A DNA stretch of 64,000 bases from Amphiscolops sp. MND2022 (GCA_964187785.1 OZ076413.1:61938001-62002000), one strand, 5' to 3'; counted from the first letter of the stretch, positions 1 through 64,000 are shown. Notes: a model not told the origin generated them from the sequence alone. Program-made: numbers and translations.

Positions 1-84
1 TTTGGTGAGACCTTTGCATCGGAATTAGAATTCAGATTTTCAGTGATGATTGTTTCTGATTGGAATTGGTTTGACTATCGTATG

Positions 85-277
85 TGTAGTAGAGCGATGA
101 ATTGAATCAAACATTATGTGTAAAAAAGTACCAGTAACATTGTCTAACTCTAACATTTACTACGCCTCAGTGCGTTCTAGCCTCAGTTCAAAAGACAGTT
201 CGTTAAAAGTCTAAATTCATCATCAATTCACATCTATCCCTCAATTCTTTTCATTCTACTTGAGTTCCACGTCAACA
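85..277 (+). repeat. 5' LTR (193 bp)
   Basis: TGTAGTAGAG...CCACGTCAACA; no differences from 4849-5041 found by eye. Confidence 0.97.
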
Positions 278-1270
278 TGGCGCTGCGAGCTGAAAATTCT
301 TCGACGTCATCTTCTTCATCGTCACATCTTGCTGGATTGCCAGTGTTCTGGAGTGATGCGACCACGAACCCTACGATGGACTGGGACAAGTGGTTCGATC
401 TCTTTCAAGTTGACATGATGGCAAAATATTTCATCTCAATCTCCGAGTTGACACGCGAGACGACACAGCAAACTCCCAGGGTTCGTACGTTGTTTGGGGG
501 ACCTTGACGAAGATCCTGCAAATAAGAAAGCTATCAGTATTCTGTACTGTACTTGTCATTGTGTGACGCGGCGAGGAAGCAATTTATGGATAAATATCCG
601 CACAAAGCCCTGTGGGATTTGAAAGCCCTAGAAATAATCAACTTATGCATCGAATGCTTCCGAAAGAAGAGGAATCGAACCCTCGACAGACACCAATTTT
701 CTCAAGACTCCAACAGCCCGGCGAAACCCTATTTCAATTCTGGGACGCCCTAAACGGGTTAGCAGCTTTATGTGATTTCGGGGAAATAACTTCGACCCTA
801 GTTTTGGACATGTTTATTCTTCACATGAATAATAAGAAGGTGCAAGAAAAGTTGTGCACGGAACCTAAGGAGCCCGACCAAGCACTGGAATTTGCCATTG
901 CTTTTGAAGAAAGGGTGAAGCGACAGAAGGCGTACGGTACACAAGCACCCGAACCAACAAAATCGGTCGTGAAAAGCGAACCGGTTTATGCGGTAGACAA
1001 AACTAACCCTCGGGAGTGTCATAGATGTGGGGCAGCAAACTCCACGATGGAACACGTCAATTTCTGCATGGCTACCAATCATCGTTGTAAATTCTGCAAA
1101 ATTGCTGGGCATGTAGAAAAATGCTGCAACAAGAAGTTTCCTCAGAGACAGAAAGAGATGATGCAGCGACTGAAGAATCGCGATAACGAAATAAGTTTGC
1201 GAAGAGTAAATTATATCGAAGAGTCGGATGAGGAGTCTGAAGAAGACGACGAAGAGCAACTAGTACTACG
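277..1270 (+). pseudogene. gag: gag, frameshifted, with two zinc knuckles
   Basis: ORF pieces 277-507, 553-753 and 612-1412; CHRCG...H...C and CKFCKIAGHVEKCC knuckles; acidic linker before the protease. Confidence 0.85.
278..290 (+). promoter_or_regulatory. Primer-binding site, probably tRNA-Ser
   Basis: TGGCGCTGCGAGC directly after the LTR; complementary to a tRNA 3' end ...GCUCGCAGCG-CCA, which resembles eukaryotic tRNA-Ser(UGA/CGA) ends. The isotype is recalled, not searched. Confidence 0.75.
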
Positions 1271-4200
1271 TGTGGATGGTATGGTTGCAGACCGTTCTAT
1301 ATGGAAGGAACAATGTGTGGCAACTATTTTAAAGCAATTATCGACACTGAGTCACCAGTTTCCATTTTTACAAAACGGGACTTACAGAAAAGTGTGGGGG
1401 AGCGAAAAGTAGTGATCAGGGACATGATCGAAGGAGAACGCTATACTTGATTATAATAAAAAACTCTTGGAAAACAAAATCCCGAGGTTCAGCAATTAGT
1501 GAGGGAATTTCCAAAATTGTTCTGTCGAAAAGGACGTGTGAAGAATTACAAAATTAAAATTGAAATGAAAAATGATGCGGAAATTACTCAACAGAAGGGA
1601 CGCCGAGTGCCAATTCAGCTCCAAAATCAAGTAAATAAAGAGATTGACAAGCTATTAAAGGAGGGGCATATTGAAAAAGTTGATAAAATCCAAGATGATG
1701 TGTTTATTCAGCCAACAGTAATAACCGTCGAAAAGGATAAGTCTGTGAAAATTGCCTTAGATGCGAGAGCATTAAACCAATCTCTAGCAAAAGACAAATA
1801 CCAAATGCCTAACCCAGATAATTTAATCGACATGATTGCAGAGAAGTTAGATGAAAAAGAAGGGGGTCATGGTATTCGTCAGTAGACATGACTTATGCTT
1901 ACGGACAAATCCCTTTACAAGAAATAAGAAAAAGGCATTGTAACTTCCAAATTGTAAAAGGGAAAGTCTACAGGCACTTATCGCTTTACAACGGGATTTT
2001 ATGGCCTTACAGTAATGCCAACAGAATTTCAAAAGTTAATGGACACAACTTTGGCAAATGTAAATAGTGTATTTGTGTATTAAGACGACATACTGATTGT
2101 AACTAAAGGAACCAAGCAGGATCATTTGAACAAAGTGAGAGAAGTGATGAAAATTCTGGACGAAGCGAATTTGCAGTTGAAGGCGGAAAAATGCATTATA
2201 GCACAAGAAAGCATAAAATGGTTGGGGTTCAAACTAACAAGAACGGGCATTTCCACAATCAATGCAAAAGCCCAGGGAATAAGCGATAGATTGAGACCGA
2301 CAAATTTGAAGCAATTACGCTCATTTCTCGGAGCGGTTAACCAATTCAACAAATTCATAACTAATTTGGCAAGCATCAGTTTTCCATTTAGATCAATTTT
2401 AAAAAATGACGCGGACTGGATATGGAATGCCGAGCATGAAAACGCGTTTGTGAAAAACAATGATGAAATTAAAGAAGTAGTAGAACTGTCACATTTCAAA
2501 AGAAACCAAGAAATTAGAATGATTTGCGACGCAAGCAAACAAGGCTTAGGCGCAGTTTTACAACAAAGCCAAACCATTGGGGAGTGGAGGCCAATCTGCT
2601 TCGCATCTATGTTTTTATCGGATTTCGAGTCAAAATACTCTACAAACGAATTAGAGTTATTAGCAATTGTGTGGGCTGTAGAACGATTTAGAAATTATGT
2701 ATATGATGTTCCCTTCAAAATAATTTCTGATCACAAAGCATTTATGTCGGTACTAAAGCCAAATAGGGGAAACAAAACATTTTCCAGTAGATTAACAAGA
2801 TGTGTAGATAGATTACTCCCATTTGATTTTGAAGTTGTGCATGTGGCAGGTAGAACATCCAAAAGAATTACAGGGATCATCGGTGAAAACAGAAACCCTG
2901 TGGAATGAATGGTTCACGGTAAATAGTGTAATTAGCCTGAATGATGTTTTAGACAACAGTGAAGCAAGCAGCGTGAAAAGCAGGCCGGCGGAAAGTGCGA
3001 ATGAAGCAAATACAGTCAATCGCATTAATCAATCAAAACGACGACAGCCAATCAAAATGCAGGACGAACGTAATTCGCGGGAAACAAGTAAGAATCATTG
3101 TAGCAACACCGCACGTACTCGCAATATGAATCAAAATCCGTCAATAAAAGCTTTAAACGAAAAACTCTTGCCGACTAATTACAGCGCTGACAAACTAATT
3201 CAGCGAGTCGTCCGTTTAGTAAAAAGTTATAATAAAACCGACGTTACCCGCTTGCCGTCTCCTTGGCGCGAAAAATTTCAAGCTTTCTCCCTAGACGAAC
3301 GGGAATTTCTGTATATGGACAACAGATTAGATATCCCGCAAGCCATGAGACCGATGATCATGATGTGCTCCCTCCATTATGGCCGTCCTGGCCGAGATGC
3401 AATGCTCGCCATGATTGAGGATATCTCGGCCTCGCATTCACCGTGAGGTGATTGACCAGGCACGACTATGCGAACAGTGTCTCGAATCAGGTAAGAATTG
3501 AAAATACATTTTGAAACAAAAACAAATAGGAAAATTGCTTGAAGCGAAAGAGCAAAAAAAAAGAGGTGGCTTTGATTTTGCGGGACCCTTCCAAAACGGT
3601 AAAGAAGGAAAAAACTAATTGTTAGTATCGGTGGACCACTTTTCGGGATGGCCAGACGCAATATTTTTACACAGCCCAACAACTAGAAAAGTGATCGAAT
3701 TTTTAAAACAATAAATTGCACAATACGGCGTACTGAAGAAAATACGTACGGACCCGGGCACCGTATTCGTAAGTGAAGCGTTTGAGCAGTTTTGCGAGAA
3801 TTTTGGAATAAACCATGTAATCTGTCCGATTAGAGATCACAGGGGAAATGGAAAAATCGAAAGAATAATCCGTACGATAAATGACCGACTACGGACGAAT
3901 AAGCAAATCGTCTTAAGTAAGGATAAGTCCGGATTATCGGAAATCTGATACTCTCTTAGAATAAGTAAGAAAAAGGACGGGAAATCGCCATTTGAGAAGC
4001 ATATGGGGAAGGAGCCAAACACCGTAAAAGCAAACTTAGTGGGAAAGTTTCGGAATATTTTAGCTCAGGACTCGCAGGTGGAATTTCAACCTTCGGACTT
4101 TCATGCCGATACCGACTCAACGATACTGGTTCGTGAGAGAACAAAGGGCTCCAACCTTCGCAAGAAAGACGGGGAAAGTGATAAGAGAGACGTATCACAC

Positions 4201-4736
4201 CATAGCGATACTCCCCGAAAAAACCAAGCAACCGAAGATCTTCTCTAAACGAGACATTGCGAGCACATCCAGGGAACAGACGAAGGTGCTCAAGAAAGTG
4301 GGACGACGAGCCCAAATCAATGATACCTCCAGTTCGAGTGAGCCCGAACAACCAGCCTCTAAGAAGGGAAAGATAGCAAAGCGGGGAGAGGCGAAAACCC
4401 CTGAAGTCGCCATTGAGTTCGAGGAAGAAAGCCCCCTTCCATAATCGATATTTCGTCCAATACTACAGAGAGCGAGGTCCAACCCAGGGACTCTGCCAAC
4501 CAAGGCGAAATGCAATACAAGAAGGAAAACAATGCCCCGGACGAAAAGAAGAAAGTTGAGGAAGAAGCTTTCCCTGTGAGAGCAACAACTTCCTGGCAAA
4601 TTGAGAAAAGATCATCGGAGAGAAAACACGTACCCCCCAAACGATACGGAATTGATCTAGTGCTGAAGTACCCGAAATATTCACAAAAGAAAGAAGAAAA
4701 GGCACCTGAAGAATTTGTGATGAATCCAAAATGAAT
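1270..4736 (+). pseudogene. pol: pol (protease, RT, RNase H, integrase), disrupted
   Basis: AIIDTESPVS protease motif at ~1334-1363; RT catalytic motif reads Y*DD (TAT TAA GAC GAC, 2078-2089); RNase H CDASKQGLGAVL and ELELLAIVWAV; integrase DFAGP, VDHFSGW, RTDPGTVF, NGKIERII; several frameshifts, stops and short deletions. Confidence 0.92.
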
Positions 4737-4836
4737 CAAACAACTTAAGTTTCTAGTGCTAGCTATAACCTAGCGAATTATTTAAACTACTTACTGTTTT
4801 AATTTGAGTTAAATTTCAAAGTTGTATGTTATGCCC

Positions 4837-4848
4837 AAAAAGGGGGAG
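4837..4848 (+). promoter_or_regulatory. Polypurine tract
   Basis: AAAAAGGGGGAG immediately before the TG of the 3' LTR. Confidence 0.9.
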
Positions 4849-5041
4849 TGTAGTAGAGCGATGAATTGAATCAAACATTATGTGTAAAAAAGTACCAGTA
4901 ACATTGTCTAACTCTAACATTTACTACGCCTCAGTGCGTTCTAGCCTCAGTTCAAAAGACAGTTCGTTAAAAGTCTAAATTCATCATCAATTCACATCTA
5001 TCCCTCAATTCTTTTCATTCTACTTGAGTTCCACGTCAACA
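4849..5041 (+). repeat. 3' LTR (193 bp)
   Basis: Direct repeat of 85-277, followed by the TSD GTATG. Confidence 0.97.
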
Positions 5042-5046
5042 GTATG

Positions 5047-6900
5047 GTTGGAGTCGTTGTTTTTGGTGATTATCTGTCATTTTGATGGTTTAAATTTTCA
5101 AGCTCTGGTTTCACGAGTGGGGAACATTCTGGAAGAAGCGACGACAGCTCGGCGAAAGACGCGCAACTACAGCAGTCGCAATCGGCATTCCATTGTACCA
5201 TCTGTCATCGGGATGTGTCAATGCTGTCGCGGGGGCTGGTGAATTTAGTCGCCACTTCATATCGGACAAACATTGGCAGTCACATACAAGGTTCACCAAT
5301 GTTTGCCATATTTAAGAAATTGATGGAGCCCATGGAGTTGTCACCTGTTCAATTGGAGGAGTTCGTGGCTCGCCCCTTCAAGGCAATTTGTGAGGGGTTA
5401 AATATCGCGAGGATCAGTTGCCTTGCCTGTGTTTACCCGGCTGGATTTACTTCAGGGCTGGAAAGTCCCTTGCACTCCTTAAATTGGAGCTGAGCTGAAA
5501 CTGTGGAGGGTCATCTTTGTTTTTTTTTCATTTCTGTGGTAGTTTGCGTTTTTTGTAAGCACTTGTCTGTCGTGCGCTGTTTCCCCGTGTGCTACGCTAC
5601 CCGACTGTCAGTCTTGTTAGGTGAAAACTTGAGAAAATAGAAGCCTGCTCCATGTGTGCGTCAATGTGGAGCATTGAACGAGCCTTGTTTGGAAGACAAA
5701 CCAGGTCTTCATCCGTGCGTAATCTCTTGGAGTGTTCCTTTCTCTAACTTTCGTGTAGTTGTAGGCGAGTTGATCTCTTATTTTTATCTTTCGTTTAAAA
5801 CCGTGGGGGACAGACTGGCTACTGAGTTCAGGGGTATAACCATTCTGGTATAACCATCCAAAGTTTCTGTTAAAGGGCGATGATCGTTATATCTATGAGA
5901 GTTTCCAGAAATGCTGCAAGACCCGGAGAAGAGTGGTTGCCTTTCTGCTAAAGATTCACGCGTTAGGTGGGAAGAGTTCACTATGTTTGTGGTGGATGTT
6001 CGTGAAGATCATTGTGTGTCGGGACATAGTGCCGGAGAGATTGATGTTGTAAATGACGTACTTGTTACTACATCTTTGTATCATGAAGACTTCTTAGCAG
6101 AGTTCTAAAATTGTGCTGCATGGTGTTCGAGACGCTTCTCAAGGTGTATCCTGTTGTAGACATTGATCTACATTGTTGTGCTGCTCCGTCTGCAAGCGTC
6201 TTGTCATCTTCCTAAGGTGTACAAATGTATCTTCTCAAGTTATGAGCAGGAAGAGTTCTCCACCAAGCTCCCTAAAGATTGTGTAGGGGACTCCATGGCA
6301 GGATCTCGTGAATTTATGGCCGATTCGACTTTCAACCCTTGGGCTACAATTTGCTACGGCGATCATGAAACGTTTGTAGCAAGATATAATTTCCAGTTTG
6401 ATAGGTATTTTTCAAAGCAGAAAAAGAAAGCATAGCAACGTTTATATGAAGCAAGCAAGTGAAGCTCACAAGTACGGTTTGCAGAAACTAGTGGGTCAGC
6501 TGTAACTTCGGGAGAAATAGCTTCCACTTCCTGGTGATGCGATTGTGTTGATGCTGGGAGTTCATCTAGTAAGTCACGGCGCGGAAGGAAAATTTTGGTG
6601 CTACGCTGTCCGTTTTGCTTTGGAGAGAAAAAGAGTCCAAAGAGTCAGGTAGTGGTCCCCTTTGATTTGGTGAATCTCAAATTTAAGCGAAATTTCTGCA
6701 TTTCATCATCTTGAGGTGCTATTCTTTGGAGGTGTTACTTCTGCCTAGAGATTCGGCAATTTTCGATAGTCAGTTTTGGTCCTGCTCTTCTTATGCAGTC
6801 GAACACTGCCCGTATGTTGCGTAATAATTGCGACGTAAGAAAAAAATTATCGTTGCATTTGCGGTCTCCAATGATGCATTGTGGTTTACCGAAAATTGAA
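5047..6900 (-). pseudogene. pol: Highly decayed Gypsy pol relic (RT to RNase H/integrase)
   Basis: Minus-strand LLRNIRAVFDCIRRAGPKLTIENC (RT, ~6750-6830) and IAPQDDEMQKFRLNLRFTKSK (thumb-like, ~6660-6720). The remainder is only weakly recognisable, so boundaries are approximate. Confidence 0.5.
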
Positions 6901-9568
6901 TCCATTGCTGGAAAAAAACGTTTTGGGTAGTACATTACGATACATATCCCGCAAAAGTGGAAAATGATCAATTGGTGTAAAAAGTGTTTTGGGTAAAATA
7001 GTCAGTTAGTGTAAATTTGTCAAAGACCGTAGTAATCCATTAGTGTAGTGGTGTAGCAAAGTGTATTATGAACGCGGTGAATTCTAGACAAAAAGCGCAG
7101 TTAGTAAATGGTGCAAAACAGTCACTTTTTTTAAAGTGGAATTTCGCTAATTGCGTAATGTGTTGCAAGGTGTAATTTAGTCAAAGGTTGATTCAATTTC
7201 TCTTTTTGAGTATTCATTTATAAAACTACCGAAAAGTGTAAATTATTCAAAGTTTGACTGGTTTACGGCAATTTAATAATTATTTCAAACACAAATATTC
7301 ATATTCAATAGTTGCTTGGCGTTTAATAATTTCGACTAAATTACACATTGACTTTGACTGAATTACGGGATTATTTGATTGACGCATGCGTACATTAACG
7401 CATACATACATAGAGTGAAGTTTACATTGGATAACACATGCAAACGAAATCTAGTCACTCGATGTAACTAACTATGTAATTCGAAGTTTAAAGATTTGAA
7501 CTAAATGCTAACTGATCATGACAGTGAGCAAACTTTTACAATAAAAACTTTATGATTTGCACACTCGTGACTGAATTCAAATCTCTTAGAATTCATTACT
7601 ATTTATAATTCAATACCGATGTTTCTTTACTTTAACTGAAAAATCAAGCACTGAAGTGAAACATTGTATTAACACACGCGTAAAATAATACGTTGCCATG
7701 TTCAACAAATTGCCTAAATTCAATTTGATCATACCAGTAATCAAAATTCATTTATTCGCAGAACTTACCAGTAATCAAATCTAATCTTGTTAGTTAGATT
7801 AGTTAGATCAGTTTTGAATCAACTGATTGAATCAACTGAAACGTTTCGAAATGTTTTGAAATCAGAAAATTTTCGAAGGCATATTTGGAGACTTTGGTCG
7901 GAAAATTCCTCAAATCCGAAAAGAAGAGTCTTCAAATTTTTGCTGAATTTTGTCATTTTAACTGAATTGTTTCAGAGATTTGAAATATTTGGTTTAAAAA
8001 GCTTCAAAAAGTTCCAGATGATATACGTAATTAGGTTCGCACCACGCTTTTTAGAGAGAAATTTGCAGTTTTTGTGGTAGAAATTCACCTCGGAATGACC
8101 CAAAGTAGGCAAAAACTCTCTCTTTTACTTTTCAAGTATTTGACATTTTATGCAGTCATTGGATGAATTTCGAACACTTTCTTGCATGCAAGAGTTTAAA
8201 AACTCACTATAAATCACTACCAAAAACTCACTCAGATATAACAGCAATTTGTTCTTTGAATTGACATCAAAAACTCCCCCAAATTGCAAAAAAGGAACTC
8301 AATTTTGACAAAATAATCCCAAGTTTCGTTCAAACCAACTTTTTTAGAATAGATTTTTTTTTGACCTGAACGTTGAAAGAATAGGGCTTTCAAAACACAA
8401 TTTGAGAAAGAAGTTCAGATACAGTTTCTCGAACTTGACAACAAAGGTGTCAAAAATTCCGAAATTTCTCAATATTAGATAACAAAGTCTCCTTAACTTT
8501 GGTCCCTGTTACGGACTACAATCGATCCGCTACTATGGGTAGGTAGCGCTGATTTTCTGCTGGATTGTTTTCTATTACCGACTTTCACTTGCCATCTTGA
8601 AGAAGATATTATTGTTTCGAGAAGTGTATTTCAAATTATTGAATTTTGCGCTTTACAAAGTTAGAGATTGAATCGAAATTGAAAACAAGATTGAATCGCA
8701 GATTGAAACACAAATTGAATGAAAAACTATATATAGCCTCCTAACATCATCTGTTCAAACTCGAGTGCCAAAATTTCCAACGAGATATCAGTCATTTCCT
8801 GTAATTTCGCGGCAAACTTTATTCAGTATTTCGATCTACGTTAGCATTTTGACAATATTCCTGTTATCTCCATCGTTAGATTGATATCAGTCATCACCCA
8901 ATGTCAAATCAATCTATTTCGGCGTCATAAAAGTTTCTTAAAGCAAGAAGTGGTTTTACTTCATTTCATCAAATCGGAAATGCTTCCCAGATTTTACTTA
9001 GGCATCCTGTTTTGCTTGAATTGGCGGAGAAGTGGTCGCGGAGCTTACGCTGACGTGAACGACTAGTATTCAAATATTTGATTTTTATTTGAATAGTATT
9101 CAAAGAAAAATTATGAATAGTCTTTAGATTGATATATTTGATAGTGCTAAGAAAGGAAACTTGACATGTTTACTGCGAAATTAATTAACTGATTTATTTA
9201 ATTGAACAACAAATAACAACAATAAGTAACGAGCTAAACTGATATTATACAGCTAATATTTGTTGAAGAGGCGTTAGCCTCCAATAATATATGGACTTGT
9301 CCGCTAATATTGGTTGACGACGTTGTAGAACATTTTGGTGCGGAATATATCTCGCTGGTCACCGGGCGCCTTGTCGCAGAAATCATTCCAATATGGTACG
9401 AAAAATTCAACACAGAAAATTTCAACATATTGTCGTATTTAAAAAACTCAACATGAGAAATTTTAACAGTTTCGCACTTCATTTTAATTTCTATTCAAAA
9501 GTGAAATATTACTCAGTATGTCTCATTCAATTAACTAATTCGTGTCTTTGTATTATTCATGTTCACAC

Positions 9569-9680
9569 GGTTACATGTCAAAATCTCTTAAGTCAAAATC
9601 TCCTAAGTTAAAATCTCCTAAGTTAAAATATCCTAAGTTAAAATCTCCTAGACCTAAATCTCCTAGGTCAAAATCTCCTA
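9569..9680 (+). repeat. MULE left TIR with 7 x 15-bp subterminal repeats
   Basis: Unit approximately AGTTAAAATCTCCTA, seven copies. Confidence 0.9.
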
Positions 9681-10432
9681 AAATTAGAATAAAAGAAACT
9701 CATCGAAAAACAACTCGCCAACTTAATTGAAGCGGAAAGCTGTTCGATTAAGAACAAAGGCTAACCTCGTTATATGTGGAGCGTGAGAATAATAGGCGTC
9801 CCAATAAAACTGAACGCGTATTGAAACATTGATTTAGCGTTAGCAATAATATTTGACAACATGTCTGAGATTCACTTTCAAATTTAAAAGGTCACACTGT
9901 CAATCATCAAAACAATATTATATCGAACTTGCTCAATTCCAATAATTTGCATTGCCGAACTGTCAACCATCACAATAGATCTCAATGACCGCAATTGAGT
10001 TAGAAACCTCAATGTGTCCAAGTACAGATTCTTTTCAGGTCAAATGCAGCCAAAACCTTAAAGTATCAAACAAAATGTTTACTGTTTGTCGTTCGATTTT
10101 AAAAATTTTCAGACATATACCTGTCGAAAGTGTGAACCTTTCTTAGCTTCATTTCTTCCTTCAGATGCTGCGTAGCATCTCGAAAAAGAAATAACTTAAG
10201 TGCAAACTTTCAATGTTTCTGACGATGGCTAAACGGTGTATTTGCTAAAAGGGAGCCAACCTTTAGTCCGAATTTGGCATCTCGTCACAAGTGTTAACGC
10301 ACTGAGATTAAATTGCCCTGTTAGTCACGTAAGTACACTTAGACTGTTCCGGGAGGCTGCAAGGAACGTCAGATCAGAGACATTAAAAGTTGAATTGCCA
10401 ATTTTTGCATAAAAATAAATGCATAAAAAGTT

Positions 10433-11836
10433 TTATTGTAAATGCGCCATTGCCCTCAGAAAAATCACTTTATCGTCGGAGTTGTAGTTTGAGCAAATTT
10501 TCTGAACGCGTTCATTCAAAAGTCGGTATCTTTTTCTTGTTGGATTTTCTGCTCCAGCCAGTCCTTGTAGAGTGTTGAACTTGTGTACTAAGGAGTCTTT
10601 TTTAATCTGGCGCAGAAAGGTCCACAAATTGGGATGAGTTTCTTGAAACAGCGATTGCAAGCCAAAATGCCAGCCTTCAGTAGCATTGTTTGTTCGTGCC
10701 AAACCTTCTAGGGCTGACGTCGATTGATTCCATATTGAAGGGGGGAAACTTGGAGGGCGATAAACATTTCCAATTTTATGGCCGATGTAGATTTTTTGGA
10801 AGTAGCCGGCAACAGCATCAGTTTTTTTCTGTCAAGTCATCGCTGAGAGATAATTTTTCCACTTCAGCTATGACTTCTTCCACGGCAAGGTCAAAACCTT
10901 CCTCTACTTCGTTAGTTGGAAGGAATGATAGCGCGGGAATCATGCGGAGTCTCAGAGCAAGCTCTGCATGTTGTTCATAAATTGATTTCAAACCCACTGA
11001 ATTTATTTTCCTCATAAATGACTGGCAAAGATGAAAAAAGCAGCCCGATAAGTTGGATGCTGGAAATTGTTTCTGGAATGCGTTCATTGCTGCCTTTTCG
11101 AAATCAAGCAATATTCTACTGGGTTGCGCCCGAGGTATTAGGTCTTTTATTGCAGCATCCGGTCATATGTTCTCTCTGTTTTGTTTTGGAGAAGAATATA
11201 TACACAGGGTGGATTATATCCATTGACTGTAATATGGATAGTAAAAAGTTGGAAAAAAATCTCAGGGCAAATTTTGAAAGTACCATCTGCTAACCACAAT
11301 GTGTCTAATGATTCCATCAACTCTAGTAAAGAACGCTGCCCAAAAATAAGAATTCGCTCTTTATCATCTTTGCCATGTGTCGTGAAGAAGGAAGTCTGCG
11401 AATTCCGAGGGCACGTCAAAATGTCTTGTATTGGGCACTGAACCTTGCTTCTCAATATTTTTGCGGCGATGTCTGTTGAGCGTTCTTGTAATGAGATCTT
11501 TTTTTGGGATGGAAAGCTGTACTGGGATATTATCAGTAACATTTACCAAGCTCGTCGCAATTGCATCTACATTTCCTGTATATAAGGCAGTTTCTTTCAT
11601 GGCATTGACAAGTTTTCTTGCTTCGGTTTCCCAGGCACGAAACGGCAACAGTGTTCTTGTGGGTATTTGGTGATCAAATCACCGCAAGTGATGACTGTCG
11701 ATCGGCATTTGAACTGCCTGTTGTAGCGGCAAATTCAATGGATGGTTGTTTTTGTTTGTTGTTTCTTAGTAAATTCGTACCCATTGTAGATCAGGGTATC
11801 TTTACTTTTGTTGGAGCGACCGATTTCAAAATTCAT
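10433..11836 (-). pseudogene. MULE transposase with N-terminal FLYWCH zinc finger, disrupted
   Basis: LIYNGYEF...H*IC...C...H (FLYWCH Trp codon changed to TGA); WLADGTFK; PCVYILLQNK; DFEKAAMNAF; GCFFHLCQS; RTNNATEGWH; frameshifts near 11130, 10750 and 11400. Confidence 0.92.
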
Positions 11837-12089
11837 TTCGCACACAAATGTTTATGGAAATAGCAAGATTGCTGGTAATTTCGGTATTTTCACACCTTTT
11901 GGTGAATCCAGTCGACCATCTTTAATTGACAATTACGTTTTCGTCACGTTACTTTAATCGCGTAAATGAAAACGGTGTGGTGGTCGTTTTAATTACCTTC
12001 AGTCATTTGTCAATTATGTAATAGTCTTTCAATGACTGTCTCAGCTATTAATGCTTAATCAAAGTTACTTTCACACTATGAAATTTAAT

Positions 12090-12202
12090 TTAGGAGATTA
12101 TGACCTAGGAGATTTAGGTCTAGGAGATTTTAGCTTAGGAGATTTAGGTCTAGGAGATTTTAACTTAGGAGATTTTAACTTAGGAGATTTTGACCTGATA
12201 CC
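12090..12202 (-). repeat. MULE right TIR with 7 x 15-bp subterminal repeats
   Basis: TAGGAGATTTTAACT-type units, inverted relative to 9569-9680. Confidence 0.9.
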
Positions 12203-13323
12203 GTTCACACTTCGTTATACCAATGCCTCATTTAACGAAAATACAAACAAATATGAAGCGTTACTATTCTATTTTCACATTGATTTACAATAACTATCAA
12301 CTAATCCTTAAACCATTGTGCATAACTTTCGTGAAAAGTGACACGAATAAGCACTACGAGAAGTCACTGAGATTTTGATGCAAATGTGTTGAATTTTCTT
12401 GGTTTGAATTCTCTTGAAGATTATTGTTTCTATTGATACCTGTACCAGGCACGAAAGTCGGCTATGAAAGGATTATCTATGTTAAGCTTGTGCGTTAAGT
12501 CGGAATACCCAACATAGGGTCCTCGGGCGGTTTCTTTTTCAACATGAACGAGTTTCAGTACGCACGGTCCTTATTTAAATTTTCTAATCTGTTAAATAAT
12601 AATGTTTAGTCTGCCAAGAACTTTGGTTACATACTATGTTTGGATTATTACCTTTTGTCAGTTATGAATAATCATGAATGATAACATTTTGTAAATCATG
12701 CTTGATTGGCTGTCATGCCATTCAGGATCAATCAGTCCGTTAACTTTTTATCATCATTGCTGGTGATAATGGAGGTCTCAAATTCAAATTGTGAAGGTAA
12801 TAGTAAAACCAAATCAGTTTAGATTAAAATTAGACTCTGTCGTCCAAAAGTGACACAAAATTTCAGCCTCTCAAAGCAGTAATGGTATTTCTGTGACTAC
12901 TCGCATTTACATTCTTTTAAGAACTTTCAGAGAAACCTGGGAAGCAATTGAGAAAGTTGTTCGGGTCTGCATTGCGTGAAAAGGTCACAGAAACAACGAA
13001 ACACTAGTAAGTTTTGGTTAACAGAGCCGTTTTTCCCTTGGGATATTGAATGAAAATCGTTCTCGAAAGTCTTCTTCTCGAGTTATACTTAAAACTCTAA
13101 TATTCTGCTGCTTTAAGTTATAGTTTTGCGGCTCTTGGTAAACTTATTGCATATTACATTGAAATTCTTTCAACTTTCTTTCTATTCCTTAACTTTCAAT
13201 CCTTGGCTACAATATCATAAAATTGAAGAGGCAGTAAGTTTTCCATATGATTGCGTACTTAAGTTTTTGAAAGAGTGAAAGGAGATATTTGTTGTAGTTT
13301 TACATTGTCCCTGTTGTATTTAC

Positions 13324-13419
13324 CTGTGCAGCCTTTTACCTCAGCAGCTGTTTCTGCAGTCAGCCCCCCGCTGGAAGTAACTACTTTGTACGTGTATTCA
13401 GTCCCCGGAGTTAAGCCAC
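13324..13419 (-). CDS. FN3-domain protein exon (5th identified; 96 bp)
   Basis: tttttcag acceptor and gtaaat donor, phase 1-1; encodes (S)GLTPGTEYTYKVVTSSGGLTAETAAEVKGCT. Confidence 0.85.
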
Positions 13420-13627
13420 CTGAAAAAATACAAAACTTTTTAAAACGAAGTTGTGGTTTCTTAGTCAAGTTTTTAAATGCGAAATACATTGCTAAATTTT
13501 CGTAGTTCGATATATAACGCCGGAATCTAGAAAAATCGAACTTGGAGCAAGTTCAAACCGACTGCGGTGAAAAACATGGTTCCTAATTTTGAGATCTCAC
13601 ATGATATTACTTGAATCTGGTACTGAC

Positions 13628-13849
13628 TGTCATAAAATATGTGGGGGGTGGTGGCGGCAGTTTCTAGATTGCCTGTCAGTGTTTGGGCCACTATGAATTC
13701 AGTGGTAGACTTTCGGTAGACTGTGTGGGTGACACCAGAGCCTTGGCTGTAACCTGTCAGAGTCAGTTTGAGGGTAGTACTCGTCTTCAAGCTCGTCGTG
13801 GCTTCAGACGATATCAATGTGGCTACTGCCAATGATGGCTGGGCAGGTC
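13628..13849 (-). CDS. FN3-domain protein exon (4th; 222 bp)
   Basis: ttttag acceptor and gtcagt donor, phase 1-1; encodes (G)PAQPSLAVATLISSEATTSLKTSTTLKLTLTGYSQGSGVTHTVYRK...HIFYD; joins both neighbours in frame. Confidence 0.75.
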
Positions 13850-14006
13850 CTAAAACATGTACATTCGTAGAAACAAAGATGAAAAAATTTTAAAAAGCAG
13901 TCAAAGCATCGTTAGAAGAAAAGCTAATAAATAGAGATTAAAAGTTTAACGATTAGAAACATTTATTACAAAACATTTCATTGACAGGAAGCAAAAAAAA
14001 CCTGAA

Positions 14007-14690
14007 GGTTTAGTATCATTTCACCCCACGTTCATTTCACCCCATATAATTTCACCCCATGTCATTTCACCCCACATTCATTTCACCCCAGGTTCATTTC
14101 GCCCCAGTTTCATTTCACCCCAGGTTCATTTCACCCCACGTTCATTTCACCCCACATTTAAATTATCAAATGCGTCTCAGATTAATTACTAAAGCCACCC
14201 AATTTCAATCTTAGCGCTAATAGAAAAGCGTCTTGAATCTAATTACCAATTAGATCAGCAAACGATGCTTTCTATGTGAACCACAAAATCGGAACCGAAT
14301 AGTTTCATTTATCGGAATTGTAATACTTCTGAAAAAGGCGCTGAAAAAAAAAACATTTTTCTTCTGTCAATCAAAATTTACAATTATAGATGTTGCGAAT
14401 CTTCAGCGAAAATTTTCTTATTCGGCGTTTCTTCGGCAAAAAAATCTACAGGCCAGAAACTGACAATCAAATCAAAGCTGACTCAAAAACAATAGGCATC
14501 AAAGTTTAATTGCTAATTGGTTAATTAAGGCGAGACGCGTTTGTATATTTACAATATGGTGTGAAATGAAAATGGGGTGAAATGAATGTGGGGTGAAATG
14601 AAAATGGGTTGAAATGAATGTGGGGTGAAATGAACGTGGGGTGAAATGAATGTGAGGTGAAATGATTTTGGGGTGAAATGAACGCACACC
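14007..14690 (+). mobile_element. Non-autonomous TIR element (MITE) copy A with 16-bp subterminal arrays
   Basis: GG termini; CATTTCACCCCACGTT-type arrays at both ends in opposite orientation; 8-bp TSD AACCTGAA/AACCTGAG (7 of 8 match). Confidence 0.85.
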
Positions 14691-15148
14691 AACCTGAGTG
14701 ATGATGTTCGCTGAGTTCTCTATTCATTATTATTCATTATTGACTAGTAAGAGGCTGTTGCGTTATTTGAATGAAACCGGAATGCATTACTTCAGAATTT
14801 CTGGTAATGAATCACTTGTTTCTGACTGTGAAAAAGACTGTTAAGAAAGAAATTGAAAGTAAACTACAAATGTGACAAACAACTTTGACGCAATAAAGCT
14901 GGTGGAAAGATTTTTGTATAGTTTTTTTGAAAAACACATTTCTTCGAAGTTTTGTTTATTTGCCTATGCAACATTTCATTTGTATTAAAAACGTATTTGA
15001 GAAAAGCCTCGAAATTTTGTTGAAATTACTCAGGGCTAGGAGATGAAAGATGAATATTTGAAACTACGTAATCTAAAATTTTTCAATCTGCTTTTTTTGG
15101 GCATAAACTTCGTCGAACACATTTGGTTGGTTTTTCCTACAACTAAAT

Positions 15149-15251
15149 GGTATCAAGTCAAATTCTCCTAGTCAAAACCTCCTAAGTTGAATTCTCCTTG
15201 ACTGAAATCTCCTAGGTTGAAATATCATAGACCAAATTCTCCTAGGTTGAA
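15149..15251 (+). repeat. Solo, degenerate TIR of the MULE family at 9569-12202
   Basis: GGTATCAAGTCAAATTCTCCTA followed by about six degenerate 14-15-bp AAATCTCCTA units; no partner end found. Confidence 0.65.
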
Positions 15252-15391
15252 AGAAGGATCCTTCTTGAAAAGTCAAGTGCTTTTAGGGGTCCTTTTCAGG
15301 GGTTGCATAGTAAATTCGATATGTTTGATTTAAAATATTATTGTGTAATTTATGCCCTCTGATAGAATAATAATTATTATTATATCCTAAC

Positions 15392-16074
15392 GGTGTGCGT
15401 TCATTTCACCCCATATCATTTCACCCCACGTTCATTTCACCCTACGTTCATTTCACCCCACATTCATTTCACCCCATGTTCATATTACACAAATGTATAT
15501 TTTAATTACACAAAAGCGTCTCACCTTAATTAACCAATTAACGACTGAAACTTTGATGGCTACTGACTAATTTGAGTCAACGAGTCAACTTTCATTTGGT
15601 TGACAGTTTCTGGCCATACGTGGCTACTAAAATGGAATACGTAAATTTTTGCCGATGATTCGCAGCACCCATAGTTGAAGATTTGATTACGCAACGAGAT
15701 TTCCTTTTTGAACGATTGACAGAAAAATGAATTTTTCAGCTCCTTGTTCAGAAGTATGTAATAACTCCACTGAGTGAAACTTTTGGGTTCCGTTTTTGTG
15801 GTTCACATAGCAAGCATCGTTTGATTATCTAATTGTACTTAGGTTCAAGACGCTTTTCGTTTTGCGGTAAGATTGAATTTGTGTGGCAGTAGTCATTAAC
15901 CTGAGACACATTTGATAATTCAAATGTGGGGTGAAATGAACGTGGAGTGAAATGAATGTGGGGTAAAATGAACGTGGGGTGAAATGAATGTGGGGTGAAA
16001 TGAACGTGGAGTGAAATGACATGTGGTGAAACGAGATGGGGTGAAATGAACGTGGGGTGAAATGATATTGAACC
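15392..16074 (-). mobile_element. MITE copy B, same family as 14007-14690, inverted
   Basis: Perfect 8-bp TSD ATCCTAAC (15384-15391, 16075-16082); ends swapped relative to copy A; internal sequence is a diverged reverse complement of A. Confidence 0.9.
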
Positions 16075-16119
16075 ATCCTAACTTTACTTGCAAAGAGTGA
16101 AGATATATTTGATTAACTA

Positions 16120-17112
16120 CCCTAGTTGAGACTGCTGGAACTTTTTACATGCTGCAGGCCTGCATGCAGGGTAAATTGTTATAAAACCTAGAAAATTCAG
16201 AAAGGTTCCGGTGGTAAATCTTGTAGAATTACACTGGATTTTCCACTACTGCAATCAAATTTGAAAATATTTCCGCCTTATTTTACGGACACGATCACGG
16301 TGTATTCACACATTGCTTTCTCAAATACTCATCTGATTTAGTCACCGCTTCTCAAAGAGGACGCTGAAGATGACGCTAATTCGCTGTTTACATTGTGAAT
16401 AATTTAGTTTGCATTAAAATGGCGGCAAAATTATTAACGTCTCAGCTGCATTTAAAATTAGAACTGATGCATATTGAAACTTGCAGAACTTCACGGCTTG
16501 AAATTGCCGCCAAAACTTTGATGATTCTTTAAAGCAGCTTGAGAAGAGAAGTTAATTTCCCCATTACCGCGGGGTGGACGCCGAATAGGCAGTTCTGCTT
16601 TTCTAAGTCGGCGCCCTTTCGGATACTATCTCCCCATAGCAAGCTATGGTACCATATTTGCAGCCAAGTGGTCAAGCAATGGTGGACTTGAAGCTGTGGT
16701 TTCAAAGTGACTTGCTCAAGGTCACAAAGGTCTGACTGCTCATCGTTGTTCTTTTTTGTTTTGCTTTTCTCCGCCAAATGCGTTATTTTTTGTCATTTAC
16801 GATACCACTAAGCTAGGGATGAAGGACTTGCTTAAGGACCAACAATGGTGAGTTGAGAGAGATTCGAACCTGATACCGCCCCAGTACAGGCCGAATGCTC
16901 TAACCACTACGCCATGCTCCCTATAACCACTACGCCATGCTCCCTATGATAAAAGTTAGTGACAACATAGTTAGTGAAAACCTTGATAAAAGTTAGTGAC
17001 AACATGGAAATATTGACGCATTAAAGTTTCCGTAAGATATTCAGATTATCATAATAAAAGTTGCTGGTAACATTAAAGTACATATAAAAAGTTCAAGCAT
17101 GCTCAACAAGGG
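16120..17112. mobile_element. TA-flanked MITE (CCCTAGTTGA...TCAACAAGGG) carrying a ~440-bp insertion
   Basis: TA|CCCTAGTTGAG and CTCAACAAGGG|TA ends; colinear with 17920-18470 except for extra sequence at ~16542-16985. Confidence 0.75.
16845..16946 (-). mobile_element. tRNA-derived SINE head
   Basis: Minus strand GGGAGCATGGCGTAGTGGTTAGAGC (A box) and GGTTCGAATC (B box); acceptor and T stems do not pair; 23-bp tandem duplication of the 5' end (16901-16946). Confidence 0.65.
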
Positions 17113-17356
17113 TAACCAAGGTCGAGACGACCACAAAAATAACTAAATATTATATGTATAGATAATTATGAATAGCTAATTAAATAACAGCGAGTACAGT
17201 ATTCGCTTCAATTTGAGTAACTGTCCAATTAAATTCGGTTGGCTAGCTGCTTCTCCATGAGTTTTTTTTCATACGTAGATTTTAAACTAGCAAATTTTAG
17301 GAGATTGACTAAGGGATTTTGACATGTACCTAAGGTAAGTAACTAAATGGTCTAAC

Positions 17357-17503
17357 CAGTAATTACATCACTGGATGTCACCGTGTCGCTTTTGAATGAG
17401 CCAGTGTTCGCTGAACAAGCACTGAGTTGTGTCACTCCAATCGTGTACGACGTGAAGGGAGAGAGCGCACCAATTGTCACTGTTGTGGAATCTGCCGTTA
17501 GGG
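17357..17503 (-). CDS. FN3-domain protein exon (3rd; 147 bp)
   Basis: tttacag acceptor and gttaga donor, phase 1-1; encodes (T)LTADSTTVTIGALSPFTSYTIGVTQLSACSANTGSFKSDTVTSSDVIT; L-x-P-x-T-x-Y FN3 motif. Confidence 0.85.
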
Positions 17504-17919
17504 CTGTAAATTAACAGATCATGGAAGTGATGTTGACATATCCCTTAGAAATTACTGCACGCAGTTTGAAACCTATATTATACTATTAGGCTAACAAAAG
17601 CAACAATATTTTTGGTAATAAAATGGTGATTGAAACGGCCTAGTGATTAGTTTTTTTCTGAGATAGGAACCAGGCTTGACCCTCCATGCAAGTCGTTGTA
17701 CAACTGTGCATGGTACGATCGCACTAAAATTATGGCCAAGATCATGACACGTTTCGTTTCGTACTACGATTGGCGTGGTGTTGTAGTAAGATTGTATACC
17801 GGAACCTATGATGGTATGACGCATCGTACTACAAAACGAATGCAAACGGTTCTTTTACAGTGTCTGCAATGCAAGCCCACCTTTTAATAAACAAATGAAA
17901 AGATGCAAATTTGATCCTT

Positions 17920-18470
17920 CCCTAGTTGAGACTGCAGGAACTTTTTACATGCTGCTGGCCTGCATGCAGGGTACTTTTTTTTAAACCTAAAAAGTTTAGT
18001 GGTAAATCAGGCGGTAAATCTTGCAGAATTACACTGCGCTTTCCACTACTGCAATCAAATTTGAAAATAAATACATCATTACCGACACGACACGATCACT
18101 TTGTATTCACACTTTGTTTTCTTAGCAACTCATCTGATGTGATCACCGCTTTTCAACCAGGAAGCTAAACATGACACTACTTTGCAGTTTACTACGTGAA
18201 TGAAGTTGTTTTGTCTCAGAATGGCTATTAAGCTGAGAGCAATTTATTTGCTTTTAAAAATAGAACTGCTTCTCAAAGAAACCTGCAAAGCTTCAAGGAT
18301 TGAAATTGCCGCCAAAACTTTGATGAATCATTCAAGCAGCTTGATAAAAGTCGAACACAACAGGTAATTAATTACGCATGAAGGTTTCCGTAAGAGTTTT
18401 AGAAAATAATAATAAAAGTTGCTGGCAACACTAAAGTACATGCAAAAAGTTCAAGAAGTTTCAACAAGGG
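17920..18470. mobile_element. Second copy of the CCCTAGTTGA MITE
   Basis: Same TIRs and internal sequence as 16120-17112 without the insertion; flanked by TT/TT. Confidence 0.75.
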
Positions 18471-19181
18471 TTACCTTGCAAAGTAGCAGTATGAATTTTA
18501 ATTTTCCTCCTTTTTAAAAAGACAATAATAGGGACCGCGCGTACTGAAACCGTGATATGGTGTAAAGAGATATAGAATTTTTTTGCCCTTAGTACATGGA
18601 AGGCATGTCAGTGAAAAGAGTTTGGGTGTCAATACGCTGCTGGGTGTCAATTCATACAGAGAGCAGTATGAATTGCAAAGTAGTAAGAGGAACACCGAGA
18701 AAACCCACTGCAATTATAGTCGAAACTATGACGCTTCGAAGAGTCTGCATACACTGAGGTACCAAAAAGCTACAAAAACTCAATTTCGCCGACTTAGTAC
18801 CTAAAAACTCAACAAATTTTCACATAAACAATTGAAAAAAATCACTGATTCAAACTTTCCTCAAGAGAACGCTAACCAAAAAACAGCAGCAGTTTTTGCT
18901 GACAAAATAGTATTAAATCTGGTTCCAATTGGTACAATGCTTTCATAAAAGGCATCTGTTGTACTTGAGAAATCACAAAAGTGATGCTCCAGGTTCGTAG
19001 AAAATTTTATGAGATAGTTTTAAAAGCTTTGAACGTCGTCGCTCGCAACTGATTGAAAAACTGACATCGCGTAGAAAAGACCAAAATGAAACTTTTATTG
19101 GAGACACTACAAGAGCTGAAGACCAACAGTACAATTAAAGTCAAGTATTTGTATCATTCTTGTTAAAATGTCTCCTCAAGG

Positions 19182-22100
19182 AAATTGAGACATTTCGTGC
19201 CGTCGTAAAGTTAGCCAAGGAGACCAAGTGATCGGGTGAGGTGAAGAGGGATATGAAAAACTCCAACACCGACAGAAAAAAACCAAGAACAGAAGAAACA
19301 TGATAAAGCGTTAGCACATTTTTATGTTCAGCCTATATTTAACTTTTGGTGTTTGTCGAATTTTATCATACAAAACATCGAAAACTACTGTTTGGAAGAG
19401 ACAAACTTGGCGATTCAGATAGTTTTGTAAATGGTGATGGACCCTAAATGGTTTTCGTATGTGACTCTGCTACTACTACAGAGAGCTGCTAAATACTCTC
19501 TTAAAAACTCATAAATGCGAGAATGTTCGAAAATGCCAGAACAAGAAACCACGAAGGCTTCATTGACGAACATTTACCACCAACGTTCAACGTTGATTCG
19601 TCTATATATTGATGAAGCCGACCTTTTTTCAGGGACATTTCGAAAATTGAGACATTTCGTGCCGTCGTAAAACTAGCCAAGGAGACAAAGTGATCGGGTG
19701 AGGTGAAGAGGGATATGAAAAACTCCAACACCGACAGAAAAAAACCAAGAGCAGAAGAAACATGATAAAGCGTTAGCACATTTTTATGTTCAGCCTATAT
19801 TTAACTTTTGGTGTTTGTCGAATTTTATCATACAAAACATCGAAAACCACTGTTTGGAAGAGACAAACTTGGCGATTCAGATAGTTTTGTAAATGGTGAT
19901 GGACCCTAAATGGTTTTCGTATGTGACTCTGCTACTACTACAGAGAGCTGCTAAATACTCTCTTAAAAACTCAAAAATGCGAGAATGTTCGAAAATGCCA
20001 GAACAAGAAACCACGAAGGCTTCATTGACGAACATTTACCACCAACGTTCAACGTTGATTCGTCTATATACTGATGAAGCCGACCTTTTTTCAGGGACAT
20101 TTCGAAAATTGAGACATTTCGTGCCGTCGTAAAACTAGCCAAGGAGACAAAGTGATCGGGTGAGGTGAAGAGGGATATGGAAAACTCCAACACCGACAGA
20201 AAAAAACCAAGAGCAGAAGAAACATGATAAAGCGTTAGCACATTTTTATGTTCAGCCTATATTTAACTTTTGGTGTTTGTCGAATTTTATCATACAAAAC
20301 ATCGAAAACTACTGTTTGGAAGAGACAAACTTGGCGATTCAGATAGTTTTGTAAATGGTGATGGACCCTAAATGGTTTTCGTATGTGACTCTGCTACTAC
20401 TACAGAGAGCTGCTAAATACTCTCTTAAAAACTCATAAATGCGAGAATGTTCGAAAATGCCAGAACAAGAAACCACGAAGGCTTCATTGACGAACATTTA
20501 CCACCAACGTTCAACGTTGATTCGTCTATATATTGATGAAGCCGACCTTTTTTCAGGGACATTTCGAAAATTGAGACATTTCGTGCCGTCGTAAAACTAG
20601 CCAAGGAGACAAAGTGATCGGGTGAGGTGAAGAGGGATATGAAAAACTCCAACACCGACAGAAAAAAACCAAGAGCAGAAGAAACATGATAAAGCGTTAG
20701 CACATTTTTATGTTCAGCCTATATTTAACTTTTGGTGTTTGTCGAATTTTATCATACAAAACATCGAAAACCACTGTTTGGAAGAGACAAACTTGGCGAT
20801 TCAGATAGTTTTGTAAATGGTGATGGACCCTAAATGGTTTTCGTATGTGACTCTGCTACTACTACAGAGAGCTGCTAAATACTCTCTTAAAAACTCAAAA
20901 ATGCGAGAATGTTCGAAAATGCCAGAACAAGAAACCACGAAGGCTTCATTGACGAACATTTACCACCAACGTTCAACGTTGATTCGTCTATATATTGATG
21001 AAGCCGACCTTTTTTCAGGGACATTTCGAAAATTGAGACATTTCGTGCCGTCGTAAAATTAGCCAAGGAGACAAAGTGATCGGGTGAGGTGAAGAGGAAT
21101 ATGAAAAACTCCAACACCGACAGAAAAAAACCAAGAGCAGAAGAAACATGATAAAGCGTTAGCACATTTTTATGTTCAGCCTATGTTTAACTTTTGGTGT
21201 TTGTCGAATTTTATCATACAAAACATCGAAAACCACTGTTTGGAAGAGACAAACTTGGCGATTCAGATAGTTTTGTAAATGGTGATGGACCCTAAATGGT
21301 TTTCGTACGTGACTCTGCTACTACTACAGAGAGCTGCTAAAGACTCTCTTAAAAACTCATGAATGCGAGAATGTTCGAAAATGCCAGAACAAGAAACCAC
21401 GAAGGCTTCATTGACGAACATTTACCACCAACGTTCAACGTTGATTCGTCTATATATTGATGAAGCCGACCTTTTTTCAGGGACATTTCGAAAATTGAGA
21501 CATTTCGTGCCGTCGTAAAACTAGCCAAGGAGACAAAGTGATCGGGTGAGATGAAGAGGGATATGAAAAACTCCAACACCGACAGAAAAAAAACCAAGAG
21601 CAGAAGAAACATGATAAAGCGTTAGCACATTTTTATGTTCAGCCTATATTTAACTTTTGGTGTTTGTCGAATTTTATCATACAAAACATCAAAAACCACT
21701 GTTTGGAAGAGACAAACTTGGCGATTCAGATAGTTTTGTAAATGGTGATGGACCCTAAATGGTTTTCGTATGTGACTCTGCTACTACTACAGAGAGCTGC
21801 TAAATACTCTCTTAAAAACTCATAAATGCGAGAAAGTTCGAAAATGCCAGAACAAGAAACCACGAAGGCTTCATTGACGAACATTTACCACCAACGTTCA
21901 ACGTTGATTCGTCTATATATTGATGAAGCCGACCTTTTTTCAGGGACATTTCGAAAATTGAGACATTTCGTGCCGTCGTAAAATTAGCCAAGGAGACAAA
22001 GTGATCGGGTGAGGTGAAGAGGAATATGAAAAACTCCAACACCGACAGAAAAAAACCAAGAGCAGAAGAAACATGATAAAGCGTTAGCACATTTTTATGT

Positions 22101-23331
22101 TCAGCCTATATTTAACTTTTGGTGTTTGTCGAATTTTATCATACAAAACATCGAAAACCACTGTTTGGAAGAGACAAACATGGCGATTCAGATAGTTTTG
22201 TAAATGGTGATGGACCCTAAATGGTTTTCGTATGTGACTCTGCTACTACTACAGAGAGCTGCTAAATACTCTCCTAAAAACTCATAAATGTGAGAATGTT
22301 CGAAAATGCCAGAACAAGAAACCACGAAGGCTTCATTGACGAACATTTACCACCAACGTTCAACGTTGATTCGTCTATATATTGATGAAGCCGACCTTTT
22401 TTCAGGGACATTTCGAAAATTGAGACATTTCGTGCCGTCGTAAAATTAGCCAAGGAGACAAAGTGATCGGGTGAGGTGAAGAGGGATATGAAAAACTCCA
22501 ACACCGACAGAAAAAAACCAAGAGCAGAAGAAACATGATAAAGCGTTAGCACATTTTTATGTTCAGCCTATATTTAACTTTTGGTGTTTGTCGAATTTTA
22601 TCATACAAAACATCGAAAACCACTGTTTGGAAGAGACAAACTTGGCGATTCAGATAGTTTTGTAAATGGTGATGGACCCTAAATGGTTTTCGTATGTGAC
22701 TCTGCTACTACTACAGAGAGCTGCTAAATACTCTCTTAAAAACTCATAAATGCGAGAATGTTCGAAAATGCCAGAACAAGAAACCACGAAGGCTTCATTG
22801 ACGAACATTTACTACCAACGTTCAACGTTGATTCGTCTATATATTGATGAAGCCGACCTTTTTTCAGGGACATTTCGAAAATTGAGACATTTCGTTCCGT
22901 CGTAAAATTAGCCAAGGAGACAAAGTGATCGGGTGAGGTGAAGAGGGATATGAAAAACTCCAACACCGACAGAAAAAAACCAAGAGCAGAAGAAACATGA
23001 TAAAACGTTAGCACATTTTTATGTTCAGCCTATATTTAATTTTTGGTGTTTGTCGAATTTTATCATACAAAACATCGAAAACCACTGTTTGGAAGAGACA
23101 AACTTGGCGATTCAGATAGTTTTGTAAATGGTGATGGACCCTAAATGGTTTTCGTATGTGACTCTGCTACTACTACAGAGAGCTGCTAAATACTCTCTTA
23201 AAAACTCATAAATGCGAGAATGTTCGAAAATGCCAGAACAAGAAACCACGAAGGCTTCATTGACGAACATTTATCACCAACGTTCAACGTTGATTCGTCT
23301 ATATATTGATGAAGCCGACCTTTTTTCAGGG
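19182..23331. repeat. Tandem array, 9 x ~462 bp, intronic
   Basis: Units start near 19182, 19644, 20106, 20568, 21030, 21492, 21955, 22417 and 22879; only scattered substitutions between copies. Confidence 0.97.
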
Positions 23332-25426
23332 AAATATTTTGGAACGAAATGTAGATCAGAATTTTGCCGAAATTCTTACTGTAAAATTGGACAGATAACT
23401 GAGGTATGATTTGAATGAAAATGTCTTTAAAAATATGACAAGTCAGCGGAAAAAGATTGCTCCAAACAGTTACTCCAATGACGCATCTCGCTTCGCTCAA
23501 GCCTTAAAAAAGAGAAAAGTAGTTTCAATCGACAAGAACTCTAATGTCAACATGTCCAATACAGACACACTTTCTGAGCAGCTCAGTTTATAGTACGAAT
23601 GTGACTCCTTGCTGCAAAAATGCTGTTTTTTTCTACAGAAGTTGAGCTTGCCACCTGTCATGCATCGATTTTTGTGTCAATTTCCTGTTTTTAACTTCCG
23701 CGAGTGGTTATCAGAGCCGTGCTGAGCAACTGTGATCAGTGTGAAGTTCTTTTTCAAAAGCGAATACTTTAGTGAGAACAGCTTCAACATGAATATGAAC
23801 ATGATTCTGAACCCTCTTACATAGGCCTGTTCATTTATTCAAAGGGTGTTGTTATATGAGGTTGCACTGAAAGTAGAAAAGCCTTTCGACGTAATGCTCT
23901 GAACAAAGGTTGTTAACAGGAGGTGCAGTAGCCCAGGCCCCTCGTAATACGGAGAAGAGCCGGTCCAAAAATACGATAATTTCGTCAAGTGGTTTCAAAA
24001 TTTGTGTTTTCGACATAAACAAGACAAATAGAAACCCGATTTGGCTAGAAACATTTTGCAAAGGACAATACCTTTCAGCACATTCATGTTTCAAAAAAGT
24101 CATCAGAAACCCAAAATCGTCCAATTTTTGATAGATGAGAAATACAACTTTTGAAATTTTTATCACACGGCAATTCAAGGAATTGGGAGTTTTCAATACG
24201 CTATATTTAAAAAGCTACTGGTCAGTTGTCACTGAGAAAACCCTCTCGTAATCTTTCTACCTTGACGTTCTTCAACTTTTACTTCGAACGCTTTTTGTGA
24301 ATACGGTTTTTAAAAAAATGAACAGCCACAAACTGTTGTAGGTCCTTTCAAAGCAATAATTCAACGGAACAAAAGTAGAGGTAAAATTTGAAGAATTGCG
24401 CTTTAAAAAATGTTCAGGTCATACTTTGAAGATCTTAATCAAAGGTACAAAGTTTATTGAAGTCATTTTTGTTACGAAGAGCGGCTTTCGAGATTTTGCA
24501 TGACAAATTCAGAAAATGCCAAAAGGCACATGTAATGTTGATCAAATCCCGAGAAGTGATAGCATGTGGGAATTTTGTTAATTGATTGCGTAAAAAGTTT
24601 TCACGATTTAAATTTTTTTCAACAAAATCAAAACTCTCTTTGGTACACAAGAGTATATTTCACAATTGGAGGTAGCCGGTATGGCAAAAGGTCCTTGCTA
24701 TGCGATGCGGCCGGGAAAGATAGAGAGTTTACAATGAACCGAAGGGACGCTATCGAAAAGGTCAAAATAATTGAACACTTTTAACAATCAGCATTGATAA
24801 TTAGTTAGAAAAACGTATAAATGTATTTCTGGACACCTTTGAAAAACCGCAATTTGATGTATTCAAACACAAAACGACCCTGACATATGTTGCCTTGGAC
24901 TTCTTTTTCAAAGAACGATTTGAACGTTATTCATGCGCTTTTCAGACCATTCGCCAAGAGAATAGGCATAAAAATATGACGCAGAAAACGGACTTCATTT
25001 TCAAAAGTCACAAAAGTAGATTTTGTATAAAAGTGTTTTGTATACAGAAGTAAAAAATCGACTAAATTACTGTTTTCTATGAAGAAAAACCTCAGACGAT
25101 TGAAAAGACGGAAGATTAGTAACGATTCTACTGCCGCCATCGTACACAAATGACCTTAAATCGCAATCAACCATACCAACAAATTTGATAGCTGTTTGCA
25201 TTGATTCCAAACGGAAAAACTAATTTGGTCCCAGGTTTCATTTAAACAGTGAATCCATGTCTGCATAGGCTAGGCACTAGTTACAGAGACCACAAAAGGA
25301 TCCCGGAGTGTTTTAATCAAATGACGAGGACCTTATTAGAGCAAAAAACCTCCCATAGTATACATGAGGCCAAACACGGCGCTCTGGAAAGTGTTTTGGT
25401 GGAAAATGTATGTAGAACAAACTTAC

Positions 25427-25585
25427 TAGCTACTGTGGGGATGTACGTAGCACCGGCTACGGCAGGTGTGATTACAAACTCGAAAGCGCCCACGGCGGCT
25501 CCATTCGAAGGGTTGGTGTAGAATTCCACAATGATCTCTGACGAAGACTTTGCTCTTGCTTGAACTCCTTGTGGATCGGCAACCT
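25427..25585 (-). CDS. FN3-domain protein exon (2nd; 159 bp)
   Basis: ttttttttcag acceptor and gtaagt donor, phase 1-1; encodes (K)VADPQGVQARAKSSSEIIVEFYTNPSNGAAVGAFEFVITPAVAGATYIPTVA. Confidence 0.87.
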
Positions 25586-26019
25586 CTGAAAAAAAAGAAC
25601 GGAGAGATCCTCAGAAATCGACTAGAAACTAGCGTATGTGAAAACGAAAAACGAAAAAGATCACAGTGCTTATATATTTGATGTATGAAGTATGTTTTTT
25701 GACAATTTTCCGGTTATATCCTTTTAGTGGCATATTGAAAACACTTCTTTATTTGCATTTCGAAGTTATAAAAAATGGAAATGGAAAATCTTAAATTGTG
25801 ATAGTTTTTCCAGAGAACAAACAAATCCCAACTTTTCCTGTCAGCTAGTTTCTGACGCCTTTTGTAAAAAGTAAAATGAATCTTCAATTGTATCGTGGTG
25901 GAAGCCATGTTTTGGAAAAGCATAAGAAAGCGGGTTCAAGTACCACGAAAGTCCAAAAATTTGAAGCTGAATTATACCAAACAATTTGCTACTCAAAAAC
26001 ATCGGACACAATGTTTCGC

Positions 26020-26508
26020 CATCTTGTAAAACTTACTGCTGTCACTTTTTACATGCAGCAGACCTGCGTGCTAGGGGAATTTAATATTATACCCAGAAAA
26101 TTCGGCTGGTAAACCTTATTTGGAACTCAGAAGAAAAAACATTGAAGTTGGCCTTATGCGAATGGAATCAAGAAACTTTAGTCGACATGGTTACGTTGTT
26201 TTTACATTTTGGTAAACGTGTGATAATCACACGCTGAAGATGATGATAGTTCAATGTTTATAGCGGACTTACTGCACTTTGCCTTAAAGTGGCCGAATGT
26301 TTCTTCTCGCCTTCATGTAAAAGCAAAAATTATAAAACTTTGTCGACTATCGGCAATTTTCAATGAAACTTTCTTGAAGCTTGAATAAAGTCGAATTAAA
26401 TAGGAAAAAGTTTTGCATTGAAGTTTCTGCAAGAGTTCTCGAAAATCATGAAAAAGTTTTTGGCAACCTTAGAAGGAACGTAAATAGTTCAGGAAATTTC
26501 AACTAGGG
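26020..26508. mobile_element. Third, more diverged copy of the CCCTAGTTGA MITE
   Basis: ACTTTTTACATGCAGCAGACCTGC and ACGCTGAAGATGA match the other copies; right end TTTCAACTAGGG|TA; left end degenerate. Confidence 0.6.
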
Positions 26509-26999
26509 TATATAAAGTGAAGCCGCGTGTAATCAAAATATTCATTCCGAAGAAGTTCAAGGTTATCCGAGTTTAACGTTTGTTATTCCAAACAAACGCT
26601 GTTGCCTGATATATTATGACTCTCACTAATTCATATATGAATTCATAGCATTCGGCTCTAACATAATCAGTTAAAAGTTGTTAGTCGACGGGTTTTGAAA
26701 AGTAGACGCGAAAATTACAGTGAGTACTTTGTTTATTTTGTTCAAGTGTGTATGGTTTCATGCCGTCGAGGGTCGAGCAATCCCAAAAAGCATCTAACAC
26801 TGACGCAATTTGCAAGATTAAAAAATACCAAGCGATCTCTCTCTCTCTCTCTTATGGTTTGTTTGGCGCATAGCAACAATTTTCCTATTTATTTTCATTT
26901 CTTGCCCTCTGATTTCGATTCGCTCTAACTTGAATAAAAACCTTCCCTACCTAGTTAGTCCGCTCCCGAGTTTTTCGGGACTGTGAGACTTTGCGAACT

Positions 27000-27948
27000 G
27001 AAAACACGGCTAACTAACTTTTTTGAAATCAATTCTTTTTCACTTTTTGAGCACTGGAGTCCCGGTTTTTTTGAGGTTATTTGACAGAAGTCGTTTTTGA
27101 CCTCGGGTCGTGATCACTTGGAAATCTGCGCTTTTTTCATGTCTTTCGAGAAGCACGACGGATGAAAAGGAAAGAAGAGTTTTAAAAAATTAGAACTCGA
27201 GGTCAAAAACGACTTCTGTGTTCGAACAATGTCTTGTCACTGATTTTCCCCGTGTAATTAGTCGGCGCTTCATGAAGTGAAACGCGACTATTATAGTGAC
27301 TCTTTTTTTTTCTATCCACACGAACTGACCAAAATAGTTCTTAAAAGTTCTACAAAATATTATGGTGTCAAATAGCACCGTTTGGCCTAGCGAACTGGAC
27401 CAAAATGGTTTTACCTGTTTTTCCGCGTAACATATCATACCGGGCGAGACCAAAGAGTCCCCCCTTTCATTTTTTTTCGGCACTGCGAGACATTTTTTTT
27501 CGGAATTTTTTTTCGAAATTTTTTTTCCTCAAAGGGTCCCCCCTGCATTTTTTTTTGATGTTTTGCGACAGAATGGATGTTGGAAAATCCCAAAGGGTTC
27601 CTCCTTTCAGTTTTTTTTGGCATTGTGAGATTTTATCCCGAAAATAAAAAAAAGTTTTTCTTCAATTTTTTCATGTTTTGCGACAGAATGGATGTTGAAA
27701 AACCTCAAAGGGCCCCCCTTTCAGTTTTTCGGCATTGTGAGACGTTAGCGCGCCAGGGGCTCGCGGTAGCGAGCCCGGCGCGCCACTCGGTCCATTTTTT
27801 TAGTATGTAATTTTTTCAAAAAAAAATTTCGAAAAATTTTCGATTTTCGACTACTGTAAACGAATACTTGACACTTGGAAGTCTTTTGGCTATTTTTGAG
27901 CCTTGGATATGGCGCCGACTTGGGCCGGTCCCGGCTTGTTTTTTCTAG
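27000..27948 (+). mobile_element. Helitron/Helentron-like non-autonomous repeat with two 3'-type termini
   Basis: GC hairpin GGGCTCGC-GGTA-GCGAGCCC ending ~27776, then TTAG|T at 27803; second hairpin GCCGG-TC-CCGGC then CTAG|T at 27945-27948; 21-bp perfect inverted repeat 27085-27105/27198-27218; internal GGGTCCCCC/T-rich subrepeats. Left boundary approximate. Confidence 0.55.
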
Positions 27949-28869
27949 TATTACGGTACCAAAATAAACCTATTCGGCATCAACGGTTGTAAATTTTGAA
28001 ACTTTTTTAGTTGCGTTCGAAGCATATTCTACCCTAGGTTTTCGAATTTTCTAATGACAAAGTGGGCAATGTTTTCAATTTCAGATGCACTCAAGATTCA
28101 TTGCCAAAAATTTACGAAGTTTTCCAGTTTTTTGGAACGAAAGTTACTCAGCATGCAGTATTTAAAAAGTTGCAGTGGCCTCCATTATGTGCTAAGTTGG
28201 CATTGGTTCGTAAAAACGGAATAAAAAAAGTCTGAACAGAAACGACCGAACCATTGTCGTTGGCGTGTAATCTTGTTGCATTTTGACGTTAGTTTGACAG
28301 TCTTGTTTTTGAACCATTTTCACTCCATCTCAAAGCCCTCCTTCCCAAAAAGAATAACAGGAAGTAAAATTTCCGTAGTGCTTTTGTTCAGGTGGAACGT
28401 TGTGAAGAAGACATACTGTCGCAGGCTGCCACCTGCGATGGCAATTGATATTCCATTGCCTACAATCATTGCAATACTCTCCCTGGGACAATCCTCTCGA
28501 TTAAGGAAAAAGGACATGCCGTCGATACAACGAAACTGAAACTTATTTTATGTTTTGTAATTGTTTTCTGCGATGCTAATAATTTTTGAGGTAATAAAAG
28601 GATAACCTTCATGTAGTTTAATATTATTTACTGTTAAGACATGTAATGGATGAAATGTATTTAATATGTAAATGATTACGGAAATTGTTTGAAATTAGAC
28701 ACCAAGGCGTACAGGTAGAGGAAACGCGTTCAAAATGTTTCATCTCCTGTCGCTGTCCAAATTGATTTCAACCAATCATATCTCAGCATTCAGCTGAGCA
28801 CTCTAATACAGTGCTATCATTAGTGAACATTATGGCCACGCGCCGCTTACTCTCAAATATTGATATACT

Positions 28870-29982
28870 TGTTAAGGCAATGGGACACTGAGTCCAAATT
28901 GATTGGTGCTTTCATATTTTAGTAATAGACTTAATTTGAAAAATAGTGTTGCGTACAATTATATTCTTGCAAATAAAGGCGCTACAACTGATCTCCCCCC
29001 TTCTTGGCTCAGGGGCCATATTAGGCCATGCCCAAACTCTCATGCCTGAAATACACACGAGTATGATCAAAACATGTAATTATTATATGAATGTTACATG
29101 CAGTGTTGCTATTATAACCATGAAAGTACAACTGTCTCACGTGGACGCTAGTTAATATAGATGAGTGTGGCGGTGTAACGCCTTTGATCTGACCAATAGG
29201 TCATTACGTCATGTAACCTATAAATAGGTGATGCTACTTTTAGATTAGTTTTTATCTATTTTTAGAATCTGACGGTTATTTTTTCGATAGTCATGCAAAC
29301 TGTCCTATATATACCCGGGACTTCTGGACCGGGGGACACAATTTTATTTTCTCTGCAGCCTATCAATTGACTTTGTTTTGTTTGCATGCCTAAATATAAT
29401 CAATTCTTACCTCTTGCAATTGTTTCTTATGCCTTCTAGCGAAAGCTAGGAATTCAAGGGAAATTGACATGATGTCTGACTTTGAAAATATGGACGTAAT
29501 GATCGGGAACGAAAATACTAATCCTATTGAGCGTGAACTTTCAAATATGATTGGGAATGTGGAAAACAATGAAGACATTGAGTCCAATCCCCAATCTGCG
29601 CGGTATGAATCTCATGAAAATGAATTTGGACATTACGTTCATGAAAATGTAATTCCCAGGCAAGATAGGGTTCAAGAAACATTAGAGACCTTCACTAGCG
29701 AATTTAACATGAGACTTTCACAAGAGATGGATTCAATGATGTCATTAATGCATAGTCAGATAAACAGGGCGATTAGCACGGCAATAACTGAGAGAGTAAT
29801 TCCAGAGATTCAAAATATAGTGAGTTCAATTTCGTCCTCAGGGAATCAGGACACTGAGGCCAGTTCGTCCCCTAATAGTCAGGAAAACGTTGAAATGAAC
29901 AATGGGTTTAGAAATAAAATTACGAAAAAGGACTCGCGGTCTACTGGTGACCTAAGAGTACTCAGAGACAGTAGTCCTTACA
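28870..29982 (+). mobile_element. Probable solo LTR containing the start of a gag-like ORF
   Basis: CCAAT (~29193) and TATAAATAGG (~29218) promoter-like motifs; coding-like ORF whose character ends at GTCCTTACA (29982); TGTTAAGG at 28870 resembles the inverted end. No clean TSD; left boundary uncertain. Confidence 0.45.
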
Positions 29983-30047
29983 CATACAAAAGATGGAAAT
30001 TATCTATGTCAAAAAACCGTCTGGTTCAGACAATCCAGTATAAATGA
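29469..30047 (+). CDS. 192-aa ORF, likely N-terminal part of a retrotransposon Gag
   Basis: Open N/E/S-rich ORF with a helical segment (FNMRLSQEMDSMMSLMHSQINRAISTAITERVIPEIQN); antisense within an intron of the FN3 gene. The identity is an inference. Confidence 0.45.
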   Translation: MMSDFENMDVMIGNENTNPIERELSNMIGNVENNEDIESNPQSARYESHENEFGHYVHENVIPRQDRVQETLETFTSEFNMRLSQEMDSMMSLMHSQINRAISTAITERVIPEIQNIVSSISSSGNQDTEASSSPNSQENVEMNNGFRNKITKKDSRSTGDLRVLRDSSPYTYKRWKLSMSKNRLVQTIQYK

Positions 30048-30630
30048 TATTACCCGAAATTATTTTCAGACATGGAGCGCACATGAAGAATAATAGCAAA
30101 ACTCCAATATGGAAGCTTCCAAACAAGTGCGAAAACGATAACAACGTTCGAAATAAGTCTTTTCATTTGCTTTTTTAATAATTAAAACAATTTTATAAGA
30201 ATTTAAAATTGAAATTTTGTCGAGCAGTTTATAGAGAAAAGGGTAGTTGACACCTTTTTTCAGTGAGTTTCTTTGTTGCTAAGTTCGGAGTTAGAGGAAT
30301 TTTTACTCCAATTAAGAGTGTTTCAACGATAATTTGCTTATTAAGCTTTTACTGCTTTTCTGTTATTTTGTTGATGAAAACATCAGAATGTCTGAAAAGG
30401 GCTACCCTTTTGGTCAAACACAAAAACGCTTGATCTAAATTGCACAGTTTGCGAAACCCGGACCGAGATGACAGCACTAACAAGCTCTAACAAATTTTGA
30501 ATGCCACGTGATTTTGTCGAAAATTAGAACTTTTTGATTTTTCCAAGGACGTAGATAATAGTGGGTTAGTTGTGCAGGTCATTGTCCTGTTGAGGTATGA
30601 ATTAATAGAGTTACTACATGGTATACTTAC

Positions 30631-30900
30631 TGGTACACATCGCCTGTGTTACATCTGTGCCAACACCAGTTTTGAGCGTATAGGAGTACTCGGTGCCTGG
30701 GGTGAGTCCAGTGTTGGTGTTGGTATTTTGTTGGTAGTTGGTGTCCGTAATTTGTGCGTCAGCGACCAGAGGACTGCCAGTAATGGCAAGGGTGCTTCCT
30801 CGAAACAACTCGCCACTTCCATCGATGTTCGTAATTTGTAGTGTCACCGATGTTGTCGAAACTTGATCTGTGTCCTGGGTGAAAGTGCAGCAAGGGCCGG
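30631..30900 (-). CDS. FN3-domain protein exon (1st identified; 270 bp)
   Basis: ttttttgtttccacag acceptor and gtaagt donor, phase 1-1; encodes GPCCTFTQDTDQVSTTSVTLQITN...TGLTPGTEYSYTLKTGVGTDVTQAMCT. Confidence 0.87.
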
Positions 30901-31534
30901 CTGTGGAAACAAAAAAGGCTTCAAAAATAACAACCGGTTCTTAACCCTTTCAACTGATAATGGATATCTTATGCATGCTTTTGGCATGGGTAGTTTCTTA
31001 TTCTTGAAACAGTGTTTGACTGACGAATTTATATAAGTTTTCTTTGCTCGAACAGACGAAAAACTCACCTTCGGCAAACTCTCCAAATGCGGCAAACCTG
31101 AAATAGAAGACGCTTAATAAGACGTTTTTCAATAGGACGTTTAATAAGACTAGTACAACATTGTGTCTGACAGTAATTGTTTTACCTTCCAGCGTCTGCT
31201 AAGCCAGGAATTGCAGGTTGGAATCTCGGTCTTTGCAATATGGTATACAAAAAATTGATGCTTCCCGTTACTAACGCACCAATGTTCATACATTACCACT
31301 ACAGAAGGTGTCATGGCCACCGTAGTGGTGGGTACCAGTGGGACTGTGATGGGAAACAAGGTGGTTTACAGTCGGTTGTCACCTTTGAACTAACCGCCTG
31401 CGCTACAATGTATTATGTATTTCTGCTCCTTTTTAACAAAATGCCGGAGAGAACGAAGTGATAAACTACAATTGCGATCAAAAATGCGGAGCACAGAGGT
31501 TGCCTTGAAACATTCTCCGATCAACGCGGAAATA

Positions 31535-32358
31535 CCCAGGTTTTCGATCTTTGCGAATCTGTACAGATCTGCAGAAGTTTTGCAGATCTTTGCAGATATG
31601 TGCAGATTCGAATAAAACTGACATACTCCGAAACGCAACAAAAACCCCACAGCGATGTCAAACGGATAATAAAAAGGTTTAAAACTGGAGAGAAGTCTCA
31701 TTTTTGTCAAAATGATGAAATATTTTTCTGTAGCAATCTGTACAGATCTGTAGGGATTACAGATCTTTACGGAGCCAAACAATGACCAATAAATTACTAT
31801 AACATATTGCAATTTAACAGCAATTACTAAAATTATTCCAACAAACCATGTTCCTGAACAATTACAACAATAACACTTTATCAACACATCTACCAACCAA
31901 GAAGGTTGCCATATATCAAATTTCATCCGTCAAAACGAAGTCAATGTGGCAAACGAGCCTCTCAAAGTTGAACAATCACTTCTGGAAAGTTCAAATAAAG
32001 CGGGTAAAATACGGTGTATAGCCAAGACCGCACATTCTCCTGTCATCAAAAATACCGTGTTTGGGACATATTTTCCTTCTCGAGAATTTTGAGTGATGGA
32101 AAGTTTCAACTGGCTGACACTTGGTCAGCTAAAATACTCGATAAAGTAGTTGAAGTAGTCCAAAAATGCAGTATATTGGTTCCTTAGAAGGTGCAGAAAA
32201 ACATATTTCTGCAAAAACTTTTAGGGAAAATCTACACACTTCTGCAAAGATGTTGCAGATCTGTATGGATCTTCAAGATTCAGTGCAACGATCTTTGCAG
32301 AACCCTGCAGAAAAAATCCTGTAGATCCGCACAGATTTGCAAAGATCGAAAACCTGGG
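31535..32358. mobile_element. TA-flanked MITE (824 bp)
   Basis: TA|CCCAGGTTTTCGATCTTTGC ... GCAAAGATCGAAAACCTGGG|TA: 20-bp perfect TIR with imperfect extension; TA TSD. Confidence 0.88.
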
Positions 32359-32769
32359 TAGTTCAATTCACTTTCATTTAGAATTTATACTGAACAGTAA
32401 GTTGTTTATGTGTTTGAACATGTATCTCTTACATTTTTTACTTGGTTTTAGGTGCGGAATTTTTCAATTCTGTTCTTAAACCAGTTTCTTCCATTTATTC
32501 TATAACTTTTAAAACATCTATACCTTCACTTCACTTGGCCTTAAGGTTGACGCGGGCTTCCAGGCATGGTGACGGGACCTGAGAAACAGAAGTACGTAGG
32601 TTCAAGTCCCGCACTGGATCAAAACTTTTTATGCTTCCAGAGTTAGAGGCAAAAGCAAAAGATTCTCCAAAATTTTTTCAGGAAAGTTTCAAACTGAAGT
32701 TCCACCACTTTTAATTTTAAGCAACTAAAGAAATCTTTGGCACTGTGCAATTTACCGAAGGATTTTTTT

Positions 32770-32980
32770 CATGTTTTTGATCCTAAAGGGTCTCACTCTT
32801 GGGTCCCTTCGGCATTGTGTGACTTTTTTTGAACAAATTTGTTCCGGAGAAGGACAAGCAAACTTTGTTATGGGTGACTTCGGAAGTTTTTTTGACAATT
32901 TCTCAACACTACAGAGGCTTCTGCTTCAATTTTCCCGATGTTTTCAGTTTAGAAAACGCGTTTTTGGAGCATGATGGGTC
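32770..32980 (+). repeat. Fragment related to the Helitron-like repeat at 27440-27740
   Basis: AAAGGGTC...CGGCATTGTGTGACTTTTTT resembles CAAAGGG...CGGCATTGTGAGA. Confidence 0.4.
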
Positions 32981-33022
32981 ACTCTTTTGGAAAATTTCGG
33001 CCTCGTGCGATTAATTCTGGAC

Positions 33023-33357
33023 CAACATTTTCTGGAAGATTTCACAGATGCCGTTTTTTCTGTAACTGTATACTAACAATATCGCTGTGTCAGTGCACCT
33101 CAGCTAACTCAAACTTTTGGTGCTAGGATGTAGCGTGAAAGGAGGTTATCAAGAGAAACGTAGTAATTTATACAAACTTCATTGATATCGTTTTGCTCGA
33201 ATATTAGATTGTTCGGCTGTGTAAGACACGAAAACACAGATTGCTTTAACTTCGTGTTGAAGACTAATCACAAAAAAGAGGTGTACTGATACAGCGATAT
33301 TGTTAGTGTACTGTTACAGAAAAAAACGGAAGTTGTGAATTCTTCCAGAAAATGTTG
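33023..33357. mobile_element. Foldback/MITE-like element with ~80-bp imperfect TIRs
   Basis: CAACATTTTCTGGAAGA...CTAACAATATCGCTGT...CACCTC recurs inverted at ~33278-33357; no TSD identified. Confidence 0.75.
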
Positions 33358-33662
33358 AAGCGTAACCTTGAATTGTTACCGAAAGCGTTAAAAACGAACT
33401 ATCAAATTGTAGTCGGTTTGAGCTGATTCAACTTATTTTGGTATTTAAGCCGCACAGGTTGACACTCACGTCACTATCAATCAGGCCTATCGTAGCAAAA
33501 TAATAGCAATGTCGGATCAATCATGGACCTCATACTACAATTCTTCATGCAGAAAAATATGAATCGTTTCCATTATGCTGCATACTTTATTCATTTGGTT
33601 AATTTTTTTAGGCGCTGTCTAAATTTGCAAAAGCGTTCGCATCAAACTCGAGCATAACATTG

Positions 33663-34620
33663 TGTAACGATCATCTCTGATGTCAACTGAAACATTCGTT
33701 CTAAGACGGGATCTACTTTACGCAAATCGCGTCCAGCCCTTTAAAAAAATTTCTCAACAGCGAATTGTAGAGATGTGAAAGCCCAATTGCCAAGCATCAA
33801 ACCCGAAGAAGAAGAAACTTTAGGCCTGGTGTTAAACGATATTTTCCTGAAAATACTCGTATTAAAAGATTTTTTGGGTATTAAGTTGGTTTTTAACAAG
33901 TACCAGCGAAAACTTTCTTGGCTCCGTCAACAGCTCACTAGTTATTGGTCGAACGTGTCGTTACTGGGCCCTAATTGGTGTTAAAAGGTGTTTTACAGTT
34001 TTTCTCAGCTTTTTTGGCCAAATGAACGAGTGTTGAGGACCGTGCGAACCAGACCCGGACGAGATAGACAATGAGCAGAAAAGAGTGTTTACGACTCTCC
34101 CTTCCAATTCCTCGAGGAGACGTCCGAGAGGCATGATGTTTGGTAGAATCATAGCACAAGTACTAACGTTGCTAACGGTTTAATCTGTTCGTCTCTAGCA
34201 AAAGTAGGCGAGGATAAAATATAAAAAGAAAGTAGGACCCTCAACCCGGGTTAGGTAAAAATTCCGACCTTGGAGCAAATCTTTTTTTTTCAAATACTTC
34301 AAAATTTGTGTGTGATCGTTTGCAAATGTCATTACGAGCCTCCTTTTTTGCGTGCTTTTGCACCTGTTTTGTGCGAAAACGGACCGTTTTTTTATGTGTT
34401 ATTGCACGAATTGCCAATTTTGCCCTTTTTGAGGCACAACACTTACATGAGCGCAAGCGCGCTTGGTGTGAGCTGCAAACCCTACAGGAGTTGAATAAAT
34501 TGAGTAGCTCAGAACCCTCATGGATCCTTCATGTTTTTTTGGTATCCACAATTGCCGTTTGAGCACTTTGCAAGACATATTTCGTGAGGAAAAAAACACG
34601 TTTTTGATACAATTGAATAA
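33663..34620 (+). mobile_element. Relic of the large Gypsy family: 5' LTR fragment plus leader
   Basis: TGTAACGATCA LTR start at 33663; 33780-34620 is colinear with the leader at 39830-40710. Confidence 0.65.
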
Positions 34621-37600
34621 GGCATTGCATGAAAAGCTACTAGAGGTCCAGAATCTGAACATCAAAACTCCCTAGGTGTGCTAAAAACAAGTTGGGCGGA
34701 CTCAAGTAAAAACTCACTTTTGATATACTATTGGACGAGTTGATAAGTTGAACAGTGTAACCATGAAAACCTCGATTTGTAGGCCATTTTAAGGATACCT
34801 TGAAGTATTACACAAATCCGAAAGTCCGAGTTGTTGTGAACGAATTAGAACCTATTGGCTAATATTCCTGGTTATAACGTAATATTTAACGTTTACCAGT
34901 GAAAACAACATCATAAAATACTTTTTCAGCCCCGAGAAAAGTAGAAAAATGCACTGGAAAACCCCATTGTGACTAACCAACTGAAAAACGCTAAGTTTTA
35001 TGAAGGTTTCAACCGTGTTCCTCCGAAAACTCTGGGAAATTTCACAGGGTCCTCTGAACCTTGGAACTATCATGGTAGTTGCTTCTTGACAGTGAACACC
35101 AATTTTACAGTCAATTGGTGTTGTCCTTTGCGAAAATCAGTCGGAATCATTACGAAAAAACAGTACCAAATTGGGTCAGAAATTGACTTTTCAACTAACT
35201 TATCCGTCACCTTAATCGACCGGCTAAATTATTGTGACGCCTTGAAAGGATTTTCATCGTCGCATGGGGGATGGTAGAGTACCCCAAAACCCAGCCCAGA
35301 CGTTTACAGAAACAAATCCAATAATAAACAAAATCTCAGCCTAACTTCAGATACCACCTCATATCTCAGAGGGGAAGATTCGCCTACAGAAGATAGTTTC
35401 ATAGTGAAGAAGTTTCTTCTTTCATAGAAGAAATTTGAAGTGGGACAAAAATAGTTGGCAAATTGTATTAACATCACTGAAGCAGTTTTCTAATTTTTCA
35501 TATTTTCATACTTTTTGACAAGACTTACGGAGATACCGAAAATAAAGACGATGAAAAATTAGTTCCTAACCGAATAATGAGTTTGAATTCAAAAGGATTT
35601 CTATTTCAAGGGTGAATAAAAGTAAACTAAATTCCAGTTATGGATAAAAGGGCTGTTGCCAACGTTTTATTAACTGAATTTCATTCTTCAATTTATTTAA
35701 ATCGCTAGTTCGGCAATAATTCATCAACTGCAAGCCGTGATCAAGCGTTCCTCATTCCAGGTGCCAATAGAATTTTTTTGACCATTTAGCAAGTTTATTG
35801 TTTTACGCTCTTTTTCAGAGGATTCCAGGACGCCAAGGATTCGATGTCCTTGACGAAAAGTGGTTTTGGAGGAACTGGGATAGTAGAATTTTATTGAGTG
35901 TTTATAAAAACTGGAAACCTACCGGATTGAACTGCCTAATTTGGTGAAATCTTGATACAAGAATGCTAAGTAATTTGAATACCCTAAAGAAATATTTTCA
36001 AGGAAACTTGAAAATAGCAAAGCGATTGAAAACATACACATGAGACATTTCGGAATACATTTTTGTCAACTGAAAATATCGGAAAACAAAAACGGGTATC
36101 CTTCAAAAAGTTTTTTAAGGCTTGTAATTCAAGTGAAACTAAGAATTTCAGAAAAGAGATTCTCTGCCGGTTTCGAGCACACTTCAGATCTTATGCTCAA
36201 AAGTGGACCTTTCAGTGACATCCGGAGAAAAAACTACTCGCTACTTATCTTCCAAAGAATGTTGTCTAAATAGAAAGTCGAAATGCCTACAGATGAGTCA
36301 CACGATTCATCACTTTTTGTGCCTTAGTGCTAGCAAAGCTGATTACATGTCCTTTCTATCATTCAAGCTCGACGAGCTGAAAAGCTTTTTTGTCCTCTTC
36401 GGAGAGGTTTCTATAGACTTTGTTTTTAAACTAAAACTTTTTTCTTTTTTGCAAATTGTTGAGATTTTTCGAGGTTTTTAAAAACCTCAAGTTGTTTCAA
36501 GTTTGGTTTTGTAAAATTTTTAACCATTTTCTGTAGACTACTACTTCCAAACTCCTTATTTAGAGAAAGAAATAAAGAAAAACAAAACAAATAAACGAAA
36601 TATGAATGCAACCATTGGCTAACCAGAAAAGGAAGGCGCTCAGTAGAAAGCAAAAGTGCTTCCACATTATTTCAGATGTTGTTAGATTCTACTTTTGTGC
36701 TTTTCAGTAGGATTGGCTCGTATTGTTGAGTTTCGAACTGGAATCGAAGAGTACAAAAATTTGGGTTGTGCTTGAATTGGGTTATATTTGAAATTCAACT
36801 GGAATGATGATTTTTTTGTGATACATTTTTGGAACTTCGATGAGCTAGCTGTTTATAATGACAAAAATTTACTGTTTGAAAAATGTAATTTCGGATCGAC
36901 TATTACTTTTTTCCGTCTTTAAAATTTAATTAGACCAAGGACAGTAATTAAGTTGAACAAAACTGACCGTTCATGCAGAAACATGCTTCTGCATGAACGG
37001 CCAATTTTAATCAAATTAAATTTAATTCTTACACAAAGCACGGAATTTTTGCCTGAGTGGATTTTCAGAAAAGATTTTTTCTTCATAAAACGTGAATGTT
37101 TCAGCCAGAAAATTTTTGAAGCCTTTTTTTAAAGGTTTTAATTTTAATAGGTGTATACTTGGCCATTTTTCACATCATTCAATATGATCTTATAAAAGCT
37201 TTTAAACATATGCCCTGAAGGTGGTTAGTTTGGAATTGGTAGTGCAGCCAATCATTTGTCACTCTCACAGTGGTATCAGATTTCTGAGAGACTAAAACCG
37301 CCGAAAGGTCTAGTCATTACTTTCTGCTGGGCATAATTGCTTTTGAAAGTCTCCATTTAATTGCTTCAAATTTGAGCGGCAAAAGACCTGCAAGCTTTTA
37401 TCTGACAGTGACAGCAGAAATTGGGCAATTCTAAGCTTAAGAGAGTCGTAAATTCCAAACAAAAAATTGAAGTAACGTACATTGGTTGTCGGTCTCAAGA
37501 ACGCAGCAACATTCTCAGAGTGAAAAGATTGACGTCAAACATCTTAATGACGTCAAAAAGTGAATAATCATCATACCTTCAGAAAAGACATCACAAGTAT

Positions 37601-38591
37601 TTTATCTCTCCTTAATTAGATTCTAAAAGTAACTTAATTTTAACTTTTAGCTTTCATTTTAAACAACCTTCAAAAATATCTCCGGCGAAAATAACATCGG
37701 GTTTATCGATTTTTAGCTACACGAGTGCAATGTTCTACTTTTTTAAAGGAAGCCTAATATGATTAGAACTAAAATACATTTTTGAGCATTTTTGAGTTTC
37801 ACTCAGCACGAACTATGAGTTTACTAAGCCATTACTATGGTATCTACAATGCCATTGACAATGTCTCTACTATACTTTTTTACTTAGCAGCGTCGTGCTC
37901 GTGATTAATTAAGTATTGATTATCAAATGGTTTCATTCCAACTTGAAGAATCTTGTTTAGTGTGCTTGACCCTTGAAGTACTTGGTATAATCTGCTCAAG
38001 TCTTGATTTCAGGCACATTTAGAAACGCAATGAAAATGATTCATTTTGATCCATCTCGTTTTGAAGATCATTTCTTCAACGAGAACCAATGAATTTTCTC
38101 AAAAATATCCCGAGTCTTAAAAATCGTTGACATAGTTTCTCAAGATAATGGCAGTAAAGTTTACCTAACTCCAATAGCATCCAGCAGTCGATATTCGATA
38201 GATATTGAAAAAAAGCTATAGAATTGGTAGAAGTGGATAACTACAGGCAGAAGAGAAGGGGTTAGAAAATTTCGGATTGCAGTTTCACAGAAAATATGTC
38301 ACAAACCACCAAGCACTAGAACTTTTAATTTGAGAAAACTTGGTACAGCGAGCAATACGATGGTTAGATCGGTTAGCATACTTCGATATTGCAATACAAC
38401 ACATAGTGGGCAGCAATTTGAATTATACTGAATTTCTCACACGAGATTCAGTGGAGTAGGCTACCACCGAAGACGCGTACGATGAGCAATACGTCAGTAA
38501 CAATTCCTGGAAACAAGCAAAATTTATTTTGGAAGACGGAAAATTAATCACGAGCCAATCACAAAACGCACCGGGAAACAACATAATAGAA

Positions 38592-38820
38592 TGTAACGGC
38601 AAGCAGTCGCCGACGCTTCTCCGTCCACGAAGAAGAAGGAACTCACGACATGGGTATTTTTCCGGGACAGACGCCCATAGCCATGATCCCATTATGCTTC
38701 CTCAGGTGCCGCCGCTGGGGAGCACTTTTCAACTTGTTATAGTCTGTAATTGCTGTCAGTAACGTAAATTAAGCTCTTTCTAATCAAAATCATTGCTTAA
38801 ACAGCTTTTAAAAACGAAGG
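38592..38820 (-). repeat. Inverted 3' fragment of the large-Gypsy LTR
   Basis: Reverse complement reads TTACGTTACTGACAGCAATT...GGGCGTCTGTCCCGGAAAAATACCCAT...CCGTTACA, matching 39500-39739. Confidence 0.8.
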
Positions 38821-39031
38821 CGGTGGTGTCAGAAGTAAATTCCGCTAGATCACAGGAAATTTTTGAACAGTAAGCTAATACATCAAGAGAACACGATGAA
38901 TCAGAGCACTATTGACTTTTCACGGCAATCAGCTAGTTAGCAGGGGGCAAAAGCACCGTAAGCTTGTTTAAGTAGGGAGACCCATTCAAGCAATTATTAC
39001 AATTGGTAGCGTCATGCTAAACAAAAAAGAA

Positions 39032-39739
39032 TGTAACGATCACCCCTCATGGACCAGAAAGTTGCTGAAAAATTCGTTCAACGACGGGACTATGTTGAAA
39101 ATTGCAACTTTACGCATAATTTGACCGTGTCTTTAGTGGAAGACCTGCCCAACGAAATGAAGAGGTCCAAAAGCCTAAGTGCTAGCTGGGAGACCACATA
39201 GAACAACGCGAACAAAAGAAGGATGCAATACAACCCTCAGAAAAAAATTCTTTTCAAACTGTTAATTGCTATTTTTTCACAGTTCAGTGAGCATATCATT
39301 GAGATATGTTGTAACAACGCAAAATGAGTCTTTGTGCGTACGAATGCTTGCGCCTTCCCGCCGACTGTCGTTAGTTAGTCAATTTTTGCTGTAATTAATC
39401 TGATTGTTGTAATGTATAGCTCGTGAGCTACTATTTTGCAATTTCTTGTACTTTCAAGAAATTCATCTTTGGCACCAACTTTTCATGTACGTTTTTAAAG
39501 GCTGCCTAAGCGGTAGTCTCGAAGACAAAGCATCATTCACGTTACTGATAGCAATTAAAGACTGAACCAGCCCGGCGAGTACTCTTTACGAGGCGAAACC
39601 GCCTTTTGACGGGACAGTTTTTGTCCCTGGAGGCAAAATGGACTCATGGTTATGGGCGCCTGTCCCGGGCAAATACCCATACCATGAGTTCCTCCATCTT
39701 CACCGACGGAGGCACGAGTGACGGGAGGTTTCCGTTACA
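39032..39739 (+). repeat. LTR-A (708 bp)
   Basis: TGTAACG...CGTTACA, a 7-bp terminal inverted repeat; the end is confirmed by the inverted fragment at 38592. Confidence 0.88.
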
Positions 39740-40727
39740 TGAAAAATTCCATTTTTTGGCGACTACAGAGGGATCGCCTCAGGGTACTTTCCTTCACGAT
39801 TATTAAAAGACCTGGGCCTCTGGTCCTTGACGCCAAGATCGACCTGACTCTGGTTGGAGATGTTTATGCAGAATTTTTCGTTTGTTTTTAGCGTGTGTGT
39901 GTCATTAAGGGCTTTTATGCCCGGTGTTAAACAGGTTTTCTCAGAAAATATTGGTGTAACTCAGTTGTTCATTAATTTTCTTACAGGTACTTGTGAAAGT
40001 CACCTTAGTCTCAGTAACAGGTCACTATATTTAGGCCCTCCGAGCCTGCAAGAGGCCGTAAATGGTGTTAACAGGTAGTGTTTTTCAGCCTTTTTCAGCT
40101 TTTTCGGCCATGTAAGCGAGTGTTGGAGACAAGGGGAAACTTTCTCGGACGAAATACACAAATGGAAAAATCGAGTGTCTTTGACTCCCCTCTCTCATTT
40201 CTCAAGGAGACGTCCAACAGCAATGAAATTTGGTGGATTCGTAGCACACGTGCTAATGCTTCTAACGAACCCATCAGTGTGTTTCGACTCAACATGGGCG
40301 AGGAAAAATTGTGAAAAGAAGACACGACTCGTCAAACCGGGTTGTGTAGAAATTTCGGGAAGGGTGAAGAAATTTTTTAGATTGCTCAAAACTTTTTGTG
40401 CTATCGTTTCCACGTGATTTTACGAGCCTCTTGAAGTAGTTTGTGTGCCTTTGCACCTGTTTTGTAGCGAAAAAGAGCGTTTTTATGTGTGTAGAACAGG
40501 CAAAAAACTGTTTTTTGGCAGTTAGGGGCCTAACACCTACACCAGCGCACGCGCTCTTGGTGTGAGCCACAAGCCCTGCAAGAACTAAATGAAAGTAGCT
40601 CACAACCTCTACGGGTTCAACAAAGACCGTTATGGTTTTCAAAGCTGCCGTTCGAGCATTTTGTTAAACCATTTTGTGAGGAAAAAACCCTGTTTTGTTG
40701 GTGAAATTGACTTAACCGCAGTAGAAC

Positions 40728-41426
40728 TTGCTTTGGAACATGAACAATCTTAGCGCAATTTCTGATGCTACCTCAGACCCAAGGGAGGAAGACTGGCCCA
40801 CTGAAGGCAGTTTCAAGCTCGCTTCCGATTTTTCAGACTCGATGTTCGATCACGTATCCGATGAGTATCAATCTAAGGAAATTGTGAAAGCGACAGGGGA
40901 CACCTCGGATGACTCTGATAGCCGGGCCCACACAACTCAATGGTTGAGGCAGTTGCCCCAGAGCTTCACACCCGCGGCGAATATCAGGGACACGATGAAA
41001 GAATGGCCTAATTCCAATAGAGCACAGAGCGAACGAGGAACCGGTTGTTCTAAAACGCAAAACGAAACTGGAATGCTAGACACCGCCAGCAGATTGATCT
41101 TTGACACTACAGAAGAGATGAAACAAATGTCCTTTGGGGTGGAATGGAGTATGCCCGTCATCGATTACAAGAAGCCACGGCTTCCCGATTGTCTGGCAAG
41201 GGCCGCCAAGTTAGGCTTCCAGCAGTACCCGCGGCACTGGCACAAACTACAGCCACTGGCCCGCGTGGGGAATCGAGATCGACCTCGCCCGAATCAAGAG
41301 CATCCAGAGCAACGTCAGGCAGATCCTCTGCGTACAGAGCAGTGCAGGAGGCTGCAATGGCCCGTAAACACTTTTGGAAGCACAAACCGATGCGAGGCAA
41401 GCCATGACAAAGTTAGCCGAGAGTAA
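40728..41426 (+). pseudogene. Putative Gag N-terminal region of copy 1
   Basis: 232-aa ORF located directly after the leader; no diagnostic motif, so the call is positional. Confidence 0.45.
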
Positions 41427-42289
41427 GGCGGAATGTAGCCGTGAACATCACACCATCACGACTGAGATGGAAGCGGTGCAAGATGAATTACGTAAAACAA
41501 CAGAAAAAAACCTTTAAAATCAAGAGATGCATGTGGGAAAAAGAGACGGACACCCAGGAACCGTTGTTAAACTTGTGGCCTGTGTCTCTTGCAAATAAAC
41601 ACTGCATGCCCAACTAAAACCCGGGGATTCCACCCCCCCCCCCAAAGACATCACCCACGACATTGATTGCCGACTAATTATTCGTGCCAAGAAGACCTAC
41701 ACGGGTCTTGAACGACAAGCAAATTACCCCCTGAACACATTCTATTTGAAATGTCGAAATGCGAGGTGGCTCAAGCTCCCTGCCCTCGCTTCAAAAAAAG
41801 GACCCACGGTGGCAAAGGACTCAAGTTTACACTAGCGTTAACGGTTCCGCCCATGCCCCCTAACATTGTTTTCGGTTCATTCAACTTCGAGCGCGAACCT
41901 ATCTAAATGGCTGCCCAACCCCACACTGGTGCTTGATGGTTACTGCCGCACGGTCAAGCGACTTGGTAGTACCAGAGACACTTCGCAGCTCTGAAGTACG
42001 TGTCCATCGCTCGTGTTGCGCACTTGCCCGAAGCGTCCTAATTTTTGTTCTCGTAAAATTTTCTTTACTTGCTTTTCATATCTTTTATGTGCTTTTCACC
42101 TTTTATCTCTGATTATTTTCTCAAAACCCCTAGCCTTTGGATTTGGTTACGACCATCATGGCGATTTTTCAGAGAGTCTCGAAAATATCATAGAGAATAC
42201 CAATCGCCAGAACAATCAAACACCAGGCAACAATTCTCAAGCAATGGACAACGGGTGACTGCACAAGTGCAGCCAGCGTGTCTCATAAA

Positions 42290-44294
42290 TATAGCTTATT
42301 ACCACCAACCTCGGTGACGGAATATCCCCTGCAATGGTCACTGGCTTGGCTGCCGTCCTAGCTCAAGTGTAGTCTCAAGAGCATGTTTCCATACTTTCTG
42401 TTTCGATCACTGCCTCTAATCCAGTTCATCGAAGATCCATGTCCTTCAGTAATGGTGTGTGGTCCGGACATGACTTAACCCACCACTTTTACGACGACCG
42501 CTCATCCCTTTTTTACGGATGGATTGCACGGAACAAGATCAAAGCCTGCAGCTGCACAGTCATCCACTGCCAACACTACGCCAGCCTAGTCCTCCGCGTG
42601 TCCCTGAGCCCACGGGCTCAAGTCCGCGCCCATCAGTCCCCACGTTCCCTGACTTATCTTTTGCTTCACCTTCTGAACAAACCGTGCTCACAGCCATGCT
42701 GGCTATTGCCAATAATGTCAACTGTGCGACTTTATACAACTCATGCAACGCTGGCCCACTTTGTCCAACTTGCTTCTACCGCATAACAAGCAACTCGTGA
42801 GCCATTCGCCTCCACAACAACGATTGGATCAACCAAGCACGTATGCCCTACCGCCGAATCATCAAGATCAACTCAGCACTTCGGCCTTTCATCCTATCTC
42901 AAATGACAAGCCAAGCATATCAGCGCCTCTGTAACAGTTGGACGTGGATCAGCCCCAACCCCCACAACGTGACTAGGACCTTGATGAATCCCGATTGTCC
43001 TCTAAAAAACGAAGCGACCACTCTCCTTCTTCGTGCTCGCAAACGTCACTGATTTCTACTGGCACGAAAACTAAGAGCCCATCCATCAAGCCGCCCCTGA
43101 TAAAAAGTCGACGGCGCGAACGGCGACGAAAGCCCCGGTGTCAAAACTGAACAAATTAAAGTCTGTGGTGTCGCGAGCATCCGTGCTGTCATCACCGCCA
43201 CCGCCGACACCTAATACTATTGGATCTAAAGGGAAACCCGAGAAACAGTTGACGGTAGAAGAGACTCTAAAAAAGTATCCCACAGACCACATAAAGATCG
43301 TCAACAGTGGCCTTACGGGTAACCCTTTAAGAAATCAGTCAATACCCTCGCCCGGAGAAACCACACGATACAAGGTAGCACCATTTCGTCCACCGCCGAA
43401 GGACACGCAGGGTTCATTAGTAACTCAGGACGCGAGGCGAGTTTGGGAGACCGCCGAACAGGTATTGGAAGAATGACACATAGCGGACGAGCTGCGCCCC
43501 TAGATGACGAGACCCAAAATGAAATCAAGCAGCTAAATACGACAGTGTTCATGAGCCGATTGCTGAGACCACATGAACACCAGATGCAGGAACCCAAATG
43601 GTTGACTCGGGCGGTGAACTTGCTGCCCTCTGTTGAAGACAACTACCTGGAGCCGTTGCCTTTGGATCCCCGGGATCAATGTATTGCTCGATCTCAGTTG
43701 GTAGAGGTAAAAACGTTCGAGATCAACAAGAGATACGCAGGCGATTTGGAGGCTCAAATACCTATGCCGAAAGATATGCTACAGCGCACGCGCTATGCCC
43801 TCCTAATTGACTCCACTTTTTCAAAGAACGTGCCCATCGGCAATGTTCCACCCGATGTGATTGAAGTATTGGTGACGATGTCTGATCCAACGATGAGGGG
43901 AACTTATAAAGAGCCACCACCCAAGGGAGTCATCATCTACAATGTGTTTGACCACATGACTTGCGAAAACTTTCTTTTGAAAACAGCCGCAACAGAACAC
44001 GTCGATCCAACCCGAGAAATGCGCACACAACTGATGGAATCGGTAAGGAAAATGGCCACGGCCATGAAGAAGACACAGCGAATTCTGTTGAAAAAGCTGA
44101 ATGTGCCGGAGTTCTTCGTCGCCCCACCAGGATTCAATCTCTGGCCGCCAGAATTGAGACAAATATTAAACCCGATGACAGAAGTTTGCCAGTATCGAGG
44201 AGTGGACTTTGCCATCTACGCACCAAACATACGAATGGACGGCAATGACCTACGCCCTACATGGTTGTCGCAAATGGGCGCCAAAGATCGGTAG
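42290..44294 (+). pseudogene. Accessory ORF-B of copy 1 (SGNH-like domain at ~43790-44290), truncated
   Basis: Protein-level homology to 54250-56450: NGV(W/L)SGHDLTHHF.DDR, LVT.DARR.WE.A, RYALLIDS, LRP.WLS.MG. Confidence 0.7.
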
Positions 44295-45059
44295 CATTGT
44301 GAAGACTAAAGCCGCAAGAAAAACTCGAAACTTGTGCCAAATACAAATGCAAAATGAAAGGCCCGAGTAAGGAAAGCTCAAGGGCTTTGTCTGCTTGACC
44401 TGGCCCATTTCAAACATTGTAGAAGCTTCAGGCAATTTCTAAGAAAACATGGTCAGATCCACTACACATTGAATGTGCAATTTTAGTTTACATTTCGTAC
44501 CGGTGTTGAGCATTGCTTGTATTTACCTGGTGCTTTTCGCTATTTTTGTTTTAGTTTCGATTCGTACAGCTATTGATTTGAACAAAAGGAACAAGAAGAA
44601 CAATGAAATGAAAGAAGGAACAAAAAAAAGAAAAGAACTCCTTTTCCCTAAATCGCAAGGTATAGTTGAGAGTTAGCTCTGCGATAAAAAAGTTTTTAAA
44701 CAGGAACAAGCTTGGAGTTCTTATCGCCGCTACCTAGTAGAGAAGTAGTGCGAAGCTCAAGAGCTTCGGGAAAGAAAAAATTCAAACCTCTCCTGTGACT
44801 GACCACGGCCACAAAAAAATATTTTCAATGGAACGGCAAAAAAACACGATGCAGCCATATGAACACAGCCGAAAAGAAATTTTCTACTGGCATCGTCTTT
44901 GACTTCTTCAGTTTAGCTCACGAAAAATAATGGTGTTATCGATCTATTGATGAGAAGATGCAGATAAACGATTTCCATGACGACGGCATACTAGAAGTAG
45001 CGCCCGACACAACGGCCTACGCTTGACGAGGACGCCAAGCAATAAAAACCCGGGGAGTA

Positions 45060-45780
45060 TGTAGCGATCACCCCTCATGGACCAGAAAGTTGCTGAAAAA
45101 TTCGTTCAACGACGGGCCTTTAATGAAATATGCAACTTTACGCATAATTTGACCGTGTCTTTATTCGAAAACTGCCCAACAAATTGTAGAGGTCCAAAAA
45201 CACAAGTGCTAGCTTTGAGAACCATATAACAACGCGAACGAAATAAAGCTGAAATACAACCCTCTGAAAAAGGACACTTTTTTCAAACTGGTCATTGCTA
45301 TTTTCTGACAGTTCAGTGATCATATCATTACAATATGTTGTGACAACGCAGAATGAGTCTCCCTTCGTAAGAAAACCTACGGTGCTCGCGTCCCCCCGTA
45401 GATTGTCGTTAGTTAGTCAATTTATGCTGTAATTATTCTGATTGTTGTAATGAATAGCTCGTGAGCTACTATTTTGCAATTTCCTGTACTTTGAAGAAAT
45501 TCATCTTTGGAACCAACTTTTATGTACGTTTTTGAAGGCTGTCTAAGTGGTAGTTTCGAAAACAAAACGGAATTTACGTTACTGATAGCAATTAAAGACT
45601 GGATCAGCCCAGCGAGTACTCTTTACGAAGCGAGACCGCCTTCTGACGGGGCAGTTTTTATCCCTGGAGGCAAAATGGACTCATGGTCATGGGCGCCTGT
45701 CACGGGCAAATACCCATACCATGAGTTCCTCCATCTTCACCGACGGAAGCACAAGTTTATATTCGCACTCCGTCTTGACA
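45060..45780 (+). repeat. LTR-B
   Basis: TGTAGCGATCACCCCTC start after the PPT; colinear with LTR-A, roughly 80-85% identical by eye; last ~25 bp divergent. Confidence 0.85.
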
Positions 45781-45849
45781 AGATTAGCAATTTGCTAATT
45801 CAGTGTTTTTAGCTAGAAAATGGCGTACTTTCAATCTCCCTTTTTGGGT

Positions 45850-47000
45850 TTGCTCCGTGGCTGTAATTCTCTATTTTACAGGTATTTTTATTTTCGACCA
45901 CCCGCGGCCAACGAAGAAGCGCCCATTTCACCGGTGGAACTCAGATTAACTGAGGCGATATCCAAGGCCATGTCCAAGGAAGTTGCACCGTTGATTGCCA
46001 ATCGGGACTTGACGAGGGCCCGACATACGGTATACAAGGGCACCAAGGATGGTACAGTCGATGGTTGGCTTCCTGTGATGAAGCGATTTCTAGAAAGGGT
46101 GCACGCCAAGTGGACAAAGATCGACAAAGCAAGGGCTATCATCGACCGTTTGGAGGGAGAGGCAAGAAACTTCATTATCAACAAATGCGAACCCGAACGA
46201 GATTAACCAGATAAATTCTTCACCCTCATGGCTTGGGACGGGTGGCAATCGCAAGCATGTCCAACAAACCTTTATGTCCCGCGCCCAACAAGAAAAAGAA
46301 TACTGGATGCAGTTCCTGGATGTCCTGGAAGGCTTGCGCATCCACGGCTTCCCGGATGAGCTCATCACTGTGCGTCGTTATGAAATCCTGCAACGTTTCA
46401 TAGATGGAGTCAGCGATCCAACGCTACGACAAGAACTGACTGTGGTATACGCCGTAGGAAGCTATCTGACTAATCCACCTACGGTAGAATCATTGAGGTT
46501 TACAACGCGACAACTTCAACGACATCGACGAACGGCATCGAAACCTTATGACCACATGTATGCTATGAGATCAAGGCCCCATCTTTTCCTGTCAGAAAAA
46601 ATGGTCCATCCGGCACCAGGCTTGCCACAGAACATGCTGCCTCCAAACCCGGGACAGCGAGAGGCAAAGCCCCAAATGGCTCCACCAGGTCCGGCATCGG
46701 TAAAGCAGTCGCCCTCGCCGCAGCAACCAGCAAGAGTGATTCCCCAAGGAGCGTGTTTCAACTGTGTATTGCCCGGTCACATTGCACGAGAATGCCCAAA
46801 CAGAGATCAAGCAAGGAAACCGGTAGCTCGTGCTGTGCCTGACGACCGAGTGAATCTTTGTGAGAGCAATGTGGCTTCTGCATGTTCAGGCCCTCTATTC
46901 TGTGTCAATTGTGGCATGACCGAACATTCAGCATCGCAATGCCAGAACGTTTCAGTGCGAGAGGATTTGGCCTACAGCCTCTGGGCTGAACAACCACCTG
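45850..47000 (+). pseudogene. gag: gag with two CCHC zinc knuckles, 5'-truncated
   Basis: YKGTKDGTVDGWL capsid-like segment; CFNCVLPGHIAREC (~46750) and CVNCGMTEHSASQC (~46890). Confidence 0.88.
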
Positions 47001-47399
47001 CTCCTCAGACGCTAAGTGACAGCGAGATGGTTTTTATGTTGCGCCCAGCTGAAGTGGCTCATGTGACAACGCCCCTGACAATCACATGTGGTAAAATCCA
47101 AGTCCAAACAAGCCCGGAACCTACCACGTTTAACCTTTCTGGACGAACAATGATGTCAGTTCGACTATTGCTAGCGATTGAAAGAAAAACGCGCCCCGAG
47201 CATACCATCGATACCTTGATTGACAAGATTATCGCGAACGAGAACTGCCGGCAGTTGACCCTGCGCCAATCCGAGGAGTGGCAAGTGAAAGGAGTTACCT
47301 CGACGTACCACGCCTACTCTCCTATTCCAGTCAGAGTTTGTATAGATGGTGTTGACATGTGCTTCGAGGCAACGGTAATAACTGATGCATTCCCTCTGG

Positions 47400-50300
47400 A
47401 ATCTGCTTGGGAACGCAAGAGTTGCGTTGCTACAACATCGATACTCAAGAACCATCGGGTGAAGCGAGGATTGATGAGCGCGCGTCGCTCGTGGTATCAT
47501 TCGTGGTTCCAGACGCTGCTCAAGTGTTAATGCGTGGATTGGTAGATACTGCCTCGACAGTGTTAATTCTGCCCTTTTCTGCCAACAATCGACTAGCGGT
47601 GCACACTGGCACTATCCTTCGTCCATATGGTGTCGACCTATAAGCAGCAAATGGAAAGACTATCAAGACTTTTGGCCTCGCCGAGAAGGTCAATTTCCAG
47701 TTGGGAGGCTACGAGTTAGATACAAATTTTGTGGTTGTGGATGATGCCATGGGAGTAGAACACTTCCTCATAGGTAGGAACTTTCTGAGGGCCTACCAAG
47801 TCTTAGTGGACCTGACAGCGATGAAGGGCATCATCCGGGCCCCTCCGAACCCGTTTGGTATCATACGCACGCGCAGGTAAGTAGCGAGTAACCTAAAACC
47901 TCGGTGGCGATAGCACAGGACGTCGTCTTGCAGCCTTTTGAATGCGCCATTTTGCGTGCGAAATTGCTAGTAGACAACTTAGAACCTCTCTTGTTTCGAA
48001 CCGTGTTGATCAATTTCCAAATACCCAATCGCATGTTGAAAAATTCCATATTTTTAGAAGACACCGTGGCGACCGTGGGGGAGACAGGTTTCCTCTACGT
48101 CGGTTTAGGAGGATTGATCAGCAACGTGCAGCGGATAAAGAAGGGGACCCTTTTTGGAACCGCAGTTCCCGTGACGATGGTCCACAAGGCCATACCCCAA
48201 GTTGTCCCCGGACAAGAAACTGTATCTCAGCAGTCAAAGGCAAATTATGTTCAAAAAGAATACGAACAGATGAATATTAATTCTGAATATAGCTCTTCAT
48301 CTGAGTTTAAATTTTTGTCCCTTACCAACCCGTCAGAACTCGGTTTGTCGGAACGCGAAATAAAAAAACGCACCGATCCGGCGCTAATGGCCCCAATCCC
48401 GGGCCCCGAAGCACAACTCAACAAAGTGCGCTGTTTGTTGTGGGGTTCGGCTGCCAGTGACACGCTTAATGAGCTTTTGAACGAATTTGATGATCTTTTC
48501 ATGAAAAACAAGGCCAACATCGGCAAATGTAAAATCGTCATGCACCCGGTGAAAGTAGAGCCAGGCGCTGTACCCCACCGCGAAGGTGCACAAAGGATGT
48601 CAGGCAAAGCAGAGCGTGCCAATCAAGCAATTCGTCACCTACTGGCGCTGGGAATGATACAGCATTCTCTTTTCCAAGGGCAAGTGGTATTGTTATGGTC
48701 AAAAAGAAAAATGGTGAGCTGCGATTTTGTTGTGACTTTCGACCACTTAGTGAGGTGACCATTAAAGACGCTCATCCACTGCCGCGCATCGACGAAAGTT
48801 TTTCACGATTGGGTAAAGCAAAGATCTACACAAGCATCGATTTGGCCTGGGCATTCTGGCAAATTCCTGTCCGGAAAGCCGATCGTCAGAAAACTGCCTT
48901 CGCTTGTGAACTTGGACTATTTGAGGTGCGTCGCATGCCCTTTGGTATGTGCAATGCTTCGGCAACGTTTCAACGGGCGACAGCGCGAGCGCTACAAAGA
49001 ATTGTGAATTGCAAGGGGAGCATGGTAATGGCATACATTGATGACATTGTGATTGCTACTGAAACCATTGAAGATCATATGGACAGCCTGTGTGAAGTAT
49101 TCCATTGCCTACGTTAGGCAGGTTTCAAGATGAGAGTCTCCAAATGCGATTTCATGAAGTCTGAAATCAAATATTTGGGTCGAGTAGTTTCCGCAGATGG
49201 TATCAAGCCAGATCCGAAAGCTCTCAGCGAGCTGAGAGATTGGGATATCCCACGAACCAAAACAGAGCTACAGAGCTTTCTGGCTTCTGCCAATTAATAT
49301 CGCGACTTTATCCCTTGGCATGCGAAACTCGTAGCGCGCTACATGCAATCACCGTCACGGGCTCTTCATTTCTGTAGGGGGAGGAGCAGCAACGAGCTTT
49401 CAACAGCATCAACGTGGCGTAAATGGAAGCCACAGCCTTGGCACAACCAGACACCGAAGGAGAATTGAGAATTTGTCCTAGACACTGATGCCAGTGGCGT
49501 AGCCATTTCGGGTATTCTCCACCAGTGGCAAAGGCCACCTGAAAGTCGAAAGCTGCGACCGATTGTGTTTGGAAGTAAAAAATTGACTCCCACACAGGCC
49601 AAATACGGAGCCCCAAAGTTGGAAGTGTAGGCCGCGTACTTTTTTATCTTGACGAACCACAGCTATTTTTTTCCGCCAAGTTTACATTGAGAGTGGACAA
49701 TCAAGCACTTTCAGGGTTGAAGAAGTATTCAACGGACCAAGCGTTCATCGGCCGATGGATCATGGCTCTGGAGAAATGTCACTTCAGCATCGAGCATCGA
49801 CCCAGAACACAACATCGAAATACCGATGGTCTCAGCAAGAGAACCAACGATTACAAAAACAGGAAAGACAACTGAAAGGTCTTGCCTGCCCCCAACCGCC
49901 GAGAAATGTATTTCCTGTCCCAAGAAGAGTACGACAAGCTCCCAATGGCCCCATGGTTCGACGTCCATGGAAGAGGGATACCGGATCACCCCAATTTGCC
50001 TGTCCACCTACAGAAACTGACTAAACAGCCTCCACCTGGAACAACGGTAGCTGCCCCCGCGCAAAAGAACAAGCGAGGTAAGCAAAGTGCGATGATGCGC
50101 GACAAAGCGATGAGGGCTCCCCTGCCAACACTACCAACACCAAAATTGGCAATGCCTGCCGATCGATATCCAGAATATCCCCAAGATTGGTTGGAGAACA
50201 TGAGAAAGCTTACCTTTTACCCACACATGCTGCCGATGTGCCATCGAGAACCACCTACCCACTGATTGGGGAGGAGAAACAAGCCACTAACACAGCGCCG

Positions 50301-51680
50301 GAATACGTGAAACAAATAGCCTTCATGGTCAACAGTGTATCCGTGGAACTCCACGAACACTCTAAAACAGTTCATGGTTTGAAGGACTTATTGCTAGCGC
50401 AAATCGTCATTTCCATGTTTTGGCCATCAAGAAACTGGTGATGCAGGAGTCAATCGACCATGACATCTTTCCTGAAAACGTGCGTGCATTCGCCAAAAAC
50501 TATTACAAGCAGAAGAAGAACCTTCTGTTGATCAAAATCACAGGAGTGCTGTGCGTCAAGTATCCCAAGAGTCAAAGAGCACTGCATGAGCGTCCATGCA
50601 TAATCATGATGCCGCAGATGTATCAACACGAAATACTGTTCAAAGGTCATGATGCAATGGGGCACCGAGGCATTGCAAAGGTTCTAGCGAGAATACAGCA
50701 GCGCCACACCTGGCCAGGTATACGCCGAACTATTGGGCAGTATGTTAGCTAGTGTATAACGTGCCAGCAAGTGCGCGACAAGCCCGGTTACGTGCAATTT
50801 CACCTAAAGAACATTCAGACTGGTTATTTCAATGAGTTGGTGCAATATGACCACTTGAAAATTTGTGCATCTGATGATGGAAACACTGGGATAATGGTTA
50901 TCATTGACCATTTTTCAAAATTTGCAGATGAAGTGCCATGCAGCCATTATGAATACGATGCAGTAACCAACTCTAAGCTGCTATTGCAAACGTGGTTTAC
51001 CCGACACCGCACGCCAACAAGAATGCAATCAGATAACGCGCCCAACCTCACTGTAGAAGTATCTACCGAGTTCATGAAGGCGTCACAATTAACCAAAGTG
51101 ACCTCAACCAGTGGCCACCCAGGACCCAAGGGCTAGTGGAACGCCAAAACCGGACACTGCTGACCCTACTACGTGTGTTTTGTTCTCGACGAATGCGAGA
51201 CTGTGATCAGTTTTCAGACGAAGTGATGGGTGCGTATAACTCTACGCGCCATGCCACCACTAGATTTTCTCCTTATATGCTAACCAGAGGTTTCGAGAAA
51301 GCGATACCACTCACCTTTTCGTACCCTGAATTCGCCACTCAGTCATTTGAGTCACATGAGGCATATGTGGATCACGTCTTGGCCCGACAACAAGAAATTC
51401 ATGACTTCGTCCGACGCAACACCCTCCAAGCCCAACAACGACAGAAACACAAATACGATCGAGCTATTCGTGCCAAGGCATACGAGGTCGGTGAACCAGT
51501 GTGGGTATTCTGTCGATATATTCCACTGGAAGGTTCCCCAATTTGATGAGACTATGGCACGGTCCCCACAAAGTAGCACAAGTGCTACATGAAGGACGTG
51601 TTTACATGCTCGATACGGGTCAGAAGGTGCTCTCTGAGCGGCTAAAACCGCACCATGGTGGGCCGACAGAATGAGCCGCA
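47400..51680 (+). pseudogene. pol: pol (protease, RT, RNase H, integrase), disrupted
   Basis: GLVDTA protease motif (DTA at 47545-47553); LPRID, IDLAWAFWQI, MPFGMCNA and YIDD (49034-49045) in RT; DTDASG RNase H; HDAMGH...C-x2-C integrase zinc finger; MQSDNAP core; WHGPHKV GPY/F motif. Confidence 0.95.
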
Positions 51681-52619
51681 GTTCCAACGCACAATGGTGA
51701 AGTCGCTACAATTATGGACCCCGACCCAGAACAATCTCAAGACCAGGTGCCAGACGACGCTTCCCGACCCTCTTATCGTGGAGAAGAAACCAATATCAGG
51801 AGCCAGCAACGCCTCTTTGCCTTCCCGACAACGACACTGGATATACACCCGACTAGTATGCGCTCTGGCGGCAGTTGCCTTCATTGTCAACAATTTGACT
51901 ACTTATCAACTGAATCTGACAACAAAAGATCAGATGTGCTCCTATCAAGTGCACAAATCATCCCCAGCGAGAGTGCTGTCCTACCATCGCCCATGGATGA
52001 TCCCGCTCTTTTTCCGAAATGCCAATCTCACCATTATTAGCTATGGAGGTTCTGTTTTCAGAAAACGAAGCAGTACCAGAGGCGAGAGATGACACTCCAG
52101 ATCCCCCTATCCGTGTATTGACCGACAGTGTTGGCACTTGATTAGCCGGCACGTCTGCTCCATTACTGACGAATCCATCGCTCAGGGACATGTTAAGCAA
52201 CTTCTCTATTTGGCCACAGATATATAATCACTTCACCCCGGAAACTAGAGACGGTGACGCAAAATCGCCCATATCCGATGACGAGAAAGAACCTTCCTCC
52301 GTTGCGATGATTCCTGCCACTGCCACAACGGCAATTGACAAATCAATCCATGCTCTTAGGGGACAACAGAGCCGTAGACCGCGGGGACGTCCCCCATGAA
52401 GAGTGAAGCCACGTGCATCAATCTTACATGACCATCCTCTCAGAGGTGCTCTCAGAGGCACCCGCAAGAGAGGGCGTCACCGAGACCAGACCACCTCGCA
52501 CAACATCTACTGGGCCCGGTACTTCCACTCGTCCCCGCCGCACTTCATCCGTGGACACCGACTCGTCCGCTCCCAGCGCAGCAGTCACCCCAGATCAAGC
52601 GCCACCTCCAGAATCAACC

Positions 52620-53990
52620 AATGCTCGCTATGGCCTGCTGCGACGGAATCGAGTTTCCAAATATCGTTGTGGAACGTGTGGTCTGCGAAATTGTGAATGC
52701 AACTATATGATTCAGGCACGCTTCCCAATTAGACCACCGGGAGTACTGCTGACGAGCGAGAATAAGCCATTACCAGCAGATGGCATGGTCAGTCGCCTGG
52801 TCATCCGAGCCGGAAAGACTTATACCGGCTTACAGCGAAGCGTAGCTTCCTATCCGCTGCGACATATCTTTTCTAAAATGAAAGAATCCGCAATCGCAAA
52901 GGCCTCGTGCCCCAGATTCAAAATATAAACCCACGATCTTCGAGCCCTGGATTTCACATTATCCACAACAATCCCTCCCGTGCCCCCAAACATCGCCTTC
53001 GGTCCATTCAACTATGAGCGCGAACCCATCCAATTGGTACGCTGCATCACTGCCGACCTTTTGAATGACAGACACAACGTCATTGCTGCACCAGGAAATG
53101 TTTATTAGCCCGCGACCAACCGGTGGCTATTGATCACCGCTCAACGCGTGTCTGATGTGTTCGATCCTATAATCTTCAACACCTGTCTGGAGAGTTTATG
53201 GACGATGACCTCCCCTGAGAGGAACACTTGCTTCCACGTCATCGACTTATACCGTAGCAAAGTCAAGTTTGAATGGTGGTTGGAACTAATTGCCACAATT
53301 CTGTCGAACTTTTCGCGAATCCACTTCCTGGACGAGTGGACACACTCATTCTCTCAACCCGTGTCACTCCAATCTGCTCTGCACGCTCTTAATACATAGT
53401 CCGAAGCCAATATCGACAACCAGTCGTTGCCGCGATCCATATGGTTGGACTTGGGTGCCATTAAAGGCCTGCTTGCTGATGATCCTGGACAAGAAATAGT
53501 GTATCGTGGACCTCTAAGACCTAACTGGTCGATTACGTCCAATATGCTACAACGGATTTTTTACAGGCCCCCATCATATTGTTTTATGTTGCACCGCAGA
53601 TCTCGAGACTAACTCCGCAGCTCTCCGTTAAATAATCGTGAGCATGAAGCTGATGCTATCTTCCAACTCCGACCTGAAGTTGGCAGCACACTGACATTCC
53701 CTACGTCTTTGATCGACGGTCAGCTCCAAACTATTCACCTATTGATTACACGAGCCACACCCCAAGGCCCCATGCTGGCGGACACACTCTTTGCATGTCT
53801 CGAACAATTGAAAATTCTACTCGAACGCCTTGAGGCAATCGGATTCATTTTGCCATCGTCGATTCCGAACGCCCCATACGCAATCTTTTTGATTTTTACA
53901 CTTGTTTGATGGACACGTTTGCCGATACGCCCTTATCTGTGGTGTTCCACGATCGCATTTATGTCTCGATTGCGAGCGTCGCTAGCTTTC
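52620..53990 (+). pseudogene. Post-integrase ORF-A: Cys motif plus two macrodomain-like (TARG1/Poa1p-type) repeats
   Basis: CGTCGLRNCEC; repeat 1 LVRCITADL...WLLITAQ...FNTCLESL; repeat 2 IVLCCTADL...PEVGSTL...IHLLITR...LFACLEQLK...LMDTFADTPLSVVFH. Mostly one frame, with stops and short shifted segments. Motif match is by eye only. Confidence 0.62.
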
Positions 53991-54219
53991 CGTAAAGCCT
54001 TCGTTTTTGTAAGTTTATTAGTTAGGTTAGTTTAACTAGGTGTTTCACCGGCCTTAGGCCACCACCCTTATCTTTTCTTTTGTTATACGTATCTCATCAA
54101 TTTCTCTTGATATTACCTTTACTGAAACGCGTTATCTACGGCTCTATTGTTGATCCTTGTACGCATACATGCACTCTTTCTGAGACCTTGAAATAAACCA
54201 AGGAGACCATATTAGAGAA

Positions 54220-57200
54220 GAAGATATTCCTCCAAGGTCTACCGAGGATTTCCCTGCCATGGCCCAACGCATCTACGACACCGCCCGTGTCCAGCGGACT
54301 TCCCAAGTGATTTATTTTATTCGTGATCGTTTGGATCAGAGTCTTCCCCGGCCACTGTGGCTGGAGTGGCTGCCATCATCTCCCAGGTGGAGTCTCAGAT
54401 TCCAGCACCAATGCTCTATATGCATGACTTCCAGCTTCCTTGGTTTTCAACGATCAATGACCTTCCAGAACGGAGTGTTGTCGGGTCATGATCTGACCCA
54501 TCACTTCAATGACGACAGAGCATCTATCTCGTACAGCTCTGCAAGTGGTGGCGTGCCTCAGAATCGGTTGCTCCAAGTGCGAGCATGCCCACCTCCGCCA
54601 CCTCCTCCAGTAACAACATCTCAGCCGGCTGTGCGTGCTGGAGAGCCACCGGGCTCTCAGGTGTGACTGCCAGCTCCTGCTCCACAAGGTCTAGCCAACC
54701 GACCAATTTCAGAGCAAGCAGTGATATCGGCTCTTCAAGCCGTAGCAGTCAATCTATACTACTCCGATTTTATGCGTTCTATGGAACAATTTTGGCCCGA
54801 GTTGCGTCAAAACACCCTTCCCACAGTGACTATTCAAAATGAAAATGCTGCCACTACCCAACCAGCCATTACTGTTCCTCACGTCAATCCCTGATCTGAG
54901 CAACCTGGAGATTCCCGCACAGTGACGGTTGAGCGCAGCCGCTCTCCCTCACGCTCCACGTCTTCATTTCAAAACGGGGAGGAGAGTGCCGCCTCGCTTC
55001 CTGAAAAAGGAATGACCGCTCATCAACAAGGACGAGCACAAGCATGGCGTCCCCGCAAACTGCTCGGGAAAGCCCATCGACCAAGCCGCCACCCGACAAG
55101 AGAATCTCAAACGAACAAACAACGCCTCAAGGAACACCAGCATCTAACAGTAAGTCGAATCAACTGAACTCGGTGGTGTCGGAAGCATCCGTGCTTCCAC
55201 CACCACCGCCTGTCCAACCTAGCAAGCCACGGGGATTGCCTCAGCCAACATCCTCACAGTCAACGTCAAGAGAATCTCTGGAACAAAGATCAACGTCACG
55301 ACCTTCATCGTCGAAACAGCTGCCACAAGAACCCACAGTCGGTTATCAGGGCACACCACAAAGCCTAAGGACTGTAGAAGATATCATGGACGACTACCCC
55401 GACTTCAAGGTTAAGAATAGTGGACCAACGGGCCCCCATTCAAAACCCAGTCAAAAGAACTTTTACCAAGCAGCCTACATTCCTGAGTCCAATGCAAAAC
55501 AACAAAGGGAACCTAGTCACCAAGGACGCCCGACGAATATGGGAATCGGCCGTGATAGTGTCTTCTGAGTGGCTCTTCGAGAAAAATATGTGCCCGCCCA
55601 GCGACGAACAGCATGCCGCACTGAAGAAGTCCAGCGCATCTGTATTCATGAGCCGCCCGCTGCGTGCTGACCGCTGACCATACCCCGACAACTGAGCAGC
55701 CATGGCTGGGGAAGGCCATGAACATGCTCCCGAATGTGGAAGATAACTATTTGGACGCGCTAACCATCGACCCGCAGTGGCATTTCGAAGAGGTGTACTT
55801 GCTTTCCCTTGGAGAGACTTTTGAAGTGAATTTCAGATATGCCCGAGACCTAGAAGCTTAGCTCTCTATGCCCAAAGAAAGGTTGCAGCGTGCGCGCTAC
55901 GCCCTACTGATAGACTCACCGTTTCTGAAAAACATTTCTATTGACAATGTGCTGGCGGATGTAATGGTTGTCACCTTGCCACTGTCGCGGATCACAGAAA
56001 TGGTGGACGTTATGGTCACAATGATCGATCCAGAGATGACCGGTACGTTCAAAGAACCTCCTTCGCGCCATGTTATAATCAGCAATATATGTCTTTGACC
56101 ATGGCGTGTGAAGGTCTGATGGCACAAGTAGCGAACGTGGAGCTTTTGCAGCCCACTCCTGCACAACGAGCAACATTTAGAAATGCCACCATTAACCTTG
56201 CCAGAGCGATGGAAGAAGTGCAAACTATTCTGAGAGGCAAACTGAAAGTGCCCGTGATTTTTGTGTCACTCCTCCTAGATTCTGTCATTGGCGTTCTGCA
56301 CTGCAGCGATTTGTGTATCTCGTGACCGAGATCTGCCAATGCTGAGAGGTGGAATTCGTGATCTGCGCTCCCAATCTACGCATCTGCAGTGGAGAATTGC
56401 GCCCTTCATGGTTGTCTTATATGGGCTACAATGCTTCAGTATCCAAAGTATTGCAATCCGTGGAAAAGACCGGTAACTCACAACTCACCATCGACTACGC
56501 GATTTATTTCAATCACGGCATTAGGATGGCACTGTTAGTGTTTAACGAGGAAGGAGAGAGGCGAATTCCCGAACCTAGTGAAACAGAATGCGAGGCTATT
56601 CGTGTCAATAACTGGATGGAGCGCGCGCGCTCCACAGGTGAAAAGACATCGATTAAGACGGACGTAGCCGAAATCACCGCGACGATGGGAAACGTACCCA
56701 ATGAAAGAGAGGTAGAGCGTGCAATTCCTCGAGTCCAGTTTGCCAAGGACGTCTGCGTCGACAAGCTCTCATTGGGAATGAAATTTATAGCAGCCCAGTT
56801 GACAAGTTAGACGCAGGCGGAGATCCAAGCGTTCAGCAGCACATAAGATGGATGGTATCAAAGAAGGCAGACCACCACGATCGCAGACATTGCAAAGGAG
56901 TTAGGAATGTCGGTGGATTAATTCGCCATATGCCTGGGTTTGGGTTAGAGTCCCGATGTGATCCGTGGTGAATTGGGACTGGATGAAAAGTATATCGTCT
57001 AGATTAGTAAAATAGTAGGAGGCTTGCAACTGAACGAAGTGATTGCCCTCATGCTGGCCTTCGGGCAAAAGCGTTTTGTCGCTGGACCAATGATGATCCT
57101 AGCTGACCTAGTAACGGAATGCAATCTAGTATGGCTGTTCTCCTATCTGGTAATAGAGCGAGGAGCCATCACCGGGCTAAAAGTCCTTGCCGAACTGTTG

Positions 57201-58277
57201 AAGAAAAAAGACGCCCAAGATTACCCAGCGCATCTTGAATCAATGAAGCTATCCCTGTATCACTGGATATATTGCACTTTCGTTTTTGCTTCCAGGTTGG
57301 TTGTCGGCATTGACAAGACGCAGCCGTTATATGATGGACGCCAATTAGTATCTGAGGTGGCAGGATTTCTCACACCTAATCAATTGGCTGATATCACTCT
57401 AGCAGAAGATTTGATACCGGTGTTAGCACCCGTGCTAACTCCGATTTATGGCGAACCGGGAATCCTGCGTTATCCAACCAAACCTCTACGGCGAGCATCT
57501 GAAACACCAACTGTATCAAATCTCACTTTCCTCAAAAACGTGAAGCTGCATGATTATCAGCAAATGTTGGAACGCGGCCTGTACATGCATGTACCCCGCA
57601 TGTACACCACCATCAAGTCGGAAATACAGCAGGAGGAAAACTTGATGGGCATACTAAAGGCGAGAACCAAAAAGGCATGCCCGCTTCCAAGAGAGTATGG
57701 ACCAGTCAACTGGTATAACGCCCCCCTGGACAATCAAGGTATACCCGTCCGTTTCGACTGGAGTTTGACTTCGCAACGGAAGTACGTAACCTAATGCCTC
57801 CAAGGCATGGGTGGTCATACAAGTCGAAACTACAATTTCCAAAGAATAAAGATCCCGGCGAGATACTGGCGAGGGCCCATAGGCCTCATCAGGGCGAAAC
57901 CAAGTACTCTAGTTGAGCGTGGTCTTGCTGAACAGTTTGCCTATAGAAACCACTACAAGTTAGGCGAATGGATGTCCCGTACATTGGAGGAGCGACAAGG
58001 ACGTCTAAAGGGAAATATCGTACCTCCGCAGTTAGCGCCAGTGTGGAACCCTGAGGCCCGAGTCACAATGGGCAATGATATGCCAGCCGAAACATGGTAC
58101 CACATTATGGAATTACTAAGCGATCCCCTTGGACCTGAGTGGGAAGCCTCACGCCAGATCATTGAACAAGAAAATAGGGATAACTGGTCAAGAGCCTGCG
58201 GGCTCTGGGGCAGACCAGACTTGCGCCCAAAAATAAGCCCTAAACAGAAACGAGCGATCACCACCCGGAACGGATAA
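54220..58277 (+). pseudogene. Accessory ORF-B of copy 2 (~1300 codons; P/S-rich region, SGNH-like domain at ~55895-56460, unknown C-terminal region)
   Basis: Chain of plus-strand ORFs (54259, 55044, 55420, 55868, 56349, 57024, 57807) linked by stops and frameshifts; N-terminal half is homologous to copy 1. Confidence 0.68.
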
Positions 58278-58344
58278 ATTTAACGGTAACGGCCACAAAA
58301 AAATTTTTCCATGAAAGGCCGAAAAGAACATATAAAGGCCTGGA

Positions 58345-58690
58345 TTGCTCACGACAGGCAGTAACAAGCCGAGAACGGCCAAAGTCGGGGCAATATCTAA
58401 GGCTCAAAATATAAAAGGTGGACCCTTCGAGCTTTGTGAACTCCGGCTGGTTGCAAAAAATTTGAAAAAATTGAAGGGGGGACCCTTTGGAGACATGAAA
58501 AAATTTCCCATAAAATTTTTTACATGAGATTTTTGAACAGTGTCACAGTGCCGAAAATTGTAAAAGGGGGACCCTTTGCGACTTTTTAACATCCATTGTG
58601 TTGCAAAATATTGAAACAAATGAAGGGGGGACCCTCTGATGCAATCCAAAAAACTTCAAAAAAAGTCGCATCTTGCCAAAAAAAGTGGGG
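58345..58690 (-). mobile_element. Helitron-like repeat fragment inserted in the 3' UTR of copy 2 (duplicated at 61349-61694)
   Basis: AACAAGCCGAGAACGGCCAAAGTCGGGGCAATATCTAAGGCTCAAAA matches the reverse complement of 27890-27940; GGGGGGACCC subrepeats match 27440-27740. Confidence 0.65.
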
Positions 58691-59128
58691 CTAAGGTGGG
58701 ATCTTTAGTGTGTTTTCGAGGTTGTGGACGTCTGTTTTGTTTTTTCTTTTCGTTCTGAGGTTGGAGTTGTTGAGGTTTGAAGTTGTTGAGGTTTCAGGTT
58801 GTTGACGAATGAACAAAAAAGTGGACCTTTCGTGTAAAAAAAAAACTACCCACTGTAATAGTCGGGCACATTTTCTACTAAAATGCGCCGACTAAAAATA
58901 GATACCATTGCTGTATAAGATTCGTACACGAAGCTTTATAACTGTGATCGAAAAGCAGCAATGCTGGGTCAATGACGTTTTTGACGACCAACTCGACGAC
59001 GTCTCAATATCAACTCGACGACGGCTCGATGACAACAACCCCCCCGAGGGACGGATATGATCCTCTGGAACCTCGACGAATCAGTCACCTACTTGACGGG
59101 GACGTCAAGCATAGACCCCAGGGAGTGA

Positions 59129-59828
59129 TTTAACGATCACCTGCCGAGCCAAAAAATTTGTGAAAATTTCGTTCGAAGGACTAGATTTTCGCTGTACCCA
59201 GTGCTGAAAGAGTAATATTACGCAAAGGGTTACCGTGTCTTTACCAAAAGACCCTGAGAATTGAAACGGCTCAGAGCAAAAAAGACAACATCCGAACAAG
59301 ACGACAGCAAAACATCATGGTCATTGTCAGAGAAAAGACTCAATTTCAGCCAATACAGACTGAACTTTGTTCCAACCGGCACTTTTATTAGCAAATCGTC
59401 ACAAAATGTTGTGATTACCTAAATTGAGTTAGTTGGCTTAAGCAAGCTTCCGTTGTTGTGTCCTCAGCTAATTTTTGCCAAATTGTGCTATTTATGCGGT
59501 AAATTGCTTGTTTTTTTGTTGTATTAGCTGGTGAGGTACTGATTTTTGACATACCCTGTAACAACGAGAGAACAGAAATTTCCTTATCCACGTCCTTATT
59601 TTAAAGGCTGTCTAAGCGGTAGTTCCGAGGAGAAAGCGAAAATGACGTTACTGACGGCAATTAAAGACTAGATAGATCAGGCCGGCAAGCACTTCACAAG
59701 GAGCAGAATCCTCCTCTGACTGGACAGTTTTTACACGGAGGAGGCAAAATGGGCTCTTGGTCATGGACGCCTGTCCCGGGCAAATACCCTTATCATGTGT
59801 CCCTCCAACTCTTATGGCCACGGTGACA
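59129..59828 (+). repeat. LTR-C (degenerate 3' LTR of copy 2; duplicated at 62133-62832)
   Basis: CTTGACGGGGACGTCAAGC...GGGAG then TTTAACGATCAC, parallel to CTTGACGAGGACGCCAAGC...GGGGAG then TGTAGCGATCAC at 45060; 3' half matches LTR-A/B; ends in GTGACA. Confidence 0.78.
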
Positions 59829-62800
59829 ATGGTGAGAAGTATAGAAAAGTATACCAGTATATATATATAGGCAGACCACCACGATCGCAGACATTGCAAA
59901 GGAGTTAGGAATGTCGGTGGATTAATTCGCCATATGCCTGGGTTTGGGTTAGAGTCCCGATGTGATCCGTGGTGAATTGGGACTGGATGAAAAGTATATC
60001 GTCTAGATTAGTAAAATAGTAGGAGGCTTGCAACTGAACGAAGTGATTGCCCTCATGCTGGCCTTCGGGCAAAAGCGTTTTGTCGCTGGACCAATGATGA
60101 TCCTAGCTGACCTAGTAACGGAATGCAATCTAGTATGGCTGTTCTCCTATCTGGTAATAGAGCGAGGAGCCATCACCGGGCTAAAAGTCCTTGCCGAACT
60201 GTTGAAGAAAAAAGACGCCCAAGATTACCCAGCGCATCTTGAATCAATGAAGCTATCCCTGTATCACTGGATATATTGCACTTTCGTTTTTGCTTCCAGG
60301 TTGGTTGTCGGCATTGACAAGACGCAGCCGTTATATGATGGACGCCAATTAGTATCTGAGGTGGCAGGATTTCTCACACCTAATCAATTGGCTGATATCA
60401 CTCTAGCAGAAGATTTGATACCGGTGTTAGCACCCGTGCTAACTCCGATTTATGGCGAACCGGGAATCCTGCGTTATCCAACCAAACCTCTACGGCGAGC
60501 ATCTGAAACACCAACTGTATCAAATCTCACTTTCCTCAAAAACGTGAAGCTGCATGATTATCAGCAAATGTTGGAACGCGGCCTGTACATGCATGTACCC
60601 CGCATGTACACCACCATCAAGTCGGAAATACAGCAGGAGGAAAACTTGATGGGCATACTAAAGGCGAGAACCAAAAAGGCATGCCCGCTTCCAAGAGAGT
60701 ATGGACCAGTCAACTGGTATAACGCCCCCCTGGACAATCAAGGTATACCCGTCCGTTTCGACTGGAGTTTGACTTCGCAACGGAAGTACGTAACCTAATG
60801 CCTCCAAGGCATGGGTGGTCATACAAGTCGAAACTACAATTTCCAAAGAATAAAGATCCCGGCGAGATACTGGCGAGGGCCCATAGGCCTCATCAGGGCG
60901 AAACCAAGTACTCTAGTTGAGCGTGGTCTTGCTGAACAGTTTGCCTATAGAAACCACTACAAGTTAGGCGAATGGATGTCCCGTACATTGGAGGAGCGAC
61001 AAGGACGTCTAAAGGGAAATATCGTACCTCCGCAGTTAGCGCCAGTGTGGAACCCTGAGGCCCGAGTCACAATGGGCAATGATATGCCAGCCGAAACATG
61101 GTACCACATTATGGAATTACTAAGCGATCCCCTTGGACCTGAGTGGGAAGCCTCACGCCAGATCATTGAACAAGAAAATAGGGATAACTGGTCAAGAGCC
61201 TGCGGGCTCTGGGGCAGACCAGACTTGCGCCCAAAAATAAGCCCTAAACAGAAACGAGCGATCACCACCCGGAACGGATAAATTTAACGGTAACGGCCAC
61301 AAAAAAATTTTTCCATGAAAGGCCGAAAAGAACATATAAAGGCCTGGATTGCTCACGACAGGCAGTAACAAGCCGAGAACGGCCAAAGTCGGGGCAATAT
61401 CTAAGGCTCAAAATTTAAAAGGTGGACCCTTCGAGCTTTGTGAACTCCGGCTGGTTGCAAAAAATTTGAAAAAATTGAAGGGGGGACCCTTTGGAGACAT
61501 GAAAAAATTTCCCATAAAATTTTTTACATGAGATTTTTGAACAGTGTCACAGTGCCGAAAATTGTAAAAGGGGGACCCTTTGCGACTTTTTAACATCCAT
61601 TGTGTTGCAAAATATTGAAACAAATGAAGGGGGGACCCTCTGATGCAATCCAAAAAACTTCAAAAAAAGTCGCATCTTGCCAAAAAAAGTGGGGCTAAGG
61701 TGGGATCTTTAGTGTGTTTTCGAGGTTGTGGACGTCTGTTTTGTTTTTTCTTTTCGTTCTGAGGTTGGAGTTGTTGAGGTTTGAAGTTGTTGAGGTTTCA
61801 GGTTGTTGACGAATGAACAAAAAAGTGGACCTTTCGTGTAAAAAAAAAACTACCCACTGTAATAGTCGGGCACATTTTCTACTAAAATGCGCCGACTAAA
61901 AATAGATACCATTGCTGTATAAGATTCGTACACGAAGCTTTATAACTGTGATCGAAAAGCAGCAATGCTGGGTCAATGACGTTTTTGACGACCAACTCGA
62001 CGACGTCTCAATATCAACTCGACGACGGCTCGATGACAACAACCCCCCCGAGGGACGGATATGATCCTCTGGAACCTCGACGAATCAGTCACCTACTTGA
62101 CGGGGACGTCAAGCATAGACCCCAGGGAGTGATTTAACGATCACCTGCCGAGCCAAAAAATTTGTGAAAATTTCGTTCGAAGGACTAGATTTTCGCTGTA
62201 CCCAGTGCTGAAAGAGTAATATTACGCAAAGGGTTACCGTGTCTTTACCAAAAGACCCTGAGAATTGAAACGGCTCAGAGCAAAAAAGACAACATCCGAA
62301 CAAGACGACAGCAAAACATCATGGTCATTGTCAGAGAAAAGACTCAATTTCAGCCAATACAGACTGAACTTTGTTCCAACCGGCACTTTTATTAGCAAAT
62401 CGTCACAAAATGTTGTGATTACCTAAATTGAGTTAGTTGGCTTAAGCAAGCTTCCGTTGTTGTGTCCTCAGCTAATTTTTGCCAAATTGTGCTATTTATG
62501 CGGTAAATTGCTTGTTTTTTTGTTGTATTAGCTGGTGAGGTACTGATTTTTGACATACCCTGTAACAACGAGAGAACAGAAATTTCCTTATCCACGTCCT
62601 TATTTTAAAGGCTGTCTAAGCGGTAGTTCCGAGGAGAAAGCGAAAATGACGTTACTGACGGCAATTAAAGACTAGATAGATCAGGCCGGCAAGCACTTCA
62701 CAAGGAGCAGAATCCTCCTCTGACTGGACAGTTTTTACACGGAGGAGGCAAAATGGGCTCTTGGTCATGGACGCCTGTCCCGGGCAAATACCCTTATCAT

Positions 62801-62844
62801 GTGTCCCTCCAACTCTTATGGCCACGGTGACAATGGTGAGAAGT

Positions 62845-63044
62845 NNNNNNNNNNNNNNNNNNNNNNNNNNNNNNNNNNNNNNNNNNNNNNNNNNNNNNNN
62901 NNNNNNNNNNNNNNNNNNNNNNNNNNNNNNNNNNNNNNNNNNNNNNNNNNNNNNNNNNNNNNNNNNNNNNNNNNNNNNNNNNNNNNNNNNNNNNNNNNNN
63001 NNNNNNNNNNNNNNNNNNNNNNNNNNNNNNNNNNNNNNNNNNNN
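62845..63044. other. Assembly gap (200 N)
   Basis: Run of exactly 200 N. Confidence 1.
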
Positions 63045-64000
63045 TATTTGCGCCCTTTGGCTGCATGTTTGAGAAGTTTTCAGTTTCCGAGTCCCATATA
63101 ATGGTGTATATGTCGTCTTGTGGAATAATAATTTCATTGCCAGTCTGTAACTTGCCCTTCGGGTCAGTTGCCGTGCGTAATTGAGTTCGGTTCCTATTCT
63201 CGTAACGAATTCTGTGTAGTATCTGCATTTTTTGGTAATGAGCTCCCTATTAAAATAAAATTCAGTTAGATAGTAATTACGTTTTCAACAACATAATGTA
63301 CGATCCACCTGAACTCGCGGAATAAAGTTTTCGTTCCTTGACAATCAGCAATCGTTTGTAAATCGAAACAATATTCGTTCAATTCAAGGGCGCAGCTTTG
63401 GTTTTTAGGTCGCAATAAGTCTTCAATTTCCACGACGATTTCATGATACCTTTTTTGCGGATTGTTGTTGTTGTTTTTGGCCGTCGTTGCATTTCGTCTG
63501 CAAAAGGAGACTCTGTTGTTCGAAGACTTTTTGGAAAACGGTCTGAGCCCAATCTGTGTTCTAGGGGGCTATAGAGTAATCGTCAGTTGGAAAGGGTTCA
63601 CCAGAATGGTTGACAGCATAGGCTCGCGGGACATGACGTTTTACAAATGAGCACTGCCAATATCGTCCATTTTCACCAGAAGCCATATTGATGTTAGTTT
63701 TGACGCTGGCATGGAGCTCTCCTAGTTGCCGTATGTTTGTGGGTGTTCTGTTAGTGCACACTTGACATTCTTTCCTGAATTTTAGCGCTGTTTCACCAAT
63801 CAATTTTGAAGCGAAGGCTGTACCTTTATCGGTGAATAGAGATATGGACAAGTAAGTGTGCATGGTCATGATTTTTACAAACACCTCATGTTGTTTTTTA
63901 TGGATTGTGGGCAGTGGGAAAATGATATGGATAACATAGTGACGTGCATTCCATATGGTTGGAGGAATACATTGTTTTCGCTTGAAAACGTTTAGAATCT
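63045..64000 (-). pseudogene. pol: Decayed Gypsy integrase core and C-terminus (different family)
   Basis: IMTMHTYLSISLFTDKGTAFASKLI (integrase core D motif); TPYSPLEHRLG; EFRWIVHYVVENV (GPY/F-like). Confidence 0.75.

Follow-up and report, generated by a model that had tools for sequence, protein, structure and literature searches.

SGNH esterases have been captured by several classes of retroelements, which raises the question of whether such domains are kept for catalysis or for binding. The locus described here poses this question in a pointed form. At two places in the window, i.e., the whole stretch of 64,000 nucleotides that was analysed, a first-pass annotation recognized an SGNH/GDSL-hydrolase-like domain in which the catalytic His is replaced by Arg, and assigned it to an accessory ORF of a Gypsy element. 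What is this domain, is it still an enzyme, and what could it do for the element that carries it?

Two Decayed Copies in the Window

Both copies are decayed pieces of an extra ORF of 1,430–1,550 amino acids that follows gag-pol in a clade of Gypsy LTR retrotransposons. Upstream of copy 2, the decayed gag-pol extends from 45898 to 53995 on the + strand, with a CCHC knuckle, reverse transcriptase (RT) and integrase identified by the Pfam models zf-CCHC, RVT_1 and rve and by mapping against a natural copy. The extra ORF of copy 2 (54169–58271, + strand) matches a natural member of 1,491 amino acids by tblastn at 57–78% identity, in five frame segments that contain 12 stops. It is laid out as a small N-terminal domain, a linker rich in P, S, T and Q, the SGNH-like domain and a helical C-terminal part, and is followed on the same strand by a 3′ untranslated or LTR-like end (58891–59837) that matches the 3′ terminus of unbroken copies at 72% identity. 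Copy 1 belongs to another subfamily. The remains of its extra ORF (42193–44279, + strand; 42–52% identity to the same 1,491-aa member) lie in an internally deleted element, between a 5′ LTR-like repeat at 39028–39719 and a 3′ LTR-like repeat at 45056–45756, both on the + strand and 86.5% identical to each other.

The domain itself occupies 55898–56462 (+ strand) in copy 2, where it is 66–77% identical, piecewise, to an unbroken natural copy, the predicted structure of which matches SGNH hydrolases. The motifs of copy 2 are spread over all three forward frames; the reading frame is broken near 56090, 56101 and 56266, and stops lie upstream at 55859 and inside the domain at 56343. Block I reads I-D-S (55910–55918), with Ser at the nucleophile position, a register obtained with seven of nine structures, and Ile in place of the Gly of GDS. 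The block II region, TLPLSRI (55973–55993), is devoid of the oxyanion Gly in the register suggested by the block table in PMC10792757. Block III corresponds to 56072–56102, where VIISN is followed, in another frame, by FDH with its conserved Asp-His pair. The block V region reads SGELRP (56388–56405) ahead of the SYMGY helix, and the Arg codon at 56400–56402 takes the position of the catalytic His, in a register that puts Arg on His exactly in 9 of 15 structures and is off by one in four. In copy 1 (43794–44294, + strand), block II is shortened and the C-terminal helix is cut off: the open frame begins at 43323 and ends at 44294, with the last helix incomplete, and some 13 residues are missing at block II. 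I-D-S lies here at 43806–43814 and DLRP at 44247–44258, with the Arg codon at 44253–44255.

The first-pass annotation had thus located I-D-S correctly in both copies, and its replacement of the catalytic His by Arg was recovered in SGELRP as well as in DLRP. Its other motifs stood in part. The strand containing two prolines exists in copy 2, but as TPPRF in the next frame and not in "VIFVS"; the block III motif VII(Y/S)N..DH is present, but its Asn is probably not the oxyanion Asn of SGNH proteins; and in block V, likened to DG.HP, Arg does stand at the position of His, whereas the D is two residues out of register. Purifying selection on the family of both copies, together with the predicted SGNH fold, shows that the domain is not a chance feature.

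The window holds further repeats. Positions 56865–59840 and 59869–62844 form a direct duplication of 2,976 nt with 99.97% identity, which adjoins a run of N near 62850 and is either an assembly artefact or a very recent tandem copy. Nine units of 462 nt form a tandem array at 19182–23575, and minisatellites of 15 and 16 nt occur in both orientations at 9546–16077. Fragments at 594–3446, weakly similar (24%) to an RT/RNase H region, are probably the remains of another retroelement.

A Large and Recently Active Gypsy Clade

Searching the 1.07-Gb eukaryote assembly with copy 1 returned about 2,900 candidate places for the domain (2,903), and 144 of the 147 that were scored are free of stops, many of them in open frames of 1,470–1,550 amino acids. 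A second subfamily, with 47% identity in the domain, has no stop in any of its 150 scored matches, the frames being of 1,430 amino acids, and a third, at approximately 33–35% identity, gave 95 matches at E ≤ 1e-100 in frames of up to 1,450 amino acids. In the copies examined from these three subfamilies, the extra ORF has the same orientation as the Gypsy pol (protease, RT, RNase H, integrase) and lies downstream of it, at a distance of 230–310 nt up to the likely ATG, which bears out the accessory-ORF location proposed at the outset. The order of domains is that of Ty3/Gypsy elements (zf-CCHC, RVT_1, RT_RNaseH, Integrase_H2C2, rve), with a DTGS protease motif and terminal repeats. The two ends of one copy are identical at all 163 of the 163 bases compared, which indicates that the family moved recently.

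Unbroken extra ORFs consist of the small N-terminal domain, the P/S/T/Q-rich linker, the SGNH-like domain at about residues 590–785, the helical C-terminal part and a low-complexity tail. They have no Pfam match, their best 19-residue hydropathy is 1.7–2.3 and falls in one conserved segment, and no clear env feature (signal peptide, transmembrane anchor or fusion-protein homology) was found in them. More distant relatives, at 24–36% identity, were drawn from 150 of the 238 proteins at E ≤ 0.001 in a representative search and from a further search, and none of them is informatively named. At least two of them were not found in this assembly (best matches at 36% and 32%), searches for metagenome loci of the distant relative P0263 returned none, and no RNA record carrying the element was listed.

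Several other properties of these elements deserve mention. In two subfamilies, a pyrimidine run and an AG precede the ATG of the extra ORF by 10–12 nt (L029, approximately 6520–6543; L084, approximately 7910–7936), and splicing of a subgenomic RNA is probably how the extra protein is expressed; copy 2 of the window (54170–54200) has changes in this signal as well as in the ATG. Gag and pol form a single frame of about 3,300 codons (L029:1–6312 with L031:2383–6000; window 51900–53995). About 900 residues past the integrase core are 36–58% identical between subfamilies and match no Pfam or NCBIfam model. Residues ~60–150 of the extra ORF (window 54260–54530) form the small N-terminal domain, which ends in a GHDLT motif, is 34–43% identical in distant lineages and has a pN/pS of 0.09.

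Selection on the extra protein was estimated at two depths. Within one subfamily (23 copies), the SGNH-like domain has a pS of 0.084 and a pN of 0.0096; between subfamilies, dS ranges from 1.8 to saturation and dN from 0.27 to 0.53 (dS 2.7 and dN 0.47 in one comparison). For eight unbroken copies, the pN/pS ratios are 0.09 within the domain, 0.06 upstream and 0.12 downstream of it, and 0.25 in the linker. The whole extra ORF can be aligned over about 750 residues, at 28% identity. The extra protein is thus under purifying selection, and the element needs it.

An SGNH Fold Recognized in the Predicted Structure

Comparisons of sequences gave no lead to the origin of the domain. The SGNH families of Pfam (PF13472, PF00657, PF17182) yielded no match at E ≤ 1 for 16, 7 and 92 proteins, and searches of Pfam, NCBIfam and PDB sequences with the extra-ORF proteins found no meaningful known family. 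The domain profile compared with seven canonical SGNH ORFs of the same genome by profile-profile and HMM methods scored 16.9, against 17.4 for the reversed control, so that no local donor can be named. The ESM Atlas returned no usable match for the domain; bacterial GTPase-like clusters obtained there with a longer part of a distant relative were rejected, their scores (≤ 0.81) being at chance level.

The structure of the domain was predicted with AlphaFold2 from a natural unbroken copy (L009:1591–2460) and an alignment of 92 rows. The model (pLDDT 94.2, pTM 0.92) has an alternating beta/alpha core, in which strands 61–65, 82–86, 118–122, 179–182 and a short one at 213–214 alternate with helices. 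Among 48,161 representative chains, 34 matched at Z ≥ 8. The best match is PAF-acetylhydrolase (Z 11.3, rmsd 3.9, 186 residues aligned), with which an ordered N-terminal extension of the model also aligns (residues 7–248); TesA/TAP reaches Z 10.0 (rmsd 3.0, 155 aligned), and the OSK domain of Oskar ranks 44th with Z 7.7 (rmsd 4.1, 157 aligned). Judging by title or known family, we take the best 50 matches to be SGNH-type esterases and acyltransferases. Twelve of these 50 are proteins of the SGNH table in PMC10792757. Foldseek returned no row at E ≤ 0.001 against the PDB, where the best SGNH row has an E of 7.5e-3, and two phage GDSL rows against BFVD (E 2e-4 and 1e-3), the better one a phage lipase/acylhydrolase. 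Since models that lack a clear Foldseek match typically reach Z 7–8, the case for an SGNH fold rests on the Z of 11 and on the uniformity of the match list. On this predicted structure, the domain almost certainly has the SGNH fold, that is, a flavodoxin-like alpha/beta/alpha architecture with a parallel sheet. This fold had been claimed from the motif order, with AlphaFold/Foldseek and the unbroken copies named beforehand as the check; the model matches SGNH structures with Z up to 11.3, and neither another fold nor a canonical triad turned up.

The C-terminal part folded alone has a mean pLDDT of 49 and is confident only at residues ~100–280, all helical, and no structural match was found for it (best Z 4.8; Foldseek E ≥ 0.44). 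A poor model without a match indicates neither a new nor a known fold.

Fate of the Catalytic Positions

To place the canonical residues, the block positions given in Table 2 of PMC10792757 were transferred gap-free from the points at which each structural alignment begins and ends. Ile65 takes the place of the block I Gly in seven of nine structures, which makes Ser67 the nucleophile position, and the counterpart of the catalytic His is Arg227 in 9 of 15 structures, Pro228 in four and residue 230 in two, some of these structures being of the same protein. Residue counts are based on 256 stretches aligned from 279 proteins, in rows that are not independent and include decayed fragments, whereas lineage counts are based on 30 clusters at 55% identity. 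At position 227, 138 of 154 protein rows have Arg (Cys in 5, His in 3, Gln in 2, another residue in 6); by lineage, this position is Arg in 16/20 and His in 0/20. At the DNA level, all 85 of 85 stretches encode Arg at the block V site, copy 1 of the window and one other locus being counted twice. Arg for His, first noticed in the two window copies, is therefore the state of the whole family, unbroken copies included.

Ser67 is found in 133/145 rows and 12/16 lineages. Gly precedes the block I Asp in 0/16 lineages. The block II oxyanion Gly is present in 0/22 lineages, which have Leu, Cys or Phe instead, and the block III oxyanion Asn in 1/27, with F, I or L before the conserved Asp, both registers following from motif spacing. 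At the acid position, Asp occurs at His-3 in 3/20 lineages and at His-2 in 8/19. From this spacing, the oxyanion Gly, the oxyanion Asn and the acid Asp appear to be lost, and the Asn of VII(Y/S)N probably sits on the first Gly of GxND. A kept Ser with the other four positions lost does not occur among the 12 class/group combinations in the PMC10792757 table.

Asp126 and His127 are each conserved in 25/27 lineages (His127 in 152/161 rows), P-P-G in 23–24 of 26 and W190 in 21 of 26. Altogether, the conserved set comprises D66-S67-T68, N123, D126-H127, P184-P185-G186, W190, N218 and R227-P228, which, from what is known of TesA structures, presumably corresponds to the old active site and its acyl groove. 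The charge of the domain is balanced: counts of K+R against D+E in six lineages are 19/18, 21/20, 18/20, 16/16, 18/19 and 23/17, i.e., neutral in five of the six lineages counted and without a basic surplus.

The three His rows among the 154 are two short singleton fragments and one row inside an otherwise Arg-bearing cluster. In a tree of 66 rows, thinned of near-copies above 85% from the 153 that cover the site, all three are nested in Arg clades and two are sisters; none has Asp at His-3. We read them as decay of CGY codons, with five Cys and two Gln at the same place, and the two sisters could be a small reverted lineage. The Arg codon (window 44253 and 56400) is CGT or CGC in 85/85 stretches and 14/14 groups, and was, in a first test, alone among 18 invariant sites in having only one class of third base. 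Editing or read-through was rejected as an explanation, since two of six other Arg sites are similarly uniform; the uniformity is probably inherited.

Relation to Known SGNH Domains

No published account of this Gypsy extra ORF was found in the searchable literature, which leaves out Repbase and most subscription papers, and nothing on it was found in PMC6431247 and PMC6338049. That extra ORFs of retroelements can carry SGNH domains, and that dead GDSL derivatives exist, is already published (PMC5408684). The Vesta LTR retrotransposons of bdelloid rotifers likewise have a separate sense ORF after pol that encodes SGNH/GDSL instead of env; this ORF3 of approximately 1.3 kb, found by HHpred, retains all invariant catalytic residues (PMC5408684). 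In contrast, the Gypsy domain makes up only a portion of a 1.45-kaa ORF, has kept only the Ser, and has no link to SGNH profiles at the sequence level. The GDSL derivatives of Athena-L are also retroelement-borne SGNH domains without catalytic residues, but they belong to Penelope-like elements and were grouped with PC-esterases (PMC5408684). Ngaro-like elements similarly bear an extra SGNH ORF of unproven function on their 3′ side; they differ as tyrosine-recombinase elements whose SGNH domain is recognisable by CDD (10.1101/2021.08.05.455354). The ORF1p esterase of the LINE ZfL2-1 (PDB 4C1B) is another retrotransposon SGNH domain, with a possible role in lipid binding or membrane targeting, but it has an active triad and oxyanion hole, the gag-like position of an ORF1 and a basic surface (PMC3905857); the structure 4C1B, which is domain-swapped, is absent from the best 50 structural rows.

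Outside retroelements, OSK of Oskar (PDB 5A4A, PF17182) shares a non-catalytic SGNH fold and matches the model with Z 7.7; unlike the Gypsy domain, to which it has no sequence match, it belongs to an insect host gene and has lost the Ser while keeping the block II Gly (PMC10792757, PMC7250577). PAF acetylhydrolase Ib and E. coli TesA/TAP (PDB 1BWP, 1WAB, 1IVN), the best structural matches (Z 11.3–11.4 and 10.0), differ by their full Ser-His-Asp triad and are only 10–12% identical in sequence to the Gypsy domain.

The same genome carries other SGNH-bearing elements. An unrelated Gypsy family (pol 29–37% identical; loci L047, L053 and L082/L083, G000:C7:61.29–61.31 Mb and C9:46.90 Mb; LTR-like repeats of ~1.5 kb, 95% identical) encodes, fused in frame downstream of the integrase, an SGNH esterase in which all canonical motifs are present. 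In LINE-type elements (L055, L059, L062, L064, L086), an SGNH esterase ORF1 stands before the endonuclease-RT ORF, and in L086 the esterase, endonuclease and RT lie within one open frame of 1,179 amino acids.

A Candidate Non-Catalytic Ligand-Binding Module

Canonical esterase activity is probably absent from the domain, and its reading as a pseudo-esterase is supported. The earlier interpretation stands as regards the SGNH fold, Arg for His and the Gypsy extra ORF, but its registers of blocks III and V needed correction, and the role that it offered, binding of RNA or lipid during particle assembly, is a hypothesis. The module works like a pseudo-SGNH protein: it lies in the SGNH fold and has the hallmarks neither of a catalytic SGNH hydrolase nor of OSK. 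We tentatively propose that it may be a captured SGNH esterase turned into a non-catalytic ligand-binding module of the ~1.45-kaa accessory protein, and that the ligand is perhaps an anionic lipid or a similar small ligand. The combination of a serine-capped helix end and an arginine is a typical anion site. The old active site could thus survive as an anion-binding pocket, in which the Ser-Thr helix cap is kept and Arg replaces His, with the conserved Asp-His and PPG-W surrounding the former acyl groove. This pocket would hold a phospholipid head group or a fatty-acid carboxylate without cutting, and would tie the accessory protein, and thereby the particle or RNP of the element, to membranes, as proposed for the ZfL2-1 esterase. 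That esterase is a poor and slow enzyme that binds negatively charged phospholipids and not oligo(A) (PMC3905857). We favour a non-cutting lipid pocket because the Ser and the Arg of the putative anion site are conserved and because the ZfL2-1 esterase binds anionic phospholipids while cutting slowly. Several observations speak against it: a basic surplus is lacking, in contrast to the Arg- and Lys-rich face of the ZfL2-1 esterase (PMC3905857); Ser, Asp and His are all conserved, as a rewired enzyme would also show; Foldseek gave no PDB row at E ≤ 0.001; and three of the 154 rows carry His.

The domain could also bind no ligand and serve as a structural or docking module. It would then pack on the helices of the C-terminal part, form oligomers, or attach to Gag or to a host factor, and its conserved polar residues would act as helix caps and in internal hydrogen bonds. 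This is rather unlikely in our opinion, yet several results agree with it: conservation in the flanks equals that in the domain (pN/pS 0.06 upstream, 0.12 downstream), the whole ORF is alignable (28% identity over ~750 residues), the ordered N-terminal extension aligns with PAF-AH, and structural roles are known for Asp-Ser-Thr and the block III Asp (PMC10792757). An Arg exactly at the position of His, together with a kept Ser, in lineages of 25–35% identity is better accounted for by a retained pocket. The same source describes OSK as an established non-catalytic RNA-binding SGNH domain, and its place in the structural match list (Z 7.7) speaks for an OSK-like module that would package or localise the element RNA. 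Such a function seems improbable, however, in view of the 44th rank of OSK, well below PAF-AH and bacterial esterases, and of the OSK Pfam model, which did not report the domain family in the genome at E ≤ 10, the 10 examined of its 22 matches being LINE-type esterases. The pattern of loss is moreover opposite, with Ser kept and Gly lost in the domain, and Ser lost and Gly kept in OSK (PMC10792757). The lack of a basic surplus gives no support to OSK-like RNA binding, and the Gag of the element already carries CCHC knuckles.

Retained catalysis would require a rewired enzyme, whether esterase, acyltransferase or phosphoesterase, that uses the kept Ser with the block III Asp-His pair, or Arg as an oxyanion or phosphate clamp. 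The conservation of Ser (133/145 rows), His127 (152/161 rows) and Asp126 (25/27 lineages) suits this idea, as does the loss of Ser in OSK, the known dead case, and single losses of Gly, Asn or Asp are tolerated in SGNH enzymes (Table 2, PMC10792757). Conversely, the block V His is kept in all 29 non-OSK entries of that table, both oxyanion donors besides the Ser backbone appear lost, and His127 lies, in the model, in helix 124–130, two residues past the oxyanion position and so presumably facing another side; we hold a rewired enzyme to be as improbable as an OSK-like function. Decidedly doubtful is an SGNH esterase turned into a new active or ligand-gated site, in which Ser is kept, the catalytic His has moved to block III (Asp-His) and Arg acts on phosphate-bearing lipids, and which replaces env for membrane access or cell-to-cell movement. 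Finally, the blank Pfam, NCBIfam and PDB sequence searches and a profile comparison no better than its reversed control are what one would expect of a generic flavodoxin-like fold, a model artefact or a functionless relic. These are hardly credible, since the best 50 structural rows are of SGNH type, the D-S and x-P motifs coincide with blocks I and V, and the strongly purifying selection contradicts a relic.

Concluding Remarks

The Gypsy clade described here is large and recently active, and its SGNH-like domain is under strong selection across lineages of 25–35% identity, with apparently four of the five canonical positions lost. If the domain is dead as an enzyme, a non-catalytic function alone would be enough to retain a captured SGNH esterase, and the family would offer a small, well-folding domain for finding that function. 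Such domains can escape profile searches, and the SGNH cargo of transposons is therefore probably undercounted. Should the domain instead prove to hold a new active or ligand-gated site, it would represent a replacement of env in very successful elements, carried by a large accessory protein for whose remaining domains no match among solved folds was found.
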